This document shows positions 1-64,000 of a DNA stretch of 64,000 nucleotides, one piece after another. The position numbers were made by a program, and so were the translations under genes. Numbering within the stretch: the stretch's first letter is position 1; each line of letters starts with the position of its first letter. The stretch is from Minisyncoccota bacterium. GTDB taxonomy: Bacteria > Patescibacteriota > Minisyncoccia > Phycocordibacterales > SBAW01. The stretch covers positions 1,451-65,450 of the forward strand of contig DASZWM010000007.1 of assembly GCA_035546615.1 (NCBI GenBank), given 5' to 3'. The notes beneath the pieces were generated by a model, which made no database searches, was not told where the DNA came from, and was given only the letters and a program-made list of their open reading frames with translations.

Positions 1-3000
1 TCGAAGAGGCTAAGGAAGTAGGTAGCCGATGTGGTCGAGAACGCGTTGCCCTGGTTCTGGCTCAAGAAGTAGACGGCCGAGGTAGTACTGAAGCTGTTGG
101 CAAGATAGTACGAGCCTTCCTGTCCATCGAAGGTACCGGTCCAGTCGCCGGTGCGGTCCAAAGTGAGAACGCCACCAACGTTGGACAAGCCCGAGCCAGT
201 TAGGTCGGTAAAGGTCTCGTTGTTGATGCCGAAGGAAGTGGTGGTTGCGTTAGTGGAGAGCAGGTTCGGGAGGACGTTCTGTGCCGAGGTGGTGGCAATA
301 TAGTTTGCCGCAACTACCTGGCCGACTACCGAGAGCTTGCTGTACGGCGAGGTGGTGCCGATGCCGAAGTTGCCGGCAGGTGCGATGACGTTATTAGAAG
401 AGCCGACGGCGAGGTAGAGGTCATTAAGGCCGCCCGGGGTATAGATACCGGCATCGCTTGAACCGTCGACGTTGGTAGTGACGTGCGCGTCGCGGTTAAG
501 CGTGATGCCGGAGGTGAAGTAACCATATCCGCCGCTTACTTGCAGGGCGGCAAGCGGATTGCTGGTGCCGATGCCAACGTTGCCGCTAAAATATGCGCGG
601 CCAGTTGTGGTCGCCGGGCCGTTGACCGTAAGGCCGAGCGTGCCGTTGCCGATGGTCGAAGAAGCATTTACCTGGATGCCGAGAGTTGTTGTAGGCGTGA
701 GCGCGCCTGCAACTATCTTCCAGTCGCGGAACGTGTTGGCATAGTAGTTCTGTGAAGTAGTGCTGAACGCGTTGCCCTGGTTGACAGAGAGGAAGTATGC
801 GGCCGAAGTAGTAGAGAACGCCTGGCCCTGATTTTGCGCGAGGAAGTACAAAGCGCTGGTGGTCGAGAAGAAGTAGCCCTTGTCGAAGAGGCCGAGCGTC
901 GTGGTGGAGAGGCGCGAGTTGAACGAGTTCCAATCGCTTGATGAGAGGTAGCCGTCGGTAGAAGCGCCCGACTGGCTGATGGTAAACACGCCGGTCGACG
1001 GGTTGTACGAGAGCGGGCCGGTTGCCGAGAGCGAGGTCGAGGAGATCTTGTTGTTGAAGGTGGTCCAGTCAGTGCTTGAGAGATAGCCGTTCTGCGCGCC
1101 GTTGGCCTGCTGGATGGACAAGGTATTGCCGGAGAAGGAGAGCGGACTCGAGACCGTGGTCGAGATGACGGAACCGTTTGCATTTGTGGAGAGAAGAGTG
1201 TTCAGGAGGCTGGTGATGGCGAGATTGGTCGTTGTCGCCTGCTGGGTCGTAAAATTGCCGCTCGCGTCGATCCTGGTCAAGACCGTGCCGGCGTTATTGA
1301 GGAACTGCGCCAAGTCCGCGGTCTGGGCCGAAGCGCCCTGTACCGTAAAGACCTTCTTCGCGGCGCTTGAGTTAATGAGGCCGAAGAGCGATATAGGCAC
1401 CGTCGTATTGGTCCAATTGAGGTCGGTTATCTGGGTCGAAGACGCATTGAACTGCAGGCGGTTGAGCTGGGTGTCCGCGCCGTAGGTGCCGCCCATGAAG
1501 GTCGCGTTATTGTTGCTCGCGTTCGTTATCTGGAAGTACGTGGTCGAGGTCGCCGTGGCGCCGCCGCCCGTCCAGCCCCCGCTGTTATACACAACGCGCA
1601 GTTGGCCGCCGCCGCCCACGACATTGTCGCCCTTGAGGATGACGCCGTTGCCGGAGGTCTGGTTGTAGATGGTCGGGTTCGCGCCGACGGAGTTAAGCGT
1701 AAGCGTGTTGTTTGTAGAGTCGAATGCAAAGTCGGAATCATCGGTTATCTGGCTGCCTGCGCCGATAAAAGGCACGCGGCCGGCAGTGAGGCTCGTAACC
1801 CGCAGATTAGTGGTTGTCGCGGTGCCGTTTACCGTTAGGCCGCCGCCCGCCGCGCCGTTGCCAATCGTTGAGCTTCCGAAGACGCCGATGGATTGCACCG
1901 TCGAGCTTGGCGTGAGGAAGGCTGTAGCGCCGGAACCAACGATCTTCCAGTCACGGAACGCGTTGGCGTAGTAGTCCTGGGATGTGGTCGAGAATGCGCC
2001 GCCGGTCGAGGCCCAGTAATTTGCGGATGTGGTCGAGAAGAAGTAGCCCTTGTCGAAGAGAGCGAGCGTCGAAGTGGAGAGGCGCGAGTTGAAGGTGTTC
2101 CAGTCGGTCGACGAGAGATAGCCGTCGGTCGAGCCGCCGGACTGGCTGATAGAGAACACGCCGGTTGAGACATTGTACGAAAGCGGGCCGGTCGCGGAGA
2201 TAGAGGTGGAGCCGAGCAGGCCCAGCGTGTTGGTTGCAGTAAGGCTGTAGCCGCCGGTGCTGTTGCCTACCAGAATATTTCCGTACGAAGGAGCGGCCGA
2301 AAGTCCGGTGCCGCCGTACATGACGCCGAGCGATGAGGTTGCAACCACCGAGCCCTGCGCGTTGGTGGTAAGGAGCGCGGAGCGCACGCCGAGGATAGCC
2401 AGGCCGGTGGTCGTGGCGGTCGTCGTGGTGGAGTAGCGGCCGACGAAGTCGGTGAGCGTCGTGGTGCCCAAGACCGCGAGGCCGCCGCGGGAGAAGATGC
2501 CCGAGATGCCGACATTAATGCCCCCCTGCGCGTATATGTCGCCGCCGACATTGAGGTTGTCGGCAATGTTCGCAACGCCGACCTCAAGCGAGCCGATGTT
2601 GGCGGCCGGGAGCTTCGCGCCGTTTATATCGACCACCTTCACCGTACTGCTGTTGCTGGTGACGTAGGCGTATTTGCCCGAGAGGCTCAGGCCGCGCGGG
2701 TTGCCGCCGGTCGCGAACGTGCCGACCGAAGTGATGCTCGCGAGGTTGTGCACGTCGAGCACGACGAGGTTGCCGGACGTGTCGGTAACGTACGCGTAGT
2801 CGCCGGCCGCCTCAACCGTGTAGTAGCCGGTGCCGGTCTTGGAGCCCGCCAGGCTGATGGAGGCCGGGTTGCTTATGTCGAGCACGTAGAGGCCGCCGGA
2901 AGCGTCCGCAACATAGAGGTAGCGGCCGGACGCGTACAAGGTCGCCGGAACGCTCAGGCCGGTGTAGCTGTATACGGCCGTCGGGCTTGCCGGGTTGCTG

Positions 3001-6000
3001 ATGTCGACGGAAGTGACGGAGCCGTTGTAGATGGAGCCCACGTACAGGTACTTGCCCTGCACCGCGACCGAAGACCCCGAGCCGATAGGCGTGCCGGGGG
3101 ACGAGTACTGGCCCACGATAACGGGCGCCGCCGGGTTGGCGATGTCGACGATGTTGACCATGCCGGTGTCGAGGTTCGGCGCGTAGAGGTAGCGGCCGGA
3201 GAGCGCGAGCGAAATAGGATGGCCCGCGCCGGAGAGCGTGGAAACGAGGGTCGGTACCGCCGGGTTGGAGACGTCGATGATAACGAGACCCGCGGACGCG
3301 TCGCCGACGTACGCGTACTTGCCGGAGACTACGATGCTCTGCGCTTGGGTGGTGCCCGTGTAGGAGCCGACGAGCTTGGGGTTGCCCGGCTGGGTGATGT
3401 CGAGGATGCGCACGTTTCCGGCGGCAACGTAGGAGTAATGGCCGGAAGTGTTGATGCCGTATGAAGTCCCGCCGACTAAGGTCGAGGTCGCCAGGGTCGG
3501 CGTGCCGCTTGCCACCTGGAGTATATTGCCGCCCGCGACGGTGAGCTTCTGGGAAGGCGACGTGGTGCCGAAGCCGGCGAGACCGCCGAAGGACGCGATG
3601 CCCGAGTTGTAGAAGCCGGTCGTGGTGGCGTTGTCGATGGTCGCGCCTCCGACCACTTCGAGCTTGGAGAGCGTCGAGGTCGAGGTAAAGCCGATGAGCA
3701 CCTGGTCGGTCGCGGTCGTCAGGCGGATGCCCGAGCCGTTGAAGTGGGTCCAGTTGACGTCCGAGCCGGACGCGCCCGCGTCGGTGCCGCACTGGAATTG
3801 TCCGGTCGCGGAGTTCCATAGGAGCTTGTCGACCGAGCCGGAGCAGGAAGAGAGGTTGGCGCCGGTTATCCTGCCGTTTATGTACAGGTTCGTCGTGGTC
3901 GAAGTGCCGCTCGTAATGACATCGCCCGGGAAGGTATACACGCTCGAGGAATTGCCGCCGAAGGTTCCCGCCTGCGTGGTGATGACGCCGGTGGATGAGG
4001 TGTACGAGATGACCGACTGGCCCGAGAGGCTGGTCGAGGAGATCTTGTTGTTGAAGACGCTCCAGTCGGTATTTGTCAGGAAGCCCGGCTGGGAAGCGTT
4101 GGCCTTTTGAGCGCCGGCGTAGTCGATGGAGATAAGGCCGGCGCCGTTATCGTTGAAGTCGGACGAAGCGAAGGATGCGGCGCCCTTAGTGCTGCCGTCT
4201 GCCTTCGCGTCCTGAATGGAGAACGTGCCGGAGCTTGGGTTGTAGAACAGCGGCGCGGTGGCGTTGAGCGAGCCGGTCGTAACGAGGCCGAGGCTCGAGG
4301 TCGAGGTAAGCGTGTACGTACCATTGCTGTTGCCCACCAAAAGGTTTCCGTAGCTCGGAGGGGTCGAGAGTCCCGTGCCGCCGTAGATGACCGAGAGCGT
4401 CGACGTTGCCGACACGGCGCCGTTAATGGCCTGCAGGGGTCCGGTGATGTTGGAGATGGTTACGCCGCCGTTGAATGTGTTGCTGTTCGTAAACGTATTG
4501 CTGGAGTAGGTCTTCGGAATCGTGCTTGATGCGTCGACGAAATGGATAGCCGACGTGGTTGAGAAGAAATTGTTCTGCGTCTTCCAGTAGTCGGCCGAAC
4601 TGGTCGAGAAGCCGACGAGCGTCTGCTGGGAGAGGAAGTAAAGGGCTGATGTCGTGGAGAACGCCTGACCCTGATTGACAGAGAGGAAATATGAAGCAGA
4701 AGTCGTGGAGAAGAAATTATTCTGCGTCTTCCAGTAATCGGCCGAGGTGGTGGAGAACGAGTTCGCGAGGTAGTACGAGCCTTCCTGGCCGTCCAGCGTG
4801 CCCGTCCAGTCGCCCGCGCGGTCGAGCGTCAATGCGCCGCCGACATTCAGGAGGCCGGAGCCGGTGAGGTCGGTGAAGTACTCGGAGTTGAGACCCAGTA
4901 TCGCGGAGTACAGCGAGGTAGAGGTCGCGTTGGTGGTGGTGCCGAAGGTAACGGTGAGAGCGGAAATGGTCGACGACGAGTATGCGGTGAGGCCTGCGCC
5001 GAACTGCTGCAAGGCGGCCCAGGTATTCGAGTTCGAGAGGTTAAGGCCCCAATCGCTTATCCCCGCGCTGCCGTCATAGCTTGAGCCGGCGAGCGTCGCG
5101 TTGTGGGAAAGCGCGCTGAGGCTGGTGCCGAGCTGCTTGCCGCTGATGGTCGAGTTAGTAAGTCCCGCGTTATCGAGCGTGCCGGAAAGCGTAGGGGCGA
5201 ACGTGAATGCGCCGCCCGTGTTCGTTATCCTGATGCCGAGAGTCTGCCCGTTCTGCGTGAGCGTCGAGGTGGAAAGCGTAAGCGCGCCCGTCTGCGCCGT
5301 GCCGCCGCCGGTCTGCGAAAGCGACAGGACGCCGGTGTTTGAGATGACGCCCGTTGCGGGAACATAGCTGATGCCCGTACCCGCCGAGAGAGAAGTGGAG
5401 CCGAGCAGGCCCAGTGTGTTCGTGGCGGAGAGCGCGTAGCCGCCGGTGCCGTTCCCTACCAGAATGTTTCCGTACGACGGCGCTGCGGTCAGCCCCGTGC
5501 CTCCGTACAGGACGCCGACGGAAGAGGTTGCGGAAACTACGCCATTGATCGCCTGGAGCGGGCCGGTGAGGTTGGAGATAGTTACGCCGCCGTTGAAGGT
5601 ATTGGAATTCGTGAACGTGTTGGCGGTGTAGGTCTTCGGGATGGTCGTGGAAGACGTAACGAACCACATAGCGGAAGTGGTGGAGAAGAAGTTATTCTGC
5701 GTCTTCCAATAGTCTGCAGAGGTAGTCGAGAACGCAAGATTCTGGTTATTTGCTAGGAAGTAGAGGGCGGAGGTGGTGCTGAAGGCATTGCCCTGGTTCT
5801 GCGAGAGGAAGTATGCGGCGCTGGTGGTCGAGAAGAAATAGCCCTTGTCGAAGAGGCCGAGGGTGGAGGTGGAAAGGCGGCTGTTGAAGGAATTCCAGTC
5901 CGTGCTTGAGAGATAGCCGTCGGTCGAGCCGCCGGACTGGCTGATAGTGAAAATACCGGTCGAAGAGTTATAGGCGAGCGGCGCAAGTGCCGAGAGGCTG

Positions 6001-9000
6001 GCCGGGGTAAGGAAGCCGAGGCTGGATGTCGGCGCAAGGTCGTAGCCGCCTGCGCTGTTGCCCAGGAGCACCTGGCCGTAGGCCGGAGCGAGCGTGAGGC
6101 CGGTGCCGCCGTACACGACACCGATGCTCGTAGTTGCCGACACGAGGCCGTTAATAGCCTGCAGCGGCCCGGTGAGATTGGAAACGTACAGCGAGTCGAT
6201 GGTTGCGAGCGTTGTCGACGAAGTAAGGACGCGCGTGCTGGTGGCGAAGAAGCTGCTTGAGGTCGCGTTGGTAAACTTTGCCGTTGAGGGGGTCGTGGCG
6301 CCGATAGGCGTGCTGTTTATCGTGCCGTTCGAAATAGTGAGGTTGTCGGCTACGTACGCGTCGGCTACGATGCTGCCGTGCCAAACGCCGGTCGAGACGG
6401 TTCCGACGTTGGAGGAGCCGAGCACCGTCAGCGTGGTGAAGACCGCGCCCGGCGCGTTGAGCGTCGTGCCGTCGAAGGTGAAGGTATTGTCCCCGACGAC
6501 CGCGTCTTCCGCCTGGTTGGTGAAGAATATCTGTCCTGCAACGTACGTATCCGGCGCATCAGTGAGCCCGAGGAACGTGGTTGAGCCGCCTCCGCCGCCG
6601 GTGCCGCAGTCGCTGCCGGTGCCCGACACCACGCCCGCCGCGTTGACGCGCAAGCACTGCGTCGTACCGGTAATGGAGCCGAGCGTAAGTCCGCCCCCGA
6701 GCGTGAGCGCGCCGGTCGATGAGAACGTCGAGGTCGCCGTCGCGCCGAAGGAGGCCGACTGGTAGACCGAGAGCTTCGACGTGGAAGCCGCGTTGAACTG
6801 CTGGAGCTGGGACCAGGCGTTTGCGGTAGTGGTGCCGAAGGCGAGGCTGAACTGTCCGGTGGTCTGGTTGTACTGGACCGGGTACGAACCGGAGATGCTG
6901 GTGGTGCCGAGCTTGCCGTTGAAAAGGGTCCAATCGCTCGAGGAAAGATATCCGTTCGTTGAGCCGTTAGCCTGCGCGATGGAGAACACGCCGGTGTTCC
7001 CGTCGTACGAAAGCGGCGCGAGCGCGGAAAGCGACGATGTGGAGAGCAGGCCGTTGGCGGCGGCAAAGTAGCTTGCGGAAGTCGTGGAGAAGAAATTGCT
7101 GACCGACTTCCAGTACTCCGCGGAGGTGGTGCTGAAGGCATTGCCCTGGTTCTGCGAGAGGAAATACGCGGCCGAAGTTGTCGAGAACGCGTTGCCCTGG
7201 TTCTGGGCGAGGAAGTATGCGACGCTGGTGGTTGAGAAGAAATTATTCTGCGTCTTCCAGTAGTCAGTCGAGGTGGTCGAGAAGAAATTGCTGACAGACT
7301 TCCAGTACTCAGCGGATGTCGTGGAGAAGCCGGTCGAGGTGCCGCCGAACATGATGCCGAGGCTGGAGGTCGAGACGAGGTCGTAGCCGCCGGTTGCGTT
7401 TCCGACAAGCACCTGGCCGTAGGCCGGCGCGGTCGTCGTGCCGGTGCCGCCGTTTGCAACGCCGAGCGTGCCGCCGAGCACCAAAGTACCCGAGGACGTG
7501 ATGGGGCCGCCCGTGAAGGAGAGCCCGGTGGTGCCGCCGTTGGCTGCAACCGATGTTACCGAGCCGCCGCCCGAGCCGCCCAGGCCCAGAGTCGAGGTTG
7601 AGGTTACAGCCCACTTCACGCCGTCCCACACCAGCACGTCGCCGAACGCGCCGCCGCCGATGTGCGGCACCGTTGAGGAAGCGGAGATGTACGCGCCGAC
7701 AGCATAGTTGCTGGAAGTGGTGGAGAAGAAGTCGCGAGCCGTCTTCCAGTAGTCGGCGGAGGTGGTGGAAAATCCGCTAAGGCTCTGAAGCGAGAGGAAG
7801 TATGCCGCTGAGGTTGTAGAAAATGCCTGGCCCTGATTTTGGCTGAGGAAGTACGCGGCGGAGCTGGTCGAGAAGAAGTAGCCCTTGCCGATGGAGTCGA
7901 GATACGCCTGCGCGTTCTGCGGCGTGAAGTACAGGTTGGTGGCGCCTTCGTCGAGGCCGTCGGTCGTGGTCGCGTACCACGCGGAGAGCGACAGCTTCGA
8001 GTCAAGCGCGTTCTGGAGATCGGTTTGGTTGGAAAGCGTGCCGACGATATTGCCCCACGACGGATTGCCGCCCGCGGCGATGCCGAGCGTCGAGGTGGAA
8101 ACCAGGTCGTAGCCGCCCATGGAATTGCCGAGAAGGAGCTGGCCGTAGGTCGGGGCAGTGGAAGTGCCGGTGCCGCCGTTTATCGCATTGAGCACGCCGG
8201 AGAGCGTGAACGTGCCGGTCGACGTGATAGGCCCGCCGAGGAAGGAGAGGCCGGTCGTGCCGCCGCTTGCGTCAACCGACGTTACCGAGCCGTTCCCGCC
8301 GCCCGAATTGCCGCCGCCGTTGTGGCTGTGCGAAGGGTTCGGCGAAAGCGCCGCGGCCTCTATTTTCGGGAGAAGGAAATTCTGCAGCGCGAGCAGGCGG
8401 AGGTTGAGTATGTCTTCGGTGACGCCGGAACCCTGCACCAGACGCTCGGTAACCGGATAGGTGTTGTAGACCGGGTACGAGTTCTGGACGATCGTCGTGG
8501 TCGCGGTGCCTGCGGCGACCGGAGCAGACGGGCCGTACGCCGGCGAGGTCTGCGTGCCCGCCGCATACTGCGCGGGAACGCGCGGGCCGAAGAGGAACGA
8601 AAATACCTGCGAGAAGACATCGGACGCGACAGACGGCGATGACTTCGCCGGAAGGGAGAATCCGAACTGGAGCGGATGCGCCCCGAAGAACGGCGACTCC
8701 ACCTGCGCGAGCGACGCCGCAAGCGTGGTCTGGTTCTGCATCGCGACCTCGCGCTGGTGCATCGCGCCGGCGTACGCTACGGCGCCGAAGAGCAGCATGC
8801 CCCCCAGCGCCATCACCGCGTTGCGCGCCAGAAGCGAAGAGAAGCGCGAGGCGACGCCGTTCGCGGAAGGAACGGCGTCGGCCTCAACCGCCTTCTTCGC
8901 AGGCAGGCCGTTTGCCTTGCGGTACGTCTCGTTCTCAAGCTTGCGCTCCTTCGCTAACGCAGACGCGCGCTCAAGCTTTGCCTGAGCGCGCGCCGCCTCG

Positions 9001-9179
9001 AATTCTCCAAGGGACTTCTCCTCGACGAACCATGCGCCGTTTATCTGCGAGCCGCGCAGCTTGCCGTCGCGCAAAAGGCGGCCGACATAGTCCTGAGCGC
9101 AGTTCATCCGCTTGGCGGCAGAACGGGCCGAGAGCATCGGTTCGCCTGAATTTGAGATGATTTGTTTAGCGGGTGACAT
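1..9179 (-). CDS. Giant repetitive cell-surface protein, N-terminal 3,059 codons (gene continues past window position 1; no stop codon in window). Domains: cytoplasmic excisionase/HTH_17-like module, single TM helix, Ser/Thr/Gly-rich repeat modules, 7-repeat LVIVD beta-propeller
   Basis: Reverse-complement translation from ATG 9179-9177 (MSPAKQIISNSGEPMLSARSAAKRMNCAQDYVGRLLRDGKLRGSQINGAWFV...) stays open and protein-like down to position 3. There is an in-frame stop upstream at 9309-9311. No ORF-track entry between 1 and 9200 lies in this frame, since the track lists only ORFs closed inside the window. All listed ORFs there are R/P/A/S-rich off-frame artefacts. Recurring motifs: VSATSSxGVxYGGTGLxxAPSYGNxLVGNxTGGYxL, tandem FSTTSAxYFLSQNQGNA units, and GKYAYVxDxSGxLVVLDVxNPAxP. 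Confidence 0.85.
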   Translation of the reverse strand, partial: MSPAKQIISNSGEPMLSARSAAKRMNCAQDYVGRLLRDGKLRGSQINGAWFVEEKSLGEFEAARAQAKLERASALAKERKLENETYRKANGLPAKKAVEADAVPSANGVASRFSSLLARNAVMALGGMLLFGAVAYAGAMHQREVAMQNQTTLAASLAQVESPFFGAHPLQFGFSLPAKSSPSVASDVFSQVFSFLFGPRVPAQYAAGTQTSPAYGPSAPVAAGTATTTIVQNSYPVYNTYPVTERLVQGSGVTEDILNLRLLALQNFLLPKIEAAALSPNPSHSHNGGGNSGGGNGSVTSVDASGGTTGLSFLGGPITSTGTFTLSGVLNAINGGTGTSTAPTYGQLLLGNSMGGYDLVSTSTLGIAAGGNPSWGNIVGTLSNQTDLQNALDSKLSLSAWYATTTDGLDEGATNLYFTPQNAQAYLDSIGKGYFFSTSSAAYFLSQNQGQAFSTTSAAYFLSLQSLSGFSTTSADYWKTARDFFSTTSSNYAVGAYISASSTVPHIGGGAFGDVLVWDGVKWAVTSTSTLGLGGSGGGSVTSVAANGGTTGLSFTGGPITSSGTLVLGGTLGVANGGTGTTTAPAYGQVLVGNATGGYDLVSTSSLGIMFGGTSTGFSTTSAEYWKSVSNFFSTTSTDYWKTQNNFFSTTSVAYFLAQNQGNAFSTTSAAYFLSQNQGNAFSTTSAEYWKSVSNFFSTTSASYFAAANGLLSTSSLSALAPLSYDGNTGVFSIAQANGSTNGYLSSSDWTLFNGKLGTTSISGSYPVQYNQTTGQFSLAFGTTTANAWSQLQQFNAASTSKLSVYQSASFGATATSTFSSTGALTLGGGLTLGSITGTTQCLRVNAAGVVSGTGSDCGTGGGGGSTTFLGLTDAPDTYVAGQIFFTNQAEDAVVGDNTFTFDGTTLNAPGAVFTTLTVLGSSNVGTVSTGVWHGSIVADAYVADNLTISNGTINSTPIGATTPSTAKFTNATSSSFFATSTRVLTSSTTLATIDSLYVSNLTGPLQAINGLVSATTSIGVVYGGTGLTLAPAYGQVLLGNSAGGYDLAPTSSLGFLTPASLSALAPLAYNSSTGIFTISQSGGSTDGYLSSTDWNSFNSRLSTSTLGLFDKGYFFSTTSAAYFLSQNQGNAFSTTSALYFLANNQNLAFSTTSADYWKTQNNFFSTTSAMWFVTSSTTIPKTYTANTFTNSNTFNGGVTISNLTGPLQAINGVVSATSSVGVLYGGTGLTAAPSYGNILVGNGTGGYALSATNTLGLLGSTSLSAGTGISYVPATGVISNTGVLSLSQTGGGTAQTGALTLSTSTLTQNGQTLGIRITNTGGAFTFAPTLSGTLDNAGLTNSTISGKQLGTSLSALSHNATLAGSSYDGSAGISDWGLNLSNSNTWAALQQFGAGLTAYSSSTISALTVTFGTTTNATSTSLYSAILGLNSEYFTDLTGSGLLNVGGALTLDRAGDWTGTLDGQEGSYYLANSFSTTSADYWKTQNNFFSTTSASYFLSVNQGQAFSTTSALYFLSQQTLVGFSTSSADYWKTQNNFFSTTSAIHFVDASSTIPKTYSSNTFTNSNTFNGGVTISNITGPLQAINGAVSATSTLSVIYGGTGLSTPPSYGNLLVGNSNGTYTLTSTSSLGLVTTGSLNATAPLFYNPSSGTFSIQDAKADGSTKGAASFASSDFNDNGAGLISIDYAGAQKANASQPGFLTNTDWSVFNNKISSTSLSGQSVISYTSSTGVITTQAGTFGGNSSSVYTFPGDVITSGTSTTTNLYINGRITGANLSSCSGSVDKLLWNSATGQFQCGTDAGASGSDVNWTHFNGSGIRLTTATDQVLIGFTSTSTLSKLEVVGGATIDNATTTGFYNSGIASFGGLAGFGTTSPSQKLTVAGGNILQVASGTPTLATSTLVGGTSYGINTSGHYSYVAAGNVRILDITQPGNPKLVGSYTGTTQAQSIVVSGKYAYVGDASAGLVIIDVSNPAVPTLVSTLSGAGHPISLALSGRYLYAPNLDTGMVNIVDIANPAAPVIVGQYSSPGTPIGSGSSVAVQGKYLYVGSIYNGSVTSVDISNPASPTAVYSYTGLSVPATLYASGRYLYVADASGGLYVLDISNPASISLAGSKTGTGYYTVEAAGDYAYVTDTSGNLVVLDVHNLASITSVGTFATGGNPRGLSLSGKYAYVTSNSSTVKVVDINGAKLPAANIGSLEVGVANIADNLNVGGDIYAQGGINVGISGIFSRGGLAVLGTTTLTDFVGRYSTTTTATTTGLAILGVRSALLTTNAQGSVVATSSLGVMYGGTGLSAAPSYGNILVGNSTGGYSLTATNTLGLLGSTSISATGPLSYNVSTGVFSISQSGGSTDGYLSSTDWNTFNSRLSTSTLALFDKGYFFSTTSANYWASTGGAFSTTSQDYYANAFRDWKIVGSGATAFLTPSSTVQSIGVFGSSTIGNGAAGGGLTVNGTATTTNLRVTSLTAGRVPFIGAGSQITDDSDFAFDSTNNTLTLNSVGANPTIYNQTSGNGVILKGDNVVGGGGQLRVVYNSGGWTGGGATATSTTYFQITNASNNNATFMGGTYGADTQLNRLQFNASSTQITDLNWTNTTVPISLFGLINSSAAKKVFTVQGASAQTADLAQFLNNAGTVLTRIDASGNFTTQQATTTNLAITSLLNTLLSTNANGSVISTTVSSPLSFSGNTLSIQQANGAQNGYLSSTDWTTFNNKISSTSLSATGPLSYNPSTGVFTISQSGASTDGYLSSSDWNSFNSRLSTTTLGLFDKGYFFSTTSALYFLAQNQGQAFSTTSAAYFLSVNQGNAFSTTSQNYYANTFRDWKIVAGALTPTTTLGIQVNASSTIGNGTLGLTVNGPATTTGRAYFSGNVGIGTSNPLAALQVSGGYGYFTSGITLNRDAHVTTNVDGSSDAGIYTPGGLNDLYLAVGSSNNVIAPAGNFGIGTTSPYSKLSVVGQVVAANYIATTSAQNVLPNLLSTNATTTSFGINNETFTDLTGSGLSNVGGVLTLDRTGDWTGTFDGQEGSYYLANSFSTTSAVYFLSQNQGNAFSTTSATYFLSLF
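2620..3480 (-). repeat. Seven tandem LVIVD repeats (beta-propeller) inside the giant gene
   Basis: Translated units read HYSYVAAGNVRILDITQPGNP / GKYAYVGDASAGLVIIDVSNPAVP / GRYLYAPNLDTGMVNIVDIANPAAP / GKYLYVGSIYNGSVTSVDISNPASP / GRYLYVADASGGLYVLDISNPASI / GDYAYVTDTSGNLVVLDVHNLASI / GKYAYVTSNSSTVKVVDINGAKL. Confidence 0.75.
8999..9134 (-). other. Excisionase/HTH_17-like helix-turn-helix module at the N-terminus of the giant protein (aa ~15-60), followed by a predicted TM helix at ~8762-8843
   Basis: LSARSAAKRMNCAQDYVGRLLRDGKLRGSQINGAWFVEEKSLGEF aligns with the excisionase-family HTH consensus (..AAelLgvsrstvyrlikeGklpaikiGgrWrirredLeaf). A hydrophobic stretch LLARNAVMALGGMLLFGAVAYAGAM follows about 50 aa later. 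Confidence 0.55.
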
Positions 9180-9485
9180 GTTGCCGAAAAAACTTTTGTT
9201 TGTGCGGAGAGTTCGGGTATTTCGTGTTTCAACAGAAGAGGTAGCGACCCGCCGATGTGCCGCTACCCTGTTACTAATTATTTTACGCGAGTGTCGCGCT
9301 TTTTCCGTCTATAATATGCGAAGAAAAATGTGGATATCTTATTGCACTGCAACGGAATTTTGAAAATTTATTTTCAAAAAATAATCAGCTTAAAATGAGT
9401 TTGCTGTTTAAAATTCCATGAAAAAATATTCGGCTTACATACCCTTTTCTCGTCTTAAAAATTGTATAGGAGAGATATGTTGTAA

Positions 9486-9554
9486 TCAAAAGCTACATCG
9501 GCTCTCCCATACGATATCTCGGATAACTTCTCGGCTAATCTCGGATAGCTTCAT
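9486..9554 (-). CDS. Possible 22-aa small ORF (MKLSEISREVIRDIVWESRCSF) preceded by a perfect AGGAGGT, in the AT-rich region upstream of the giant gene
   Basis: ATG at 9554-9552, TGA at 9488-9486. AGGAGGT sits at 9572-9566 with an 11-12 nt spacer, which is long. Too short for the ORF track. Confidence 0.15.
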   Translation of the reverse strand: MKLSEISREVIRDIVWESRCSF

Positions 9555-9600
9555 AATGCTATTTTACCTCCTAAGTATGCCGGAGGGGCAAAAAACCAAG

Positions 9601-9649
9601 TTCTAGTATTAAAAACGGCGTCTTTTGACAAGTTGTCAAACTGACGCCG
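9601..9649 (-). terminator. Rho-independent terminator downstream of the 279-aa HTH/TM protein gene
   Basis: Long hairpin cggcgtc-ttttgacaa-g-ttgtcaaa-ct-gacgccg (9616-9649), followed on the minus strand by UUUUUAAUACU. The loop region itself is a TTGACAAgTTGTCAA palindrome. Confidence 0.6.
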
Positions 9650-9688
9650 AATACTAAATAAAATATGAATTCGAAAATCTGACGCGAT

Positions 9689-10528
9689 CTAATGCAAAGA
9701 GTAGCCGACGCTTGCGGTCTTCCCCGCTTCTATGACCGTCGTTGAATTGACGAGCAGTGAGCTCAGCGCGACGACCGCGAACACGACGGCGCCGAGCGTC
9801 ATGATGCTGAATGCCGGCATGAGCATGCCGACGGAATATTTTTTTGACGGCGCGTATTCCGTTATTGTCACTTCCTCGTCCGCGTCCTCTTCTGCCGCTT
9901 TCGGCATGACCGACGCTTTCGCTTTTTTGCTTGCGGGCTTCTGTATTTCCGGCAGCGAAGGCGCCGCGTCTTCTATATAGCGCAGGCCCGTCTTTTTCTT
10001 TGTCTCCGCAAGGCGTATCGGGATATGTATAGATTCGCGCGCCGCTTCGGGCTCTATCTCCACAAAAACTTTTTCTTCCGCCTCTTCAACTTTTATTTCT
10101 TCAGGCGCGAAGTCTGCTATCAGCTCTTCCACTTGGATCGGGCGGCGGAAACTTTGTATCGGTTCCGGAATGACGGGAGCAGTCGCCTCAGCTTCGGTCT
10201 CCTCTTCTTCAGCTGTCTCTTCTTCTTTTTCCGCAGCCGGCTCCGGCTTCTCTTCCTCGGTCTCAGCGGGTTCCGGAACTTCTTCAGCCGCTTCGGCACG
10301 CACGACGGGCGCTACCGAAAGTATCTTCTTCGGCTCCTCCGCCGGCTTCGGGTTCTTGAGGTAGTCAGCCAGAAACTCGGCATCCACATACCAGGAGCGG
10401 CCCACTTTCTGGCCCACTATCTTTTTGGCGCGTATGAGCTGGCCGATATAGTCGGCATGGTATTTATACTGCTTTGCGGCAAGCCGAGTCGAGATATACC
10501 GCTTGCCCGAGATTTCCAGTTCGTCCAT
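9689..10528 (-). CDS. Tail-anchored membrane protein with N-terminal excisionase/HTH_17-like module, long acidic E/P/A-rich linker and C-terminal TM helix. Paralogous at the N-terminus to the giant protein
   Basis: ISGKRYISTRLAAKQYKYHADYIGQLIRAKKIVGQKVGRSWYVDAEFLADYL matches the same HTH-like motif as the giant protein. A low-complexity EEPKK/AEEE linker follows. C-terminal hydrophobic segment is MLMPAFSIMTLGAVVFAVVALSSLLV. Confidence 0.7.
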   Translation of the reverse strand: MDELEISGKRYISTRLAAKQYKYHADYIGQLIRAKKIVGQKVGRSWYVDAEFLADYLKNPKPAEEPKKILSVAPVVRAEAAEEVPEPAETEEEKPEPAAEKEEETAEEEETEAEATAPVIPEPIQSFRRPIQVEELIADFAPEEIKVEEAEEKVFVEIEPEAARESIHIPIRLAETKKKTGLRYIEDAAPSLPEIQKPASKKAKASVMPKAAEEDADEEVTITEYAPSKKYSVGMLMPAFSIMTLGAVVFAVVALSSLLVNSTTVIEAGKTASVGYSLH

Positions 10529-10582
10529 GCACTTAGAATATACCTCTGGCCGAGGTACGCAAGCAAGGGGCGGAAAATGAGC

Positions 10583-11992
10583 CTAGCCGAGAATCTTTAT
10601 GAAAACCTCGCGAAGGACGCCGGGATTGCCTGCGCCCTTTGTTTCCTTCATTCCCTGCCCTATCAGGAATTGGAGCGATGCGGTCTTCCCCGCTTTGTAG
10701 TCGGCCGCAACCTGTGGATAAGCGTCGATGATCTTCTGAGCGACGGCCTCAAGCGCGCCGGCATCAGACTGCTGAATATATTTCTTTGAAACCTCCGCAA
10801 GATCGCCGCCGTTCGCGAACACGTCCGCAATAGCGTCTTTGGCGCCGCGCGAAGATATGTCATTTTTTGAAAGCATGGCCATGAGCGCGCTCAGGCCTTC
10901 CGGCGTTATGTGCGCGAGCCCTGCCTCCCCCGCTTTCGCCGCGAGCCCGACAATGTCGGAGCCGATATAATTCGCCAGCAGTTTTTTAGCTTCCGGCGCA
11001 AGCGCGGACGCTTTTTCAAAAAGGTTTCCCAGCCGCTCGTCGGCGACGAACATTTCCGCATATTCCGGATTGATGCCTTCAGCAACGTACCTTTCACGCT
11101 TGGCCCACGGCAGCTCCGGCAGCTCTCTTTTCAGCGTCTCAAGCGAGTATTCGGGGAGTTCCGAGAGCTTGAGCTTCGGCAGGTCCGGGTCCGGGAAGTA
11201 ACGGTAGTCGTGGGAGGACTCCTTCTTGCGCTGGGAAAATGTTTCCTGCTTCGCCTCGTCCCAGCCGCGGGTTTCCTGCACCACCTTCTCTCCCCTTTCG
11301 AGGAGCTGGGCTTGGCGCTTGGCCTCAAAAGCGATGGCTCGCTCGACCGAGCGGAACGAGTTGAGGTTCTTTACCTCTACCTTCGTGCCGAGATTCTCGT
11401 CAGAACTTATGGAAATGTTGGCTTCAACACGCATCTCCCCCTTCTCCATATTCGCCTCCCCTGCCCCGAGCGTGCGAAGAAGGAGCTGCAATTCCCGGGC
11501 AAAGCGGCCGGCCGTCTCGGCATCATGGATGACCGGCTCGGTAACGAGCTCCATAAGGGGCACCCCGGCGCGGTTATAGTCCACTAGGCTTTTCTCGCCT
11601 TCGTGCTGGGAGCGGGCGGTGTCTTCCTCAAGGTGTATGCGGGTAAGCTCCACCCCGGCGAGATTCCCCCCCGAGACGAGCGGATACTGGTATTGGCTTA
11701 TCTGGTAGCCCTTGGGAATGTCGGGGTAGAAGTAATTCTTGCGGTCGAACTCGGTAAAGTCGGCGAGATTGCCGCCAACAGCGGTGCCCATAAGCAGTAC
11801 CTTATGCACGGCGTCCTTGTTTATGACCGGCAAAGTTCCCGGATGCGCCATGCACACCGGGCAGATATTGAGGTTGGGCGTCTTCTCGTCAGGATCGTTG
11901 AGGCACGCGCAGAACATCTTGGTCTGGGTCTTGAGCTCTGCGTGCACCTCGAGCCCTACGGTCAGTCGATACTCGGCCATATATAGAGGCAA
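10583..11992 (-). CDS. gatB: Asp-tRNA(Asn)/Glu-tRNA(Gln) amidotransferase subunit B
   Basis: 469 aa. MAEYRLTVGLEVHAELKTQTKMFCAC..NICPVCMAHPGTLP..YFYPDIPKGYQISQ. C-terminal GatB/YqeY-type domain. Confidence 0.95.
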   Translation of the reverse strand: MPLYMAEYRLTVGLEVHAELKTQTKMFCACLNDPDEKTPNLNICPVCMAHPGTLPVINKDAVHKVLLMGTAVGGNLADFTEFDRKNYFYPDIPKGYQISQYQYPLVSGGNLAGVELTRIHLEEDTARSQHEGEKSLVDYNRAGVPLMELVTEPVIHDAETAGRFARELQLLLRTLGAGEANMEKGEMRVEANISISSDENLGTKVEVKNLNSFRSVERAIAFEAKRQAQLLERGEKVVQETRGWDEAKQETFSQRKKESSHDYRYFPDPDLPKLKLSELPEYSLETLKRELPELPWAKRERYVAEGINPEYAEMFVADERLGNLFEKASALAPEAKKLLANYIGSDIVGLAAKAGEAGLAHITPEGLSALMAMLSKNDISSRGAKDAIADVFANGGDLAEVSKKYIQQSDAGALEAVAQKIIDAYPQVAADYKAGKTASLQFLIGQGMKETKGAGNPGVLREVFIKILG

Positions 11993-12051
11993 ATATAGCA
12001 GAAGCGGCCTCTTTATAGAAGCTACCTATTCTGGACTTCGTAAGTCCAGAA

Positions 12052-14151
12052 TTACTGCCCCAGCAGATAGAGCTGCCTGACCTCCGCAGCCGGGAGCGCG
12101 CGGTTGTAGACGCGCACATCGTCGAGCTTGCCGTTGAAGGTATACATAGCCCCGCTTCCGTTTCCCATGCTGCCGATATATGTATTAAAAGAAGCGGGCG
12201 TACCGGGATCGGTGGTCTGCGCGGAGGAAGCATCGAGGGAGCCGTTGATGTATATTTTCTTTGTCGCCCCGTCGTAGGTAAAGACGACATGCGTCCATGT
12301 AGAAGTCGCTATCGTAGCGGCGGATACGATCTGGCTCAGCGAACTGTTCCAAATGCCTCCCGAGACCTTTCCTGCTTGTATGTACATATCTATGCCTTTG
12401 TACGTGCCGCAGCAGTCCCGGGCGTTGCTGTACACGTAGTTGTATAGATAGGTCTGAGGAGTATTGTCGTATATCCATGCGGAAATAGTAAATCGGCTCG
12501 GGGTCAGCGAATTGCTGCTGCCCACATTTATTCCGCCGGTATTCATCCCGCTAAAACTGAACCCCTGTCCCATCCTGCCTATCGTCTTGCGGCTCGAAGT
12601 GGCGTTGTTGGTACCGACTAAGTATCCATTAAAACCACTCCCCGAACGGTCGTACACCTTGTCGGTTACGTCCGGCCCGTCGAAGGTCCAGAGGCCGACC
12701 AGCCCGCTTGAGAGGCTGCTGTCGGAAGACAAGTCGGGTGAAGGCGTATTTATCTGTGCGGTACCCTGCCTATATAAGGCCGCTATTTCCGCCGCCGAGA
12801 GCGCGCGGTCGTAGATGCGCACATCGTCCATGAGGCCGCCGAAGAACGAGGCGGAAGGATTGATATTGGCGTCCTTGCCGATAAAGAGGACGCTCGGTGC
12901 TGTGAGCGACTGGGTCCCCCCGGTACCCGTGTTGTCAAGAACCCCGTTCACGTACACTGTCATGGCGCCGGTCGATTTGACGCGGGTCGCGGTTACGAGC
13001 ACCCAATTGCCTGTGTTAACATCGGCATTCGAGAATACGGTCGTATCAGAGTTACCGACGCCGAAAGCAAGTTTGCCGTTATAAACCGTCATGCCGAAGT
13101 CGTTCGTTACGCCCCCGACTTCGCCGTCTACTATCCCCTGCCCGCAGTACCATTGCCCTGCGCAGCCCGCGGTATTCTGCGTCGTCTTTATCCATGCGGA
13201 GAGCGTGAAGTCGTCCGATACGGTGCGATTGACGGGTATATAGCTGGTGCTCCCGTCGAACAAGAGCGCCTTGCCGTGCTTTCCGCTTGCCCAGGCCGGA
13301 AGCGTCGAGCCGGAGAGCGTCCCGTCGTTGCTATTGCCGCTTGAGTCCCCCGCAATAGTACCCGTACCCTCGTTGAAGTCCCACGAGCCGACGAGGCCGA
13401 CGTTGTTAGGCGCGCGCACCTGCGCCGCCCCGCCCCTGTACAGAGCGACGATTTCCGCATCCGACAACGCGCGATTGTAGAAACGGAAATCATCAATCGT
13501 CCCGACGGTAGGCTCGCCGCCCGAATACTTTCCCAATATCCAGGAAGACTTCGCAATGCTGGTGGTGTCTGTCTGGGCGCTTCCCAGTGACGCGCCATTC
13601 ACAAAAACGGACACATTCGAGCCGCTTCTCTTTGCAACAATGTTGTACCAAACGCCTGCCGCGGGGGTAAACGGCCAGCTGAGCGTATGAGGCCCGGAAG
13701 GCGTTCCCCGTATGTATAGCATCACCACATGCGCCGTATTATCGAACTCGATCAATACTCCGGCGGTTCCCGCATATCCGCCGTCAAATGTCGTCTGGTA
13801 GCGCGCGGGGAAGCCGTCGAACCTGATCCAATGAGAAATAGTAAAATCTCCCGTTCCTATCTGGAATGCGTCGCTGACCGGGATGCTTACGTAATTGTCG
13901 CTGTTCGTGAATGAAAGGCCCTTGCTGAACCTGCCCGTAACCCATGTTGGCAGCGTGGTGCCCGAGAGCGTGCCTATGTGGCCGTTCCCGCTCAAATCGC
14001 CCAGCTTAGTTCCCGAGGCGTCGTTGAAGCTCCAGTACGCTATGAGCCCTAAATTATTCGCGGGTTTGGCAAGCGCGGCGGCCTGCGCGGCGGCGGGCAG
14101 AAAAAATGCCGCGAATATGAAACATATCGCGATGCCGGGAAATACCCTCAT
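12052..14151 (-). CDS. Secreted protein with four tandem concanavalin-A-like lectin/glucanase (LamG-like, Laminin_G_3-type) domains
   Basis: Signal peptide MRVFPGIAICFIFAAFFLPAAAQA. Four ~170-aa repeats each contain WxFNExSGTxxxDxSGNxNxGTLSG ... DDxRxYNRALSxAEIxxLY. Confidence 0.8.
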   Translation of the reverse strand: MRVFPGIAICFIFAAFFLPAAAQAAALAKPANNLGLIAYWSFNDASGTKLGDLSGNGHIGTLSGTTLPTWVTGRFSKGLSFTNSDNYVSIPVSDAFQIGTGDFTISHWIRFDGFPARYQTTFDGGYAGTAGVLIEFDNTAHVVMLYIRGTPSGPHTLSWPFTPAAGVWYNIVAKRSGSNVSVFVNGASLGSAQTDTTSIAKSSWILGKYSGGEPTVGTIDDFRFYNRALSDAEIVALYRGGAAQVRAPNNVGLVGSWDFNEGTGTIAGDSSGNSNDGTLSGSTLPAWASGKHGKALLFDGSTSYIPVNRTVSDDFTLSAWIKTTQNTAGCAGQWYCGQGIVDGEVGGVTNDFGMTVYNGKLAFGVGNSDTTVFSNADVNTGNWVLVTATRVKSTGAMTVYVNGVLDNTGTGGTQSLTAPSVLFIGKDANINPSASFFGGLMDDVRIYDRALSAAEIAALYRQGTAQINTPSPDLSSDSSLSSGLVGLWTFDGPDVTDKVYDRSGSGFNGYLVGTNNATSSRKTIGRMGQGFSFSGMNTGGINVGSSNSLTPSRFTISAWIYDNTPQTYLYNYVYSNARDCCGTYKGIDMYIQAGKVSGGIWNSSLSQIVSAATIATSTWTHVVFTYDGATKKIYINGSLDASSAQTTDPGTPASFNTYIGSMGNGSGAMYTFNGKLDDVRVYNRALPAAEVRQLYLLGQ

Positions 14152-14160
14152 GCCTCTATA

Positions 14161-15132
14161 TTAGCGCAAGTGCGAGACAAGCCTCTGCCTGAGCGTTTCC
14201 ACGGCCGCGTCGTCCAAAACCGAAACGACGGCCGTTTCTTTCTTGAATTCCTTGGTGAAAGACTTTCGCACCTTCTCTATATATGCCGTGTCGCGGGTGT
14301 CGGACTTGGTAAACAGCACCAGCTCGGGCTTGCCCGCAAGCGCGCCGCCTTCGAATGCGTCTATTTCCCCCCGTACCGCGCGATAGTCCGCTACCGGGTC
14401 TTCGGATTCCAGCGACACGCAATGTATGAGCAATTTTGTCCGGGCGATATGGCGCAGGAATTTGGAGCCGAGGCCCTTTCCGCCCGACGCGCCCTCGATA
14501 AGTCCCGGGATATCCGCCAGCACGTAGCCGTAGAGCATGCCGAGGTTGGGGTCGAGCGTCGTGAACGCGTACGAGCCGACCTTGGCCGCCGCGCCTGTGA
14601 GAGCATTGAGAAGCGACGATTTCCCCGCGTTGGGCAAGCCGATAAGCCCCGCGTCGGCAATGAGCCTGAGCTCGATCTTCAGCTGAGCCTCCTCGCCCGG
14701 CGCCCCCGGCGTGCTTTCCTCCGGCGTCTGGTTGACCGACGATTTGAAGACCGCGTTCCCCGCGCCGCCGCGCCCGCCCTTGAGTATCAGGATGCGCTGG
14801 CCTTCCTCCATAAGCTCGTGCACTTCGCGCGTCTCCTTGTTCGTCACGACCGAGCCTATCGGAAGGTCGACGACCATGTCCTTGCCGCTCTTGCCCGCCT
14901 TGTTCTGGTTTTCCCCGTCGTTGCCCGCCTCCGCTTCGAAGCGCTTCTCGCCGCGGTAGCGCGACAGCAGGTTCACGTCGCGCACGCCGCGTATGTACAC
15001 GTTGCCGCCGTTGCCGCCGTTGCCGCCGGCCGCGCCTGAATATTCCTTGCCCTTGAGGTGCAGCCAGCGCACGACGCCGTCGCCCCCCTTCCCCGCGCGG
15101 GCGAGTATCGTAAGTTCATCAACGAATGCCAT
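14161..15132 (-). CDS. obg: GTPase Obg (short form, without a C-terminal extension domain)
   Basis: Gly-rich Obg fold (GGDGVVRW..GGNGGNGGNVYIRG) plus G-domain GLIGLPNAGKSSLLNALT..DIPGLIEGA. Confidence 0.9.
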   Translation of the reverse strand: MAFVDELTILARAGKGGDGVVRWLHLKGKEYSGAAGGNGGNGGNVYIRGVRDVNLLSRYRGEKRFEAEAGNDGENQNKAGKSGKDMVVDLPIGSVVTNKETREVHELMEEGQRILILKGGRGGAGNAVFKSSVNQTPEESTPGAPGEEAQLKIELRLIADAGLIGLPNAGKSSLLNALTGAAAKVGSYAFTTLDPNLGMLYGYVLADIPGLIEGASGGKGLGSKFLRHIARTKLLIHCVSLESEDPVADYRAVRGEIDAFEGGALAGKPELVLFTKSDTRDTAYIEKVRKSFTKEFKKETAVVSVLDDAAVETLRQRLVSHLR

Positions 15133-15134
15133 GT

Positions 15135-15470
15135 CTAAAGTGCGGCGTTGAGCGCCCAGGCGACTATCGTGAGTATGACCGAGCCTTCAAGCGCGGGAAT
15201 GAATCCGGCCACGCTGAAGCCCGGCACGAATGCCGCAAGCAGCCAGAACATCAAGGCGTTCAGGATGAAAGAGAACAGCCCGAACGTAATGAGGTTTATA
15301 GGAAGGGTCAGGAGCCCCAGTATCGGGCGGATAGTGAGCCCCATAAGGCCCCATACTATCGCCGCGATAAGCGCGGTCGTGAAGCTCGCCACCGCGATGC
15401 CGGGGATGAAATTAGCGATAAGGAGTATGGCCGCCGCCGTTGCAAGCACCTTGAGCAGGATTTTTATCAT
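15135..15470 (-). CDS. Small polytopic membrane protein, DUF360 / phage-holin-4_2-type family
   Basis: 111 aa, 3-4 hydrophobic helices, typical of the YvlD/DUF360 family. Not taken as evidence of a phage. Confidence 0.65.
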   Translation of the reverse strand: MIKILLKVLATAAAILLIANFIPGIAVASFTTALIAAIVWGLMGLTIRPILGLLTLPINLITFGLFSFILNALMFWLLAAFVPGFSVAGFIPALEGSVILTIVAWALNAAL

Positions 15471-15487
15471 ATGCCTATAGTAGTTGA

Positions 15488-16213
15488 TTACAGGTGCTCA
15501 AGCAATCGCCCGTAGCCGAGGCCTCCGAAGAGGCCGTAGCCCCATTGTATGAGAAGCCCCATGTCGCCGAGCAGCATCAGGACCCCGATCGCTATGAGAA
15601 TCGCGCCGCCTATCTTTGAAAGAACGCTCACGAACCCGCTCCAGTGCCCGAATGTCTCATGGAGCTTCTCAAGAAATATCGCCGTCAGCAGGAACGGGAT
15701 GCCGAGCCCCAGCGAAAAGGCCGCGAGCAGAAGTGCTCCCACCGCCGCGGTCGAAGAGGTCGAGGCGATGAGCAGGACAGTGCCGAGAATAGGCCCGATG
15801 CACGGGCTCCAGCCCAGCGCGAACAGGGCGCCTATCAAAAACGAGCTTTGCGGATGCCCGACCGCAAGGAATTTCGGCAGTCGTATATGGTGCTCGCCGC
15901 CGAGCCCCGGTACGCGAAGAAGCCCTAGCATCGTGAGGCCGAACAATATGATAACTGCGCCGGCGAGCCTGCCCAGAAGATCTTTCCAGGGAGCGAGAAA
16001 CTCGCCGAAGAATCCGGCGAACGTGCCGAGCAGGATGAAAACGACGGAAAAGCCCAGCACGAACGCGATAGCGTTGCGCACCACGCGCCCGCGGCCTCCG
16101 GCGATGAACGCTAAATACCCGGGCACTATGGGAAGCGTGCAGGGCGCCAGGAACATCAGAACGCCCGCCAGAAATGCTGCAGGCAGGAGCACAAGCGGGT
16201 CAAGCGGCGTCAT
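15488..16213 (-). CDS. ccdA: Cytochrome c-type biogenesis / thiol-disulfide electron transporter CcdA (DsbD family)
   Basis: Polytopic membrane protein with Cys in TM1 (LAPCTLP) and Cys in TM4 (GWSPCIGPILG). Confidence 0.8.
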   Translation of the reverse strand: MTPLDPLVLLPAAFLAGVLMFLAPCTLPIVPGYLAFIAGGRGRVVRNAIAFVLGFSVVFILLGTFAGFFGEFLAPWKDLLGRLAGAVIILFGLTMLGLLRVPGLGGEHHIRLPKFLAVGHPQSSFLIGALFALGWSPCIGPILGTVLLIASTSSTAAVGALLLAAFSLGLGIPFLLTAIFLEKLHETFGHWSGFVSVLSKIGGAILIAIGVLMLLGDMGLLIQWGYGLFGGLGYGRLLEHL

Positions 16214-16237
16214 TTCGCTATTGTAGCGTATCTAAGC

Positions 16238-16723
16238 CTAATGCCTTCCCCACTCCGTCTTTATTCCCTTCCTCTGGTTGTCGGCCATGACAAGCTCGTC
16301 GTAGATGCCGTCGATAAGCTGGTAGTTCTTCGCTTCCTCCAGGCTCACCCACGCGAATTCGTCGCACTCTTCCTTCTGGAGCGTTACCTCGCCGCTCTTG
16401 TAATCTGCCAGGCAGGAGATGACGAGCGACGGGTCCTTGCCTTCGTGCACGGCGGCCAGGCTTGTGACGTATGCGATGTTCTCTATCTCAAGCCCCACTT
16501 CTTCCCGTACTTCGCGGCGGAGCACTTTCTCAAGCACGTTGTACCAGTAATCGGTCGTGTCTTTCGGCAGGCTTATATAGTCGTCGGTCTCGAGCTTGCC
16601 GCCCGGCACCGTCCACATGTTGGGAAAGCGCTTCTTCTGGGCCGAGCGCTTCGTTATCAAATACTTCCCGTCCCTGATGATAATGGCGGTGATGGCGACC
16701 TCATGGAGATACTTGTTTTCCAT
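16238..16723 (-). CDS. NUDIX hydrolase (161 aa, starting MENKYLHEV; the upstream part of the 300-aa track ORF is junk)
   Basis: Nudix box GGKLETDDYISLPKDTTDYWYNVLEKVLRREVREEVGLEI. ATG at 16723-16721. Confidence 0.8.
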   Translation of the reverse strand: MENKYLHEVAITAIIIRDGKYLITKRSAQKKRFPNMWTVPGGKLETDDYISLPKDTTDYWYNVLEKVLRREVREEVGLEIENIAYVTSLAAVHEGKDPSLVISCLADYKSGEVTLQKEECDEFAWVSLEEAKNYQLIDGIYDELVMADNQRKGIKTEWGRH

Positions 16724-17142
16724 GCTGTTAATACTACAATACAAACGCTGTTTGAGCCGCTTGTCCTCATAAGACACCGGCGAAAGGACGGTCAGGTGCC
16801 GGCCCCGCGCACATGTGTGCGCCCTCGGCAAGTATCTGAAGTAGCGGAGTTTTCGGGAGGTTTTTGAGGCTTCACTGAAAAATCTCTCCCTGGGTCTCAT
16901 CTGGGATACAAAATGAGCGCGGACTTGTTGACCTGCGATAGTGGTCGAGATAAGACCCCGGATAGGTGGACCGGCTCCCGACCTCGAGGCGGAACAACTC
17001 GTTAAAAAGCCTTTCGGGACTGTGCATGGCAGTATATCCCGTAAAGACTGCCTAGGGTGTAAGCGGGACCACCGACCAAAGAAAAGCCCGCGACGTATCC
17101 AAGAAAAGAGATATAGCTTGAGGCTCGAATGCCTCCACACTG

Positions 17143-17170
17143 CCCGGCCTCATGGTCGGGTATTTTTTAT
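17143..17170 (+). terminator. Plus-strand intrinsic terminator hairpin immediately after the secA stop, closing the 16.74-17.17 kb non-coding region
   Basis: cccggcc-tcat-ggtcggg followed by tattttttat. The U-tract lies on the plus strand only. Confidence 0.4.
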
Positions 17171-19665
17171 TTCTTCGCTGCCATCAAGCGCTGATGTTCT
17201 TCCGTGTTCTTCATGCCGCAGTTCTTCCACTTCTTGCCTGAGCCGCAGGGGCATAGGTCATTGCGCCCGATGCCCTCCTCCGCGGCCATGGCCGCAAGAT
17301 TAATGGTGGGCGTGGCCGCGGTCGGTGTTGCGGCGAGCGAAGAAGAATTCTGCGCGGCCTGCGGGGTCACCTTTTCGAGCATCTCGAACACCTGGTTCTT
17401 GAGCACCATTTCCATCTCCTTGTACATCTGGGTGCCTTCCCTGCGGTATTCGACAAGCGGGTCGCGCTGGCCGTAGGCGCGCAGGTTCACGGAGCCGCGC
17501 AGGTATTCCATGCTCTCCAAGTGCTCTACCCATAGCATGTCGAGCGTCTGAAGCACGATGTTGCGCGCGCTGGTAAGCAGCGCTTCGCGGCCGAGCTCCT
17601 CTTCTTTCTTCTTCAAAAGCTCCTGCGCTTCCGGGCTTCCCTCGGACAGCTCCGCAAGCACCGCGGCGACCTCCTCCGGCGTGCCTACGAGCACCGCGCG
17701 GCGCTTCTGGTATACGGCGCGGCGCTGGCGGTCGAGCACGTTGTCGAACTCAAGCACGTGCTTGCGGGCGTCGAAGTTGAATCCTTCTATCTTGGTCTGC
17801 GCGCTCTCAAGAGCGCGTGACACGAGCCTGTTCTGTATGGGCTCGTCCTCGGGAATGCCGAAGCGGCCCATCATCGTCTTGATGGTATCGGAGGCGAAAA
17901 CGCGCATAAGGGTGTCCTCGAGCGACACGAGGAACTGCGTCTCGCCCGGGTCGCCCTGGCGGCCGGAGCGGCCGCGCAGCTGGTTGTCGATGCGGCGCGC
18001 CTCGTGGCGCTCGGTACCCACGACAAAGAGCCCGCCGAGCGAGCGCACTTCGTCGGCCTCTTCGGGGCTGGCCATGGCGCCGCCCAACTTGATGTCGACG
18101 CCGCGGCCCGCCATGTTGGTGGCGACGGTAACGCGGCCCTTCTTGCCGGCTTCGGCGACTATCTCGCCTTCGCGCTCGTGGTTCTTGGCGTTGAGTACTT
18201 CGTGCGGAATGCCTTCGCGCTTGAGGTACGCCGACAGAAGCTCGTTCTTTTCTATTGATACGGTGCCCACCAGGACCGGCTGGCCCTTTTCGTGCATGAG
18301 CTTTATCTGCTTGGAGAGCGCGCTGAACTTGCCGTTCTCGGTCTGAAAGATGAGGTCGTTGTGGTCTTTGCGCACGACCGGCTGGTTGGTCGGCACTTCG
18401 GCGACCTCAAGGCCGTATACCTTATAGAATTCCTCGCTCGACGTGGCGGCGGTGCCGGTCATGCCCGCGAGCTTCCCGTACAGCTTGAAATAGTTCTGAT
18501 AGGTTATCGAGGCGAACGTGCGCGATTCCTTCTGCACGACCACTCCTTCCTTGGCCTCTATGGCCTGGTGCAGGCCCTCGCTCCAGCGGCGGCCCGGCTG
18601 CATGCGGCCGGTCGACTCGTCTACGATGATGACCTCGCCGTCCTTCACGACATACGCGATATCACGCTTGTAGAGGGCGCGTGCGCGCACGGCGGTCTCC
18701 AGGTGATGCACGTACTTGATGCCCTTTTCGGTGTAGAGGTCGTCGATGCCCAGGAGCTTCTCCGCATGGGTGATGCCTTCGTCCGTCATCTGTATCGCCT
18801 TGCGCTTCTCGTCCACGGTGTAGTCGGTCTCCGGAGAAAGCGCCGCGGAGATGCGCGCGAAGGTGCGGTACAGGTCCTCCGAATCCGCGCCGGGGGCGGA
18901 GATGATGAGCGGCGTGCGCGCCTCGTCGATGAGGATGGAGTCAATCTCGTCCACTATCGCGAAGCTGTGGCCGCGCTGGCGCAGGTCGGACGCCTTGTAC
19001 GCGATGTTGTCGCGCAGATAATCGAACCCGAATTCGGAATTGGTGCCGTACGTGATGTCGGCGGCGTACGCCTGCGCGCGCGAGCACGGGCGCAGAAAAT
19101 CATGAAAGACGCGGAAGCTCCCTTCCTGGTCGCGCATCGCGTCCTCTTCCTTCTTCACGTGCGAAGAATCGTACAGGTAGGAGGAGTCGTGATTGATGAC
19201 GCCGACGGAAAGCCCGAGCGCCGCGTACACCTGGCCCATCCATACGGCGTCGCGGCGGGCGAGATAGTCGTTGACGGTGATGACATGCACGCCCTTGTTC
19301 TCAAGCGCGTTCAAGTACGCGGGCAGGGTGGCGACCAGTGTCTTGCCTTCGCCGGTCTTCATCTCGGCGATGCCGCCGCGGTGGAGCACCAGGCCGCCGA
19401 TGAGCTGCACGTCGAAGTGCCGCAGCTTCATTGTGCGCTTTGCCGCCTCGCGCACGGCGGCGAACGCCTCCGGCAGGATGTCGTCCAGCGTGGCGCCGGC
19501 GGCGAGCCGGTTGCGGAAGGCATGCGTCTTTTCCCTCAGCGCCTCCGGGGAAAGCGCCTGCATATCGGCCTCCAGGCCGTTTACGGCCTCTACCGCCGCC
19601 GAAGCTCCTTTCAGGGCCTGGGCGGGGGCGGAGCCGAAGAGATTCTTGAGCGAAAACATGAGCAA
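17167..19665 (-). CDS. secA: Preprotein translocase ATPase SecA
   Basis: 832 aa. DEAD-like motor and C-terminal zinc finger CPCGSGKKWKNCG. Start is TTG at 19665 or ATG at 19659. Confidence 0.97.
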   Translation of the reverse strand: MLMFSLKNLFGSAPAQALKGASAAVEAVNGLEADMQALSPEALREKTHAFRNRLAAGATLDDILPEAFAAVREAAKRTMKLRHFDVQLIGGLVLHRGGIAEMKTGEGKTLVATLPAYLNALENKGVHVITVNDYLARRDAVWMGQVYAALGLSVGVINHDSSYLYDSSHVKKEEDAMRDQEGSFRVFHDFLRPCSRAQAYAADITYGTNSEFGFDYLRDNIAYKASDLRQRGHSFAIVDEIDSILIDEARTPLIISAPGADSEDLYRTFARISAALSPETDYTVDEKRKAIQMTDEGITHAEKLLGIDDLYTEKGIKYVHHLETAVRARALYKRDIAYVVKDGEVIIVDESTGRMQPGRRWSEGLHQAIEAKEGVVVQKESRTFASITYQNYFKLYGKLAGMTGTAATSSEEFYKVYGLEVAEVPTNQPVVRKDHNDLIFQTENGKFSALSKQIKLMHEKGQPVLVGTVSIEKNELLSAYLKREGIPHEVLNAKNHEREGEIVAEAGKKGRVTVATNMAGRGVDIKLGGAMASPEEADEVRSLGGLFVVGTERHEARRIDNQLRGRSGRQGDPGETQFLVSLEDTLMRVFASDTIKTMMGRFGIPEDEPIQNRLVSRALESAQTKIEGFNFDARKHVLEFDNVLDRQRRAVYQKRRAVLVGTPEEVAAVLAELSEGSPEAQELLKKKEEELGREALLTSARNIVLQTLDMLWVEHLESMEYLRGSVNLRAYGQRDPLVEYRREGTQMYKEMEMVLKNQVFEMLEKVTPQAAQNSSSLAATPTAATPTINLAAMAAEEGIGRNDLCPCGSGKKWKNCGMKNTEEHQRLMAAKK

Positions 19666-19726
19666 ATACTATACCACGAAAGGCTTCATACCGTCAGGGA
19701 GCGCTTTGCCGGGCGGCATAGGAAAC

Positions 19727-19761
19727 GGAAAAGGCGTCTGCCCAGGACAGACGCCTTTTCC
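19727..19761 (-). terminator. Hairpin terminator between the murB region and secA
   Basis: ggaaaaggcgtctg-cccagga-cagacgccttttcc, a perfect 12-bp stem with A/U flanks. Confidence 0.55.
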
Positions 19762-19866
19762 TTCGAGAGGATATTCTCGCTCTTCTACAGGAAGAAGAGC
19801 GAGTCGCGCATTATCTGCGCTTCTTTGCGGCCTTCTTTGCCTTCTTTTTCTTTGCCATAATTTTTG

Positions 19867-19882
19867 TGCGATACGTATCGCA
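19867..19882. promoter_or_regulatory. Perfect 16-bp palindrome TGCGATACGTATCGCA, a candidate operator site
   Basis: Exact reverse-complement identity. Lies in the non-coding AT-rich stretch upstream of a Lys-rich micro-ORF and secA. Confidence 0.3.
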
Positions 19883-20022
19883 AATTTAAGTGTTGCACCG
19901 ATCGACCTTGTTTTTTGCGCGCTCGCGAGGGACGTCGCAAGAACAATGCTCGATGCCCTACATACCAGTATTGTTCATTGCGTATCGATGCACAATGAAA
20001 AAAAGATTTCTAGTGTGGATAA

Positions 20023-21021
20023 CTATACGATGCGAACTTCGGGTTCTATTTCAATCTTAAATGATCGCCGTATTTTTTCTTGCACAAATTCGGCGAGGGT
20101 GCGGACATCTTCAGCGGTAGCGCCGCGATCCGCGACAATAACAAGCGGCTGCCGTTCGAACAGGCGAGCTGTTCCCATGCGGTAACCGCGCAGGTTAAGC
20201 GCATGATCTAGAAGCCACGCGAGAGGCACCTTCACTTCTTTTGACTCCGGCAGATCAAACAGGGGCATTCCCGGGTGGTGCGCCTGGAGTTTAAGAGCGT
20301 CTTCCCGAGGCAAAAGCGGGTTCTTGAAGAACGAGCCGGCAGTTCCCTCTTTGCTGATGTCAGGAAACTTCGCCGCACGTATCTTGAGCACCGCGCTGCG
20401 TATCGCGGGCAGAGCCGGCTCCCTGCCGGCGAACCGCTGTGCAAGGTCTTTGTATGAAATGTTCGGCGAGGGCGCGTCCGAAAGCGCGAAAGCCGCGCGC
20501 AAAATGGCGTACCGGCCTTCGTGATGCTTGAAAATGCTCTCGCGGTAGCCGGATGCGTATTCTTCTTTGCTTATTCTCTTTACCCGCGCGTCTGTCGTAT
20601 CAAACACTTCGGCCCACTGAAATGTCTGCGACAGCGCCGCGCCGTACGCGCCGATATTCTGCACGACCGCGCCGCCGACGGTTCCCGGAATGCCGGAAAG
20701 ATTCTCGATGCCCCACAGCTTACTTTCCACTGCTTGCCCGACAAGCGCGTCCCAGTTCTCCCCCGCCCCGACGATGAACGCAGTCCTATCGCGCTCGACG
20801 CCTTCTATCGCGACCTGCACGACGAGCCCGTCGAAGCCCGCATCATCGAACAGCACGTTCGAGCCGCCGCCCAATATAAAAATCTTCCGTTCCTTTTCTT
20901 TCGCGAACGCCAACGCCTTGCGCACATCCTCCACGGTCCGCGCAAGCGCGAGATACCGCGCGGGCCCGCCTATCTTAAAAGTCGTCAGCGGCGCGAGCGA
21001 GACGTTTTCCCGTATATCCAT
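20023..21021 (-). CDS. murB: UDP-N-acetylenolpyruvoylglucosamine reductase
   Basis: 332 aa. FAD-binding PCMH domain (TFKIGGPARY..LGGGSNVLF) and MurB C-terminal domain. Confidence 0.93.
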   Translation of the reverse strand: MDIRENVSLAPLTTFKIGGPARYLALARTVEDVRKALAFAKEKERKIFILGGGSNVLFDDAGFDGLVVQVAIEGVERDRTAFIVGAGENWDALVGQAVESKLWGIENLSGIPGTVGGAVVQNIGAYGAALSQTFQWAEVFDTTDARVKRISKEEYASGYRESIFKHHEGRYAILRAAFALSDAPSPNISYKDLAQRFAGREPALPAIRSAVLKIRAAKFPDISKEGTAGSFFKNPLLPREDALKLQAHHPGMPLFDLPESKEVKVPLAWLLDHALNLRGYRMGTARLFERQPLVIVADRGATAEDVRTLAEFVQEKIRRSFKIEIEPEVRIV

Positions 21022-21144
21022 CGTCGTAAGGTGTGCTCTGTGTGGGAAGCGGATGCGAGCTCCAAAACATTGTCATGATGTGAGTGCAGACGCTCCCCAC
21101 GCAAAGCGCACTCCTTGAGTATAACAGGTGTGAGAGGCTCGTCA

Positions 21145-21261
21145 GATTCACTAGGCCGGATGGAGCGCGAGGCGTCGAGGAGCGAAAAAGTGAGGCATAG
21201 GTTGCTATGGCGAGCTTTTTCGCGACAAAGGCAACGATGCGATACGCCGGCCTAGTGAATC
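21145..21261. repeat. Nested inverted-repeat element: 15-bp perfect arms GATTCACTAGGCCGG / CCGGCCTAGTGAATC around an 87-nt core that carries a second IR (GCGAAAAAG...CTTTTTCGC)
   Basis: Arms at 21145-21159 and 21247-21261. Lies in the murB 5' region, immediately next to a terminator. Confidence 0.5.
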
Positions 21262-21290
21262 TGAAAACGAAAATCCCCCATTGCTGGGGG
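21262..21290 (-). terminator. Intrinsic terminator downstream of the Wzy_C-TPR gene
   Basis: ccccca-ttgc-tggggg hairpin followed on the minus strand by AUUUUCGUUUUCA. Confidence 0.55.
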
Positions 21291-21589
21291 CTTTCGTTGA
21301 CAATGTTTCTGAAGAGCCGGCGCATCCCGGCACTCACATATAATAAGTATAGCAAAACTCACTACTATGTCCATAAATGCGCGGGACGTCGATGAGATGC
21401 GAGGCGCAGATGAGGATCGGACTGAGCAATAGGCCGCCTATTGTGAAGGTGAGAACGTGCGGGGCACGTTCGCAAGACCTTTTGAGATAGTTTGTTCCTT
21501 TCTGAAGGGATCGAACTATCCAAAAGGTGTACTGCTCCTGTAAGGAGAACCGGAATCCGCAACAAAGCAGATCGCGGCGTCCAGCGCGT

Positions 21590-23869
21590 TTATTGTCCAG
21601 GTTTTAGAGTGCCGTTCTTTATATTCGTGATAAGCCCCTGCACCTGTCCCGCCGCCGCGGGATTGAGCCTGATGACCTCTTCGAGCTCGGCGATGGTCTC
21701 GGCGGTCTTCCCTGCGGTGAAGTACGCGGAGGCGAGCTGCACGTGCATATTGGCGTCGTTCGGATTCTTCGCGACCCGAGCCTGCCAGACGGCGACGATG
21801 CGGCCGTACTGCTTGGTGTCGGTATATATCTGGAGGAGCTGGTCGTTATCGACCGCCGTGGTGCCGTACGCCTGCATAAGCAGCGCATCGGCTGCGGCGT
21901 TCTGGCCGGCGTAGTACAGGGCGCCGGCGTAGGCGATGCGCGCCTGCTCGTAATCGGGCGATAGGTCGAAGGCTTTCTTGAAGGCGGCCAGGCCGTTGCT
22001 CAAATCGCCCTTCTGTATATAGGTCTGGCCCTCTTGGAAGAGGATCTGCTGCTTGCCCGGCGAGAGCTTCGCGGCCGTAGCCAAATGCTTAAGCGCATCG
22101 TCGTACTGGCCGTACTGGGTCAGGAACAGGCTGTCGAACAACTCAAGGCGCGCGTCATTCTTACGCTGAGCAAGCATCGCGTCTCCCGCGGCGCGCGTAT
22201 AGGCGTATACGGTTTGGGTCAGCTCCGGGCTCGCGCCGGAAGAAGCCTGCCGCAGGCCGTTTGCGAACTGGAAGAGCTGTTCCGTGGTTTCCTGCCGGCC
22301 GAGCTCGGCCCCGTCGTCGAGTGCCGCCTTGAAGGAGGCGAACCGCTTGTCCGGCGTGCGCGGCGCGCCCGTGGGCTCGTTCGTCTGCAGGCCGTCGATA
22401 ATGGTCTGCGCGCGCGCCATGCCGCCGGCGTTGAGCATCCACGCTCCGCCGAGCACCAGCACGGCCACAAGCGGCGCGACTATGGCGACCGTATGGTCAT
22501 TAACGGGCCTGAGCCAGAACATCCACCGCGGCAGCGCCTTCCACGAAAGCACGTGGAGGTACGCCAGCAGCAGGAAGAAGTACGCGATGCTCAAAAGGTT
22601 GTCGAACACGAACAGGTTGTTGAAGGCGTAGGCCGCCAGAAGGCCCAGCAATACGGCCTGCTCGGGGCTGGTAAGCTCAGCCGAGCGGAGTATCGCCCAC
22701 ACGCCAAGCCCGAACAGCGATATGTACAAAAGGAGCGCCGGAACGCCGCCGGCGACGAACCAGTCGAGAAATTCGTTGTGCGCGCGGTCGAACCACTGCT
22801 CCTGCGCCCACATGGCCGGATTGTAATGCTCGTTGAATATGTAGCTGAAGTTCTCCTGGCCCCAGCCGGTAACCGGCTTCTCGAGCGCGCCCTGCACGGC
22901 CATAGGCCATATATAGAAGAGGCGGGCCTTGGTCGTGCCGTCCTCAAGCGATATAGACGCGAGGCGTCCGAGGCCGGGAGAGTTGCGGACGAAGTCCGTA
23001 TCCTTCACCGCGATGAAGAGCGCCGCGCATATCGCGATGACGCCAAGCGCTCCCCATGACGCGCGGCGAAGCGTCCTGTACTGCTCTTCCCTGGCGCGCA
23101 GCGCCACGTATACGGCGGCCACGATAAGCCCGCCCACAAAGCCCAAAAGCGCGCCGCGGGTCTCGGTAAAGTAGAGCGCCGGCAACTCGAGCAGGAGCGC
23201 GATGCCGTAGAGCGTCAATGCGGTCGGCGACCTGCGGTCGCGCACCATCATATAGAGCGTCAGGAAGAGGTTGAGCAGCATGAACACGGCCAGGTACGTC
23301 GCGTTGCCGAAGCTGGTATCGGCGCGCACGCCGGACTGGGTCGAGGGCGACAGGCCGAACAGGTGGAACACCTGGAAAAGCGCGTAGATGCCTTGCGTTG
23401 CTGCTACCGCTATAGAGATGCGGAAGAACGCGTCCCACCAGCGCGACGCGTTGAATACTGCGCCGGCCACCACGAACAGCGCGAACAGGTGTATGACGGT
23501 AATGTAGCCGTCCATGCGCTCGAAGTTGCTCCAGAAGCTCTTTATCGGGTCGACGCTCAGCGCGGTCGCAAGAGCCATCCACAGCACGAACGCGCCGGCG
23601 GCCCACATAAGGTACGAGGCCTTGGGGCGGTATGCCGGCTCCTTTATCGCGAGTATGGCGTACAGCAGGACGATAAGCTCGACGAGCAGGCGGAACACGA
23701 AGTTCTTGCCCGTAATGTACGGGAAGTACATGGCCGGCACCCAGCCGCTGCCGGCGACGATAAAGGAGATGCACGGGACGGCGCACAGCCCGCCGATAAT
23801 AGCCCAGCGCAGATAGGTGGTATACGACATACGCGACACTATACCACAACACAGGCCGCCGATCCCCAA
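21590..23869 (-). CDS. Polytopic membrane protein with O-antigen-ligase-like (Wzy_C) domain and C-terminal TPR repeats. Candidate oligosaccharyltransferase/polymerase
   Basis: About 12 TM helices. Wzy_C signature region ETRGALLGF...WFDRAHNEFLDWFVAGG. The C-terminal ~250 aa are TPR-like (YAGALYYAGQNAAAD..MHVQLASAYFTAGKTAETIAELEEVIRLNP). Confidence 0.8.
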   Translation of the reverse strand: MGIGGLCCGIVSRMSYTTYLRWAIIGGLCAVPCISFIVAGSGWVPAMYFPYITGKNFVFRLLVELIVLLYAILAIKEPAYRPKASYLMWAAGAFVLWMALATALSVDPIKSFWSNFERMDGYITVIHLFALFVVAGAVFNASRWWDAFFRISIAVAATQGIYALFQVFHLFGLSPSTQSGVRADTSFGNATYLAVFMLLNLFLTLYMMVRDRRSPTALTLYGIALLLELPALYFTETRGALLGFVGGLIVAAVYVALRAREEQYRTLRRASWGALGVIAICAALFIAVKDTDFVRNSPGLGRLASISLEDGTTKARLFYIWPMAVQGALEKPVTGWGQENFSYIFNEHYNPAMWAQEQWFDRAHNEFLDWFVAGGVPALLLYISLFGLGVWAILRSAELTSPEQAVLLGLLAAYAFNNLFVFDNLLSIAYFFLLLAYLHVLSWKALPRWMFWLRPVNDHTVAIVAPLVAVLVLGGAWMLNAGGMARAQTIIDGLQTNEPTGAPRTPDKRFASFKAALDDGAELGRQETTEQLFQFANGLRQASSGASPELTQTVYAYTRAAGDAMLAQRKNDARLELFDSLFLTQYGQYDDALKHLATAAKLSPGKQQILFQEGQTYIQKGDLSNGLAAFKKAFDLSPDYEQARIAYAGALYYAGQNAAADALLMQAYGTTAVDNDQLLQIYTDTKQYGRIVAVWQARVAKNPNDANMHVQLASAYFTAGKTAETIAELEEVIRLNPAAAGQVQGLITNIKNGTLKPGQ

Positions 23870-23873
23870 GGCG

Positions 23874-24197
23874 CTAGCTAACCGTGCCCCACGACGGCGT
23901 CATAAGGTCGCCTATCTGCCAATCCGCTATCTCGCGCAATATCTCGTTGTGCTCCCGGTGCTTGGGATGGTTGCGATATGTCTGCAGGGCCTCGTTGTCC
24001 CGGAATAGCCCGATGACGACGAGATGCACATTCTTGCGCATGTCGAGATTGTGCCCCGCCTGGAAGTACAAAATGCCCGCCTCCTTGCCGCCGCATTCCT
24101 CGGCGAGCGTCTGGAACCGGTCGTACACCTCCTTCTTCTTTTCCTCCGGAGCACTGTCGTAGAACGATATCAATACGATGTGCGAGAGGTATTCCAT
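23874..24197 (-). CDS. Dabb-type stress-responsive alpha/beta-barrel protein
   Basis: 107 aa. HIVLISFYDSAPEEKKKEVYDRFQTLAEE..LVVIGLFRDNEALQTYRNHPKHRE. Confidence 0.7.
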   Translation of the reverse strand: MEYLSHIVLISFYDSAPEEKKKEVYDRFQTLAEECGGKEAGILYFQAGHNLDMRKNVHLVVIGLFRDNEALQTYRNHPKHREHNEILREIADWQIGDLMTPSWGTVS

Positions 24198-24217
24198 ATG
24201 AAAAATATACTACGGCT

Positions 24218-25582
24218 TCACTGCCGCAGTTTAGCGGCCGCCGCCCGGCGGCCATGCGCCACGTACATCACGTGCTTCGGGAGCGCACGCGCGTCGAACA
24301 TTCCCCACGGGTCTATGACGACCGTGCGCTTCTTCGCCTTTGCAAGCAGCGCGGGAAGTTCGCTGAAAAGCGGATCGGGATTGGATACGAATATGACTGA
24401 GCTCTGGCGCGCCAAGTCAGCAAGCGTCGGCACATGCAGAACCGACGTGCCCAGCAGGGTTTGTGCTTCCGCGCTGCCTAAAGGCTCGAACACCGCGACG
24501 CGGTAGCGATTGCGCAGCATGCGCTCCACGAGCGCCAGCGCCTGCGAGGCTTCGCCGTGCGTGGTCTTGGGCTTGTAGGAAATGCCGAGGAATCCGACGA
24601 CGTCGCGCTTGCTCCCGGCATGCTCCTCCAAAAGCGCATACATGCTCTCTTCCATCGTTTGGTTGAGGATGTCGGTGGAGCGCGCCAGGTGCGCGGTGAA
24701 ACCGCGCCGCTTTGCCATCGCATAGAACGCGCGGTTGTCGCGCGGGAAGCAGGGGCCGCCGAAGCCGAGCCCAGCCTTCAGGAACTTGCGCCCGATGCGC
24801 GAGTCCTTCCCTATCGCATTGGTTATCTCGTCGACATCGGCGTTCGGGATGCGCGAGGCGATGGCGGCCAGGCCGTTGGCGAACGATATCTTCATCGTCA
24901 AGAACGAATTGAGCGCAATCTTGGCAAGCTCCGCGCTCTCCACGCTCATGCGCTCTATGGCCTGCGACCCCGGATACAGGGTCGTAAAGATCCCCTCCAC
25001 CGCGTCGCCCGCGCGCCCGTCGTGCGCGCCGAGGAACACGAAGTCGGGGCGCTCGAGGTTGTTAAGAATGTCGCCGATGGCGATGAGGCTCGGGCTGTAG
25101 ACGTAGCCGAAGTCGCGGCCGCAGACCTTGCCCGACGCGCGTTCGAATTCGGGTATGATGCGCTCGCGCGAGTCCCCCGGCAATACGGTGCTCACCAGCA
25201 CGAACGTGTGCCATCCCTTCTTGCGCCTGAGCGCCGGGCCCATCGTGCGCGCCGCGGCGGCCACGTAGTCGACCGAGAACAGCCCGCTCTTTTCGCTCGG
25301 CGTGGGCACGATGATAAACGTGATGTCGGTCTCGGCTATGAGCCGGTCCATGTCGGTTGTTGCCGAAAGGCGGCCCCTCGCCGCGGTTATGTAGTCCTGG
25401 AGGCCCGGCTCGGGCACGGGCGCCTTGCCCGCCTCGATGCTCGCGACCTTATGCTCATCAACGTCGAACCCGAGCACCTCGAATCCGGAGCGCGTAAGGA
25501 ACGCCGCATAGCACGCGCCGAGCTTCCCGAGCCCCACCACCGAAAGGCGCGGGAGTTTTTTCTTTGTGGTTTTTGTTTTCAT
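24218..25582 (-). CDS. Nucleotide-sugar dehydrogenase (UDP-glucose/GDP-mannose dehydrogenase family)
   Basis: Rossmann N-terminus LSVVGLGKLGACYA. Catalytic GFGGPCFPRD. Full-length three-domain protein (454 aa). Confidence 0.9.
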   Translation of the reverse strand: MKTKTTKKKLPRLSVVGLGKLGACYAAFLTRSGFEVLGFDVDEHKVASIEAGKAPVPEPGLQDYITAARGRLSATTDMDRLIAETDITFIIVPTPSEKSGLFSVDYVAAAARTMGPALRRKKGWHTFVLVSTVLPGDSRERIIPEFERASGKVCGRDFGYVYSPSLIAIGDILNNLERPDFVFLGAHDGRAGDAVEGIFTTLYPGSQAIERMSVESAELAKIALNSFLTMKISFANGLAAIASRIPNADVDEITNAIGKDSRIGRKFLKAGLGFGGPCFPRDNRAFYAMAKRRGFTAHLARSTDILNQTMEESMYALLEEHAGSKRDVVGFLGISYKPKTTHGEASQALALVERMLRNRYRVAVFEPLGSAEAQTLLGTSVLHVPTLADLARQSSVIFVSNPDPLFSELPALLAKAKKRTVVIDPWGMFDARALPKHVMYVAHGRRAAAAKLRQ

Positions 25583-25685
25583 GACAGCAGACGGTCGCTG
25601 GTATTCGCCTAATCCTACAGAACGCTTACTGATAAATCAATTTCAAAGGTGTTACGGCGGGGATACGCGAAGCGCAATAAAGATA

Positions 25686-25713
25686 TTGACAAAAAGTCAT
25701 AAGGTGATACAAT
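25686..25713 (+). promoter_or_regulatory. Near-consensus sigma70-type promoter TTGACA-N16-TACAAT
   Basis: TTGACA at 25686-25691, TACAAT at 25708-25713, about 28 nt upstream of the ATG at 25742. Confidence 0.5.
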
Positions 25714-25741
25714 TATAAAGAACGTACCGACGCGCAACAGT

Positions 25742-26242
25742 ATGGAAAGGAAACGTTACGTGGGAAGACTGACCAATGAAGACTACGCACGGATATTCGA
25801 CCGGACGACGGGACTCGGCATTGTCCGCGCCGCATGGGACCTCCTCATTCTCGACGAGGACAAGCGGGTCGCGCTCGTGCAGCGGGACATCCCGCCGGAG
25901 CTGGGCACCTGGCATTTGCCGGGCGGCAAGATAAACGGCGGCGAAAGCTTCCAGGAGTTTGCTTCGCGGGTCGCGAAGCACGATCTCGGCATCGGCGTCG
26001 AGTTCGTTGACGCGGTAGGCGGCCTCAACTTCCCTGCAGAGGTATCGACGATGGAAGTAGAGGGCGAAGAGCGCGAGCTCACCATCCATACCGTCTCGAC
26101 TATCCTGCTGTGCAAGCCGCTGTCAGCCGGTTTGCGCGGCAGCGCCGAAGGCAAGAATGTCGGATGGTTCGCAACGGCGCCGAAGCCTGCGCACAGCGTC
26201 CATATTCCGTGGCTCCTGAAGCACGGCTACCTGCAGGCCTAA
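25742..26242 (+). CDS. NUDIX-family hydrolase (degenerate Nudix box)
   Basis: GGKINGGESFQEFASRVAKHDLGIGVE resembles Gx5Ex7REUxEExGU. Confidence 0.55.
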   Translation: MERKRYVGRLTNEDYARIFDRTTGLGIVRAAWDLLILDEDKRVALVQRDIPPELGTWHLPGGKINGGESFQEFASRVAKHDLGIGVEFVDAVGGLNFPAEVSTMEVEGEERELTIHTVSTILLCKPLSAGLRGSAEGKNVGWFATAPKPAHSVHIPWLLKHGYLQA

Positions 26243-26261
26243 CGGCCGGCGGAACAACAGA

Positions 26262-26296
26262 AAAGAGGGCGGGGAAATATCCCCGCCCTTTTTATA
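26262..26296 (+). terminator. Intrinsic terminator
   Basis: agggcgggg-aaatat-ccccgccct followed by ttttta. Confidence 0.6.
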
Positions 26297-26338
26297 TAAA
26301 AAAGATATAGAAGTTACCGTGCGAGCCTTATAGTGATA

Positions 26339-26367
26339 TTGACATATAGTATCAAAAGTGCTATAAT
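26339..26367 (+). promoter_or_regulatory. Perfect consensus sigma70-type promoter TTGACA-N17-TATAAT
   Basis: TTGACA at 26339-26344, 17-nt spacer, TATAAT at 26362-26367. The track ORF start GTG at 26377 would make the mRNA essentially leaderless. An alternative start is GGAGG (26412-26416) plus 8 nt plus TTG at 26425. Confidence 0.55.
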
Positions 26368-26376
26368 AGAGAATAG

Positions 26377-27219
26377 GTGACCGGATGCATTTCTGCAACC
26401 AGCACGAACACGGAGGTCATTGATTTGTCTACGTTCAAAACGTATTTGGAGACGCTGCAGGCGCAGCTCATCCCCTCTTACACGCCGCCGGCCACACCCG
26501 GCGGCTACGACGTCAACCACGTCCTCGAGATGGCGGCCCTGGGTCCGAGCATCAAGGCGCTTCCGCGCTATAAGACCCTCGACATGGAGGAGTTCGTCAC
26601 GGCGGTCTGGCTGCACAACAGCGACCGACCCGACAGCATGGTGAACTTCCTGCACAACAAGGACTACCCGCGCGGGGACGACGGCTGGAAGAACGACAAC
26701 TGGAAGCCATACCTCCAGAAGCTGCTCGCCGACAGCCCCTTCGACGATGAGGCACGGAACCGCATCATTGACGCTGTGCTCGAGCACTCCAAGAAGGACG
26801 ATGAGGAAGGCGATTCAGTCCTTCTCACCGCGCTGCGCATCGCCGACAAGGTGGTTCGCTTCGGGCCGCTTGGCATGATGGGCCAGCCCGCCAATCGCGG
26901 GCGCACCCAGATGTTCTACGACCCCGAGGAACCGTTCGTCTACGGCTCGACGGCGGAGGACAAGCTGCGCGCGGTATGGAACGACTACTTCCGCGTGCTC
27001 GAGTGGCTTACGATGCTTCTCAAGCGCGCGCTGACCGAAGACGAGCTGTGGTCGCTGGTGGACAAGGCGGACATCGCCGACGAAGTCCACTACATCCGCG
27101 GCGTCGGCCGGCAGATCGCCCGCGTCACCGGGGGCGAGAACAAGGTCGAAGAGTGCGTGCAGAAGGCGCTCGGCGATCTCTACAAGCAGTTCCCGCCGAT
27201 GCAGCTCGTGCCCGCCTAG
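26377..27219 (+). CDS. Hypothetical protein, possibly HD-superfamily-like (H..HNSD..D pattern). Start uncertain: GTG 26377 or TTG 26425
   Basis: Codon-biased, protein-like ORF with no confident family match from sequence alone. Confidence 0.55.
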   Translation: MTGCISATSTNTEVIDLSTFKTYLETLQAQLIPSYTPPATPGGYDVNHVLEMAALGPSIKALPRYKTLDMEEFVTAVWLHNSDRPDSMVNFLHNKDYPRGDDGWKNDNWKPYLQKLLADSPFDDEARNRIIDAVLEHSKKDDEEGDSVLLTALRIADKVVRFGPLGMMGQPANRGRTQMFYDPEEPFVYGSTAEDKLRAVWNDYFRVLEWLTMLLKRALTEDELWSLVDKADIADEVHYIRGVGRQIARVTGGENKVEECVQKALGDLYKQFPPMQLVPA

Positions 27220-27244
27220 CGGACACCGGCTAAGGCCGAAAAAG

Positions 27245-27280
27245 TAAAGGGCGGACCCGGTGGGTCCGCCCTTTTTATAT
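27245..27280 (+). terminator. Intrinsic terminator
   Basis: agggcggaccc-ggt-gggtccgccct followed by ttttatat. Confidence 0.6.
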
Positions 27281-27397
27281 GTTTAGTGTGCCATTAGGAA
27301 ACTTTTCTGCCACACGAGGTGTTTACAAAGGATCCGCAGCGGGCGGTCCGTTTTTTATTTGCGGGCATAAGGGAAAAATGCTACCACTATCCTACCT

Positions 27398-28393
27398 ATG
27401 TACCAGAATCGGGAGATAAAAACGGCCCTTGTCCTGGGCGCCGGCGGCTTTATCGGCAGCCACCTGGTTCGCCGCCTCAAGAAAGAGGGCTTCTGGGTCC
27501 GCGGCGTCGACCTCAAATACCCTCAGTTCAGCATCCCCGAGGCCGACGAGTTCGTCCTGGGCGACCTGCGCGACCAGGCGGTGTGCCTCGGCGTGTTCGA
27601 CCGGCCGTTTGATGAGGTGTATCAGCTGGCAGCGGACATGGGCGGCGCCGGCTATATCTTTACCGGCGAGCATGATGCCGACGTCATGCACAATTCCGCG
27701 ACCATCAACCTCAACGCGGCGTACTACGGCCGCCAGGCGGGCGTGAAGAAGTTCTTCTACTCGTCCTCCGCATGCATGTACCCCGCCTACAACCAGGTGG
27801 ACCCGGACAACCCCAATTGCGCGGAAGACTCCGCGTATCCGGCAGCCCCCGACAGCGAGTACGGCTGGGAGAAGCTTTTCAGCGAGCGCCTGTACCTCGC
27901 CTTCAAGCGCAACTACGGCCTCAACGTGCGCATCGCCCGCTTCCACAATATCTTCGGCCCCGAAGGCACCTGGCAGGGCGGCAAGGAAAAGGCGCCGGCC
28001 GCGATATGCCGCAAGGTCGCTGAAGCGCCTCAGGGCAGCAGCATAGAGATATGGGGCGACGGCGAGCAGACCCGCTCCTTCCTATATATAGATGAGTGCC
28101 TCGAGGGCATGCGTCGCCTCATGGACTCCGAGTTCGAGGGCCCGGTCAACATCGGCTCCGACGAAATGGTAACCATCAACCAGCTGGCGCAGATGGCCAT
28201 GGATGCCGCCGGAAAACAGCTTTCCATAAAGCACATTGACGGTCCGCTCGGCGTGCGCGGCCGCAACTCGGACAACACGCTCATACGGCAAATGCTCGGC
28301 TGGGCACCGTCTGCACCGCTGCGTGAGGGTGTCGAGAAGACGTATCGCTGGATAGAACAGCAGCGCCTGCTCAATTCGATACGTCCCCGGTAA
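27398..28393 (+). CDS. gme: GDP-mannose 3,5-epimerase homologue (extended SDR), expected to form GDP-L-galactose/GDP-L-gulose
   Basis: Block-by-block match to plant GME: LAADMGGAGYI, KKFFYSSSACMYPAYNQ, RFHNIFGPEGTWQGGKEKAPAAICRK, IWGDGEQTRSFLYIDECLEG, PVNIGSDEMVTINQLAQ, GPLGVRGRNSDNTLIRQMLGWAP. Confidence 0.85.
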   Translation: MYQNREIKTALVLGAGGFIGSHLVRRLKKEGFWVRGVDLKYPQFSIPEADEFVLGDLRDQAVCLGVFDRPFDEVYQLAADMGGAGYIFTGEHDADVMHNSATINLNAAYYGRQAGVKKFFYSSSACMYPAYNQVDPDNPNCAEDSAYPAAPDSEYGWEKLFSERLYLAFKRNYGLNVRIARFHNIFGPEGTWQGGKEKAPAAICRKVAEAPQGSSIEIWGDGEQTRSFLYIDECLEGMRRLMDSEFEGPVNIGSDEMVTINQLAQMAMDAAGKQLSIKHIDGPLGVRGRNSDNTLIRQMLGWAPSAPLREGVEKTYRWIEQQRLLNSIRPR

Positions 28394-28416
28394 GCGCGGG
28401 CGGTATACTAAAGGGA

Positions 28417-29238
28417 ATGCAAACCACGACCATCATCCAGCCCCGCAAGAAGCTGGGGCTCGCCGACCTGGCAGAGCTCTGGCGCTACCGCGAGCTGCTT
28501 TTTTTCTTTTCCTGGCGCGACCTTAAGGTGCGCTACAAGCAGACCGCTATCGGGGTGGCGTGGGCGGTGTTCCAGCCGCTGGCTACTATGCTTATCTTTA
28601 CCCTGTTCTTCGGGACGCTCCTCAAGGTCCCGTCCGACGGCATTCCCTACCCGATCTTCGTCTATACCGGCCTTCTGTTCTGGCAATTCTTTTCCTCGTC
28701 GCTTGGCGACGTCAGCGGCAGTCTGGTGTCCAACCAGTCCATCATCACCAAGGTCTACTTTCCCCGCCTCATACTGCCGCTTGCGGTCGTGGCGACCAAC
28801 TTCATCGACTTCTGCGTCGCCTCGGGCGTCCTGGTCGCGCTGATGGTCTATTACGGGTTCCTGCCCAACCTCATGGGCCTCTTCATACTGCCCGTCTTGC
28901 TGCTTATGACCTACTTCGCGGCGCTCGGCGGCGGCCTATTCCTTTCCGCGCTCAACGTGAAATACCGCGACGTGCGCTATATCCTTCCCTACTTCATGCA
29001 GATGCTCCTCTTCATCACGCCGGTCATCTACCCGGCCAGCATCGCGGGAAAGTACTCCTGGCTACTCGCCATAAACCCGATGACCGGCATCATCAAGGCC
29101 GCGCGCGGCGCTTTGCTCGGCACGGAGCCGGTCAACTGGGCGCTTTTGGGAATTTCTTCGCTCGCCATCCTCGTGCTCTTTGCCGTGGGACTTGTCGTGT
29201 TCAAGAAGACCGAGCGTTACTTTGCCGATATCGTATAA
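28417..29238 (+). CDS. wzm: ABC-2 type polysaccharide/O-antigen export permease
   Basis: 273 aa, six TM helices. RDLKVRYKQTAIGVAWAVFQPLATMLIFTLFFG. Confidence 0.9.
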   Translation: MQTTTIIQPRKKLGLADLAELWRYRELLFFFSWRDLKVRYKQTAIGVAWAVFQPLATMLIFTLFFGTLLKVPSDGIPYPIFVYTGLLFWQFFSSSLGDVSGSLVSNQSIITKVYFPRLILPLAVVATNFIDFCVASGVLVALMVYYGFLPNLMGLFILPVLLLMTYFAALGGGLFLSALNVKYRDVRYILPYFMQMLLFITPVIYPASIAGKYSWLLAINPMTGIIKAARGALLGTEPVNWALLGISSLAILVLFAVGLVVFKKTERYFADIV

Positions 29239-29260
29239 ACAAAAAGTTGAAAGTCAATTA

Positions 29261-29681
29261 TGTCCATAAAGTCAAAAGTCTTTAATGCCTGTACAGTGAG
29301 AGAAGGGATATGACCATAGAACGATTCGAGGACATACTTGCATGGCAGAAAGCAAAAGAGTTGACGCTTTTGGTATATGCGGCATTCAAGGATAATAAGG
29401 ATTACGGCTTCAGGGACCAGATACAAAGGGCCTGCGTTTCAATAATGAATAATATCGCTGAAGGTTTTGAAAGAAAGGGCGATAAGGAATTCAAACAATT
29501 CTTATACATTGCCAAAGGGTCCTGCGGAGAAGTCAGATCTATGTTGGACATCGCCCTGGGCTTGGCGTATGTAGATCAAGAGCACTATACGCGCTACCGC
29601 GATCTATCCGTCGACACTTCTAAATTGCTGTCGGGATTCATCAAGACGCTTTAGACATTCAACATTCTGACTTTATGGACA
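29261..29681. repeat. IVS-like cassette: 14-bp perfect inverted repeats TGTCCATAAAGTCA (29261-29274) / TGACTTTATGGACA (29668-29681) flanking a four-helix-bundle gene inserted between wzm and wzt
   Basis: Exact reverse-complement arms. The right arm contains the wzt ATG (29675). The ORF inside belongs to the family typically found in 23S rRNA intervening sequences. Confidence 0.6.
29310..29654 (+). CDS. Four-helix-bundle protein of the 23S rRNA intervening-sequence protein family
   Basis: 114 aa. ERFEDILAWQKAKELTLLVY..IMNNIAEGFERKGDKEFKQFLYIAKGSCGEV. SD AAGGGA 4 nt upstream. Confidence 0.75.
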   Translation: MTIERFEDILAWQKAKELTLLVYAAFKDNKDYGFRDQIQRACVSIMNNIAEGFERKGDKEFKQFLYIAKGSCGEVRSMLDIALGLAYVDQEHYTRYRDLSVDTSKLLSGFIKTL

Positions 29682-30931
29682 ATTTACCCATCATCGAGAT
29701 ACAGGGCATCGGAAAGAAGTATGACATCAACCACCAGCGCGGCGGCTATATCGCCCTGCGCGATGTGCTTGCGTACATGCTCAAGCGGCCGTTCAGCTTC
29801 TTCAAGGCAAAGGCCAAGCGCGCCGTCGGGTTCGATAAAAAGGAGGAGTTCTGGGCCCTGCGCGACGTATCGTTCTCGGTCGGAAAAGGCGAGGTAGTGG
29901 GCGTCATCGGCCGCAACGGCGCGGGCAAGTCGACGCTTCTCAAGATCCTGACCGGCATCACGCCGCCCACCGAAGGCCGGGCCGTCATGCGCGGACGCGT
30001 GGCGTCGCTGCTTGAGGTCGGGACCGGCTTTCATCCGGAGCTGACCGGCCGCGAGAACATCTTCCTCAACGGAGCCATCATCGGCATGACGCGCCGCGAG
30101 ATAGCGCGCAAGTTCGACGATATCGTCGCGTTCTCCGGCATCGAAAAGTTTCTCGATACGCCGGTGAAGCATTACTCAAGCGGCATGTACGTGCGGCTCG
30201 CCTTTTCGGTGGCCGCGCATATGGAGCCGGACGTCCTTATCGTGGACGAAGTGCTCGCGGTCGGCGACGCGGAGTTCCAGAAAAAGTGCCTCGGCAAGAT
30301 GGAGGAGGTGACCCGCTCCGATGGCCGCACGATACTCTTCGTGAGCCACAACATGGCGGCGGTCGCGGCCCTATGCAAGAAGGTTGTCGTACTCGAGCAC
30401 GGTACGGTAGCTTTTTACGGGCCGACGCACGAGGCTATAGACTTTTATATGAATCGGTTTACATCCGCCGCCGGCGGCGCTCCTGCCAGCTTCTCGCTCG
30501 GACCCGTACGCTTGGACAATTTTACCCTCAACGGCGCTCCGGCGAACGCAATACCGCAGATTGCCTCCGGCGAGCCTCTTTCGATAGGTGTCCGCGTTGA
30601 GAGCACGGATCCCACTGGCAGGCTCAATATCGGCTATGGCATCCGCCGGCGCAGCGACGCATCGCTCATGGTGTTCTCGCACGCAGACCTCGAAAGTGCT
30701 AAATTACCTTCTGCCTCCGGCATCATAGAAGCCCGGTTCGATATGCCGCGGCTCGCGCCCGGCGACTACATCGTGGAATTCCAGGCCAAATACAATGACG
30801 CGGCGGGCATCCCGGAAAAAGAGATAGGCGGGTTCACGGTGCCTGAAACGCGGGCCTTCAAGGCCGAGCAGACGTTTAGGGACTTTCCCTCCGCCGTATT
30901 GGCCAACTCGAACTGGAACCATATTCGATAA
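29675..30931 (+). CDS. wzt: ABC transporter ATP-binding protein for polysaccharide export, with C-terminal carbohydrate-binding (Wzt_C-like) domain
   Basis: Walker A GRNGAGKSTLLK, signature LSGGMYVRLAF, Walker B LIVDEVLAVGD, plus ~170-aa C-terminal extension. Confidence 0.9.
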   Translation: MDNLPIIEIQGIGKKYDINHQRGGYIALRDVLAYMLKRPFSFFKAKAKRAVGFDKKEEFWALRDVSFSVGKGEVVGVIGRNGAGKSTLLKILTGITPPTEGRAVMRGRVASLLEVGTGFHPELTGRENIFLNGAIIGMTRREIARKFDDIVAFSGIEKFLDTPVKHYSSGMYVRLAFSVAAHMEPDVLIVDEVLAVGDAEFQKKCLGKMEEVTRSDGRTILFVSHNMAAVAALCKKVVVLEHGTVAFYGPTHEAIDFYMNRFTSAAGGAPASFSLGPVRLDNFTLNGAPANAIPQIASGEPLSIGVRVESTDPTGRLNIGYGIRRRSDASLMVFSHADLESAKLPSASGIIEARFDMPRLAPGDYIVEFQAKYNDAAGIPEKEIGGFTVPETRAFKAEQTFRDFPSAVLANSNWNHIR

Positions 30932-30990
30932 ACAATGATGAAGAAAAAACTTGTTACAGGTTCAGGTGTCATGCTGAGCCCACTAGAAAA

Positions 30991-33519
30991 ATGAAAAAGG
31001 CTCTTCTTTCTTTCTCGAAAAAGCATTTCGATCCTTCTGGTGAGGAGCAAGTCTTTTATGCTTCGAGCATGAGCATTATGATTGAGGGATTATACAATGC
31101 TCTCCGGAAAGCCGATTATGCGGTCGACTACATAGACTCCTGTGAAAATCCCAAGGGTCCGGGTCCCTATGATTTGTTTGTCGGTAATCTTACACGATGG
31201 ATGGATATCGCTTCGCAAAGCGAGGCGACTGTAAAGATCATCTTTATGGAAACCAGCCATCCGGTTAATCGCAACGAGCGCATGAAAGCATTGCGTGCAA
31301 GGTGGAACGTGCCACGAGACGAGGAATTGCTCGACACATCGTATACCGCACTACGCGCGTTCGAGCTTGCGGATTACGTTATACAGGTGGGCAACGGAGT
31401 CAATATGGACGCTCTTGTTGCTAATGGAGTGCCCCGGGACAAAATTATCCCTCTCCACTATGGTCTTCCGTTAGCATGGAACAAACACGACATTCTTGCG
31501 CGCGGCGCGCTGAATAGATATGTTCATACGGCTGCGGAAATGGGATTACGCAAGGGGCTTCAGGAACTGATAGGGGCGTTCGGCTCCCCTACGTTCAAGA
31601 ATATGTATCTGACTCTTATCGGGAACGTACGCAAAAAGGAGAACTACGCTTTTTGGAACTCTCGACTGGAGACTCTTAAGAAGGAAAATCCTGGTGTTGT
31701 GCACCTAGGATTTATCGACGCATCGTCGAGAAGATACTCCGAAATTTTGGCCGAACACGCATGGTATCTGTTCCCGTCGGCAGAAGAAGGCGAACCGGGA
31801 ACCGTACTGGAAGCGATGACTCTTGGTTTAGTGCCAATCCTGACGCGAGATAGTGGGATAGATTTCGCGCTCGATGGGAACTTTGAGGCTACGTTCAAGG
31901 AATCTCTTGATAAAACGCTTGCCATATCGAAAGAACAGTGGAGCATTCTCTCAGAAAAGGCCCGGCACTATATAATATTATTCCACGATCACGCCCTTTT
32001 TGAGAATCGGCTGGCCGAATTGTTCGGCAAGATAGCCGGTGGCGCGCGCGATTTGCGTCCTACCGCGAGCATTATACTGACTGTCCACGACAAAGAAAAA
32101 CATATCGTACGGCTGCTACAGACCCTTCTTACGAATACTCGCTCCTATCCTCACTGGGACCTACATATTATCTATGATGGCTGCAGCGACGCGTCGCGGC
32201 AAGTAGCGCAGGAAACCCTGAAGGACTTCCCTGTTACGGTATACGAGTATGAAACGCCTGACGTATGGGAAGTAAAAGCAAACAATTACGGTCTCAAGCG
32301 GGCGCAAGGTAAATATTGCGTCATTCTACAGGACGACAACTTCATATATGAAGAAGGGTGGCTCGAAAAGATGCTCTCTTGGCTCGAGGAGCACCCGAAG
32401 GTCGGCATATTAGGAGGCTTGGCAGGCGTAAACTTCTTCCATCTCGACTCCTCCGATCCGAAGGGCCCGGGGGTGAACCGCTCCGCATTCGAGCTTCACC
32501 AGCGACTCGACCCAGCAGTACAGATTGAACTGCGGGATTTCATCTTCGAAGTTGACGCGGTCATGCGCGGGCCAATCATCCTTCGGAAAGCTCTGCTTGA
32601 GAAGCACGGTTACTTCGACGAAACGTACGCCCCGCTCTACAACGACGACATGGACTACTGCTTCCGAATGCGGAGCCTTGGCTATGGGGTATTCTGCTAC
32701 CCCATCAATGTGGTGAACGAGAGCCTTACGGTGGCACAGTATAAGAACCCGGTAAAGGACAAATTCTGGAAAGATACGGCGGAAAAGAACCAGAAACTAT
32801 TATATAGGCGCTGGAGCGGAGATATAGAGAAATATCATGCGATCCAGATAAAAGTACCGAAACCCACCCTTGCAGCAGTCGGGGCTTTCCGGAAACAGCA
32901 TACGGCGCGTCTGCCCAGGCTCAACATGTATGATATTCGCGTGCGGTCCCGCGCCGCAGCCCGCGCGATGTTCCTGCGCCTGCCCGCTTCTTTGGTGCGC
33001 GGCCTGATTCAAACGCTAAGATACGCGGGAGGTCGCGGAATCGCGGAGAAGCTCCGCGTGCACTATTTCGAGGGTAAGACTATTCCGTGGCGGCTCGCAA
33101 ACGGCGATGCGAACCTGCGGGTCGAGTACCCACTCGCTTCCTCCTCGCTCATATACAGCATCGGCGAGAAAAACGCGCAATGGGCGGAAGTTATGCGGCG
33201 CCGGTACGGATGTATGGTGCGTACACTTGCCTCCTGGCCTGCCGTGACGGATGTGGGAAAAGACCTCGAAGCGCGCATACGAGGGCAGGGGGATATAGAT
33301 CTGCTGAGTCTCTACATGGATGGTGGAGAATACGAGCTCCTGGAAATGCTGCTTGATAGCGGCACGGTGCAGAGTATTAGGAATATCCAGATAAAATTCG
33401 ACGACAGCGCCCCCGACGCCATATCGCGCGTGCGTGCTATCCGCAAGCGGCTACGCGAGACGCACGCACCGACCTACCAATATGATTTCGTGTGGGAGAA
33501 TTGGGAAAGAAAGAAGTAA
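30991..33519 (+). CDS. Tri-domain glycan-biosynthesis enzyme: N-terminal GT4-like, central GT2 (DxD), C-terminal domain with weak FkbM-methyltransferase-like similarity
   Basis: 842 aa. GT2 block SIILTVHDKEKHIVRLLQTLL..DLHIIYDGCSDASRQ..YCVILQDDNFIYEEGW. C-terminus DIDLLSLYMDGGEYELLEML. Confidence 0.75.
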   Translation: MKKALLSFSKKHFDPSGEEQVFYASSMSIMIEGLYNALRKADYAVDYIDSCENPKGPGPYDLFVGNLTRWMDIASQSEATVKIIFMETSHPVNRNERMKALRARWNVPRDEELLDTSYTALRAFELADYVIQVGNGVNMDALVANGVPRDKIIPLHYGLPLAWNKHDILARGALNRYVHTAAEMGLRKGLQELIGAFGSPTFKNMYLTLIGNVRKKENYAFWNSRLETLKKENPGVVHLGFIDASSRRYSEILAEHAWYLFPSAEEGEPGTVLEAMTLGLVPILTRDSGIDFALDGNFEATFKESLDKTLAISKEQWSILSEKARHYIILFHDHALFENRLAELFGKIAGGARDLRPTASIILTVHDKEKHIVRLLQTLLTNTRSYPHWDLHIIYDGCSDASRQVAQETLKDFPVTVYEYETPDVWEVKANNYGLKRAQGKYCVILQDDNFIYEEGWLEKMLSWLEEHPKVGILGGLAGVNFFHLDSSDPKGPGVNRSAFELHQRLDPAVQIELRDFIFEVDAVMRGPIILRKALLEKHGYFDETYAPLYNDDMDYCFRMRSLGYGVFCYPINVVNESLTVAQYKNPVKDKFWKDTAEKNQKLLYRRWSGDIEKYHAIQIKVPKPTLAAVGAFRKQHTARLPRLNMYDIRVRSRAAARAMFLRLPASLVRGLIQTLRYAGGRGIAEKLRVHYFEGKTIPWRLANGDANLRVEYPLASSSLIYSIGEKNAQWAEVMRRRYGCMVRTLASWPAVTDVGKDLEARIRGQGDIDLLSLYMDGGEYELLEMLLDSGTVQSIRNIQIKFDDSAPDAISRVRAIRKRLRETHAPTYQYDFVWENWERKK

Positions 33520-33541
33520 TGCAATACAGAATTATCCTGGT

Positions 33542-35050
33542 ATGCGCAAATATCTATCTCCAAAAACATATCTACGCTTTATACGATACAAAATTCGCAA
33601 ACTGAAAAAGGAACCCCTGCCTTCCTCGTCACGGCCCGTGTTCTGGATAGGTATCGGCGCTTGCGGTTTCTTGCGCACCTACAACTTGCTCACGTACAGC
33701 GGACAAACATCGGTATATTTTAAAAGCCGCAATAAACTTCAGAACCATAACGTGCATCTGCATCCCGAGCGGGAACTCATGTGGGAGCGCGGCGAGGACG
33801 AGGGCGAACGGGTGCGCGCGTATTTCAAGCACGAAGGCGTATACGACCACCACATAGCGCCCTACACCATCCGGTACGCCGAAGAAATACTCGCACACTT
33901 CAGCGGCGAGGCCGTGTTCCTCTGCCTTCGCTCGCGGAAGTCCGTCCGCTCGCTCTGGCTGCAGTGGGGATACCGCAACCCGCTCATGGCCGACCGCGCG
34001 CGCAAGAACCGCTATCCGGTCGAGTTCTATCCGGACTTGTCCGGTACCGCCAAAGACGGCAGGGAGGCGGTCGAGCGGTACAATGCTATTTATGACGAGC
34101 TTGCGGACTCGCTCGCAGCGGCTCACCCCGATACTTTTTACGTCGTAGATGCGGACCGGTTCTTTAGCGATGAGGAATATTTCAACTCGATCAACGGGCG
34201 GTTCGGCTTGAGGCTGGCGTTCAAAGCCCAGGCGCCGGATTGCGATAGCGGCGGCGTAACGACAACGCTCGACGGAGGGCTGGGCAACAACCTGTTCCAA
34301 ATGGCGGAGCCGGTTGCCTTCTGCGCCGAGCACGGCCTCCCCGCCCCGCAATTTTCAACATGGCAGATGCCGGACTTTCCGCCCTCCTACCGCAGTGATC
34401 GTTTTTTGGGCGGGCATACGGGGTCGCAGGAAGAACTGAAGCGCACCTTCCCGGGAGTTGCATGGCTTCCGCCTTCCATAGCCTCTTTCGACCATAAATT
34501 CATGGTAACGGATATGTTCTCCTTCGAGGATGCGCATCCGCAGCGCGAAGCCATACTCAAGCATCTCGGCCCCTCTGAAGAGATGAGGCAGGAACTCGCG
34601 CAAAAGTATCCCGCTCTGGTCAAAGAAAATACGGTTTCCCTCCACTACCGGACCGGAGGCCTCAAGGCGGATACGCGCTCTTTCAGCGGGCTGAGTACCG
34701 AGTGGTATAAAAAGGTATTCGCTGACTATTTCCCGAAAGGGTACGACTGTTTCGTGTTCTCCGACAATAACGAGGCCGCCAAGAAGCTTATTGCGGAACT
34801 GGCAGGCAACAGCGAGAATACGTACCACCTTATAGAAGAAGGCGTCTTTCCGTCGCTCATTATGATGAGCATGTGCAGGAACCACATACTCAGCAACTCA
34901 ACGCTCAGCTTTTGGGGAGCATATCTCGACCCCCGCCAGCCTGCCGGTAAGACCATCCTCCATCCCAGCTTTGAGACCTACCATTCCGAGCCCCATATCG
35001 AGTGCCGCATGATTCCGTATCCGGAATGGATACGGTACGATACGGCGTAA
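33542..35050 (+). CDS. Two-domain protein: N-terminal domain of unknown function plus C-terminal GT11-family (alpha-1,2-fucosyltransferase-like) glycosyltransferase
   Basis: GT11 motifs LDGGLGNNLFQMAEPVAF and HILSNSTLSFWGAYL. Start placed at ATG 33542 (MRKYLSPKTY) because the 5' part of the track ORF overlaps the previous gene. Confidence 0.75.
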   Translation: MRKYLSPKTYLRFIRYKIRKLKKEPLPSSSRPVFWIGIGACGFLRTYNLLTYSGQTSVYFKSRNKLQNHNVHLHPERELMWERGEDEGERVRAYFKHEGVYDHHIAPYTIRYAEEILAHFSGEAVFLCLRSRKSVRSLWLQWGYRNPLMADRARKNRYPVEFYPDLSGTAKDGREAVERYNAIYDELADSLAAAHPDTFYVVDADRFFSDEEYFNSINGRFGLRLAFKAQAPDCDSGGVTTTLDGGLGNNLFQMAEPVAFCAEHGLPAPQFSTWQMPDFPPSYRSDRFLGGHTGSQEELKRTFPGVAWLPPSIASFDHKFMVTDMFSFEDAHPQREAILKHLGPSEEMRQELAQKYPALVKENTVSLHYRTGGLKADTRSFSGLSTEWYKKVFADYFPKGYDCFVFSDNNEAAKKLIAELAGNSENTYHLIEEGVFPSLIMMSMCRNHILSNSTLSFWGAYLDPRQPAGKTILHPSFETYHSEPHIECRMIPYPEWIRYDTA

Positions 35051-35053
35051 GCT

Positions 35054-35773
35054 ATGGAGCGCTTCAAAAAATATTTGGTTCCGAGAAACTACCTGCACCG
35101 CCTGCGGCTTATACTGGGGATGGATTACAAGGCAAGCTATGCGCAAAATGGCGAGGACCTGCTTATAGACTTTATCTTCCGCGCTCTCAAGATAGACTGC
35201 CCTTCATATATTGATATCGGCGCACACGATCCCCTACATAAGAGCAATACTGTTCGCCTGTATAAACAAGGGTCCAGGGGCATCAACATCGAGGCAAATC
35301 CCGTCTTGTATAAGTGCTTCCCGCGCAAACGCCCAGGAGACATTAATCTCAATATCGGCATTGCTCCTCATGCCGGCACGCTGGATTTTTACGTCATGAA
35401 CAATCCCGGATTAAGCACCTTTTCAAAAGAAGAGGCCGAACGCCTGGTCCGGGACCATGGGTTTGCGATCGCCAGCGTGTATCCGGTCCGGGTGCGGACG
35501 GTTGCGGACGTGATAGAGGAATATTGCGGCGGCACGTGCCTGGACCTGCTCACTATAGACACGGAAGGGCTGGACGAGGATATTCTGCGATCCGTCGATT
35601 TCTCCAAATATCGGCCCAAGGTCATATGCGTTGAAACGATATCCTTTTCCAAAACGCGCGGCGGCGTTAAGGACGAAAGACTTATAAGCTTCCTGAAAGA
35701 ACAGGGATACCTGCTGTTGGCGGATACGTATATAAATTCCCTTTTCGTCGATGCAAGCGTATGGAAAGAATAG
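35054..35773 (+). CDS. FkbM-family methyltransferase
   Basis: YIDIGAHDPLHKSNTVRLYKQG..LLTIDTEGLDEDILRS. Confidence 0.8.
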   Translation: MERFKKYLVPRNYLHRLRLILGMDYKASYAQNGEDLLIDFIFRALKIDCPSYIDIGAHDPLHKSNTVRLYKQGSRGINIEANPVLYKCFPRKRPGDINLNIGIAPHAGTLDFYVMNNPGLSTFSKEEAERLVRDHGFAIASVYPVRVRTVADVIEEYCGGTCLDLLTIDTEGLDEDILRSVDFSKYRPKVICVETISFSKTRGGVKDERLISFLKEQGYLLLADTYINSLFVDASVWKE

Positions 35774-36759
35774 ACGCGCGCTACGAAGCTCAGGTATATC
35801 GCGGGCCGCGCATCGCGGGGCTTTTGCACGCCATGCTCGGGAATGCGCCATTCGCATGGTACCGCCGCGCGCGCAACGCGGCGATCGCCCCGTTCCTTAG
35901 GAAGCCGGCCCTTGCCACGGCCGTGTACAAGAACGGCCTGCGCTTCTGGGACGCCCGCTCCTACCGAAAGGCCCTGGCCTACTATCTCGCCAAACGCCAG
36001 ACGTTTGAGGAATACAGCGAGGACCGGTCGAATGAGCCGAAGGAATATCTCGATCTCGATTTCTGCGCGTACTTCCAATGCTACAAGAACAGACGCGCCA
36101 CCCGCGAAGCGCTGCGTTCGTTCCGGCGGCAGTACCCTGCAGTACCCGTGCTGCTCCTCTCCGACGGCGGCGACGACTTCAGCGAACTGGCGCGCGAATT
36201 CGGCTGCGAATACGAGCACGACCCTAAAAATATCGGTTACTGGCCGTGCAAGGACATGCTGCTATGGTTCAAGCGGCTTGCGCTCGCCTGCGAGCGGTTC
36301 GGCAAAGAGTGGGTGCTTATTCTTGAGGACGACGTGCGTACGCGCGACAGGATAAGCAAGTACCCGCACGCGCACCTTTCCGGCCAAGGCGGCAGCCGGG
36401 GCGCGCGGATAACGAAACAGCTGTCGCCTGCGGCGGTGGCGTATATACAAGAGAAATATCCGGATGCCGGAGCATTCGGCATCTCGGGCTGCGGCGGCTC
36501 CATATTCCATCGCGCGTCTTTTATGGACTGCTACGCAAAGCTGACGCCGGAGGATCTTGCGCGATGGTCCATGCTCGATCCCGGCTCTGAAGGAGCCACT
36601 GATATCGCGCTTACATTCCTGTTCCTCGCGAACGGATACACGGTGCGCCGCTGGCTGGACTTAAGCCACGACAGTATCGGCAATTGGGGGCCGGGCAGCG
36701 CGTTCGATCATCAGTTCAAGGAGTTTTACGGGCCAAAATCGGAGGGATCGCCGGTATGA
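35761..36759 (+). CDS. Hypothetical protein, possible GT-A-fold glycosyltransferase
   Basis: VPVLLLSDGGDDFSEL and WVLILEDDVRT are DxD-like. Low-confidence assignment. Confidence 0.5.
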   Translation: MERIDARYEAQVYRGPRIAGLLHAMLGNAPFAWYRRARNAAIAPFLRKPALATAVYKNGLRFWDARSYRKALAYYLAKRQTFEEYSEDRSNEPKEYLDLDFCAYFQCYKNRRATREALRSFRRQYPAVPVLLLSDGGDDFSELAREFGCEYEHDPKNIGYWPCKDMLLWFKRLALACERFGKEWVLILEDDVRTRDRISKYPHAHLSGQGGSRGARITKQLSPAAVAYIQEKYPDAGAFGISGCGGSIFHRASFMDCYAKLTPEDLARWSMLDPGSEGATDIALTFLFLANGYTVRRWLDLSHDSIGNWGPGSAFDHQFKEFYGPKSEGSPV

Positions 36760-37658
36760 TCATCGTCAAGATACACGGCGGCCTCGGCAATCAGCTGTTC
36801 CAATACGCGCTTGGAAAGGCGGTGGCGGATCGCAACAATATGCCGCTCATGCTCGACATCTCGGGCTACGGCCGCGTGGCCGACCGCTCCTACGGACTCT
36901 CCCCATTTTCCGTTTCCGCCGCAATCGCGTCGCCCGGTGATATTGCCACCCTCCTGCCGCCCGCGGATGGGAGCTTTCTCTCCCGCGTACGCAGAAAAGC
37001 ATTCTACGGGGTGCAGCAGCTCCTGCCGATTGAGAAGCGGGCATACGTGCGAGAGCCGCATTTCCATTTTGCGCCGGAGATATTGCGCGCCGGCAAGAAT
37101 GCCTATCTGGACGGCTATTGGCAGTCGCAAAAGTACTTCGCGGACATCGGGCCCGAGATCCGCAAACAGTTCGCTCTGGCTGCGCCGTTTGGCCCCGCCG
37201 CGGCAGCCATCGCTAGCGATATCGCAAAAGACGCACGGCTGGGCCGCGCCGTGTCGGTGCATGTGCGGCGCGGCGATTACGTGACGAATCCCAACGTAAC
37301 CGCAATGAACGGCGTGTGTCCGCCGGAATATTACCGCGCTGCGGCGCACGCCATGGCGAACCGCCTGGGGCAGCCGCCCGTATATTACGTATTTTCCGAC
37401 GACATCGAGTGGGTGCGCGAGCATATGCCCTTTCTCTCGCCGGCCGTGTTCGTATCCCGCCCCGGCATAGCTCCGCACGAGGACATTGCGCTCATGAGCC
37501 GCTGCTCGGCGCATATCCTTGCCAACAGCACCTTCAGCTGGTGGGGCGCGTGGCTTGATCCGAATCCTGCTAAGATAGTCATTGCGCCCAAAGAATGGTT
37601 CCGGGACCGGAGCGTCAATACCAAGGACGTGCTGCCGCCTGAGTGGATACAGCTATAG
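36756..37658 (+). CDS. GT11-family glycosyltransferase (alpha-1,2-fucosyltransferase-like), copy A
   Basis: MIIVKIHGGLGNQLFQYALGKAVA ... ILANSTFSWWGAWL. ATGA overlap with the upstream gene. Confidence 0.85.
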   Translation: MIIVKIHGGLGNQLFQYALGKAVADRNNMPLMLDISGYGRVADRSYGLSPFSVSAAIASPGDIATLLPPADGSFLSRVRRKAFYGVQQLLPIEKRAYVREPHFHFAPEILRAGKNAYLDGYWQSQKYFADIGPEIRKQFALAAPFGPAAAAIASDIAKDARLGRAVSVHVRRGDYVTNPNVTAMNGVCPPEYYRAAAHAMANRLGQPPVYYVFSDDIEWVREHMPFLSPAVFVSRPGIAPHEDIALMSRCSAHILANSTFSWWGAWLDPNPAKIVIAPKEWFRDRSVNTKDVLPPEWIQL

Positions 37659-37669
37659 GCGCAAACGAC

Positions 37670-38569
37670 ATGATAATCATCAAATTACAGCACGGCCTCG
37701 GCAATCAGCTGTTCCAGTATGCGCTCGGCAAAAAGCTCGCGCTTCTGCACGGCACCGAACTGAAGCTCGACATATCGACCTACACGCAGCGCATCGGCTA
37801 TCGCCATTTCGGGCTCGAGCCTTTTGCGATTACCGCGCCCGTCGCGGCACCGGAGGACTTCAGGCGCATACGCGTGCCCCCTCCTACCCAGGACCTGCTG
37901 TCGCGCATCAGGCGCAAGGCGCTGCGCATGCGGGAGCAGGGCACACCACTCAATGAGAGGCGTTTTATTACGGAACCCCGGCCGACATTCATCCCCGAAG
38001 TGCTTCAGGCGCGCGATAATGCATACCTCGTAGGCGATTGGCAGAGCGAAAAGTACTTCAAGGACATCGCGCCCGTCATACGCCGCGAATTCGCGCTTAA
38101 AGAGCCCTTGCAGGGCGCCGCTCTGCGCGTGGCCGAGCAGATCAGGCAATCGCACGGCACGCCGGTGTCGCTTCATGTGCGGCGCGGTGACAGCGTGAGC
38201 AACCCGAAGTCCATACAGAAGTTCGGCACGATGCCGCTCTCCTATTATCTTGAGGCGGCGCGGATGATGCGGCAGAAGGTGCCCGACGCCGTGTTTTTCG
38301 TATTCTCGGACGACATTCTCTGGGCGCACGAACATCTGGCAGAGCTTGCCCCCATAGTGTTCGCGTCAGATCCCGAGATAAAGGATTACGAGGACCTGAC
38401 GCTCATGAGCCTATGCGCCCACCATATCCTTCCCAACAGCACGTTCAGCTGGTGGAGCGCCTGGCTCAATCCCAGCCCTCATAAGCTGGTTATCGCTCCC
38501 AAGAAGTATTTCCAAGACCCGTCCATGGACACCAGCGACCTTATGCCGCCTGAGTGGATACGGCTGTAA
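37670..38569 (+). CDS. GT11-family glycosyltransferase (alpha-1,2-fucosyltransferase-like), copy B (tandem paralogue)
   Basis: MIIIKLQHGLGNQLFQYALGKKLA ... ILPNSTFSWWSAWL. Shared C-terminal ...LMPPEWIRL/LPPEWIQL. Confidence 0.85.
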   Translation: MIIIKLQHGLGNQLFQYALGKKLALLHGTELKLDISTYTQRIGYRHFGLEPFAITAPVAAPEDFRRIRVPPPTQDLLSRIRRKALRMREQGTPLNERRFITEPRPTFIPEVLQARDNAYLVGDWQSEKYFKDIAPVIRREFALKEPLQGAALRVAEQIRQSHGTPVSLHVRRGDSVSNPKSIQKFGTMPLSYYLEAARMMRQKVPDAVFFVFSDDILWAHEHLAELAPIVFASDPEIKDYEDLTLMSLCAHHILPNSTFSWWSAWLNPSPHKLVIAPKKYFQDPSMDTSDLMPPEWIRL

Positions 38570-38599
38570 CAGCGCGGGCGGATATGCTACTGTAATCGA

Positions 38600-39397
38600 A
38601 TGCAATCATCATTTGCCCAAGTCCCCGTCGATGCCGTCCGCGATTTCTGGAACCGCCGTCCGTGCAACATCCGCCACTCCCCCAGCCCCGTCGGTACAAA
38701 AGCCTATTTTGACGAGGTGGAGGCACGCAAATACAAAGTCGAGCCGCACATTCCCGGTTTTGCGGACTTTCCGCGCTGGAAGGGGAAAAAAGTGCTCGAA
38801 ATAGGGGGCGGCATCGGGACCGACTCCGTCAATTTCGCGCGAGCCGGAGCGAAGCTTACCGTGACCGAGCTGTCGGAGGAAAGCCTCAAGATATGCCAGG
38901 AGCGCTTCAAGGTATTCGGCCTGCAGGCATCGTTCTATACCGGCGACGCGGAGCGCCTTTCGGACATTGTCCCGGTCGAGAAGTACGACCTCGTATACTC
39001 CTTCGGCGTCATTCATCACTCGCCGCATCCGGAGCGCATCATCGAGGAAATAAAGAAGTACATGGGTCCGGACTCGGAGCTGCGCATCATGCTCTACGCC
39101 AAATACTCCACCAAGAACCTGCTTATTCTCCTAGGCCTGATGCAGCCGGAGGCCCAGACGGGGTGCCCAATCGCCTACACCTACAGCGGCCGCGACGTGC
39201 GCAAGCTTCTGAAGGGCTTCGACGTCGTCTCCATCAAGAAAGACCATATATTCTCCTACCAGATAGAGCCGTACAAGCGCTACGAGTACAAGAAGTCGTT
39301 CCCCTGGAACCTCACTCCTGAGCCGATATTCCACATGTTCGAGCGGCTCTTCGGCTGGCACCTTCTCATCACCGCGAAGCTGCCGAAGCATGGCTAA
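38600..39397 (+). CDS. Class I SAM-dependent methyltransferase
   Basis: [32 protein letters not shown] ... [12 protein letters not shown]. Confidence 0.75.
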
Positions 39398-40310
39398 GAA
39401 GAGAGGCTGTATCGTATATCTCGTACGCACATCGCAGGAGGATCTGGACATGCTCAATAAGTCCCTTGGACTCGTTGAGCGCAACCTCCTGCCCTCAATG
39501 CAGGAGAAGCCGGACATACTTCTTTTCCATGAACCGTCGTTCGGTCCGGAATTCAAGAGCAAGGTCCGTCCGGTGACGGCGGGCGCCGTCCTGTTTCAGG
39601 AGATCGAGTTCCGCCTCCCTCCGTATCCGCCGCGCATAGCGGACGCCATACCGGAGTACGTTCCCCACCCCACACACGGTAACGGTCCGCTTGGATGGGG
39701 GCACCCGGGATTCGGCATGGGATACCGGTTCATGTGCGACTTTTTCGCCGGCTCCATGTACGACCAGGCCGTCTTGCAGGGCTACGAATACTATTTGCGC
39801 CTCGATACCGACTCGTTCATCCTATCGCCCGTCAGGTACGACATGTTCGAGCGCATGCAGTCATCCGGATGCGAATACGGCTTCATAGAAACGGCCCTGC
39901 AGCAGGACGAGCCTGCGGTCATTGAAGGCCTTTGGAGCGAGACGAAGCGCTGGATCGACAGCAACGCAATACGCACGCAGGTGCCGATAGCGGCGCTGCC
40001 GGAGGGCCGGATGTTCTATACCAATTTCGAGCTTGGGAAGGTCGCTTCGTTCTCGCCGGGTTCCGACTATTACCGCTTCTATTCGTTCATACGGGAAACC
40101 GGCAATATATTCATCCGCCGCTGGGGCGACGCGCCCATCAAGTATCTCGGCGTGAACCTGTTCATACGGCCCGAAGCCGTACAGGGCGCGCGCGGCTTCC
40201 GATACCAGCACGGCGCCATATTCGATCTGCCCGGCTACCACAAGCCGTTTCCCTGGAAAGATCCAAGGCCCCGGCGCATCGCGGGCTGGCTCAAGAGCCT
40301 GCTCTCGTAG
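39390..40310 (+). CDS. GT15-like (Kre2/Mnt1-type alpha-1,2-mannosyltransferase-like) glycosyltransferase
   Basis: [56 protein letters not shown] parallels Kre2 YRNMCRFNSGFF..YDYYFRVEPNVKYFCD..KKYGF..NFEIGDM..ERWGDAPVHS. Confidence 0.7.
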
Positions 40311-40323
40311 CTACGCAAAGCGC

Positions 40324-40950
40324 TTACTTCTTTAAAAAAACAAAGTAGCCGCTCGTTTGCTTGGAGGAGTGTTTTTTGAAAAGCAGGTCGAGCAGAAAGC
40401 CGAGGTCTTCGAACACGCGCCAGCGTCCCAATGGGCTCAGCCGCACCAGCGTTTCCAAAGGGCCTCGTACCGGCTGCATGGCAATGCTGCCGAACGGCTT
40501 GAAGATATGCCTTAGCGAATCTTCGGTAAAGCGCCAATAATCGCCGTAGTACCCCTTCTCGGCATGATAATAGTAGAGAAAAGGAACGTAGACGAAGCAG
40601 TATCCCCCGGGCTTCAGCACGCGGTGCATTTCGCTCGCCGCCTTGATCGGGTTCTCGACGTGTTCAAGCACGGCATTGCATACGACAGCCTCCTGCGTGT
40701 CGCTGCCGAACGGCAGGTCCTGAACGTCACCCACGATATCCGGATTGAAGTCCGGCACGTAATCCAATATCTTATACGATGTCTTTTGCTCCTCCATCAG
40801 CGCGCGTATCCACTTATGCGATGCATCAAGGCGGTTGGAACGGTCGCGCGCGATGCGCAGGCCTCCGCCGATATCGACGACTTCATGTTTCTCCCGAAGG
40901 ATGCGCCCTATGCTTTCCTTATAAAAGACGTCCCAAGGGCGTGTAAGCAT
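40324..40950 (-). CDS. Class I SAM-dependent methyltransferase (Methyltransf_11-like)
   Basis: Start at ATG 40950 (MLTRPWDV). VVDIGGGLRIA..VVCNAVLEHVENP..LKPGGYCFV. The 5' extension in the track ORF is junk. Confidence 0.75.
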   Translation of the reverse strand: MLTRPWDVFYKESIGRILREKHEVVDIGGGLRIARDRSNRLDASHKWIRALMEEQKTSYKILDYVPDFNPDIVGDVQDLPFGSDTQEAVVCNAVLEHVENPIKAASEMHRVLKPGGYCFVYVPFLYYYHAEKGYYGDYWRFTEDSLRHIFKPFGSIAMQPVRGPLETLVRLSPLGRWRVFEDLGFLLDLLFKKHSSKQTSGYFVFLKK

Positions 40951-40951
40951 G

Positions 40952-41659
40952 TTACTTTTGTAGCACGTATACCTTCTCGTGCGCCAGGCCGGGCGCAACA
41001 GGCAGCATACACGCCTCAGCGAGCCGTTGAAGAACGCGCGCCAGGGCCGGGAATCTCCATATGAACGGGACGAAAAATCCGCACGGTACCGTTTGCACGA
41101 TCGTGAACAAGGAGCGCATATACTCTTCATACTCCCGGTACGAAAGCATGTTCTCAAATCCTTCCTCCCCACCCCGCATCCGCGCATGGAGCGATCCCTG
41201 CCCGGCTATGGAACAGATGTACACGCCGCCCGGCCGCAAGGCGCCGTGCGCAGCCTTGAGGTCTTCCTGCCACGGCGCATAGTTGAGCACGCCCACCTCA
41301 AGCACCACGTCAAAGCCCCCGTGCAGAAGGGCGCCTTCGCGCACGAAGTACGCAATGGGGCGGGCGCCGTTTGCCGCCTTCGCCGCCGCAACCATGTCGG
41401 GCGCGATGTCGTTCCCTTCCACCCGGCCGAGCTTCGCGCTAAAAGCGTCATATGCCGCCCGGAGAACGACCCCATCAGCGATCCCCACTTCCAGAAGCGC
41501 CGCAGGCGCGGGGCGATTCTTGAGAAATCTTCCAAGCATGCCGAGGACGAGCTTCAGGCGGCGTTTGAAGAAATACTGCACGTAATCGGTCTCCCGTTCG
41601 GGATACCGCTTGCGCGAGTAATTGACGCTTTCTTGGTTGTAATAGTCGGTGTCTTTCAT
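40952..41659 (-). CDS. Class I SAM-dependent methyltransferase
   Basis: Start MKDTDYYN at 41659 (ATGA overlap with the stop of the upstream GT4). LLEVGIADGVVL..LRPGGVYICS. Confidence 0.75.
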   Translation of the reverse strand: MKDTDYYNQESVNYSRKRYPERETDYVQYFFKRRLKLVLGMLGRFLKNRPAPAALLEVGIADGVVLRAAYDAFSAKLGRVEGNDIAPDMVAAAKAANGARPIAYFVREGALLHGGFDVVLEVGVLNYAPWQEDLKAAHGALRPGGVYICSIAGQGSLHARMRGGEEGFENMLSYREYEEYMRSLFTIVQTVPCGFFVPFIWRFPALARVLQRLAEACMLPVAPGLAHEKVYVLQK

Positions 41660-42759
41660 ACTGCTTTGAGTACTGAGGCCGCCCTTTCCGCCCATGAAAA
41701 TCCTTTCGCTTTTTCCTGCGCCGCCGAGGCGCGTTCGCGCGCGCCGGCGCGATCCGCAAGCGCCCTTGCTATCGCCTCCGCCAGCGCCTCCGGGTCGTCG
41801 GGCGCGGCAAAGTACGCCGTCTCGCCGTCAAGCACTTCGCGGATGCTCGGGAGATCAGAAGCCACTATCGGCTTCCCCGCCGCCATGTATTCGAACATCT
41901 TGAGCGGCGACGTATACAATCGCGAAATATCCTCCTGGGCGCTATTGGGCAGTACAAGAACGTCAGCCGTGCTCAAATGCCCGGGCAACTCCGCATGCGG
42001 CCGCCAGCCCACGATACGCACGTTCTTTTGCGCGCCGTAGGCGGCCTTGAATCGTCCCAGCTCCTGGTCCGTACCTCCTATGAATACGAAAAATGCGTCG
42101 GGCAGATACGAGGCCGCTTGCGCCAGCGCGTTGGCGCCCTTCCATGCATACAAATGGCCCGTATACATGATGAGCGGCACGTCCGCATGGATGCCGAGCT
42201 CCTGCCTGAGCATGCTCGGCGGAGCCCCCGCAAACAGGGCGTAATCGGCCGCATCAGGAAGAAGCAGGAGCTTGTTCTCCGGAACGCCCCGCTCCCTGAA
42301 AAAGTCCGCCAGCCCCTGTGAAATAACAGCCAGGAACCGGCAGACGCGGGAGGCCCGCCGAACGGCGAAATTCCAGCGACCCTCATGCGCTTCGAAAACC
42401 ATAGGCAGTCTCAGGAAGAAGCTCAAAAGCCAGATTGCCAGCTCATCGCGGCTGTACAGCAGTCCCTCCTTTTCGTGGCGCAAGCGCCATGCGCATGCAA
42501 CGCTGAAGGTCAGGCGGTGCAGCCAGAAGCCCGCCTTTCCCTGCACGCTCGTATCAAGCGATGGAAGCGCTTGTATCCTGAAACTCGGTTCGACTCCGTA
42601 ATACGCGAAGGGGTCTGCCGTAATGCTGTTCGGGCGCCTGGGGACCAGCAGTTCTACGTCCGCGCCCTGCGCGGCGAGCGCCTCGCACATCTTCATGACC
42701 TGGAGCCCGTGGGCTTTTTCCGTCGGCAGGCGGATGGCGGCGATATAGAAGAGTTTCAT
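41656..42759 (-). CDS. GT4-family glycosyltransferase
   Basis: MKLFYIAAIRLPTEKAHGLQVMKMCEALA..MYTGHLYAWKGANALAQ..EYMAAGKPIVASDLPSIREV. Confidence 0.8.
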   Translation of the reverse strand: MKLFYIAAIRLPTEKAHGLQVMKMCEALAAQGADVELLVPRRPNSITADPFAYYGVEPSFRIQALPSLDTSVQGKAGFWLHRLTFSVACAWRLRHEKEGLLYSRDELAIWLLSFFLRLPMVFEAHEGRWNFAVRRASRVCRFLAVISQGLADFFRERGVPENKLLLLPDAADYALFAGAPPSMLRQELGIHADVPLIMYTGHLYAWKGANALAQAASYLPDAFFVFIGGTDQELGRFKAAYGAQKNVRIVGWRPHAELPGHLSTADVLVLPNSAQEDISRLYTSPLKMFEYMAAGKPIVASDLPSIREVLDGETAYFAAPDDPEALAEAIARALADRAGARERASAAQEKAKGFSWAERAASVLKAV

Positions 42760-42822
42760 ACGGCAGTAACAGGACCCCAACTCATCGGACGCGCGGTCAT
42801 GGCCAGAATATAGCACGGAAGG

Positions 42823-43890
42823 CTACATCAGCGCCTTCCACAGCGCGATATGCTTTTGCGCGGCGCTCTCCCACGTATGCGGGGCTATGGAGGCCGCTAC
42901 GGCCTCCTGAGACGGCACGGGCAAGCCGGGAAGCGCCCGCAGCAAGGCACCAAGATCCTGCACGTCCCTGAAGACGTATCCGTTGCGCCCGTGGCGGACC
43001 TGCTCCGCGCCCGGAATATCGCGCGCAATGACCGGAAGCCCGAGCGAAAGGGAAAGCTGTATCGAGCCGGACGTCAATTCCGAATCATCGAAATAAAAGA
43101 CGGCGTAGTCGGCGCACGCCGCGTACGAAGCCATGCGGTCGTCGGGAATGAAGGCGTCGCCGAACACGGTGCCCGGCACATCGGCCGCCAGGGCCTTGAG
43201 CTTTTGCAGATATCCTTCATCCCCACCCCCCGCAATCCACAGCCTGATTCGGGGATCCAGATCCGCGCCGGCCGCGCGCATGGCTTCAAAGATGCGCTCT
43301 ATCTTTTTATACGGCCGTACCGCGCCAAGCGCCGCAAGCACGATGTCCCCGGACGCGAAGCCGAGCCGCTCGCGCAGTGCCGGGTCCCGCTGCGCGAGCG
43401 GTCCGAAGAAAGAGCCGTAATTGCTGTGCGGTATATATGCTACCTTTTTGCGGGGATACAGGATTTCGCAAGTCTTTGCGGTAGATGCCTGCTGCGCGAC
43501 CAGGCCGTCGGCCGCAAGCGCGACGAGGAAGCGGCCCAGCCGGTCTATGCGCGGATGCGGGTAGTCATGCTCGCGCGCGTTATGGAGCACCCACACTATC
43601 TTGAAGCCGAACAGCGCCTTAAGCGCGAAGAGCGTCGGAATATTCACGCACAGCCGGAGGATGGAGCGCAGGGCGTACCTGCTGCCATAGAGCACGGTCG
43701 GCCAGTGGATGCACAGGATGCGCCGAGGGCTTGTCCAGGGGTGCTGTAAGAGAAGGAGGAACACGCTCTGCCGCGGCACCTCCCGGAGGACGGCTTCGCC
43801 TCTATGCGCCTCAAGCGCGCGGCGCCACAGCAGGAAATACGGGTTCCCGCGGGCGTTATAGGGCATGGAAAACACCTCGATCTCAGCCAT
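42823..43890 (-). CDS. GT4-family glycosyltransferase
   Basis: IAGGGDEGYLQKLKALAADVPGTVF..LSLSLGLPVIARDIPGAEQVRHGRNGYVF. Confidence 0.8.
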   Translation of the reverse strand: MAEIEVFSMPYNARGNPYFLLWRRALEAHRGEAVLREVPRQSVFLLLLQHPWTSPRRILCIHWPTVLYGSRYALRSILRLCVNIPTLFALKALFGFKIVWVLHNAREHDYPHPRIDRLGRFLVALAADGLVAQQASTAKTCEILYPRKKVAYIPHSNYGSFFGPLAQRDPALRERLGFASGDIVLAALGAVRPYKKIERIFEAMRAAGADLDPRIRLWIAGGGDEGYLQKLKALAADVPGTVFGDAFIPDDRMASYAACADYAVFYFDDSELTSGSIQLSLSLGLPVIARDIPGAEQVRHGRNGYVFRDVQDLGALLRALPGLPVPSQEAVAASIAPHTWESAAQKHIALWKALM

Positions 43891-44644
43891 GCGGAGTGAA
43901 GATGAAATTATTCACGTACGAAGGGCTCTTGAAATCCTCCGGACGCTGGTTGTGACCCGCGCTGAAATCCGACAGCGGCCGGAGCACCTGCGAGGCGCGG
44001 TCCCAGAAGGATCCTTCGTACCCGCGCGCGAGTATCCACGCGAAGATATCCTCTATCGGCTCGGTGTGGTGGCGCTGCTCTATCTCGACGATAAGAGCGG
44101 GACGATCTTCGGCGAGGGTCTTCTGCGCGCCAAGCAGTACGTCTTTCTCATGGCCCTCGACATCTATCTTGATGCACCCGACCGGCCCGCAATGGGCGGC
44201 GGCTTTTGCCTCATCGAGCGTCAGGGTGGCAACCGTCTCTACCTGCGCGGCCTCCTCCCCGTCCTCTTTAAAATCTTCAAGGGTCCCGCGCGTCGGGTAT
44301 TCCCGCCCGCGTATCGTGGGCACCTTGAACCGCGCCTCTCCGGCGCGCGAGGAAAGGGCCGCCTGCGCGATATGCGCGCCCGGAAACAGCTGCTTGAGTT
44401 GGGAAACGTACTGCGCCTGCGGCTCGAAGGCGTATATGCGGGAAAGGGGCAGGTGCGCGCTTGCCGCGTATACGTACGCTCCTACGTTGGCGCCTACGTC
44501 GAAGAACGCTTTATTCGGATCGATCAGGTCCCCGAGCAGGAACAGCTCGGGTTCCGCGCTCGTGCGCGCGATATCGCCGGGGCGCATAGGGCCGAGGTGG
44601 CGGAATTGCCGGTACCGCAGGATGGCCGCTATAAGGGTGTTCAT
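43883..44644 (-). CDS. FkbM-family methyltransferase
   Basis: FFDVGANVGAYVYAAS..IYAFEPQAQY..IKIDVEGHEKDVLLGAQKTL. Confidence 0.8.
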   Translation of the reverse strand: MNTLIAAILRYRQFRHLGPMRPGDIARTSAEPELFLLGDLIDPNKAFFDVGANVGAYVYAASAHLPLSRIYAFEPQAQYVSQLKQLFPGAHIAQAALSSRAGEARFKVPTIRGREYPTRGTLEDFKEDGEEAAQVETVATLTLDEAKAAAHCGPVGCIKIDVEGHEKDVLLGAQKTLAEDRPALIVEIEQRHHTEPIEDIFAWILARGYEGSFWDRASQVLRPLSDFSAGHNQRPEDFKSPSYVNNFIFTPHG

Positions 44645-44669
44645 ACTACGGATCAGGATGCCTGCGAGG

Positions 44670-45734
44670 CTACGAGGACAGGATGTCGTAGAAGCGCTCG
44701 ATGAGGCGGTCGAGATTGTGCGACTTCACTACGACGTCCCGAAGCTCCCGGTTCTTCCCCCGCACATCCATGAAGGAGAGGATGCCGCGCGCTATGACAT
44801 CGGGCTCGTTGCTCTCCAGAAAGTGGTTGGGAGGCAGCAGCTCCTTGAACGTCCGGTTGCTGGTCAGTATGTTGAGGCCGCAGGCCATGGCTTCGAGCCC
44901 CGCCTTGTCGAGGCCCGTATTGCCCGCAAGATTGAGAAAGAGGTCGTGCGCGTTGTATACGGCTGGCATATCCTGGTTCTCCGCCCGTCCGCCGAAGCGC
45001 ACGTATCCCTCAAGCTTTTCCCGGGCGATATAGTCTTCGATCTCCTTGTAGTACGCTTTGTCGCTCTCGAGGAACGGCTGGCCGTATATGTCGAGCTGAA
45101 GCTTGGTATGGCCCTGCCCCACCAGCAGGCTGACCGCCCGGCACATCAGGAGCTGGTTCTTGGTCGGCGTAATGCGCCCTGTCGACAACAGGCGCAGTTT
45201 CGGGGACGGGCTTCCTTCGGGCTCCGGACTGTAGAAATCGGTGTCTATTCCGTGCCCGGTATATATCCGCTTCGCCGTCTCGTATGGAAATGTCGTAGGC
45301 GAGGCGGTGACGACAGCGTTGACCAGCGCGACGGCAAGCTTTACGTCCCACGTTATCGTCCGATGGTTGTACCAAAGAACGCGCTTTTTGCCGAACAGCG
45401 CATACAAGGGCCATCCAAGGATGGCGTATATCTGGTTCATGTGGATGAACACGCCGCCTACGCGAGGAACGAACTTCCACAGGTAGTAGTACAGATTCAG
45501 AGCCTCCCGAAGGCGCGAGTAGCCCTTTTCCTTGCCCAGGCTCACCACTTCCACATTCCCAGGAAGCGGCGCGTACGTGCCTTCAAAAAGGCATACCACT
45601 TTTACCTCGTCGAAGTGCTTTGCGAACGTGCGTATCCAGTTGGTGAAGAACCACAGGTCAAAGTCGGTCTCGTCGACCTTCTGGGTCAGGATAAGTATCG
45701 AGCGCGGCTGGTCGGAATGGTTCATGCGATACAA
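44670..45734 (-). CDS. GT4-family glycosyltransferase
   Basis: RSILILTQKVDETD..FGGRAENQDMPAVYNAHDLFLNLAGNTGLDKAGLEAMACGLNILTSN. Confidence 0.8.
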   Translation of the reverse strand: MYRMNHSDQPRSILILTQKVDETDFDLWFFTNWIRTFAKHFDEVKVVCLFEGTYAPLPGNVEVVSLGKEKGYSRLREALNLYYYLWKFVPRVGGVFIHMNQIYAILGWPLYALFGKKRVLWYNHRTITWDVKLAVALVNAVVTASPTTFPYETAKRIYTGHGIDTDFYSPEPEGSPSPKLRLLSTGRITPTKNQLLMCRAVSLLVGQGHTKLQLDIYGQPFLESDKAYYKEIEDYIAREKLEGYVRFGGRAENQDMPAVYNAHDLFLNLAGNTGLDKAGLEAMACGLNILTSNRTFKELLPPNHFLESNEPDVIARGILSFMDVRGKNRELRDVVVKSHNLDRLIERFYDILSS

Positions 45735-45795
45735 TAAACTATTTCATTAAAAGGGCGTCCGGGCAAATCGTTTCTACAAAGACGTTGGAACGGAT

Positions 45796-46713
45796 TCACA
45801 GCGTCTGTTGCCATGCCTCTGCCCATGCTACTTCTGATAGAACCGGGATCTTCAATTCCCCTCGCGCTCCGGTCTGGAATACCTCAACGACCGCATCAGC
45901 GAGCCTGCCGCGGGAGGCGATGCGCGCGCCGGCCTCGCGCGCAATGCCGACATCATACGATACTACCGGAACGCCCGCGGCAAGCGCCTCCACGATGGAG
46001 GCGCCGTAGCTTTCGTGGGGCGAAGTAGACAGCACCACATCCGCCATAGCCAGATAGGGAGCCGGATCCTGCCAGCCGGCGAACTCCACATATCCCCCAA
46101 GCGGCTTGGCCTGCGCGCGCAAGGGCGCTTCCAGGCTGCCGCTTCCGAGGAATATAAGCCCCGCATCCGCGCCGCGCTTTCGTGCCTGCTCCAGCACCCC
46201 AAGCGCCTGCGCGGGGTCCTTCTCGCGCTCGAGCCGCCCTATCCAAAGAATGGTTTTTGCGAATTTCGGGTGCCGTTTCTTCTCCAAGTTCCTGAACTTC
46301 GAAACATCAATAAAGACCGGCAGTACGTGAACGGGGGCAGAAATCCGCATCCGTTCGATTTGTTTTTTTATTTTTTCCGATACCGCGCGTATCGAATCCG
46401 CCTGGCCAAGCACCATCTGCGCCAGCGCGTAACGAATGAATCCCTGCCCCATCAGGTCCGCGTGCACCTGAATGTTGAGCCGGGCCTTCAGCCTGCGCGC
46501 CACAACCCAGGCGACAAGACCCCGCCAGAAGGGATCCTGCGCGGTAATGACGTCATAGCTGCCTTCCGTAAGCAAAGGAGAAAAGATGGCGCCGCGGCCC
46601 CAGTATACGACATCAAGCGCCTCTATCTGTTTCTTCTGCAATTCCATGCGCGCATGCGCCGCCGTGCCCCGCTTAAGCACATTCCTGTCGCCGGTTACCA
46701 TCAATACTTTCAT
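45796..46713 (-). CDS. GT4-family glycosyltransferase (short)
   Basis: MKVLMVTGDRNVL..ILWIGRLEREKDPAQALGVL..HESYGASIVEALAAGVPVVSYDVG. Confidence 0.75.
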   Translation of the reverse strand: MKVLMVTGDRNVLKRGTAAHARMELQKKQIEALDVVYWGRGAIFSPLLTEGSYDVITAQDPFWRGLVAWVVARRLKARLNIQVHADLMGQGFIRYALAQMVLGQADSIRAVSEKIKKQIERMRISAPVHVLPVFIDVSKFRNLEKKRHPKFAKTILWIGRLEREKDPAQALGVLEQARKRGADAGLIFLGSGSLEAPLRAQAKPLGGYVEFAGWQDPAPYLAMADVVLSTSPHESYGASIVEALAAGVPVVSYDVGIAREAGARIASRGRLADAVVEVFQTGARGELKIPVLSEVAWAEAWQQTL

Positions 46714-47723
46714 GCAATGCTGTTTGCCGTGTCCAATACTTCGTCGGCTATCTGCGCCCAGGAGTGCGTATAGGAGAACGCCCGGATGCGCCCGACGTAC
46801 TGCTTATACTTCTCCGCATCAAGCAGTTCTTCCAGTCCCGCTTCCATCGCCTTTTTGTCGAGGGTATCCGCGAACACGCCAAGGCCCTGCAGCTTTTCGA
46901 ACATGCCGCTGTCGCGGGGCGCCATGAACGGTTTTCCGTACTTGAGCGCTTCGATAATGTTGTTGGAGTTTACCTCGCTCACCGACGGCACGACGTATGC
47001 GTATATGCCGGCCAGGCGGGCCAAGTGCTCTTCCCGCGGAAGCGGCCGCGTATCAAGCTCGATATCGGGATGCCGTTTCGCCGCTTCGCTGAAAGCTTCC
47101 TCAAATCCGGCGATATTCTTATACGCGATGCCGCGGCCGGCGGCGAGAAATATTTTCTTGCCGCGGGGTGCGGGCGTTTCATGCCGCTCGCCTGAATACT
47201 CGTTCTCAAGCAGGCGCATCCGGCCTATGTCGATGTTATAGGCTTTCCGCCATATCTCCATCTGCCAGAGCGTATTGAAAAGGAGCATACCGGCGTGCCG
47301 CGCCAAAAAGCCGGTCACCCCGTATATAACGCGCTCCTTAAGCGTAAAGTTGCGCTTTGTGGCGTAAAAGCCCGACAGCGGGACCATCTCTCCGGTGCGC
47401 TCTATATACCCTTCCCACAGAATGTCCCCGCCCACGCGCGCCAGGAACTTTTCCCCGCATAGCTTCGCCGCGCATAGCGCCGGGAAGCCGACGCTCCAGG
47501 TATCGAGCGCAAGCACCGCATCCGAACCTATAACGCGCGGCAGCAGCCTGAAGAAATACCATAGGTGCCGCGCGCCCCACGGCAGCAGCCGCTCGGCCCG
47601 GCCCCATACGACCAGCCGGGGCTTGAGCCCGCGGCGGTTCAGCTCGTCAAAAAGCTCTTTTGCGTACTTCGCCGGGCCGCCGATCTGCGGCGGAAAAAGA
47701 GGCGCCGCTATTGTTAATCTCAT
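46710..47723 (-). CDS. GT1/GT4-like glycosyltransferase
   Basis: MRLTIAAPLFPPQIGGPAKYAKEL..IFLAAGRGIAYKNIAGFEEA..NNIIEALKYGKPFMAPRDSG. Confidence 0.65.
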   Translation of the reverse strand: MRLTIAAPLFPPQIGGPAKYAKELFDELNRRGLKPRLVVWGRAERLLPWGARHLWYFFRLLPRVIGSDAVLALDTWSVGFPALCAAKLCGEKFLARVGGDILWEGYIERTGEMVPLSGFYATKRNFTLKERVIYGVTGFLARHAGMLLFNTLWQMEIWRKAYNIDIGRMRLLENEYSGERHETPAPRGKKIFLAAGRGIAYKNIAGFEEAFSEAAKRHPDIELDTRPLPREEHLARLAGIYAYVVPSVSEVNSNNIIEALKYGKPFMAPRDSGMFEKLQGLGVFADTLDKKAMEAGLEELLDAEKYKQYVGRIRAFSYTHSWAQIADEVLDTANSIA

Positions 47724-47724
47724 A

Positions 47725-48732
47725 TCACTGCCACAGGGAGCGCTTGCGGGTCCCCCGCTCGCGTATCCATTTCGCTACCGGCTCAAGCCCTTCCTCGAGC
47801 CCGACCTTCGGCGACCAGCCAAGCTTCTCGCGTATCTTCGCGATATCGACCTCGCGGCGCAGGGCCGTATCGGCTTGCGTATCGACGACCGCGTATTTAA
47901 AGGGCCGGTCGCCGCCGTATTTCTCCCAGATACGCTTGCCGAGCTCGAGAATGGTGTAATGGGTGTCGTTTCCTATATTAAAGTCCTCGTTCTTCACCAT
48001 ATCTTCTGCCCGGGCGGCGCGCATCACCACCGCAACCGTCGCCTCAACGGCGTCGTCGATATATACGAACGGCCGGGTGGCTTCCGGGTTTCCGAGGAAC
48101 TCAAGCGGATACTGGCCGCCCAGTACTTTCTGAAGGAGTGCCGGGATGACATGGATATCGCCCGGGGTGGAGCCTTTGGAATCCTCGCCGGGGCCGTAAA
48201 TATTGTGATAACGGATGATCGTATACTCCAGGCCGAACTGGGCCGCATACGAGCGGCAGAAGTATTCTCCCCCGAGCTTTGCGAAGCCGTACACGTTGGA
48301 CGGCGGCCGGATGTCGCGGATATCCTTCTCGGTGTACGGAAATTGCGGCGGATATTGGAATACCGCCGAGCTTGAGGAATAGATGACCCACGGGATCTTG
48401 TTCGCGACAAGCGCCGGGTAGACGGCGGCGTCTATGGCCGAGTTGTTGGTGAGTATCTCGGCCTGGTGATCGTGCATGTACGTGAGCGAACCGATATCCG
48501 CCGCCAAGTGGAGCACGAGATCGGCGCCGGCAAGACCCTTCAGCGCCTCGCCCGGGATGCGCAGGTCGTGCCGGCGGAACTCGATGCCCGGCGAGAAGGT
48601 GATGCCGCGCTCCTCGGGGGTTGCGATGTCGACCACGAGAACCTTTTCTCCCGCCTTATTGAGCGCCTCGGCCACGCGGCTGCCGACGTAGCCGGTGCCG
48701 CCGGTGATGAGAATGGTTTTGCCCGTAGCCAT
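47725..48732 (-). CDS. NAD-dependent epimerase/dehydratase (extended SDR)
   Basis: Start MATGKTILITGGTGYVGSRV at 48732. YSSSSAVFQY..YGFAKLGGEY (YxxxK). Confidence 0.85.
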   Translation of the reverse strand: MATGKTILITGGTGYVGSRVAEALNKAGEKVLVVDIATPEERGITFSPGIEFRRHDLRIPGEALKGLAGADLVLHLAADIGSLTYMHDHQAEILTNNSAIDAAVYPALVANKIPWVIYSSSSAVFQYPPQFPYTEKDIRDIRPPSNVYGFAKLGGEYFCRSYAAQFGLEYTIIRYHNIYGPGEDSKGSTPGDIHVIPALLQKVLGGQYPLEFLGNPEATRPFVYIDDAVEATVAVVMRAARAEDMVKNEDFNIGNDTHYTILELGKRIWEKYGGDRPFKYAVVDTQADTALRREVDIAKIREKLGWSPKVGLEEGLEPVAKWIRERGTRKRSLWQ

Positions 48733-48754
48733 ATAGCCTATAACTATGCATAAT

Positions 48755-48800
48755 GGCATAAAATTGCAAAAAGAAAAGGGCGGCCCGTGGGGCCGCCCTT
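48755..48800 (-). terminator. Intrinsic terminator
   Basis: aagggcggccc-gtg-gggccgccctt followed on the minus strand by UUUCUUUUUGCAAUUUUAUG. Confidence 0.6.
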
Positions 48801-48810
48801 TCTGCGTCTT

Positions 48811-49293
48811 CTAGTCGTCTGTGTAGTACGAGCTACCGTTCCCGGAAAAGGAATTCCTTGGATGCTCGGATTGGAGGCGGAGATGGATCTTTACATGGAA
48901 CTCCTGCGCGAGCAATTCCGCCAACTTCTTGAAAGACTCAAGACGTTCGCGCCCGTAGAGCTCCATCACCCACTCCTTGGGATTCGCGCCGTGTTCCTTG
49001 CTTGCGAACCACAGCATTGCAATAAGGGAGCGGGGCTTCTCGCCAAAAGCGTGCCGCAGGTACCATTTATTCCACCTGCGGCTCTTCTCGTTTTCCGCCA
49101 CAAACCCGTACTGGTTTGTTTCGCGGGGACCGGAGTGACCCCAGCTTTCGTTAAGGGTTAACAATACCTCTGGGTGCGTGCCAGCGAGATACTTCTCGAT
49201 GGATTCGCCGATGCTTTTGCTCTTTACTTGGAACGATTCCGCGAACGAGACAGATTCCTTTTCGCTCTGCAATGAAGACATGAGATTCTCCAA
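48811..49293 (-). CDS. Hypothetical protein (160 aa)
   Basis: Protein-like composition with its own terminator. No family recognised. Confidence 0.5.
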   Translation of the reverse strand: MENLMSSLQSEKESVSFAESFQVKSKSIGESIEKYLAGTHPEVLLTLNESWGHSGPRETNQYGFVAENEKSRRWNKWYLRHAFGEKPRSLIAMLWFASKEHGANPKEWVMELYGRERLESFKKLAELLAQEFHVKIHLRLQSEHPRNSFSGNGSSYYTDD

Positions 49294-49424
49294 TGTGCTG
49301 CGTCATGGATCTCCCATGACGGTTGGCGGATCTCCGCTCAACAAATTATATTATATACTATACAAGTAAACTTGTCAATAGAAGCCGACCGAGGCGTGGT
49401 TGAAGTGAGTGGTTCTCTAAAAGC

Positions 49425-50441
49425 TTAAAAGGCCAGGAGAAGAATAGCATCGATAACGACTATGGCCGCCGCAAGCACCAAAAACGGCCGCCAGTAGCGC
49501 GCAAGAAACTCGCGCGGGTCGGAGATATTCTTATACAAAGAGAACCACAGCTCGCGCCATGCGACGAAGCCCGACATGTGCGGCGTCTGCCATGCGGAGA
49601 ACCACTCCGGCAGCGCCGGATGCCGCACCGAAAGCGCCTCATGCGCCGCGTTGGACGCGTACACGCCGCGAAGAAGGTCGACGTTCTTCCCCTGCTCGCC
49701 GAACCACTTCACGAACGCCCGCGTATCCTTGGGAAGGCAGTGTCCACCGAACGCGCGCCCGTAGCGGGTGTACCCTTCCCCGCCGAGCACGAAGTTAAGA
49801 ACGCGGCTGATGGAATCGACATCCTGGGGAGTCGAGGGTTCCGCTATCGCGTCGCCGAACTCGTTGACGAAGGCGATGCGCGTCGCGTTCCAGAGATTTG
49901 AAAGATATTTCACGAAAGCGGCCTCCCGCGGAGTGCCGCCGAACTGGAGCGGCGTCGCGCGCTGCCACGCGTCGAAGAACGCCGGCCGCGAGGTTTTCGT
50001 GTCGCGGATACCGAGCACGAAGAAGTGCGGCGAGAGGCATTCCTCGACTGCCGTTTTCTCGTGCAGGAATTCCGGCATGTAGAAATCAAAGTTGAGGCTT
50101 TCGAGCAGGTCGGGGATGACCGTGGAGCGCAGCACCACAGCGCCCTTCGCATCTTTCAGCGATTCAAGCGCCGCGCGTATGGCGCTTATGTCCTGCGTGC
50201 CGTCCTCCGCCACCTTGTCGCCGACGCATACGATGTACGCCGTGTCCGCCGCATCGCGCTCAAGAACACCCGAAAGCCGCGTAATGCGCCCGTACGCATC
50301 CGCGTACGTATCTGTATAGTGCAGCGACGGATTGCCCGGGTCAAAATAGGAAACATGGAATCCCATGCGCGAAAGCGCCAGGGCGTTCGCCTGCCCTACC
50401 CATCCGAAGCCCACTATCACAACCGTGCCGCCCGTTTGCAT
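49425..50441 (-). CDS. Truncated nucleotide-sugar-dehydrogenase-like protein with C-terminal TM anchor
   Basis: N-terminal Rossmann VVIVGFGWVGQANALA and catalytic GGHCLPKDT. It lacks the usual C-terminal UDP-binding domain and ends in a hydrophobic helix, FLVLAAAIVVIDAILLLAF. Confidence 0.65.
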   Translation of the reverse strand: MQTGGTVVIVGFGWVGQANALALSRMGFHVSYFDPGNPSLHYTDTYADAYGRITRLSGVLERDAADTAYIVCVGDKVAEDGTQDISAIRAALESLKDAKGAVVLRSTVIPDLLESLNFDFYMPEFLHEKTAVEECLSPHFFVLGIRDTKTSRPAFFDAWQRATPLQFGGTPREAAFVKYLSNLWNATRIAFVNEFGDAIAEPSTPQDVDSISRVLNFVLGGEGYTRYGRAFGGHCLPKDTRAFVKWFGEQGKNVDLLRGVYASNAAHEALSVRHPALPEWFSAWQTPHMSGFVAWRELWFSLYKNISDPREFLARYWRPFLVLAAAIVVIDAILLLAF

Positions 50442-50475
50442 AGGAGTTACCGTACCATTTCGGGAAAATAAGTAA

Positions 50476-51588
50476 ATGCTATATGCTTGCAGTATGGATA
50501 ACCGCGCTCCGTTGATATACGTTTCCCCCTATTACGACCCCAAGGTGCCTTCGGGAGCTAACCGCCGGTTCGACGAGATATGCCGGCGATACAGCCGCGA
50601 CTACGGCGACCGCTTTACGCTCATTGTCGCCAAAGGAAAGGTCCCCCTATGGTGGAACGGCAAGAACCTGGTCGAAGTCGACTACAAGTTCGACCACCCC
50701 AGCAAATTCACCGCGGCGCGGCAGATAGCGAAAGTGCTCGACGCCTTGCCCCCGTCCATCGTCGTTATCGAGTCGGTCCCGGTCCCCTACCGCGCGCTCA
50801 GGCGCCACATGCAGGTCCAGGTAGTGTACGATTTCCGCTACTTCACCGGCGACAGCAAAAGCTTCCTCTACCGCCTCATATTTACGCCGTACCTTAAGTG
50901 GCAATGGGGCCGCTCGCAATTCCTCCTTACCTGCAGCGACTTTTCGGTGGCTGAAGCGCGCAAGTACCTGCGCTACGACCCGGCCCGCGTCATAAAGAGC
51001 TACTTCGGCATCGACGAGAAAGTGCTCGACCTGGCGAACACGCCCGCGCCCGCCAAGGACGTCGACATCATATACGTCGCCCATTTCGAGAAGCGCAAGA
51101 ATCACGAGCCGCTCATCCGCGCTATCGCGCGGCTTAATAAGGATTTGCGCGTGGTATTTAACGGCCGCGACAACGGCATGCAGGCGGAGCTCGAAGCCTT
51201 GTGCCGCGAGCTCGGGCTTACGAACGTTACCTTCAGCGGGGGCAAGTCTGACGCGGAGCTGTGGAACATGTATCGCAGGAGCCGCGTCTTCGCCTACCCT
51301 TCTTTGTACGAAGGCTTCGGCATCCCGCTTATCGAGGGTCTGGCGCTCGGCGTGCCGGTAGCCGTCGCGGACACGGAAGTGTTCCATGAGGTCGGTAGCG
51401 ATCTGGTATCGTATTTCGACGGCCGCGACCCAGAGGATATTGCCCGCGTACTTAAAGGAATTCTGGATAACCCGCAGGTGCCGTCTCCCGAGAAGGTCCG
51501 CGCGCACTTGGAAAAATTCTTCTGGGAGAATATCTACAAAAAGATGGTGGAGGATACGGAGGCCGAGGCCGGGCCGCTTTTGCGCTAA
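50476..51588 (+). CDS. GT4-family glycosyltransferase
   Basis: FEKRKNHEPLIRAIARL..VFAYPSLYEGFGIPLIEGLALGVPVAVADTEVFHEV. Confidence 0.8.
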   Translation: MLYACSMDNRAPLIYVSPYYDPKVPSGANRRFDEICRRYSRDYGDRFTLIVAKGKVPLWWNGKNLVEVDYKFDHPSKFTAARQIAKVLDALPPSIVVIESVPVPYRALRRHMQVQVVYDFRYFTGDSKSFLYRLIFTPYLKWQWGRSQFLLTCSDFSVAEARKYLRYDPARVIKSYFGIDEKVLDLANTPAPAKDVDIIYVAHFEKRKNHEPLIRAIARLNKDLRVVFNGRDNGMQAELEALCRELGLTNVTFSGGKSDAELWNMYRRSRVFAYPSLYEGFGIPLIEGLALGVPVAVADTEVFHEVGSDLVSYFDGRDPEDIARVLKGILDNPQVPSPEKVRAHLEKFFWENIYKKMVEDTEAEAGPLLR

Positions 51589-52298
51589 GGCACTATCTCG
51601 AATTCGTCGCCGGGCTGCGGCTTTTGCGGCGTGAGCGCGCGCTTTTGCATGCGGGCCCACAGCGCTCCGGCGGTACCCAGCGCCATGACAGCCGCCGCGC
51701 CCGCGCCCCACACCAGCAGGGGCGGAAGCTGCGCCGATCCGGCCGCGGCCGCAAGCTCTTCCGGTTCGGTATAGGAAAGCTCGCCCGGATTCGCTGCAGA
51801 ACCGGCCGCTGGCGTCTTCGCTTTTGCGGTGGAAGTTTTTGAAGCGGCCGGCTTTTTTGCGGCAGGCGCGGGCTTCGGCTTGGGTGCTGCGGTATACGAC
51901 ATGGAGTACTCAGTTTTCCCGGAGGCATTCACAAGGGCGAGCGTCTCCCCTTCGTTTGAAAGCGAGAACGAGCTCTTGAATACGCTGCGGGTCTCCCCGG
52001 GATGCTCGCTCAAGTAGGTCGTCGGATCTTCCGCGATTACCGCCGACGCCCCGGGCGAGAGCGTGGCGCTTCCGGCAGCCGCGGTCAGCTTGTGATTGAC
52101 GCCTCCTTCGAGGAACTTGTATTTTGAAATATCGACGCTGTCCTTCCCTTTGTTGGCTATCTCGACCCACTCGCGCCCGTCGTCGCTGCCCGGCAGGTCG
52201 TACTCGACATGCGTGATTTCAACGGCCGCAAAGGCGCTCGCAGGGAGCGCTAGAAATGCGAATAGAAGAAAAAGGCGGAGGCTAGTGTTTGCGCGCAT
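51585..52298 (-). CDS. Lamin-tail-domain (LTD) protein: signal peptide, LTD, Ala/Pro/Lys-rich linker, C-terminal TM helix
   Basis: AAVEITHVEYDLPGSDDGREWVEIANKGKDSVDISKYKF..GETLALVNASGK. C-terminal LLVWGAGAAAVMALGTAGALWA. Confidence 0.8.
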   Translation of the reverse strand: MRANTSLRLFLLFAFLALPASAFAAVEITHVEYDLPGSDDGREWVEIANKGKDSVDISKYKFLEGGVNHKLTAAAGSATLSPGASAVIAEDPTTYLSEHPGETRSVFKSSFSLSNEGETLALVNASGKTEYSMSYTAAPKPKPAPAAKKPAASKTSTAKAKTPAAGSAANPGELSYTEPEELAAAAGSAQLPPLLVWGAGAAAVMALGTAGALWARMQKRALTPQKPQPGDEFEIVP

Positions 52299-54237
52299 CG
52301 GGGTCGTCTGACCCGTAGTCGGCGTCCGGCGCGAGGTCGGGGTCGACGGAAAGCATAGACCGCAACACGTCTTCTGGCAACCCGGCCGGCTCCTGCGCGG
52401 GCGTCGCCTGCGGTTTTGGCTTCGGAAGCTCTTCTGCGGCGGCGGGAGCCACCTTCTTGAGAGCGTCTTTAAGAGCCGTACCGTATCCCTGGTCCTGGCG
52501 CGGCGGGGGTGCCGGAGGAGCGTCCGCCTTTCGCGCTACCACCTCGGCAAGCGCTTCCCGCAGGCTCTTGGCGCCGCTTAAAGGCGGGGTTTCAGGGACG
52601 GGCGGCGGAGTGGGGCGCGGGCGTTCAGCTCGCCTTTCGGGCTCGCGGCGAGGCTCGGGCGCCTTTGGCCGGGGCGGGCGGGGCGCTTCTTCGACGCGGG
52701 CCGCGGGTTCCGGAGCGGGAGCGGGCCTTTCAGCCGGCGGCGCAGGGCGTTCGGGAGCGCGCTCAGGAGCCGCTATCTCCACAAAAACGGGCGTTGGGGC
52801 CGGAGGCTGAGGTTTTGGCTCTGCCCTGGGCGCCGCCGGAGCAGGGCGCGGACGGGGCGCTGAAGATGCGGCAGGCTTGCGGTCCGGAACGAACTTCGGC
52901 TTCTGAAGCGGCTCCATTGGGTCCTCCTCGTGCCACTTGCGAATCGTTTCCTCGACTTCCGCGCGCGGCCGGCTGAACACCCGGCGGGAATTCTCGATGA
53001 CCTGGTCGACGTACTTCTGGGGCGGCGGGTCAAACGGCGGCAGGGTCGTGGCGGAGAAGGGCGTCGAGCCTACGCCGTCTATCATGAGCGTCAGGTATAT
53101 CTGCGCGAAGCCAAGGTTTACGAGGTCGGTCGCCTCGAACTGCGGGCTGAACACGGTCTCGAGCACCTCGGCGTCGAACGGCCCCACGCGGAAGGTCACG
53201 GTCGTGCCTACGTTGCCGAACACGGCGTCCCGCACCTCCTCCTCCATCTGTTCTATATATTGGTGCGCGATGATGAGGTTCAGCTTATATTTGCGGGCCT
53301 CCGAGAGGATATCGGCGAAGGATTGGTTGGAAAAGCTCTGGAATTCGTCCACGTAAAAGTAGAACTGCGGCAGGGTCGCCAGCACGTCGGCAGAAACATC
53401 GGCGCGCGACATCGCCGCCAGGTATATCTTCGTGACCAGCATGGAGCCGAGCAGCGTCGCGTTTACTTCCCCCACGCGGCCCTTGGAGAGGTTGATAATG
53501 AGTATCTTCTTGTCGTCCATCGCCTGCCGGAAGTCGAACGACGACTTCGCCTGCCCGACGATATTGCGAATGAGCGGGTTGCTGGTGAATTGCCCTATCT
53601 TGTTCTGAATAGCCGGTGTGGCCTCCTGCGTGTAGCGGTCGCTGTAGGCGGCGAACTCGTCCGCCCAGAAACTCTTCACGATTGGGTCGGTCACGTTGTC
53701 CACTACCTTCGCGCGGAACTTCTTGTTGACGAGCATCCGGTTGACGTCCAGGAGCGTCGAGCCCTCGTACTCCAGGAGGGCCAACAGGGTATTGGCGAGG
53801 ATGTACTCCATGCGGGCGCTCCACGCGTCCACCCATATCTTGCGGAAGGCTGAGAGCAGCCCGGACACCACGAGATGCCGCTTGTCGTAGCCCACGTCCT
53901 CCATAACGTTGAAGGCGATGGGGTGCTCCATGTCGAACGGCGCGAAGTACACCACGTCCTTGATGCGGTGCTCGGGCACGTACTCCATGATGCGGTCGGC
54001 CGTGCCGCCGTGCGGGTCGATAAAGGCCATCCCCTCGCCGTTGCGGATATCCTGTATCGCCATGTTCTCCAGCAGGGTCGATTTGCCCATACCGGTCTTG
54101 CCGATGATGTACATGTGGCGCACGCGGTCGCGGCGCTTTATCCCGAAAGCCTGGTCCTTGCCGCGGGAGTTCGTCTGGGCGAAATAGGTTATCTTCTGAT
54201 CGTCGTCAGCCATTGGATAAAGTATATCACTTGGCAA
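52282..54237 (-). CDS. TraD/VirD4/TrwB-like P-loop NTPase (type IV secretion coupling protein-like, soluble form) with Pro/Ala/Glu-rich C-terminal tail
   Basis: Walker A YIIGKTGMGKST, Walker B QFYFYVDEFQSF, LIIAHQ sensor motif. No N-terminal TM. The last ~180 aa are low-complexity PAPAPEP/APPAPP. Confidence 0.65.
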   Translation of the reverse strand: MPSDILYPMADDDQKITYFAQTNSRGKDQAFGIKRRDRVRHMYIIGKTGMGKSTLLENMAIQDIRNGEGMAFIDPHGGTADRIMEYVPEHRIKDVVYFAPFDMEHPIAFNVMEDVGYDKRHLVVSGLLSAFRKIWVDAWSARMEYILANTLLALLEYEGSTLLDVNRMLVNKKFRAKVVDNVTDPIVKSFWADEFAAYSDRYTQEATPAIQNKIGQFTSNPLIRNIVGQAKSSFDFRQAMDDKKILIINLSKGRVGEVNATLLGSMLVTKIYLAAMSRADVSADVLATLPQFYFYVDEFQSFSNQSFADILSEARKYKLNLIIAHQYIEQMEEEVRDAVFGNVGTTVTFRVGPFDAEVLETVFSPQFEATDLVNLGFAQIYLTLMIDGVGSTPFSATTLPPFDPPPQKYVDQVIENSRRVFSRPRAEVEETIRKWHEEDPMEPLQKPKFVPDRKPAASSAPRPRPAPAAPRAEPKPQPPAPTPVFVEIAAPERAPERPAPPAERPAPAPEPAARVEEAPRPPRPKAPEPRREPERRAERPRPTPPPVPETPPLSGAKSLREALAEVVARKADAPPAPPPRQDQGYGTALKDALKKVAPAAAEELPKPKPQATPAQEPAGLPEDVLRSMLSVDPDLAPDADYGSDDPDARKH

Positions 54238-55264
54238 GTTCGAAAGAGCCCGTCGTGAGTATCGACTCCGATATATCCGCCGGCAGGTCGGGCGCTATAA
54301 GGTCCGCTAGCACCGCTTTTGTAGTCGTTGCATTCGCAATCGAAGCTTCTTTGAATGTATTCACGCCTGTAAGGCTGAAACGGATTTTATCGCTTGAGAA
54401 CTCTATGCCGACGGCCAGCCCTCGCCGCACTTCGGGCTTCCACCCCTGATCGAAGATAAAGTTGCCGAGCGAGTAAAATATTGCCTTGTTTTTGTAGATC
54501 TCCACAGGCTCCACGATATGCGGATGCGCGCCGATAACGACATCGACTCCCGCATCTATGAACATATGCGCCGCATTGCGCTGCGCCTGCGTGGGCTCAT
54601 GCTGGTATTCTTCGCCCCAGTGCGCTACAAGCACTATGTGCGAACATTCCGGACGAATTCGCGCTATTTCCTCAAGCATCGAGGAGGGGTTCGGATCGTA
54701 CAACTGATGAAAGCCGACCAGGCATAGTGTCTTGCCGTTTACCTGAAGTGCGGCCGAAATATTCTCGTTGTTAAGCGGCGACCCAAAGAAAGAAATTCCC
54801 TGCCCGCTCAGATATTGAGTAGTCTGCGCATAGCCGGACTTTCCGAAGTCAAGCGCGTGGTTATTCGCCAGGGAAACCGCATCGAATCCGGCGTCCTTCA
54901 GCACAGCCGCGTACTTCGGGTCGAACGTGAAGCGCAAAACAGTCGAGCTTGCCTGCGATAGGGAAGGGTTTGTCGTAATAGAACCTTCTAAATTCCCCAC
55001 TCGCAGATCGTAGCCCTGAAACAATTCTCGAACGCCTGCAAAGAGCGCCTCGTCCCCCGCGGCTCGCGCATGCGTCGCCACCGTTCGGTCGAGCATGATG
55101 TCCCCCACGAAAAGAGCAGTGAAAGAAGGCTCGGGCAGCGATATATACGCAGTGCGGACTATCTGTACAAGCGCGTCATGCAGCCGCTCGGGCCATAACA
55201 CAGCGGCGGCGCCTAATATGACGAGTACCGTCAAAAAGCATCGGAGAAGCCATGCATTCTTCAT
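54227..55264 (-). CDS. CapA-family (PGA_cap) metallophosphoesterase-like protein with N-terminal signal anchor
   Basis: FVGDIMLDR..NLEGSIT..SLANNHALDFG..GAHPHIVEP..SLGNFIFDQ. Confidence 0.85.
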   Translation of the reverse strand: MKNAWLLRCFLTVLVILGAAAVLWPERLHDALVQIVRTAYISLPEPSFTALFVGDIMLDRTVATHARAAGDEALFAGVRELFQGYDLRVGNLEGSITTNPSLSQASSTVLRFTFDPKYAAVLKDAGFDAVSLANNHALDFGKSGYAQTTQYLSGQGISFFGSPLNNENISAALQVNGKTLCLVGFHQLYDPNPSSMLEEIARIRPECSHIVLVAHWGEEYQHEPTQAQRNAAHMFIDAGVDVVIGAHPHIVEPVEIYKNKAIFYSLGNFIFDQGWKPEVRRGLAVGIEFSSDKIRFSLTGVNTFKEASIANATTTKAVLADLIAPDLPADISESILTTGSFELAK

Positions 55265-56415
55265 TATTGATACTGAATGTATATCGGCGCGGGCGTCAGC
55301 TCAAGCACCTGCGGCGGGGTCAGCATCGTCGTGCCGTCCAACACGTCGTTCTTGTAGAACAGCTTGAAGCCGGTGAATTGCACGGGCTCGGGAGCGATAA
55401 CGTTGTTATATGTTCCCTGCTTCTTGGCCTGCCCGCCCCAGCCGTCCATATCCACCACCACCTGCACTTCGGGTGTGGGCTTGATGCGCTGGTAGCCCGT
55501 GAGCATATCGTGCGTGAAGCGGTGGATAACCAGGATTTTCGGCGGCAGGTCATATTGCCGTACCAGCGCGGAGAGATACTGTATCGCCCAGTTGATGTCG
55601 TCAGCATCAAGCGAACCGATAACTTTGCCTGGCGGCGTGCCGTTGTGCATTGCGAACTCGGGGTCCAGTCCCAGGTGCACGTTCGGGAGCTTCCAGAAAT
55701 TCTCCAGCATCGGCACCTCCGTCTGCACGTCGGACAACGCCACCTGAATATCGAGGAATACGACGCCGTCCACTTCCTTCGCGAGCGCGAGGGCCTGCTC
55801 CACTTGGCTGTCGGGCATGCGCGTACGGTATTTGCCGTCCTTGCCCGCGCTCCCCTGCGCCACGACCGCGATGTAGTGGATAGCGGGGATGACCGGCGTC
55901 GACGGGTCCGCAGTGCGCCACTGCGCCGCGGCGTTCTTCAGGCGGGTAACCATCTCCTCCGGCGGATACTGGCCGAGCACCCCCATGCCCTTTGCGTAAA
56001 AATTGCCGTAGTACGCGACGATGCGGTTGAACGGCAGGAGCGCGCGGCTGTCGCGCGGATATGCGGCCGAGACGGGCCAGGGCTTTTTAGCCACATGCAC
56101 CGAAGTGGTTGCGTTCGGAAGCGTTACGGTTGTCGTGCCCTGAAGGAACGCCGCGTACCACGGGCTCGAAGTCGCAACATGCGCGAGCGCGAGCAGCTTC
56201 AAGTTGTACGCGGTTGTATCAAGCGGCGGCGGAGGCGGCGGGCCCTTGGGTACGGCAGCCTGGGTCGAAGTCGCAGCGGTGCGCGAGTAGGACACCGACA
56301 TAAGCTCCGGAAGCGCGCCGTATGCCAAGACGAAAGCGGCGCCCGCGACAAGTGCGGCCGCGCCGATCATGACGAATGCGTTCTTAGTTGAGGGAGTTGA
56401 TGCCTTCTTGGTCAT
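55264..56415 (-). CDS. Hypothetical membrane-anchored/secreted protein (384 aa from ATG 56415)
   Basis: N-terminal TM VMIGAAALVAGAAFVLAY then a Pro-rich stretch. Possibly a TIM-barrel glycoside-hydrolase-like fold. No confident family. Confidence 0.5.
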   Translation of the reverse strand: MTKKASTPSTKNAFVMIGAAALVAGAAFVLAYGALPELMSVSYSRTAATSTQAAVPKGPPPPPPLDTTAYNLKLLALAHVATSSPWYAAFLQGTTTVTLPNATTSVHVAKKPWPVSAAYPRDSRALLPFNRIVAYYGNFYAKGMGVLGQYPPEEMVTRLKNAAAQWRTADPSTPVIPAIHYIAVVAQGSAGKDGKYRTRMPDSQVEQALALAKEVDGVVFLDIQVALSDVQTEVPMLENFWKLPNVHLGLDPEFAMHNGTPPGKVIGSLDADDINWAIQYLSALVRQYDLPPKILVIHRFTHDMLTGYQRIKPTPEVQVVVDMDGWGGQAKKQGTYNNVIAPEPVQFTGFKLFYKNDVLDGTTMLTPPQVLELTPAPIYIQYQ

Positions 56416-56659
56416 AGCGTCTGTCCTGCGGGTGCCAAGGCATCTCGCGCTCCTCCTCCGGCATATTCTCGACGAACGGATGGTGGACCGAGCGCTTGCC
56501 GCTGCGGGCAAGGGACTCTGCGCGCAGCACGAATCCGAGCAGGGCGATCGCGAGGCCGGAAAAAATGAGAATGGTCGTGCGCCATGAGCCGGGGATGCCG
56601 AGGTATGGCACCGCCAGTATCCAGACGCCAAGGGCTATGACCGTCATCTCTTTGGACAT
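56384..56659 (-). CDS. Small two-TM membrane protein (91 aa)
   Basis: MTVIALGVWILAVPYLGIPGSWRTTILIFSGLAIALLGFVL. Overlaps the downstream gene by ~30 nt. Confidence 0.35.
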   Translation of the reverse strand: MSKEMTVIALGVWILAVPYLGIPGSWRTTILIFSGLAIALLGFVLRAESLARSGKRSVHHPFVENMPEEEREMPWHPQDRRYDQEGINSLN

Positions 56660-56748
56660 GACCCGAGTGTATCACACGAGGCGTCACCCTGTTAACTCGC
56701 CGCCTTGCGGCGACTGTGCGGAGCACAGAGTTAACAGGGTTTCGGTCG

Positions 56749-57429
56749 CTACGCTCCCTCCACTATCACTACGAATTCGCCGCGCTGTTTCTGCGGATCG
56801 CCCATAAGGCGGGCCCGGACTTCGCTGGCCGAGCCGATTATGGACTCTTCATACATCTTGGTGAGCTCGCGAAAGATGCCGACGCGGCGCGCAGGCGGCA
56901 GGACCTTATTCAGCGCCTCAAGCGCCTTCATAATGCGATGCGGGGATTCGTAAAAAACGCTCGCGCGCTTGCTCTCGGCAATTTCCTTAAACAAAGTCTC
57001 GCGACCTTTCTTGAGAGGCAAGAAACCGTAGAAGGTGAATGACGCTGCGCGCAGGCCTGCGATAGAAAGTGCGGCGGCCAGCGCCGAAGCGCCCGGTATC
57101 GCTTCTATTGTGATATCCGCAATGCGCTCGCGAACAACCGAGACAAGTTCCAGCCCCGGATCTGACACGCCCGGCGTGCCGGCGTCGGAAACGAGCACGA
57201 GATGCTTGCCCTCCTCAAGCAGCTGGATTATTTTCTCAAATCCCTTGGCGCCGCTATTTGCGTGGAAGGCAACGGTAGGCGTATGAATGTCGTAGTGGCT
57301 GAGAAGCTTCTTCGTAACACGCGTATCCTCGCAGGCAATAACGTCCGCTTCCTTGAATACCTCAAGAGCCCGCAAGGTGATGTCCTTCAGGTTCCCGATA
57401 GGCGTGGCGACGACCGAAAGCTTTTGCAT
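56749..57429 (-). CDS. rsmI: 16S rRNA (cytidine1402-2'-O)-methyltransferase
   Basis: MQKLSVVATPIGNLKDITLRALEVFKEADVIACEDTRVTKKLL (tetrapyrrole-methylase fold). Confidence 0.9.
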   Translation of the reverse strand: MQKLSVVATPIGNLKDITLRALEVFKEADVIACEDTRVTKKLLSHYDIHTPTVAFHANSGAKGFEKIIQLLEEGKHLVLVSDAGTPGVSDPGLELVSVVRERIADITIEAIPGASALAAALSIAGLRAASFTFYGFLPLKKGRETLFKEIAESKRASVFYESPHRIMKALEALNKVLPPARRVGIFRELTKMYEESIIGSASEVRARLMGDPQKQRGEFVVIVEGA

Positions 57430-57485
57430 AACGTCTGTACCGTACCACAAAATATTGACTTTTTCAAGTAAGCCCAGTAGTATCC

Positions 57486-58304
57486 ATGCGGATACGGACT
57501 TCTACACGCACCAGCGAGGTATTGATGAGCAAGCATGTGAACCCCCGGATGCAGGGCGTTACCTATAACCTGCTCCATAACGGGGTGAGCCTGACATACT
57601 ACGGCGGCGAAGGGCTGATTCTACCGTCGGACTTCCATGACAACATGGCGGCGCATGAATCGGTGCTCCGCCAGATAACGAAAAACCATCGCATTACCCA
57701 AGCGGTTGTGCCTGACTTCCGCGGCGCGACTCGAAGAGCGACACTGGAAAAGGATCTGCGACCATTCGGGCCGAGTTCGACTTTCTTCGGCACGTCGCCG
57801 ACTGACGCGGTAGTAACCGACTTGCCCGTGATATCAATCACTGCTGATTGCCACACCTTGGTCGTCAAAAACGCCAGGAACGGCATGCGCGCGGTAGTGC
57901 ACGGCTCGCGTGACGCTCAGCATCCGATTGCCCGCGACGGGAAGACCAAATCGGGAAATACCAACGTCTTCGAGGCGCTTAATCCGGCCCTGTTCGGCTC
58001 CGAAACCTACGCGTTCATCGCGTGCGGCATCGGCTCAAGCCACTTCGACAACCGTACGGATTATGACGAGTTCCATGGAAGCCTCATCCGCTATCTTGTA
58101 AGGAAATGGGGCGGGGATATCGTGGACGGCGGCATCGAGATGGGGAGGCTCAATGTTCCTCTTCTCTTGCGAAGGCAACTTGAGGCCCGTGGCGTTCCCG
58201 GAGATAACATCGCCTGGGACGGCATCGACACCTATACTGACCCGCGGTTTAACAGTCGCCGGGCGGGCAGCAAGGCTAGCAACTGCCTAGTGATCGAGTG
58301 GTAA
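57486..58304 (+). CDS. YfiH/PgeF-like (DUF152, purine-nucleoside-phosphorylase/laccase-domain) protein. Start may be the internal MSKHVNP
   Basis: ITADCHTLVV ... AVVHGSRDA ... FIACGIGSSHFD resemble the H-C-H motif arrangement of the family. Confidence 0.5.
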   Translation: MRIRTSTRTSEVLMSKHVNPRMQGVTYNLLHNGVSLTYYGGEGLILPSDFHDNMAAHESVLRQITKNHRITQAVVPDFRGATRRATLEKDLRPFGPSSTFFGTSPTDAVVTDLPVISITADCHTLVVKNARNGMRAVVHGSRDAQHPIARDGKTKSGNTNVFEALNPALFGSETYAFIACGIGSSHFDNRTDYDEFHGSLIRYLVRKWGGDIVDGGIEMGRLNVPLLLRRQLEARGVPGDNIAWDGIDTYTDPRFNSRRAGSKASNCLVIEW

Positions 58305-58375
58305 CCTTTCTACCTACAATGGGCGAGGCCGCGGATTCCCGCGGCCTCTTCGCTTTCATACAACAAGGCTGCTAT

Positions 58376-59668
58376 TTAATTGGTTTCAACCGCCTTCTCC
58401 CCCGCTTTGTAAATGTCTCCCGCGCCCATAGTAACCACTATATCGCCTTGTTTTGCCTCGTTTTTTATATAGTCCGTCACTTCGTCCAAAGATGCTGCCG
58501 CTCGCGCCGTCCTGCCCTCCTTTTCGATACGCTCGGCCAAGACAGCGCTTGATACGCTCGGATCAGGCTCTTCTCGTGCGGCAAATATGGGAGCCACGAC
58601 GACTTCATCGGCATCCATGAAGGCTTTCGCAAATTCATCCATGAATATCCTGGTGCGGCTGTAGAGATGCGGGTGGAACGCAACCAAGATGCGTTTGTCG
58701 GGGAATTGCTGCCGCACGCTCTTAAGAGTGGTTGCTATTTCGGTCGGATGATGTCCGTAATCGTCATATACCGCCGCTCCCCGTGCGGTCAGTCCCTTAT
58801 ATTCGAACCTGCGCCACGTTCCCGCAAAGTCTGCGAGCGCCTGCCTGGCGACTACAAGGTCGATCTTCAGGATATCTGCAACAGCAAGTACCGCGGCCGC
58901 GTTTATGCGATGGAGCGGCAGTACCTTGAGCGCGAGCGCCGGATCAAAATAGTTCCTATAATCGACGACCGTGCACGCGACACCTTCCACGACCGGACGC
59001 ACGGTAACACTTTCCGTATCGCATACCACGAATCCATCAGCAGGGATCTTTTGTATCAGCTCGCGGAACGCTGATTGTATGTCAGCCAGGTCTTTGTAGT
59101 AATCGAGATGGTCCGCTTCGATGTTGGTAATAACAAGGATATGCGGCGCGAAGTTGAGGAAATGCCGGCGATATTCGTCTGCTTCAACGACAAAATACTC
59201 GCCCTTGCCCGCCCTGAAGTTGCTTTTGGTCTTCGCGCGAAGCGAGCCGACTATGCCGGTCGGGTCCAGCCGTCCGGCTTCCGCGACATCTATCATCATC
59301 GCGGTCGTGGTCGTCTTGCCGTGGGCGCCCGAGATCGCAATAACCTTCTTGCCTTCGGTTACCTTGCCCAATGCCTCGAAATACGAAAGCTCCGGTATGC
59401 CGAGTTCGCGGGCGCGCAGGCGCTCGACATAGCCGTCGGAGCCTTCCAATATGGCGTCGCTGTATACGAGCAGATCCGCACCGGCAGGCACATGCGCCGC
59501 ATCGTGTCCTATAAATATTTCTATTCCTTTTGACCGCAGAAGGTCGGTCGTTGGCGAATCTCCTCTGTCGGAACCTGAGACGGATGCGCCTTCATGCAGG
59601 TACAATTGCGCCAAAGCGGAAAGCCCGATACCGCCGATGCCGACTATATATATCTTTTTTTCCTGCAT
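58376..59668 (-). CDS. murC: UDP-N-acetylmuramate--L-alanine ligase
   Basis: MQEKKIYIVGIGGIGLSALAQLY..ISGAHGKTTTTAMM. An alternative upstream ATG at 59719 would overlap murD by 47 nt. Confidence 0.92.
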   Translation of the reverse strand: MQEKKIYIVGIGGIGLSALAQLYLHEGASVSGSDRGDSPTTDLLRSKGIEIFIGHDAAHVPAGADLLVYSDAILEGSDGYVERLRARELGIPELSYFEALGKVTEGKKVIAISGAHGKTTTTAMMIDVAEAGRLDPTGIVGSLRAKTKSNFRAGKGEYFVVEADEYRRHFLNFAPHILVITNIEADHLDYYKDLADIQSAFRELIQKIPADGFVVCDTESVTVRPVVEGVACTVVDYRNYFDPALALKVLPLHRINAAAVLAVADILKIDLVVARQALADFAGTWRRFEYKGLTARGAAVYDDYGHHPTEIATTLKSVRQQFPDKRILVAFHPHLYSRTRIFMDEFAKAFMDADEVVVAPIFAAREEPDPSVSSAVLAERIEKEGRTARAAASLDEVTDYIKNEAKQGDIVVTMGAGDIYKAGEKAVETN

Positions 59669-59672
59669 AGGT

Positions 59673-61001
59673 TTATGTAACCTTCTCTGCGGCTTTATTG
59701 AACTGATCCCCGCGGTCATACTCGTTCTTGAACATGCCGAACGAGGCGAAAGCAGGGCTCATAAGCACAATGTCGCCATCCTCCGCGCCCTCTATGGCAA
59801 AGCCAACTGCTTCAGCCATAGTTCCATATATAGGACTGCCTGGTAACTCGCTTTTTACCCTCTCCGTACCGGTCCCCGCGAGCAGTAATACTTTCTTGCA
59901 GTACTTCGGGATCTCCGCAAGGAGCCCTTTCATTTCAAGGCCCTTATCCGCGCCGCCCATGATAAGCACGATGTTCTTTTTTGATTCATCTCCCAGCGCA
60001 TACAGGGCGGCAATAGTAGCCTCCGGTACCGTTGCCGTCGTGTCGTTGTAGATCTTCACTCCTTTTATTTCCCGCAGGAACTGAAGCCGCCCCGGAACCC
60101 CGTCGAACGACTCAATCGCCTTCTGTATAACATTCTCTTCAACTCCAAGCGCGCGGACAGCTGCGGCAGCAAGAGCCGCGTCATAGCGATTATGCTCGCC
60201 GGGAATCTTCAAACGCCATTCGGCGGGGATATCTTGCGTCCGCGCAATAACGGTACGAGCAAGGATCTGATCCTTAAACCCGTATTTTTTTGCATCCGGC
60301 ATTACTTGCTCGCCGAGAATAAGCACATCCTCCGGCTTTTGGAACAAAAAGATATTCGCCTTATCGGCGAAGTAGGCCGCCATATCGTTCTTGTAATAGT
60401 TCATATGGTCGGGCATGAAGGTGGTAAATACCGCCACATGGGGGCTTATCTTCGCCTCCCCGAGGCCCTGGCACTGCCACGAATCGAGTTCGAGTACGGC
60501 AGCGCTATCCGCTTGTACCTGCGGTAAAAGCGCGAGCGTCGAGACACCCTGCACGTTTCCGCCCAGAAGTACGCTCTTCCCTGCCTCCTTCAGGATATGG
60601 GCGATAAGATGCGTGGTTGTCGATTTACCGCGCGTGCCGGTAATGCCTACTGACGCGACACCCGAGAATTCCATAAAAAGGTCGGCGCTCATGCGCACGG
60701 GTACGCCGTTTTTCTTCGCCTCGGCGATAAACGGAGAATCGAGCGGCACGCCCGCCGCCTTGATAATAAGGTCGCGGTCTTTAAAATCTTCGAGACTGTG
60801 TCCGCCAAGGCGGAACGTTATGTTCGAAAACTGCTTCAGTTGCGCTAAAGAATCGGCAAGGTCCTCTTCTGATTTTAAATCGGTAACTACCAACTCCACC
60901 CCCTGTTCCGCTAGAAATCGCGCATCCCCCACCCCGCGGCCCAAAAGGCCGAGCCCCATGAGGGTTACCCGCTTGCCTTTGAAATAGTCTTTCCAATCCA
61001 T
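59673..61001 (-). CDS. murD: UDP-N-acetylmuramoylalanine--D-glutamate ligase
   Basis: MDWKDYFKGKRVTLMGLGLLGRG..GITGTRGKSTTTHLIAHIL. Confidence 0.93.
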   Translation of the reverse strand: MDWKDYFKGKRVTLMGLGLLGRGVGDARFLAEQGVELVVTDLKSEEDLADSLAQLKQFSNITFRLGGHSLEDFKDRDLIIKAAGVPLDSPFIAEAKKNGVPVRMSADLFMEFSGVASVGITGTRGKSTTTHLIAHILKEAGKSVLLGGNVQGVSTLALLPQVQADSAAVLELDSWQCQGLGEAKISPHVAVFTTFMPDHMNYYKNDMAAYFADKANIFLFQKPEDVLILGEQVMPDAKKYGFKDQILARTVIARTQDIPAEWRLKIPGEHNRYDAALAAAAVRALGVEENVIQKAIESFDGVPGRLQFLREIKGVKIYNDTTATVPEATIAALYALGDESKKNIVLIMGGADKGLEMKGLLAEIPKYCKKVLLLAGTGTERVKSELPGSPIYGTMAEAVGFAIEGAEDGDIVLMSPAFASFGMFKNEYDRGDQFNKAAEKVT

Positions 61002-61006
61002 ACTAT

Positions 61007-61093
61007 TGGTGCCCAGGAGAGGACTTGAACCTCCATTCCCTTGCGGGAACTACGACCTGAACGTAGCGCGTCTACCAATTTCGCCACCTGGGC
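61007..61093 (-). tRNA. tRNA-Leu (anticodon CAG), 87 nt with long variable arm and encoded CCA
   Basis: RC reads GCCCAGGTGGCGAAATTGGTAGACGCGCTACGTTCAGGTCGTAGTTCCCGCAAGGGAATGGAGGTTCAAGTCCTCTCCTGGGCACCA. Acceptor is 7 bp, anticodon loop TTCAGGT. Confidence 0.9.
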
Positions 61094-61745
61094 ATGACCT
61101 GATTATACGCAAGGAATTCCTGATCTTGAGGTACTTCCTGCGCAAGTGAGGCAGTGGTGTAGTGTAATACATGCCCTGTGCGAGCACAATCGCTTCTTTC
61201 TTCGCGTACCTCAGTTGTACGTACGACTTGCCCGTATACCCTCCGACCGAACCACGTATACGCAACAGTCGCGTTATCTTTGCGCGGAACCAATCGACGA
61301 AGATCGGGCTTGCCGAGGTAAATGATATGTAAAACCGATAACTGTTCTTAAAGACAGGATCGTAATAGGAATAACTGCATCCGTCCCCGTCGAAGTATCC
61401 TCGCGCAAAGTCCATAAAGTACACATCGGGCACCGCTACTGATTCAAGCGTTTTCGACTTTGCCGGCGTCAGGCCTATGCCCAGAAGGAACCGATACAAA
61501 AGCACATCGCCGAATTGGGTACAATACGCCATATCGCCGCTGCCCGAGTACTTTTTCGCGGTCTTTGTCTTGATACCCAGGCATTTTTTAAAAAGAGAGA
61601 TCTGTGCCTTGTCGGTCGAGGTCAGGCTGATATGCCGGCCGTCTTTTGATAAGCAGCCGTCGGCGGTTAGCAAGCCTACCGCATATGCAAAATCTGAAGA
61701 CCATCTGCGTTTTGCTTTGCCTACCGGCTTAGGACCCCTTTTCAT
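61050..61745 (-). CDS. LAGLIDADG-family homing endonuclease (two motifs, single-chain), free-standing. Its 3' end overlaps the 5' half of tRNA-Leu
   Basis: YAVGLLTADGCLS and FARGYFDGDGCSY. 231 aa. The last ~15 codons are encoded by tRNA sequence. Confidence 0.75.
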   Translation of the reverse strand: MKRGPKPVGKAKRRWSSDFAYAVGLLTADGCLSKDGRHISLTSTDKAQISLFKKCLGIKTKTAKKYSGSGDMAYCTQFGDVLLYRFLLGIGLTPAKSKTLESVAVPDVYFMDFARGYFDGDGCSYSYYDPVFKNSYRFYISFTSASPIFVDWFRAKITRLLRIRGSVGGYTGKSYVQLRYAKKEAIVLAQGMYYTTPLPHLRRKYLKIRNSLRIIRSCPGGEIGRRATFRS

Positions 61746-61964
61746 GTATACTCCCGCGAGTTCTTACTATACTGAAGCAATAATGTATACCATATCATTT
61801 TGCCAAAAATCGGGTATTTTTACAAAAAACATGGGGGAGCCGGCTGGGCTGCCGGACTCCCCCAATTCCGTCGCCCGGCCCCGGGCTACGGAAAAACTTT
61901 CTCGAATATCCACCTGAATGGCTTCGAGTAAAAACACTGTACAAGCAAAGCTTAGAAAATAAAA

Positions 61965-62003
61965 GATGTGGATAAAAAGGGGCCGGTCGTTTCCAACCGG
62001 CCC
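61965..62003 (-). terminator. Intrinsic terminator after the cold-shock gene
   Basis: gggccgg-tcgtttccaa-ccggccc followed on the minus strand by CUUUUUAUCC. Confidence 0.55.
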
Positions 62004-62043
62004 TCATCCCAGTGATCCGCCCGCGTGGCGCCGGCGTGTTCCT

Positions 62044-62655
62044 TCACGCACTGTCCAAGCGGACTTCCGCGGCCATAAGGCCCTTCGGACCGCTGCCGTA
62101 GCGCACAAGCACTGCCTGCCCGGTCTTGAGCTCGAGGAGCCCGAACCGGCGCAGCGTCTCCATGTGAACGAAGATGTCTCCGTCACCGCCGTCGCAGGTG
62201 AGAAAGCCGTAGCCGCGCACGCGGTTGAACCACTTCACCATTCCCCGCTTGGGGTCACCGACGTTCGAGATCTTGAAAGATCCCTGAATAACAGTAGAGC
62301 TGTCCATGCTGATAATGCGATGGGCGCTGAGACCCTTGTCGCGCTTCAGCACTTCAACGACGACCCGCGCGCCTTCGTAGGCGGTCTCGAAGCCGCAGCG
62401 CCGAAGGCACTCCAGGTGCAGCATCACGTCCGACAGGCCGTTATCAGACACGATAAAGCCGTAGCCCTTGCTTGGATTGAACCACTTTATGACGCCGGCG
62501 ATCTCAACGATACCCTCGAGTGGCGCGGCATCCGGCTCCTCCCGAGAGACAGGCGCCGGGTGCGTTCGCTCCCGCAGGGATTCCCCCGCCAGCGCTAGCG
62601 AACTGTGCGGACGCACGTCACGTTCCCGCTGGGCGCGGGCTGCATAAGCGACCAT
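62044..62655 (-). CDS. Cold-shock-domain protein with two tandem CSDs and an N-terminal ~50-aa extension
   Basis: [18 protein letters not shown] and [31 protein letters not shown]. Start ATG 62655 preceded by AAGGGAG. Confidence 0.85.
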
Positions 62656-62754
62656 GGCTACTACTCCCTTTTTTACAGAACAACCCCACCCGCCGTGAGG
62701 CGCTCTCACAATAGCATTATCAGAAAAAATATCTACAGGGCGCTTCGGCGCACA

Positions 62755-62786
62755 AAACCCGCCTCAAGGCGGGTTTTCGTGTCTTT
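62755..62786. terminator. Hairpin terminator (bidirectional-capable) just downstream of tRNA-Ile
   Basis: aaacccgcc-tcaa-ggcgggttt followed by tcgtgtcttt. Confidence 0.45.
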
Positions 62787-62926
62787 GGTGGTCACAAGTA
62801 TTTTTCCTGACGGAAAAATCTCGCGACCCCGGCTCGGCGCTTTTACCTTCGCTTCGCGAAACAAAAGTATGCCTGCGCCCCGCACAAACCACAAAATCTG
62901 CCGCAGGGCAGATTTTGAGTGTTTTG

Positions 62927-62999
62927 TGCGCGCTCTAGGGATCGAACCTAGGACCTTTCGAGTATCAGTCGAATGCTCTACCAACTGAGCTAAGCGCGC
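62927..62999 (-). tRNA. tRNA-Ile (anticodon GAT)
   Basis: RC reads GCGCGCTTAGCTCAGTTGGTAGAGCATTCGACTGATACTCGAAAGGTCCTAGGTTCGATCCCTAGAGCGCGCA. Cloverleaf is fully paired, anticodon loop CTGATAC. Confidence 0.92.
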
Positions 63000-63614
63000 A
63001 TGTGCACAGAGATACTAGCAAAAAACGGGCATATTTGCCATAGAAAGCAGAAACCTGGTCGCGCATGTGCGCGACCAGGCAATATTCAAACGAATGGGTG
63101 AGCACCTCCGCGGTGGTTACGGGAAAGTGAAAAGGGCCGAAAACATTTCGGGTTTGATCTTATTCTTGCGAAACATTCGCAACCTCCGCTTCTTCCGGTT
63201 GGAGTTAAGGGGATGTGAACAAAACCAAATACCCTCCTTTCTGCCCCCACCATACCACCGGGCGCGTAAAAGAAAAGGCATTTTGTGCACAGCAAAAGAC
63301 TCCCATGAGGGAGTCTTTTGCCTGAAACCCCGGCGCTTCGGTCGGGGTCCCGACTTTTTACGTCAGGATTGAATGTGATCACACCTTGCTAGCTCCAGAG
63401 AAATATTCTTTCTCTTGTTCCGTTTGTTACCTGTGTTCCGGCGCTGTACTCCAGCGTGTACTTGCAGGTATCGAGTAGCCGTACGTCAGCATGTCTTGCG
63501 GCATGCTCGGCCAATAACGAGTACGGTATAGGATCAGTACTATCATCCTCTATCTTTTGCAAAATAGAATCGCCATTACAGTTCTGTCCTCGTACGAGGG
63601 GCAGAACGTCAATC

Positions 63615-64000
63615 AATTTGAATCATTCCACGAGCAGCTTCCGCTACCCGTGCCTTGTTACGACTTACTCCCTGTCACCGAGCTTACCGTGAACCCACTT
63701 GCGTGGATCTTCGGGTGCTCCCGGCTCCCTTGAGTTGACGGGCGGTGAGTACAAGACTTGAGAACGTATTCACCGCGGTATAGCTGACCCGCGATTACTA
63801 GCGATTCCGGCTTCATGAGGTCGAGTTGCAGACCTCAATCCGAACTGAGCACTCGTTTCAAGATTTGCTCCGGGTTACCCCATTGCGTCTCGTTGTCGAG
63901 TGCATTGTATCATGCGTGCAGCCCAGGATATCAGAGGGACATGCTGATCTGGCGTCATCCTCACCTTCCTCCCCCGTGAGGGGGCAGTCTCGCCTGACAT
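63615..64000 (-). rRNA. rrs: 16S rRNA gene, 3' ~390 nt (E. coli ~1175 to 3' end). Continues beyond the window end
   Basis: RC contains GGAGGAAGGTG..., GAATCGCTAGTAATCGCGGGTCAGC, GTGAATACGTTC, CTTGTACTCACCGCCCGTC, AAGTCGTAACAAGG and helix 45 with GGAA loop (CACGGGUAGC-GGAA-GCUGCUCGUG). Confidence 0.9.

Follow-up and report, generated by a model that had tools for sequence, protein, structure and literature searches.

An anchor-less coupling-protein-family ATPase between two membrane protein genes of a Paceibacteria bacterium: the conserved core of a mosaic locus and, possibly, of a membrane-recruited module

An ultra-small Paceibacteria/CPR bacterium encodes, on the minus strand of its chromosome, an ATPase akin to the coupling proteins of conjugation systems, flanked by genes for a CapA enzyme and a lamin-tail-domain (LTD) surface protein, an arrangement which raises the question of whether these products act together and, if so, in what process. 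The initial annotation had described a four-gene operon beginning at position 56415 and had suggested DNA uptake or surface-DNA processing as its function. An ORF scan of the window, i.e., the whole stretch of 64,000 nucleotides that was analysed, recovered the four co-directional ORFs (51585-56415, minus strand: LTD protein, ATPase, CapA, Hyp383) in the order described, while the upstream end had been set too short, a fifth co-directional gene, TM91, having been missed. The genes and signals of the locus are as follows.

59673-61001 and 58376-59719: Mur ligase genes (MurD and MurC), identity confirmed
56749-57450, minus: rsmI (TP_methylase, Pfam 4e-33), conserved upstream neighbour
56666-56695, minus: sigma-70-like promoter match (TTAACA-18-TACACT with TG), from a consensus scan only
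56384-56659, minus: TM91 gene, 91-aa ORF
55264-56415, minus: Hyp383 gene, 383 aa from an internal ATG of a 455-aa ORF
54227-55264, minus: CapA gene, 345 aa
52282-54237 or 52282-54213, minus: ATPase gene, 651 or 643 aa depending on the start codon
51585-52298, minus: LTD protein gene, 237 aa

The promoter match lies just 5′ of TM91 and marks a possible start for a transcript extending from TM91 to the LTD gene, the consensus scan being weak evidence, with seven such sites found where 4.1±1.8 would be expected for the region. The ATPase and LTD genes overlap by 17 nt as originally annotated, the LTD ATG being located inside ...CCCGATGCGCGCAAACACTAG; TM91, which begins 89 nt after rsmI, overlaps the Hyp383 gene by 32 nt, and the Hyp383 and CapA genes have a single base in common (TAATG). 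The 11-nt CapA/ATPase overlap, also annotated, requires a TTG start at 54237. The ATG at 54213 (MADDDQKITYF) is instead the start of NCBI protein P0001, an identical entry of 643 aa, and of all homologues, and it turns the overlap into a 13-nt gap. Since overlaps are commonplace in this compact genome (47 nt between murD and murC, 4 nt where the LTD gene meets a convergent GT4 gene), overlap alone represents weak evidence of functional coupling.

The annotated domains were recovered by Pfam, namely LTD (3.8e-14), TrwB_AAD_bind and TraG-D_C in the ATPase, and PGA_cap (1.9e-62) in CapA, and the 383-aa protein was without a match. The ATPase comprises the following parts.

52927-54213, minus: nucleotide-binding module of type IV coupling protein (T4CP) type, residues 1-429
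54076-54102, minus: Walker A, GKTGMGKST
53338-53355, minus: Walker B, YVDEFQ
53260-53298, minus: T4CP "RK...Q" motif, ARKYKLNLIIAHQ
52282-52926, minus: C-terminal tail, consisting of a Pro/Ala-rich linker, three amphipathic motif copies and an acidic end
52540-52566, minus: tail motif SLREALAEV
52450-52476, minus: tail motif ALKDALKKV
52342-52380, minus: tail motif LPEDVLRSMLSVD

Matches of the ATPase to TrwB_AAD_bind (8.9e-11, residues 35-351), TraG-D_C (1.9e-5) and T4SS-DNA_transf, together with an NCBIfam match to the VirD4-like CD1115 family (residues 35-352), place it among the coupling proteins, with NCBIfam scores that are far under every equivalog cut-off (39 versus 366 bits and similar). 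When a profile of 25 diverse homologues was searched against the PDB, TrwB (1.5e-7) and DotL (5.2e-7) were the sole significant solved relatives; HerA reached 0.05 to 0.1 only, and FtsK was not matched. Based on these profiles, the ATPase is a member of the VirD4/TrwB/TraD family, in agreement with the class first assigned to it, and not an FtsK or HerA protein (no match, and at least 0.05, respectively). The Walker A, Walker B and RK...Q residues are invariant in an alignment of diverse homologues, and they align with those of TrwB (R388), VirD4 and DotL/IcmO, with which the nucleotide-binding domain family is shared. Unlike these proteins, the ATPase has no N-terminal transmembrane domain; no hydrophobic segment was found in it (maximum 19-residue Kyte-Doolittle score 1.37), in line with the soluble protein first described, and the annotated Pro/Ala-rich tail was recovered too (26% Pro and 18% Ala over the last 213 residues). 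This tail is long and disordered, with three conserved amphipathic motifs; across relatives the motifs are kept, while the linker varies in length and sequence. The AlphaFold2 (AF2) model of the protein is poor (pLDDT 48.5), so that an all-alpha domain and a fold compatible with a hexamer are putative. TraD likewise possesses a C-terminal extension with recognition motifs, to which that of the ATPase is comparable.

The genomic setting also differs from that of TrwB, VirD4 and DotL, as VirB4, relaxase and oriT-type genes are lacking within 64 kb. Neither VirB4, relaxase, pilin nor com genes were detected among the approximately 45 ORFs scanned in the window, which bears out the annotated absence of nearby secretion or conjugation genes. 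Moreover, the ATPase belongs to the chromosomal core and not to a mobile element. Among 80 GTDB species-level loci, chosen as the best ATPase matches so that the figures are valid for one clade, it is 72-87% identical (median 75%), compared with medians in the same loci of 62% for RsmI, 56% for MurD, 48% for MurC and 36% for the LTD protein. Homologues form 5,925 clusters at 50% identity (E<1e-30). By these identities, which cover the best-matching clade, the ATPase is among the most conserved Paceibacteria genes.

Neighbourhood comparison placed rsmI in 57 and murC in 48 of the 80 loci, with epimerase and glycosyltransferase genes downstream, and the gene order points to an ancestral block, murD-murC-rsmI-TM91-[slot]-ATPase-LTD, of which rsmI is the marker. 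A family HMM placed TM91 ahead of the ATPase, and co-directional with it, in 59 of 62 loci. Of 73 informative species-level loci, 55 have a co-directional LTD-family gene directly after the ATPase. In most species its start overlaps the ATPase stop, and its product is a surface protein with a signal peptide, an LTD, in relatives usually joined by a PKD domain, and a C-terminal transmembrane helix. The annotated pairing of ATPase and LTD genes is, therefore, evolutionarily conserved. In the remaining 18 loci no LTD-family gene follows, yet the ATPase is still >72% identical.

What lies between TM91 and the ATPase varies: this slot is occupied by a DUF4015 glycosidase-like gene or Hyp383, which are mutually exclusive, or is empty. 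Upstream of the ATPase, DUF4015 occurs in 21, Hyp383 in 10 and CapA in 1 of 62 loci (CapA in 2 of 80 by tblastn), and in 28 of the 59 loci with TM91 none of the three lies between it and the ATPase. The closest relatives (L005, L087 and L088) show synteny of all four genes originally grouped together; absence of synteny from every relative, or an FtsK/HerA-type ATPase, had been named as grounds for abandoning the grouping, and neither was found. The same four genes do not form a unit, as the counts for CapA and Hyp383 illustrate, and even in L087 and L088 (90-93% identical) CapA is parted from the ATPase by another gene, of YkuD/PBP5 type in the former and a 187-aa ORF in the latter. A functional link with CapA, as originally suggested, is thereby left unsupported, and the best explanation for the association is that envelope enzymes entered the variable slot in a clade-specific manner. 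Hyp383 and CapA are extracytoplasmic envelope proteins, passengers that fill this slot only in the organism's immediate clade. CapA, whose hydrophobic N-terminal segment is a signal anchor of an extracytoplasmic enzyme, resembles the CapA/PGA_cap family in its full-length Pfam match and N-terminal membrane anchor; it differs in having no adjacent CapB/CapC-type partners, the nearby Mur-ligase-fold genes being murC and murD, and in its position beside an unrelated ATPase in a few close relatives only. Hyp383 belongs to a large, Paceibacteria-only family without a Pfam domain and consists of an N-terminal anchor (13-44; motif LPELMSVSYS), a Pro-linker and an extracytoplasmic domain of ~320 aa; it gave no match in Pfam, NCBIfam, PADLOC or PDB-profile searches and resembles DUF4015 proteins in the N-terminal anchor only.

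The two persistent neighbours of the ATPase are membrane proteins. TM91 is a two-helix hairpin (helices at approximately 56525-56644, turn "LG.P.SW", from hydropathy and alignment) with a cytoplasmic tail bearing a conserved PFVEN (56465-56479). Its family gave weak SPW-repeat matches in 13 of 35 members and PrgI/VirB3 matches in just 2 of 35, and similarity to VirB3/PrgI is accordingly unconvincing. The LTD protein, with its lamin-tail domain at residues 20-135 followed by a Pro/Ala/Lys linker, is membrane anchored as annotated, through the following elements.

52227-52298, minus: N-terminal signal peptide
51654-51719, minus: C-terminal transmembrane helix, the only one besides the signal peptide
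51588-51608, minus: DEFEIVP, the end of the 22-aa cytoplasmic tail

A C-terminal [DE][FY][DETL][ILV] pattern is present in 22 of 42 LTD-family members; of 974 ORFs, 23 carry such an end, and 22 of these belong to this family. A motif so family-specific implies a cytoplasmic partner. In a Kaiserbacteria-like clade the protein stops at the transmembrane helix without a cytoplasmic tail, and any tail-mediated contact can thus not be universal.

Other Patescibacteria encode ATPases that are 45-58% identical and are fused to, or located directly after, a protein with a transmembrane segment and DUF8128, a domain predicted to fold like the N-terminal part of VirB4. These ATPases, which may be paralogous or orthologous to the solo form, share its N-terminal hairpin and likewise end in a disordered tail with an "SLxEAL"-type motif; they differ in their secD-secF-sigma factor-DUF8128 context, in lacking the terminal LPEDVLRSML motif, and in having neither TM91 nor LTD as a neighbour. 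TM91 and LTD occur with the solo form only and DUF8128 with the other form only, no DUF8128 gene being found in the window or the 80 solo-form loci.

A precedent for an anchor-less coupling protein is provided by TraJ of pIP501, which lacks a transmembrane domain and is thought to be anchored by the adjacent small membrane protein TraI (PMC7434980). By analogy, in that a similar nucleotide-binding domain lies here beside a small membrane protein, TM91 may be the protein that anchors the ATPase to the membrane; unlike the pIP501 genes, the ATPase is not surrounded by a tra operon, and the second membrane neighbour, with its large LTD/PKD ectodomain, is without pIP501 counterpart. It is, therefore, proposed, with a probability of roughly 0.55 for this reading as a whole, that the locus is a mosaic around a single conserved core and that TM91, the ATPase and the LTD protein constitute a membrane-recruited, anchor-less coupling-protein module. 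One of the small membrane neighbours, or both, would recruit the ATPase to the membrane, where it would oligomerise and hydrolyse NTP; its tail motifs may capture cargo or a machinery partner, and the LTD/PKD protein would form the cell-surface arm of the complex as an adhesin or ligand binder. Should this be so, the cargo could be DNA or protein, and the module might feed the Patescibacteria VirB4 system, which is encoded elsewhere. A surface protein with Ig-like domains is likewise encoded beside the coupling protein in Gram-positive systems with PrgB adhesins; the LTD protein has no sequence relationship to PrgB and carries a C-terminal transmembrane anchor instead of LPXTG.

The main text of a survey of Patescibacteria lists 5,713 VirD4-type homologues in 2,918 genomes, 148 of them near virB4, raises exaptation of the orphan homologues as a possibility, describes the Southlakia homologue as not essential, and reports no PrgB-like adhesin (Quiñonero-Coronel et al. 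2025, PMC12102498). The ATPase described here is one of these orphans. By keyword, that main text contains no TM91-ATPase-LTD/PKD arrangement, envelope-enzyme slot or tail motifs ("lamin" occurs 0 times), nor a VirB4-NTD-like partner of the sister form, DUF8128 itself not being among the keywords (PMC12102498).

Inherited gene order without common function is a tentative alternative to the module, with perhaps half its credence or somewhat less: the ATPase would act alone or only with a distal type IV secretion system (VirB4/TrsD/VirB3/VirB6/pilins), and TM91 and LTD would merely happen to lie next to it, in a housekeeping block that is compact and slow to rearrange and extends from murD-murC-rsmI to the glycan cluster. 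The entire neighbourhood is indeed syntenic, unrelated genes overlap too, the LTD protein evolves far faster than the ATPase and is missing from a quarter of informative loci, TM91 always directly follows rsmI and may belong with that gene rather than with the ATPase, and, according to the survey's main text, T4CP genes are often far from virB4 (PMC12102498). Against this, TM91 and LTD persist while slot genes come and go, both are missing where the ATPase is DUF8128-linked, the LTD end motif implies a cytoplasmic partner, and an anchor-less T4CP requires a membrane recruiter (PMC7434980).

The DNA-uptake machine of four genes, in which LTD would bind extracellular DNA and the TraD-like motor would pull it inward, is improbable. 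Some secreted nucleases carry LTDs, which are suspected DNA binders, and the nearest relatives keep all four genes in synteny; conjugation ATPases of this family act on DNA (PMC7434980), and, according to PMC12102498 and PMC12857230, ComEC is dispensable for Southlakia growth, for which reason another nucleotide-acquisition route has been postulated for Patescibacteria. However, CapA and Hyp383 rarely accompany the ATPase, the LTD protein, unlike those nucleases, has no nuclease or other catalytic domain, neither the module nor the 64 kb contains a nuclease, a polytopic channel protein (ComEC/VirB6-like) or a com gene, so that the originally suggested function is left without direct support, and the slot holds envelope enzymes (DUF4015, PGA_cap, YkuD/PBP5), matching the flanking mur and glycan genes. 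Those enzymes, the conserved placement of the ATPase gene, with murD-murC-rsmI on one side and a large glycan cluster on the other, and the very high conservation, which suggests a core function, would also suit a housekeeping motor of the envelope or division, e.g., for segregation in place of FtsK or for envelope-polymer export or assembly. This is marginally less probable still, as profiles group the ATPase with T4CPs and not FtsK/SpoIIIE, the related ATPase elsewhere sits at secD-secF-sigma factor-DUF8128 and, to our knowledge, no T4CP exports polysaccharide. Finally, a decayed integrated conjugative element could leave behind a lone T4CP gene. No integrase, relaxase or repeat boundary was found at the locus, the composition of which is that of its surroundings except for the Pro-rich tail, and the gene occupies the same chromosomal position in 80 species, at 72-87% identity and with catalytic motifs intact; such conservation and synteny indicate that a core gene is under strong purifying selection, by which a remnant is effectively refuted.

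The minus strand between 51585 and 56659 carries five tightly packed genes, as derived from the ORF listing, in the order TM91-Hyp383-CapA-ATPase-LTD:

56384-56659, minus strand: TM91, a 91-aa two-TM hairpin protein; ORF without a Pfam match
55264-56415, minus strand: Hyp383, a 383-aa hypothetical protein with an N-terminal anchor and no Pfam match; overlaps TM91 by 32 nt
54227-55264, minus strand: CapA-like protein with an N-terminal anchor (Pfam PGA_cap, 1.9e-62); one base in common with Hyp383, at a TAATG junction
52282-54213, minus strand: ATPase (Pfam TrwB_AAD_bind and TraG-D_C)
51585-52298, minus strand: LTD (lamin tail domain) protein (Pfam LTD, 3.8e-14); start codon (ATG) 17 nt within the ATPase frame

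The initial annotation had described four packed genes here, all of which are real and codirectional, and TM91 belongs to the same run as a fifth member. The 17-nt overlap which it noted between the ATPase and LTD genes was confirmed. The ATPase start is assigned to the ATG at 54213, as supported by the 643 residues of an NCBI protein which is 100% identical and labelled Candidatus Paceibacterota, and by the sequence MxxDxxKITYF, which opens every homologue; the CapA/ATPase junction, previously given as an 11-nt overlap, is therefore a 13-nt gap. The unit is bordered by a convergent GT4 gene downstream and by rsmI upstream, and a weak sigma-70-like match is located immediately 5' of TM91, in a promoter/terminator scan which was near background.

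Based on its Pfam, NCBIfam and PDB-profile matches and its invariant motifs, the ATPase is by sequence a coupling protein (T4CP) of the VirD4/TrwB class. Pfam models PF10412 (8.9e-11) and PF12696 (1.9e-5) matched above their cut-offs, with an additional match to PF02534 (9.7e-4). Features of the T4CP NBD that are present include the P-loop, Walker A, Walker B, RK...Q and the family HMM matches; Walker A and the Walker B-to-RK...Q region align with TrwB, the residues being invariant in a diverse ATPase alignment. A profile built from 25 homologues, with identities as low as 44%, was searched against all PDB sequences and recovered TrwB (1.5e-7) and DotL/IcmO (5.2e-7); HerA scored only 0.048 to 0.1, and chains of FtsK and of TrwK/VirB4 were absent at E<=1. 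NCBIfam matches were all subthreshold and included the coupling proteins SXT TraD, VirD4-like CD1115 (residues 35-352) and TOL TraD, the others being confined to P-loop stretches (VirB4 models, 5e-4 to 9e-3, P-loop only). Both the PDB profile and NCBIfam thus put the protein nearer to T4CPs than to FtsK/SpoIIIE, HerA or VirB4, its sister families, a placement that bears out the TraD/VirD4-like designation originally made. An FtsK/SpoIIIE or HerA identity was rejected, as DUF87 scored below its cut-off (8.4e-4) and across the P-loop only, HerA lay at 0.05 to 0.1 and FtsK did not appear; a function as an FtsK substitute is considered unlikely in view of the same lack of FtsK similarity in the PDB profile search. 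Anti-phage defence was likewise discounted, PADLOC having returned only generic P-loop matches for the ATPase (mad8, 2.1e-13; HerA, 2.7e-7) and none for its four neighbours, in a housekeeping context.

No N-terminal TM domain is apparent in the ATPase, in which no hydrophobic window reaches 1.6 (maximum, 1.37), and the protein begins approximately 30 residues ahead of Walker A; it is, therefore, assigned to the "T4CP lacking TMD" subclass recognized in a review of these proteins (PMC7434980). TMD-less T4CPs are described in that review as acting with small adjacent membrane proteins, as in the case of TraJ with TraI of pIP501, and the ATPase and TM91 present a like arrangement, in which a small membrane-protein gene adjoins that of a TMD-less T4CP. 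The region between the Walker motifs (residues 112-233) is predicted to be all-helical, which is only suggestive of the T4CP all-alpha domain; an AF2 model of the ATPase domain, computed with 52 homologues that were 83 to 93% identical, was unreliable (pLDDT 48.5) and was kept out of fold searches. The earlier description of a soluble ATPase with a Pro/Ala-rich tail was upheld, the last 213 residues being 26% Pro and 18% Ala. The tail varies in length and sequence among relatives, with three amphipathic motif copies retained across them, namely, SLREALAEV, ALKDALKKV and, near the end, LPEDVLRSMLSVD.

At least 8,000 close relatives of the ATPase domain were found, the best 120 of which are all at least 83% identical, and 5,925 clusters at 50% identity were obtained at E<1e-30. 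Across 80 GTDB species representatives, ATPase identity ranges from 72 to 87% with a median of 75%, compared with 62% for RsmI, 56% for MurD, 48% for MurC, 46% for TM91 and 36% for the LTD protein at the same loci, a gene-to-gene comparison within loci which holds regardless of the 80 having been chosen by ATPase similarity. The ATPase is the most constrained gene in its neighbourhood. Many of these representative records are titled "uncultured Candidatus Saccharibacteria bacterium"; such titles look unreliable, as gene order and the 72 to 87% identity place the loci with Adlerbacteria, Kaiserbacteria and Nomurabacteria-type genomes.

Six-frame family-HMM searches of the 80 loci were used to count syntenic genes. 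Among 62 informative loci, the stretch 5' of the ATPase harbored, on the same strand, TM91 in 59, a putative glycosyl hydrolase of the DUF4015 family in 21, Hyp383 in 10 and CapA in 1; DUF4015 and Hyp383 were mutually exclusive. Of 73 loci informative for the 3' side, 55 had an LTD-family gene immediately after the ATPase. The common wider order is murD-murC-rsmI-TM91-slot-ATPase-LTD-epimerase/GT, where slot refers to a variable position. The complete Hyp383-CapA-ATPase-LTD order was present only in the closest relatives (L005, L087, L088 and probably L011), with a YkuD/PBP5-type gene and a 187-aa ORF separating CapA from the ATPase in L087 and L088, respectively. Given the retention of TM91 and LTD, the rarity of Hyp383 and CapA, and these separations, the conserved unit is a trio of TM91, ATPase and LTD protein. 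The slot gathers extracytoplasmic wall or envelope enzymes, and Hyp383 and CapA are passengers there, specific to their clade; such a content is consistent with the flanking mur and glycan genes. The four genes grouped initially are syntenic in the closest relatives, an arrangement that breaks down elsewhere, and a misleading lead is removed, in that the CapA and hypothetical-protein genes fall outside the module.

The slot also accepts mobile defence genes, as is evident from one relative, L043 (positions 2176-5964), in which a fused type I/IIG-like restriction-modification protein of 1,262 aa (N6_Mtase, Eco57I, Methylase_S) occupies it. Hyp383 itself gave no match in Pfam, NCBIfam, PADLOC, the PDB profile search or Pfam scans of individual members, and its homologues are unnamed, domain-free proteins; hhalign against the DUF4015 family matched the N-terminal anchor alone. 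The N terminus of Hyp383 (window positions 56284-56379) and the DUF4015 proteins (e.g., L007, positions 4671-5978) have in common an anchor followed by LP.L.SVSYS, which, in two otherwise unrelated families, may be a shared signal for sorting or processing in Paceibacteria. No CapB/CapC-type genes were found near CapA, and the adjoining Mur-ligase-fold genes possess MurC and MurD N-terminal domains.

In TM91, the two helices form a hairpin whose turn reads LG.P.SW, and a PFVEN motif is conserved on the cytoplasmic side; similarity to the SPW repeat is weak, and identification of the protein as VirB3/PrgI was rejected, since just 2 of 35 members matched, at an E value of 0.056. The LTD match (53.4 bits against a cut-off of 34.3) extends over residues 20-135, aligned to positions 2-107 of the 109 in the profile, and matches in relatives reach 5e-25. 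The protein runs from a signal peptide through a single LTD and a Pro/Ala/Lys linker to one TM helix, beyond which a cytoplasmic tail of 22 residues ends in DEFEIVP; in most relatives it is longer, carrying LTD and PKD domains, and the C-terminal TM helix is kept throughout the family. An ending of the form [DE][FY][DETL][ILV], typically DEFEIE, is present in 22 of 42 called LTD-family members, which account for 22 of the 23 such endings among 974 ORFs of the related loci, and within the window it is unique to the LTD protein. Co-variation of this ending with the ATPase tail variants was rejected as uninformative, as it tracks clades only. The LTD proteins of a Kaiserbacteria-like clade have no cytoplasmic tail. 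In one clade (L060, L062, L064, L068, L073, L074 and L075), LTD/PKD proteins without a cytoplasmic tail end in [KR]SPW[TA]LGF... and a terminal hydrophobic helix, which looks like a C-terminal sorting signal.

ATPase relatives at 45 to 58% identity occur in two layouts, the ATPase being either fused N-terminally to a TM helix and a domain of approximately 350 residues or encoded directly after a separate 410- to 500-aa protein with that domain, in the order secD-secF-sigma factor-DUF8128-ATPase. In these sister-form proteins a T4CP-like NBD is predicted to be paired with DUF8128, a VirB4-like N-terminal domain. The window and the 80 loci with the TM91/LTD-linked form contain no DUF8128 gene; conversely, neither TM91 nor LTD genes occur at the DUF8128-linked loci, whose ATPases do not carry the terminal tail motif. 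The pairing provides a predicted fold for a DUF and a structural link between these orphan ATPases and the inner-membrane complexes of type IV secretion systems (T4SSs).

The best explanation overall, with a probability of roughly 0.55, is a membrane-recruited, anchor-less coupling-protein ATPase that acts with TM91 and the LTD protein. Most weight falls on its descriptive part, which consists of the gene identities, their conservation, the mosaic locus, the T4CP class, the missing anchor, the motifs and the predicted VirB4-NTD-like fold of the sister partner. It is proposed that TM91, the LTD protein or both would bring the ATPase to the membrane, where it would serve as a motor for coupling or translocation, powered by NTP; cargo or a machinery partner would be bound through the tail motifs, and the LTD/PKD ectodomain would supply a surface function. 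In the main rival, which is considerably less probable, TM91 and LTD are neighbours by inheritance only, and the ATPase acts for a distal T4SS or something else. TM91 lies 5' of the ATPase in 59 of 62 loci (28 with none of three slot families between), and its link to rsmI is equally tight. No VirB4 or relaxase was recognized within 6 kb on either side of the ATPase in the 80 related loci (by family clustering and a Pfam sample), nor was any VirB4, VirB6, pilin, relaxase, integrase or competence gene found among approximately 45 ORFs scanned in the 64-kb window, in agreement with the initial annotation as to the absence of T4SS or conjugation genes nearby and answering, for the window, its call for a com-gene check. 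Entries in the supplement of Quiñonero-Coronel et al. (PMC12102498) mostly show one to four T4CP matches per genome; the paper also reports that the Southlakia homologue is not essential, raises exaptation as a possibility, and states that no PrgB-like adhesin was found in Patescibacteria.

The four-gene DNA-uptake or surface-DNA-processing machine first suggested is now very improbable, a low grading which reflects the lack of conservation in two of its four parts and the absence of a nuclease or channel; apart from that suggestion and the CapA link, which are unsupported, the original observation was largely right. A decayed mobile element is unlikely, an integrated element being ruled out by synteny, conservation and composition, the last of which is uniform across the window except at the Pro-rich ATPase tail. 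An envelope or division role of the ATPase is also unlikely. In addition to SecA, GatB, Obg, MurB, MurC, MurD, a cold-shock-domain protein and a 16S rRNA 3' end, the window encodes a glycan cluster of 30 kb, which comprises Wzy_C, a Wzt-type ABC transporter, GT2/GT4/GT11/GT15 enzymes, methyltransferases, epimerases and UDP-sugar dehydrogenases. A more far-reaching extension of the preferred reading, which we regard as a long shot, is that TM91, the anchor-less ATPase and the single-pass LTD/PKD surface protein would form a self-contained minimal trans-envelope device, a Paceibacteria-specific, VirB4-channel-free "split" coupling protein, with the DUF8128 fusions as a hybrid lineage of VirB4 NTD and VirD4 NBD. 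If so, membrane anchor and surface receptor would be separate polypeptides, and a macromolecule, e.g., DNA or nucleotides, would pass between the cell and either its host or the environment, a cargo in keeping with the postulate that Patescibacteria obtain nucleotides independently of ComEC; the fusions, previously unrecognized, would then bear on the divergence of the two T4SS ATPases. The trio would be more notable if proved to be an autonomous machine.

Patescibacteria constitute a large share of bacterial diversity, and the function of most conserved genes there is not known. The picture that remains is of a Paceibacteria core gene for a coupling-protein ATPase which lacks an anchor and is accompanied by conserved membrane and surface neighbours of its own. 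A T4CP ATPase which is more conserved than Mur ligases and encoded apart from secretion systems suggests an undescribed core process, for which the two-TM hairpin protein, the LTD/PKD surface protein with its end motif and the three ATPase tail motifs are concrete candidate partners. In a keyword search, the main text of PMC12102498 yielded no description of the TM91-ATPase-LTD arrangement or of the tail motifs ("lamin," 0 occurrences), and a search for literature combining the Candidate Phyla Radiation with the lamin tail domain returned only two versions of an unrelated CRISPR-Cas paper.

Elsewhere in the window, a stop-free minus-strand frame of at least 3,102 codons (positions 3-9308) runs past the left end and contains six LVIVD repeats (Pfam, 1.3e-49); this giant protein frame accounts for the strong plus-strand GC skew of 0.15 to 0.22 and for the lack of listed ORFs in positions 1-9000. 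A LAGLIDADG_3-like ORF (61050-61745; 1e-7) abuts or overlaps tRNA-Leu(CAG) (61007-61093), and a cold-shock-domain gene occupies 62044-62709. In the region 62926-64000, tRNA-Ile(GAT) comes after the 16S rRNA 3' end (63616-64000); no 23S lies within 2.5 kb, and the rRNA genes appear to be unlinked. A 699-aa protein encoded on the minus strand at 12052-14151, with three Laminin_G_3/concanavalin-like lectin domains (3.3e-74), is probably another surface protein.

Follow-up and report, generated by a model that had tools for sequence, protein, structure and literature searches.

A free-standing LAGLIDADG homing endonuclease gene that overlaps tRNA-Leu(CAG) in a CPR bacterium, and its relatives beside tRNA-Leu genes

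Homing endonucleases are thought to persist in essential genes inside self-splicing introns or inteins. A spare copy of the destroyed gene that is carried by the endonuclease is, to our knowledge, so far mainly known from a few fungal mitochondrial protein genes. There, ORFs in Allomyces atp6 and in Glomus atp6, atp9, cox2 and nad3 come with a substitute for one end of the gene and leave the native end as a displaced relic (PMC3630166). Here we describe a LAGLIDADG homing endonuclease gene (HEG) whose 3' end extends into tRNA-Leu(CAG) in a 64,000-nucleotide stretch of contig DASZWM010000007.1 from a Minisyncoccota bacterium, referred to as the window, together with its family. In the fungal LAGLIDADG and GIY-YIG ORFs the inserted and the displaced native copies differ in sequence, as in the tRNA-Leu family. 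However, the fungal hybrid genes have their 3' end replaced, whereas the tRNA-Leu family would be the mirror image, with the 5' part and the promoter replaced. The fungal targets are mitochondrial protein genes, whereas the target here would be a bacterial tRNA gene with the replacement promoter lying within the ORF.

Free-standing endonuclease genes are known from phage T4, where embedded promoters of essential genes favour the retention of seg and mob genes, segG holds the gene 32 promoters and SegB sits between tRNA genes in the tRNA cluster (PMC2988022). I-TevI represses its own promoter via an operator that resembles its homing site (PMC2988022), a possible parallel to the tRNA relic that overlaps the putative HEG promoter in the tRNA-Leu family. 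Like the seg and mob genes, the tRNA-Leu family is free-standing beside conserved genes and has, at the level of the sequence, the promoter of an essential downstream gene in the ORF. The T4 genes are of the GIY-YIG or HNH type and reside in phage genomes, whereas the tRNA-Leu family is of the LAGLIDADG type and is found on cellular CPR contigs. Unlike the tRNA-Leu family, the T4 genes have no duplicated or relic fragment of the target gene and are not fused into a tRNA.

In the CPR, insertion sequences in rRNA genes and group I introns encode LAGLIDADG enzymes (PMC11270868). These have the host phylum, the superfamily and conserved RNA genes as targets in common with the tRNA-Leu family. They interrupt 16S and 23S genes and have to be removed from the RNA, whereas the tRNA-Leu family never interrupts a functional RNA and brings its own tRNA. 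The rRNA study does not mention tRNA (PMC11270868), and a survey of tRNA introns in Patescibacteria found HEGs of the HNH type, not of the LAGLIDADG type, and none in tRNA-Leu (PMC13011429). A large family of selfish CPR endonuclease genes beside tRNA-Leu has apparently not been described.

The endonuclease gene and its protein

The gene and its motifs are located as follows.

61050..61745, minus strand: LAGLIDADG homing endonuclease gene from the ORF list, with an ATG start, 231 aa and two motifs
61656-61688, minus strand: LAGLIDADG motif 1 (FAYAVGLLTADG), GLLTADG with D29-G30
61380-61412, minus strand: LAGLIDADG motif 2 (DFARGYFDGDG), GYFDGDG with D119-G120-D121-G122

The preliminary description had proposed a free-standing gene with two LAGLIDADG motifs, and this was borne out by profile search, sequence match and structure modelling. 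The window protein scored 32.5 bits with PF14528 (Pfam LAGLIDADG_3, cut-off 22.5), which was present in every homologue listed, and matched PDB 2dch (I-Tsp061I) with an E value of 3e-5. The AlphaFold2 model (pLDDT 87, pTM 0.85) has two pseudo-symmetric alpha-beta-beta-alpha-beta-beta-alpha domains. When the model was compared to the PDB with Foldseek, the best match was 2dch (E 1e-11, TM 0.64/0.71), and the top matches were I-Tsp061I, an intein endonuclease domain, I-AniI and I-DmoI. The residues D29, G30, D119, G120 and D121 show no variation among the family members (85/85). The assignment as a single-chain two-motif LAGLIDADG homing endonuclease therefore holds by profile, motifs and predicted fold.

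I-Tsp061I and I-DmoI resemble the window protein in fold, size, the single chain and the two LAGLIDADG helices, both bearing a catalytic acidic residue, at only about 22% sequence identity. They are intron-encoded in archaeal rRNA genes, whereas the window HEG is free-standing beside a tRNA gene. In addition, the window protein has, unlike both enzymes, an extra C-terminal helix that is encoded by the putative promoter DNA described below.

WhiA (DUF199) is a domesticated LAGLIDADG transcription factor in which the catalytic residues are absent and a C-terminal HTH is present. It shares the two-domain LAGLIDADG scaffold with the window protein, and its structure 3hyi was a Foldseek neighbour (E 9e-8). 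This speaks for a domesticated protein here as well, a vertically inherited host DNA-binding factor or nuclease at tRNA-Leu loci that is no longer mobile and, for example, regulates the transcription of tRNA-Leu via binding of a D-arm-like motif. However, both catalytic Asp residues are invariant in the family, unlike in WhiA or in maturases, and beyond the LAGLIDADG core the model of the window protein has one extra helix only and neither an HTH nor another added DNA-binding domain.

The overlap with tRNA-Leu(CAG) and a putative promoter within the gene

The 3' end of the gene and its surroundings contain the following features.

61007..61093, minus strand: intact tRNA-Leu(CAG) with encoded CCA, found by ARAGORN and Rfam
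61050..61093, minus strand: ORF/tRNA overlap of 44 nt, where residues 218-231 and the TAG stop are tRNA positions 1-44
60999..61001, minus strand: start codon of murD, 5 nt past the tRNA 3' end
61095..61142, minus strand: codons 202-217, encoding the C-terminal helix LRRKYLKIRNSLRIIRS (pLDDT 82-92) and containing the predicted tRNA-Leu promoter
61125-61130, minus strand: putative -35 element CTCAAG of the tRNA promoter, with a 17-nt spacer to the -10 element
61102-61107, minus strand: putative -10 element TATAAT of the tRNA promoter, ending 8 nt before the tRNA 5' end

An intact tRNA-Leu(CAG) with a same-strand overlap of 44 nt had been claimed and was recovered by ARAGORN and by the Rfam tRNA model, which gave 52.9 bits (gathering score 29). 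Neither the LAGLIDADG assignment nor the tRNA prediction turned out to be wrong. The tRNA is uninterrupted, as had been stated. Also as stated, the tRNA dictates the C-terminal tail of the endonuclease, since the DNA of tRNA-Leu(CAG) encodes the final 14 residues of the protein, CPGGEIGRRATFRS, as well as the TAG stop. The tail is poorly modelled, with a mean pLDDT of 49 for residues 221-230 and values below 50 for residues 224-231, and is predicted to be disordered. The 216-aa homologues P0003, P0013 and P0058 of the CAG clade have no tRNA-encoded tail and their stop codon precedes the tRNA. In the GAG clade the position of the stop codon, counted from the tRNA start, varies between -39 and +114, and all three frames occur. 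Since the stops of the GAG clade scatter and some CAG-clade homologues end before the tRNA, the 44-nt overlap and the 14-aa tail are incidental and presumably without a function of their own.

Upstream of the tRNA, the pattern TT(T)GAAA-17-(C/T)ATAAT was found in the same codons (about 206-215) of endonuclease genes across the clades. This suggests that a sigma70-like promoter of tRNA-Leu resides within the last 20 or so codons of the endonuclease gene and recurs in the family. The endonuclease-free alleles L096, L129 and L183 keep exactly this putative promoter segment, with homology setting in 37-44 nt ahead of the tRNA. The native leader TATGATGGGGGAG (L285) is similar to the 3' coding sequence TATAGTGGGGGAG of the HEG (L018, L040). 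When the window was scanned for consensus promoters, the number of matches was not above chance and the embedded promoter was missed, because the -35 element of the window is degenerate.

No terminator-like site was found between tRNA-Leu(CAG) and murD, and murD is probably transcribed from the promoter embedded in the endonuclease gene. The position of murD/murC next to the endonuclease-tRNA pair is not conserved among the relatives and was of no use for finding empty sites.

A tRNA-Leu relic upstream of the endonuclease gene

Three elements were located before the start codon of the HEG.

61772..61791, minus strand: relic (psi) of the 5' part of tRNA-Leu(CAG), GGTATACATTATTGCTTCAG, read directly and by family comparison
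61766..61771, minus strand: TATAGT, a -10-like hexamer that adjoins the relic on its downstream side and presumably belongs to the promoter of the endonuclease gene
61751..61755, minus strand: Shine-Dalgarno-like GGGAG, 5 nt before the ATG

The window relic spans the 3' side of the D-arm, the 5' strand of the anticodon stem and the loop as far as the anticodon CAG. It is short and the most degenerate copy among the CAG-clade relics. A repeat search of the window found no second copy of the tRNA 5' end, since the relic has diverged too far from the neighbouring tRNA, and it was the family comparison that revealed it. In 10 CAG-clade loci the motif GGTATACGCTA-N5-6-YTCAG was found 12-26 nt before the start codon, and a loose regular expression for the relic motif was observed 40 times in 85 upstream windows, whereas 2.6 were expected by chance. 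The relic just upstream of the HEG start covers tRNA-Leu positions 14-43 or thereabouts, and its D-arm motif is kept even in loci where the rest of the relic is missing. Relics of the 5' part were recognised in only 37 of the 85 loci. When the relics adjacent to the HEG were compared to the linked tRNA, the anticodon was the same in 37 cases with no mismatch, CAG going with CAG, GAG with GAG and, in one locus, TAG with TAG.

Native-type tRNA-Leu genes are represented by L015/L032 (GGGCGTG...GGTATACGCG...) for CAG and by L281/L285 for GAG. Over the full length, native HEG-free tRNA-Leu(GAG) genes show 71-87% identity to the tRNA downstream of the HEG, whereas their positions from about 14 to 43 show 91-94% identity to the relic upstream of the HEG. 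By eye, the L014 relic is identical to the native 5' half of L281/L285 at 37 of 38 positions. Similarly, the near-intact CAG relics in L008 and L176 agree with HEG-free tRNA-Leu(CAG) genes at 34 of 36 positions and with their own neighbouring tRNA at only 26-27 of 35. In L006, L140 and L002, 3' half relics were found directly downstream of the functional tRNA, accounting for only 3 of 14 CAG-clade loci. A tRNA copy linked to the HEG and a displaced native relic of differing sequence amount to a partial duplication of the target gene. The Infernal tRNA model did not match the best relics (L176 and L014) because half-tRNAs do not score, so that the case for the relics is built on sequence identity and on the statistics of their position.

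These comparisons bear on the simpler possibility of a plain intergenic HEG that was inserted upstream of the tRNA-Leu promoter without ever disrupting the tRNA, the relic travelling along as a promoter or operator of the HEG. The homology between HEG-free and HEG-containing CAG alleles indeed sets in abruptly on the upstream side of the -35 box, the relics resemble each other across loci, and the order relic plus HEG before the leader is topologically equal to HEG, leader and 5' part entering at tRNA position 43 or so. However, the relic and the linked tRNA always share their anticodon, and this in three classes of isoacceptors, the relic is closer than the linked tRNA to the native HEG-free alleles of the same locus, and the 3' half relics lie behind the functional tRNA. 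We consider an intergenic insertion unlikely.

The preliminary description had seen no group I intron in the tRNA and had offered a lost intron as one origin of the gene. No intron is present: the group I intron models of Rfam gave no match over 60800-63700 at E<=1, and RF00028 (Intron_gpI) gave none in the 16 related loci L001-L016 at the gathering score. A tRNA-Leu intron that lost its ribozyme and left the endonuclease gene behind could be entertained since the relic ends near the anticodon arm, where tRNA introns sit, and since group I introns are many in the CPR, tRNA genes included (PMC13011429), and LAGLIDADG enzymes are encoded in rRNA insertions (PMC11270868). However, besides the missing intron RNA signal, a complete second tRNA copy and not a 3' exon follows the HEG, the breakpoint lies after the anticodon stem (about 43/44) and outside the anticodon loop, all members of the family are free-standing, and the HEGs in the surveyed tRNA introns are HNH enzymes. 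The lost-intron origin was not upheld and is in our view highly improbable.

Transcription of the HEG may start downstream of the relic. In 34 of 81 family loci, the end of a -10 box with at least 5 of 6 matches is exactly 6 nt away from the start codon, as in genes with a leaderless mRNA. The window differs from this, with 20 nt between the -10-like hexamer and the start. Its TATAGT is presumed to drive the endonuclease gene. The GGGAG is peculiar to the window, and most relatives have no leader. The relic D-arm was considered as a -35 element and rejected, as the 17-nt spacing fits in some loci only.

Distribution, empty sites and the proposed cassette

The window endonuclease has 628 protein homologues, and relatives occur in more than 490 species-level genomes, nearly all of them CPR/Patescibacteria. 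Among the fetched loci, 76 of 80 have a same-strand tRNA-Leu (CAG, GAG, TAG or AAG) at the end of the ORF, whereas none of 80 distant phage relatives is next to tRNA-Leu, and this adjacency is therefore far beyond chance. The contigs of the family loci are cellular CPR, and viral contigs yielded only distant relatives with at most 39% identity, none next to tRNA-Leu. The suggestion that the tRNA is a landmark of the element is thus supported by the family. Paralogues of the HEG were found upstream of tRNA-Phe and tRNA-Leu(TAA), sometimes two per locus. In an NJ tree without support values, CAG-linked HEGs arose at least 3 times inside the GAG-linked diversity, which suggests at least 3 isoacceptor switches in the history of the HEG.

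HEG-containing and HEG-free alleles exist at the same sites, in answer to the locus comparison that had been proposed. In many CPR lineages the HEG is found at the orthologous rplS-tRNA-Leu(GAG) locus, and in an unbiased sample of 10 such loci 2 had it and 8 did not. For CAG, L002 has its empty counterpart in L183, where tRNA-Ile is followed by tRNA-Leu, and L010 has two, L096 and L129. Over the promoter and the tRNA, L096 is 91% identical to L010. All three empty alleles have a tRNA and a promoter of the cassette type, and they probably lost the HEG secondarily and are less likely to be naive targets. A metagenome scan with a tRNA-Leu(CAG) pattern lacked specificity, as some 110 of the 120 loci were non-CPR tRNA-Leu genes without a HEG, but it gave 3 HEG-containing and 3 HEG-free informative alleles. 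Decayed copies were seen in L004, L028 and L055 and as the second copy in L051 (about 4/85). The incidental nature of the overlap, the putative promoter in the ORF, the relic at 61772-61791 and the conservation of the arrangement in a family with presence/absence polymorphism go beyond the preliminary description.

The identity of the HEGs correlates with that of the flanking genes (r=0.54), and the HEG is more conserved than its neighbours (52% versus 43%). Among the species-level representatives, no near-identical HEGs were found in divergent genomes. Since HEG identity tracks the flanks and such near-identical copies are missing, inheritance appears to be mostly vertical across the species-level distances that were sampled. 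This, the occupied rplS locus in many lineages, the few decayed copies and the D-arm motif that is conserved where other relic parts are gone fit the domesticated host protein discussed above. However, unlike WhiA, the HEG is sporadic (2/10 unbiased loci). It is missing from 8 of the 10 rplS loci and, at the CAG site, from close relatives, and is therefore dispensable. Several target-specific paralogues exist, at times two at one locus, and the unit lies between the relic halves of a tRNA that was disrupted. Domestication is thus also unlikely.

In our preferred explanation, to which we assign a probability of about 0.6, a free-standing HEG cassette of a CPR-wide family replaced the native tRNA-Leu and supplied a substitute tRNA, with no intron needed. 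The cassette would consist of the HEG, a sigma70-type promoter in its last 20 or so codons and a complete tRNA-Leu gene, and would stand at the former site of a native tRNA-Leu with the same anticodon. The enzyme would cut endonuclease-free tRNA-Leu alleles near the junction of the anticodon stem and the variable arm, and repair off a cassette-bearing allele would copy in the HEG together with the promoter and a functional, presumably resistant, tRNA-Leu. Since the HEG would be copied together with a functional tRNA-Leu, the host would never lose the tRNA. Native positions from about 14 to 43 would be left as the relic before the HEG start and, in a few loci, the native 3' half would be left downstream. 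The HEG would be read from a -10 box created right behind the relic, mostly as a leaderless mRNA. With the essential promoter of the tRNA located within the ORF, deletions of the HEG 3' end would be counter-selected. The ORF would continue through this promoter to the first stop, which in the CAG clade is inside the tRNA, and overlap and tail would therefore be without function. Such cassettes may still be mobile.

When the D-stem and the variable-arm flanks were inspected for a signature of immunity, no clean one was found, only a trend in one subclade that is confounded by phylogeny. The window tRNA is identical at positions 8-45 to a HEG-free tRNA in L018, and several HEG-linked GAG tRNAs retain a canonical D-arm.

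Taken together, a large bacterial family appears to carry a spare copy of the gene that it destroys. Tentatively, and at somewhat less than even odds, this may be a new intron-free strategy to colonise an essential RNA gene, in which native tRNA-Leu genes across the CPR are overwritten, a cleavage-resistant tRNA-Leu is delivered along with the HEG, its promoter is locked in the ORF and the stump of the old gene is reused as a promoter or operator. If true, this would explain hundreds of 'hypothetical' or 'intein-containing' annotations beside tRNA-Leu in the CPR, and annotators would be warned that an ORF/tRNA overlap and an upstream tRNA-like fragment are real features and not errors. For studies of specificity, the family would provide a natural set of LAGLIDADG enzymes whose targets in tRNA genes (Leu-CAG, -GAG, -TAG, -TAA and Phe) are related yet differ from one another. 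Selfish DNA could then replace tRNA genes and their promoters wholesale in reduced genomes, and if the overwriting strategy is true, part of the unusual diversity of the D-arm and variable arm of CPR tRNA-Leu would have been left by an arms race against these endonucleases.

The endonuclease and its overlap with tRNA-Leu(CAG)

The endonuclease gene (HEG) ends inside a tRNA-Leu gene. The features surrounding it are:

Features of the window around the HEG
61007-61093, minus strand: tRNA-Leu(CAG) (ARAGORN; Rfam tRNA, 52.9 bits)
61050-61745, minus strand: LAGLIDADG ORF, ATG start, 231 aa
61102-61107, minus strand: putative -10 box TATAAT (sequence reading), 8 nt from the tRNA
61125-61130, minus strand: putative -35 box CTCAAG (sequence reading)
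61772-61791: degenerate 20-mer GGTATACATTATTGCTTCAG, the tRNA-Leu relic, then TATAGT and a GGGAG-containing leader of 20 nt
61823-61863: second GC-rich hairpin with T-run, after the cold-shock ORF
61980-62003: terminator-like hairpin, after the cold-shock ORF
62044-62709, minus strand: ORF with two cold-shock domains, between tRNA-Ile and HEG
62926-62999: tRNA-Ile(GAT), after a 616-nt spacer following the 16S rRNA
63616-64000, minus strand: 3' end of the 16S rRNA

The ORF extends 44 nt into the tRNA on the same strand. Residues 218-231 (CPGGEIGRRATFRS), together with the stop codon TAG, are encoded by positions 1-44 of the tRNA, and the C-terminal residues are thus dictated by the tRNA, as the preliminary description had stated. 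The protein scored 32.5 bits against Pfam LAGLIDADG_3 (cut-off 22.5) and matched I-Tsp061I (2dch) by sequence (E 3e-5); with Foldseek, 2dch was also the top PDB match (E 1e-11). The AlphaFold2 model (pLDDT 87, pTM 0.85) has two alpha-beta-beta-alpha-beta-beta-alpha domains and a confident extra helix at residues 202-217, followed by a C-terminal tail of low confidence (pLDDT averaging 49 over residues 221-230 and under 50 at 224-231). Judged by sequence, motifs and fold, which all agree with the LAGLIDADG family, the protein is a genuine two-motif enzyme with predicted endonuclease activity. Both catalytic Asp residues are unchanged in 85 of 85 family members. The N-terminal motif KRGPKP.GK (residues 2-10 of the window protein, 61716-61742) is near-invariant in the family, with G4, K6, P7 and G9 at 90% or more, and presumably resembles an AT-hook or a minor-groove-binding arm.

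The intron that characterises intron-encoded endonucleases was absent here: group I intron models run over this region gave no match even at E<=1. The overlap, the LAGLIDADG assignment and the lack of an intron match confirm what had been observed earlier. Of the interpretation offered then, the tRNA-linked free-standing HEG stands, whereas the relic of a lost intron, for which there was no signal, is very improbable.

No tRNA-Ala or 23S rRNA was found after the tRNA-Ile(GAT) in the remaining 63 kb of the window, so the rRNA genes are apparently unlinked. The cold-shock ORF region has a G+C content of 0.59-0.63 against ~0.50 nearby, and the related locus L008 has the same gene in the same place (62% identity).

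A family abutting tRNA-Leu genes

At E<=1e-3 the window protein matches 628 homologues, the best of which share 60-73% identity with it; source-named entries among these best ones are labelled Kaiserbacteria, Paceibacteria or Parcubacteria. Most are ~231 aa long with the same tRNA-derived tail, RGGEIG(K/R)HA(S/T)FRS. Some extend across the entire tRNA, and others, of 216 aa, terminate 2-3 codons ahead of it. A relative is encoded in more than 490 stretches of GTDB, taken as one genome per species; 80 loci were retrieved (L numbers denote related loci). A same-strand tRNA-Leu was present at the ORF end in 76 of the 80. The linked anticodon is CAG in the window's clade, GAG in most others, TAG in three and AAG in one. 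The ORFs stop between -39 and +114 relative to the tRNA start, in all three frames in the GAG clade and always in the window's frame, at +44 or +47, in the close CAG clade. Since the position and frame of the stop vary, the abutment is conserved but the overlap is incidental. For a control, 80 distant relatives on viral contigs (25-39% identity) were analysed: none adjoins a tRNA-Leu and one adjoins a tRNA-Trp.

This sole tRNA-adjacent viral case is on a 427-kb giant-phage contig (L280, 3001-3836), where the LAGLIDADG relative ends 3 nt inside the same-strand tRNA-Trp, with a tRNA-Ala after it. In L007 (806-1602) the tRNA-Leu(CAG) and the ORF are convergent on opposite strands and overlap at the ORF 3' end; a relic 5' half is nonetheless found upstream of the ORF. 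A separate CAG-linked clade (L027, L029, L060, L064) is on contigs labelled Chloroflexi from groundwater MAGs, one of 240 kb, reflecting either spread outside CPR or mis-binning.

A putative tRNA promoter inside the ORF

The 48 nt 5' of the window tRNA read CTCAAG-17 nt-TATAAT-8 nt-tRNA. In relatives, the same codons (..R-K-Y-L-K-I....S-L-R-I-I) contain TTGAAA/TTGAAG-17-CATAAT, and other clades have TT(T)GAAA-17-TATAAT at the equivalent position, with the -10 box ending 8-24 nt ahead of the tRNA. Scanning metagenomes for a tRNA-Leu(CAG) pattern yielded three endonuclease-free alleles (L096, L129, L183), in which the promoter segment alone precedes the tRNA. In all three, blastn homology to HEG-carrying alleles sets in at the 5' boundary of the -35 box, 37-44 nt before the tRNA. 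The shared codons and the segment kept in the empty alleles suggest that the conserved C-terminal helix is encoded by the tRNA's putative promoter, and we infer that this segment is active as such. Since the -10 box is 8 nt away from the tRNA, transcripts are predicted to begin 1-2 nt ahead of the mature 5' end.

The murD start codon follows the CCA end of the tRNA-Leu by 5 nt (window 60999-61007), and the gap contains neither a terminator-like site nor a Shine-Dalgarno sequence. Because of this spacing and the absence of a terminator-like site, murD probably depends on the promoter inside the HEG. murD and murC may be co-transcribed with the tRNA from there and released by tRNA processing.

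The relic, the cassette and its possible spread

Family members have, directly 5' of the start codon, a tRNA-Leu-like fragment that spans the D-loop through the anticodon stem's 3' strand and shares the anticodon of the intact tRNA downstream of the HEG.

Relics of the old tRNA-Leu gene
CAG clade, upstream of the start codon: ..GGTATACGCTA-N5-6-TTCAG..
GAG clade, upstream of the start codon: ..TTGGTAGACGCTATCACCTTGAGGTGATA..
TAG locus, upstream of the start codon: ..TTGGCAAACGCTATATGGTTTAG..
L006, 3' half: 4 nt after the functional tRNA
L140, partial 3' half: just downstream of the functional tRNA
L002, degenerate 3' half: ~17 nt downstream of the functional tRNA

A loose regex for the relic matched 40 of 85 upstream windows (2.6 expected). 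The linked tRNA's anticodon was shared by 37 of these; the other three were complete upstream tRNA genes or spurious. Whole 5' halves including the acceptor strand occur in L014, L043, L048, L008 and L176, and the three CAG-clade loci listed have the 3' half (T-arm and acceptor strand) close behind the functional tRNA. The end of the 3' half recurs in inverted orientation (GTGGGTGCGGGGAGA) upstream of the relic 5' half in L003 (~5930-5960) and L006 (~225-245); the L006 copy and the 3' half downstream of the cassette (~1032-1058) make up a perfect inverted repeat of 15 nt. In 34 of 81 loci, the window not among them, a -10 box (at least 5/6) ends exactly 6 nt ahead of the ATG, which on sequence grounds is leaderless-mRNA geometry.

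In the GAG clade, ribosomal protein bL19 (rplS) is the upstream gene in at least 25 loci, so rplS loci were sampled irrespective of the endonuclease (ten loci, bL19 homologues of L013 at 57-85% identity). The HEG was absent from eight. Seven of these have rplS, a terminator, a TTGAAA-17-TATGMT-type promoter and tRNA-Leu(GAG) in this order; in L288 another gene lies between rplS and the tRNA. The two occupied loci (L286, L287) contain relic, HEG and tRNA. The native tRNAs of the empty loci align twice to occupied loci, over their full length to the HEG-linked tRNA (71-87% identity) and at positions ~14-43 to the upstream relic (91-94%). The L014 relic agrees with the native 5' half of L281/L285 at 37 of 38 positions (by eye). 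The L008 and L176 relics match tRNA-Leu(CAG) genes without a HEG in other Paceibacteria (L015, L032) at 34/36 positions, whereas they match their own neighbouring tRNA at only 26-27/35. These identities and the 3' halves indicate that a cassette of HEG, promoter and whole tRNA-Leu sits inside a disrupted native tRNA-Leu, with the left breakpoint at about tRNA position 43/44. Set against them, a plain intergenic insertion, with the tRNA-like piece as its own promoter or operator, seems unlikely.

Alleles with and without the HEG, whose comparison in relatives had been proposed earlier, both exist. Besides the rplS loci, L183 is the empty form of L002 and L096 and L129 that of L010 (L096 and L010 are 91% identical over promoter and tRNA). 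The three empty CAG alleles carry a cassette-type tRNA and promoter and are therefore apparently secondary losses rather than naive targets. The copies in L004, L028 and L055 and the second one in L051 are truncated. Further paralogues precede tRNA-Phe(GAA) and tRNA-Leu(TAA), at times in the same locus.

Distant paralogues in loci that also contain a tRNA-Leu(GAG)-linked copy
L022, 4137-4853: directly upstream of tRNA-Phe(GAA)
L051, 8244-8684: directly upstream of tRNA-Phe(GAA)
L048, about 7989-8588, minus strand: directly upstream of tRNA-Leu(TAA)
L047, about 5938-6531, minus strand: directly downstream of tRNA-Leu(TAA)

CAG-linked HEGs arise at least three times within the GAG-linked diversity in an NJ tree without support values. 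Selfish gain and loss is favoured by these switches, the empty and occupied alleles, the 2/10 occupancy, the truncated copies, the paralogues and the invariant Asp residues. Long vertical residence is favoured by other observations among the species representatives sampled: HEG identity correlates with flanking-protein identity (r=0.54), mean identity is 52% for the HEG vs 43% for flanking proteins, and near-identical HEG copies in divergent backgrounds were not found. A domesticated regulator, which would suit long residence better than gain and loss, is improbable in our view. Neither a target site nor a change conferring immunity could be defined by comparing native with HEG-linked alleles. 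Within one Paceibacteria subclade, the D-stem is canonical and C..A flanks the variable arm in native alleles; in HEG-linked alleles and some of the empty ones, the D-stem is altered and the flanks are T..G, in a small sample confounded by phylogeny. The window tRNA is identical over positions 8-45 to a HEG-free tRNA in L018.

We favour, with a probability of about 0.6, a free-standing HEG that targets native tRNA-Leu genes, putatively near the anticodon-stem/variable-arm junction. Now or formerly, double-strand-break repair would copy in the HEG, a tRNA-Leu to replace the native one and the promoter of that tRNA. Lying inside the ORF, this promoter would shield the HEG 3' end from deletion, and the native tRNA stump at the HEG promoter may act as a promoter part or operator. 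The ORF would continue through the promoter, in the window's clade into the tRNA, giving a disordered, dispensable tail.

The free-standing seg/mob genes of T4 likewise have promoters of essential genes embedded in their ORFs, and SegB sits among tRNA genes (PMC2988022). Endonuclease ORFs of fungal mitochondria likewise bring a substitute for one end of the host gene, pushing the native end aside (PMC3630166). The family described here is a mirror image of these, in which the 5' part and promoter are replaced; it also differs in being phylum-wide and in targeting a bacterial tRNA gene. In a literature search of limited scope, the arrangement was described neither in a recent CPR survey of tRNA group I introns (PMC13011429) nor in one of LAGLIDADG genes in rRNA insertions (PMC11270868). 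In conclusion, we regard the HEG-tRNA-Leu cassette as a fresh form of a type of selfish DNA already known, one that merits experimental work.
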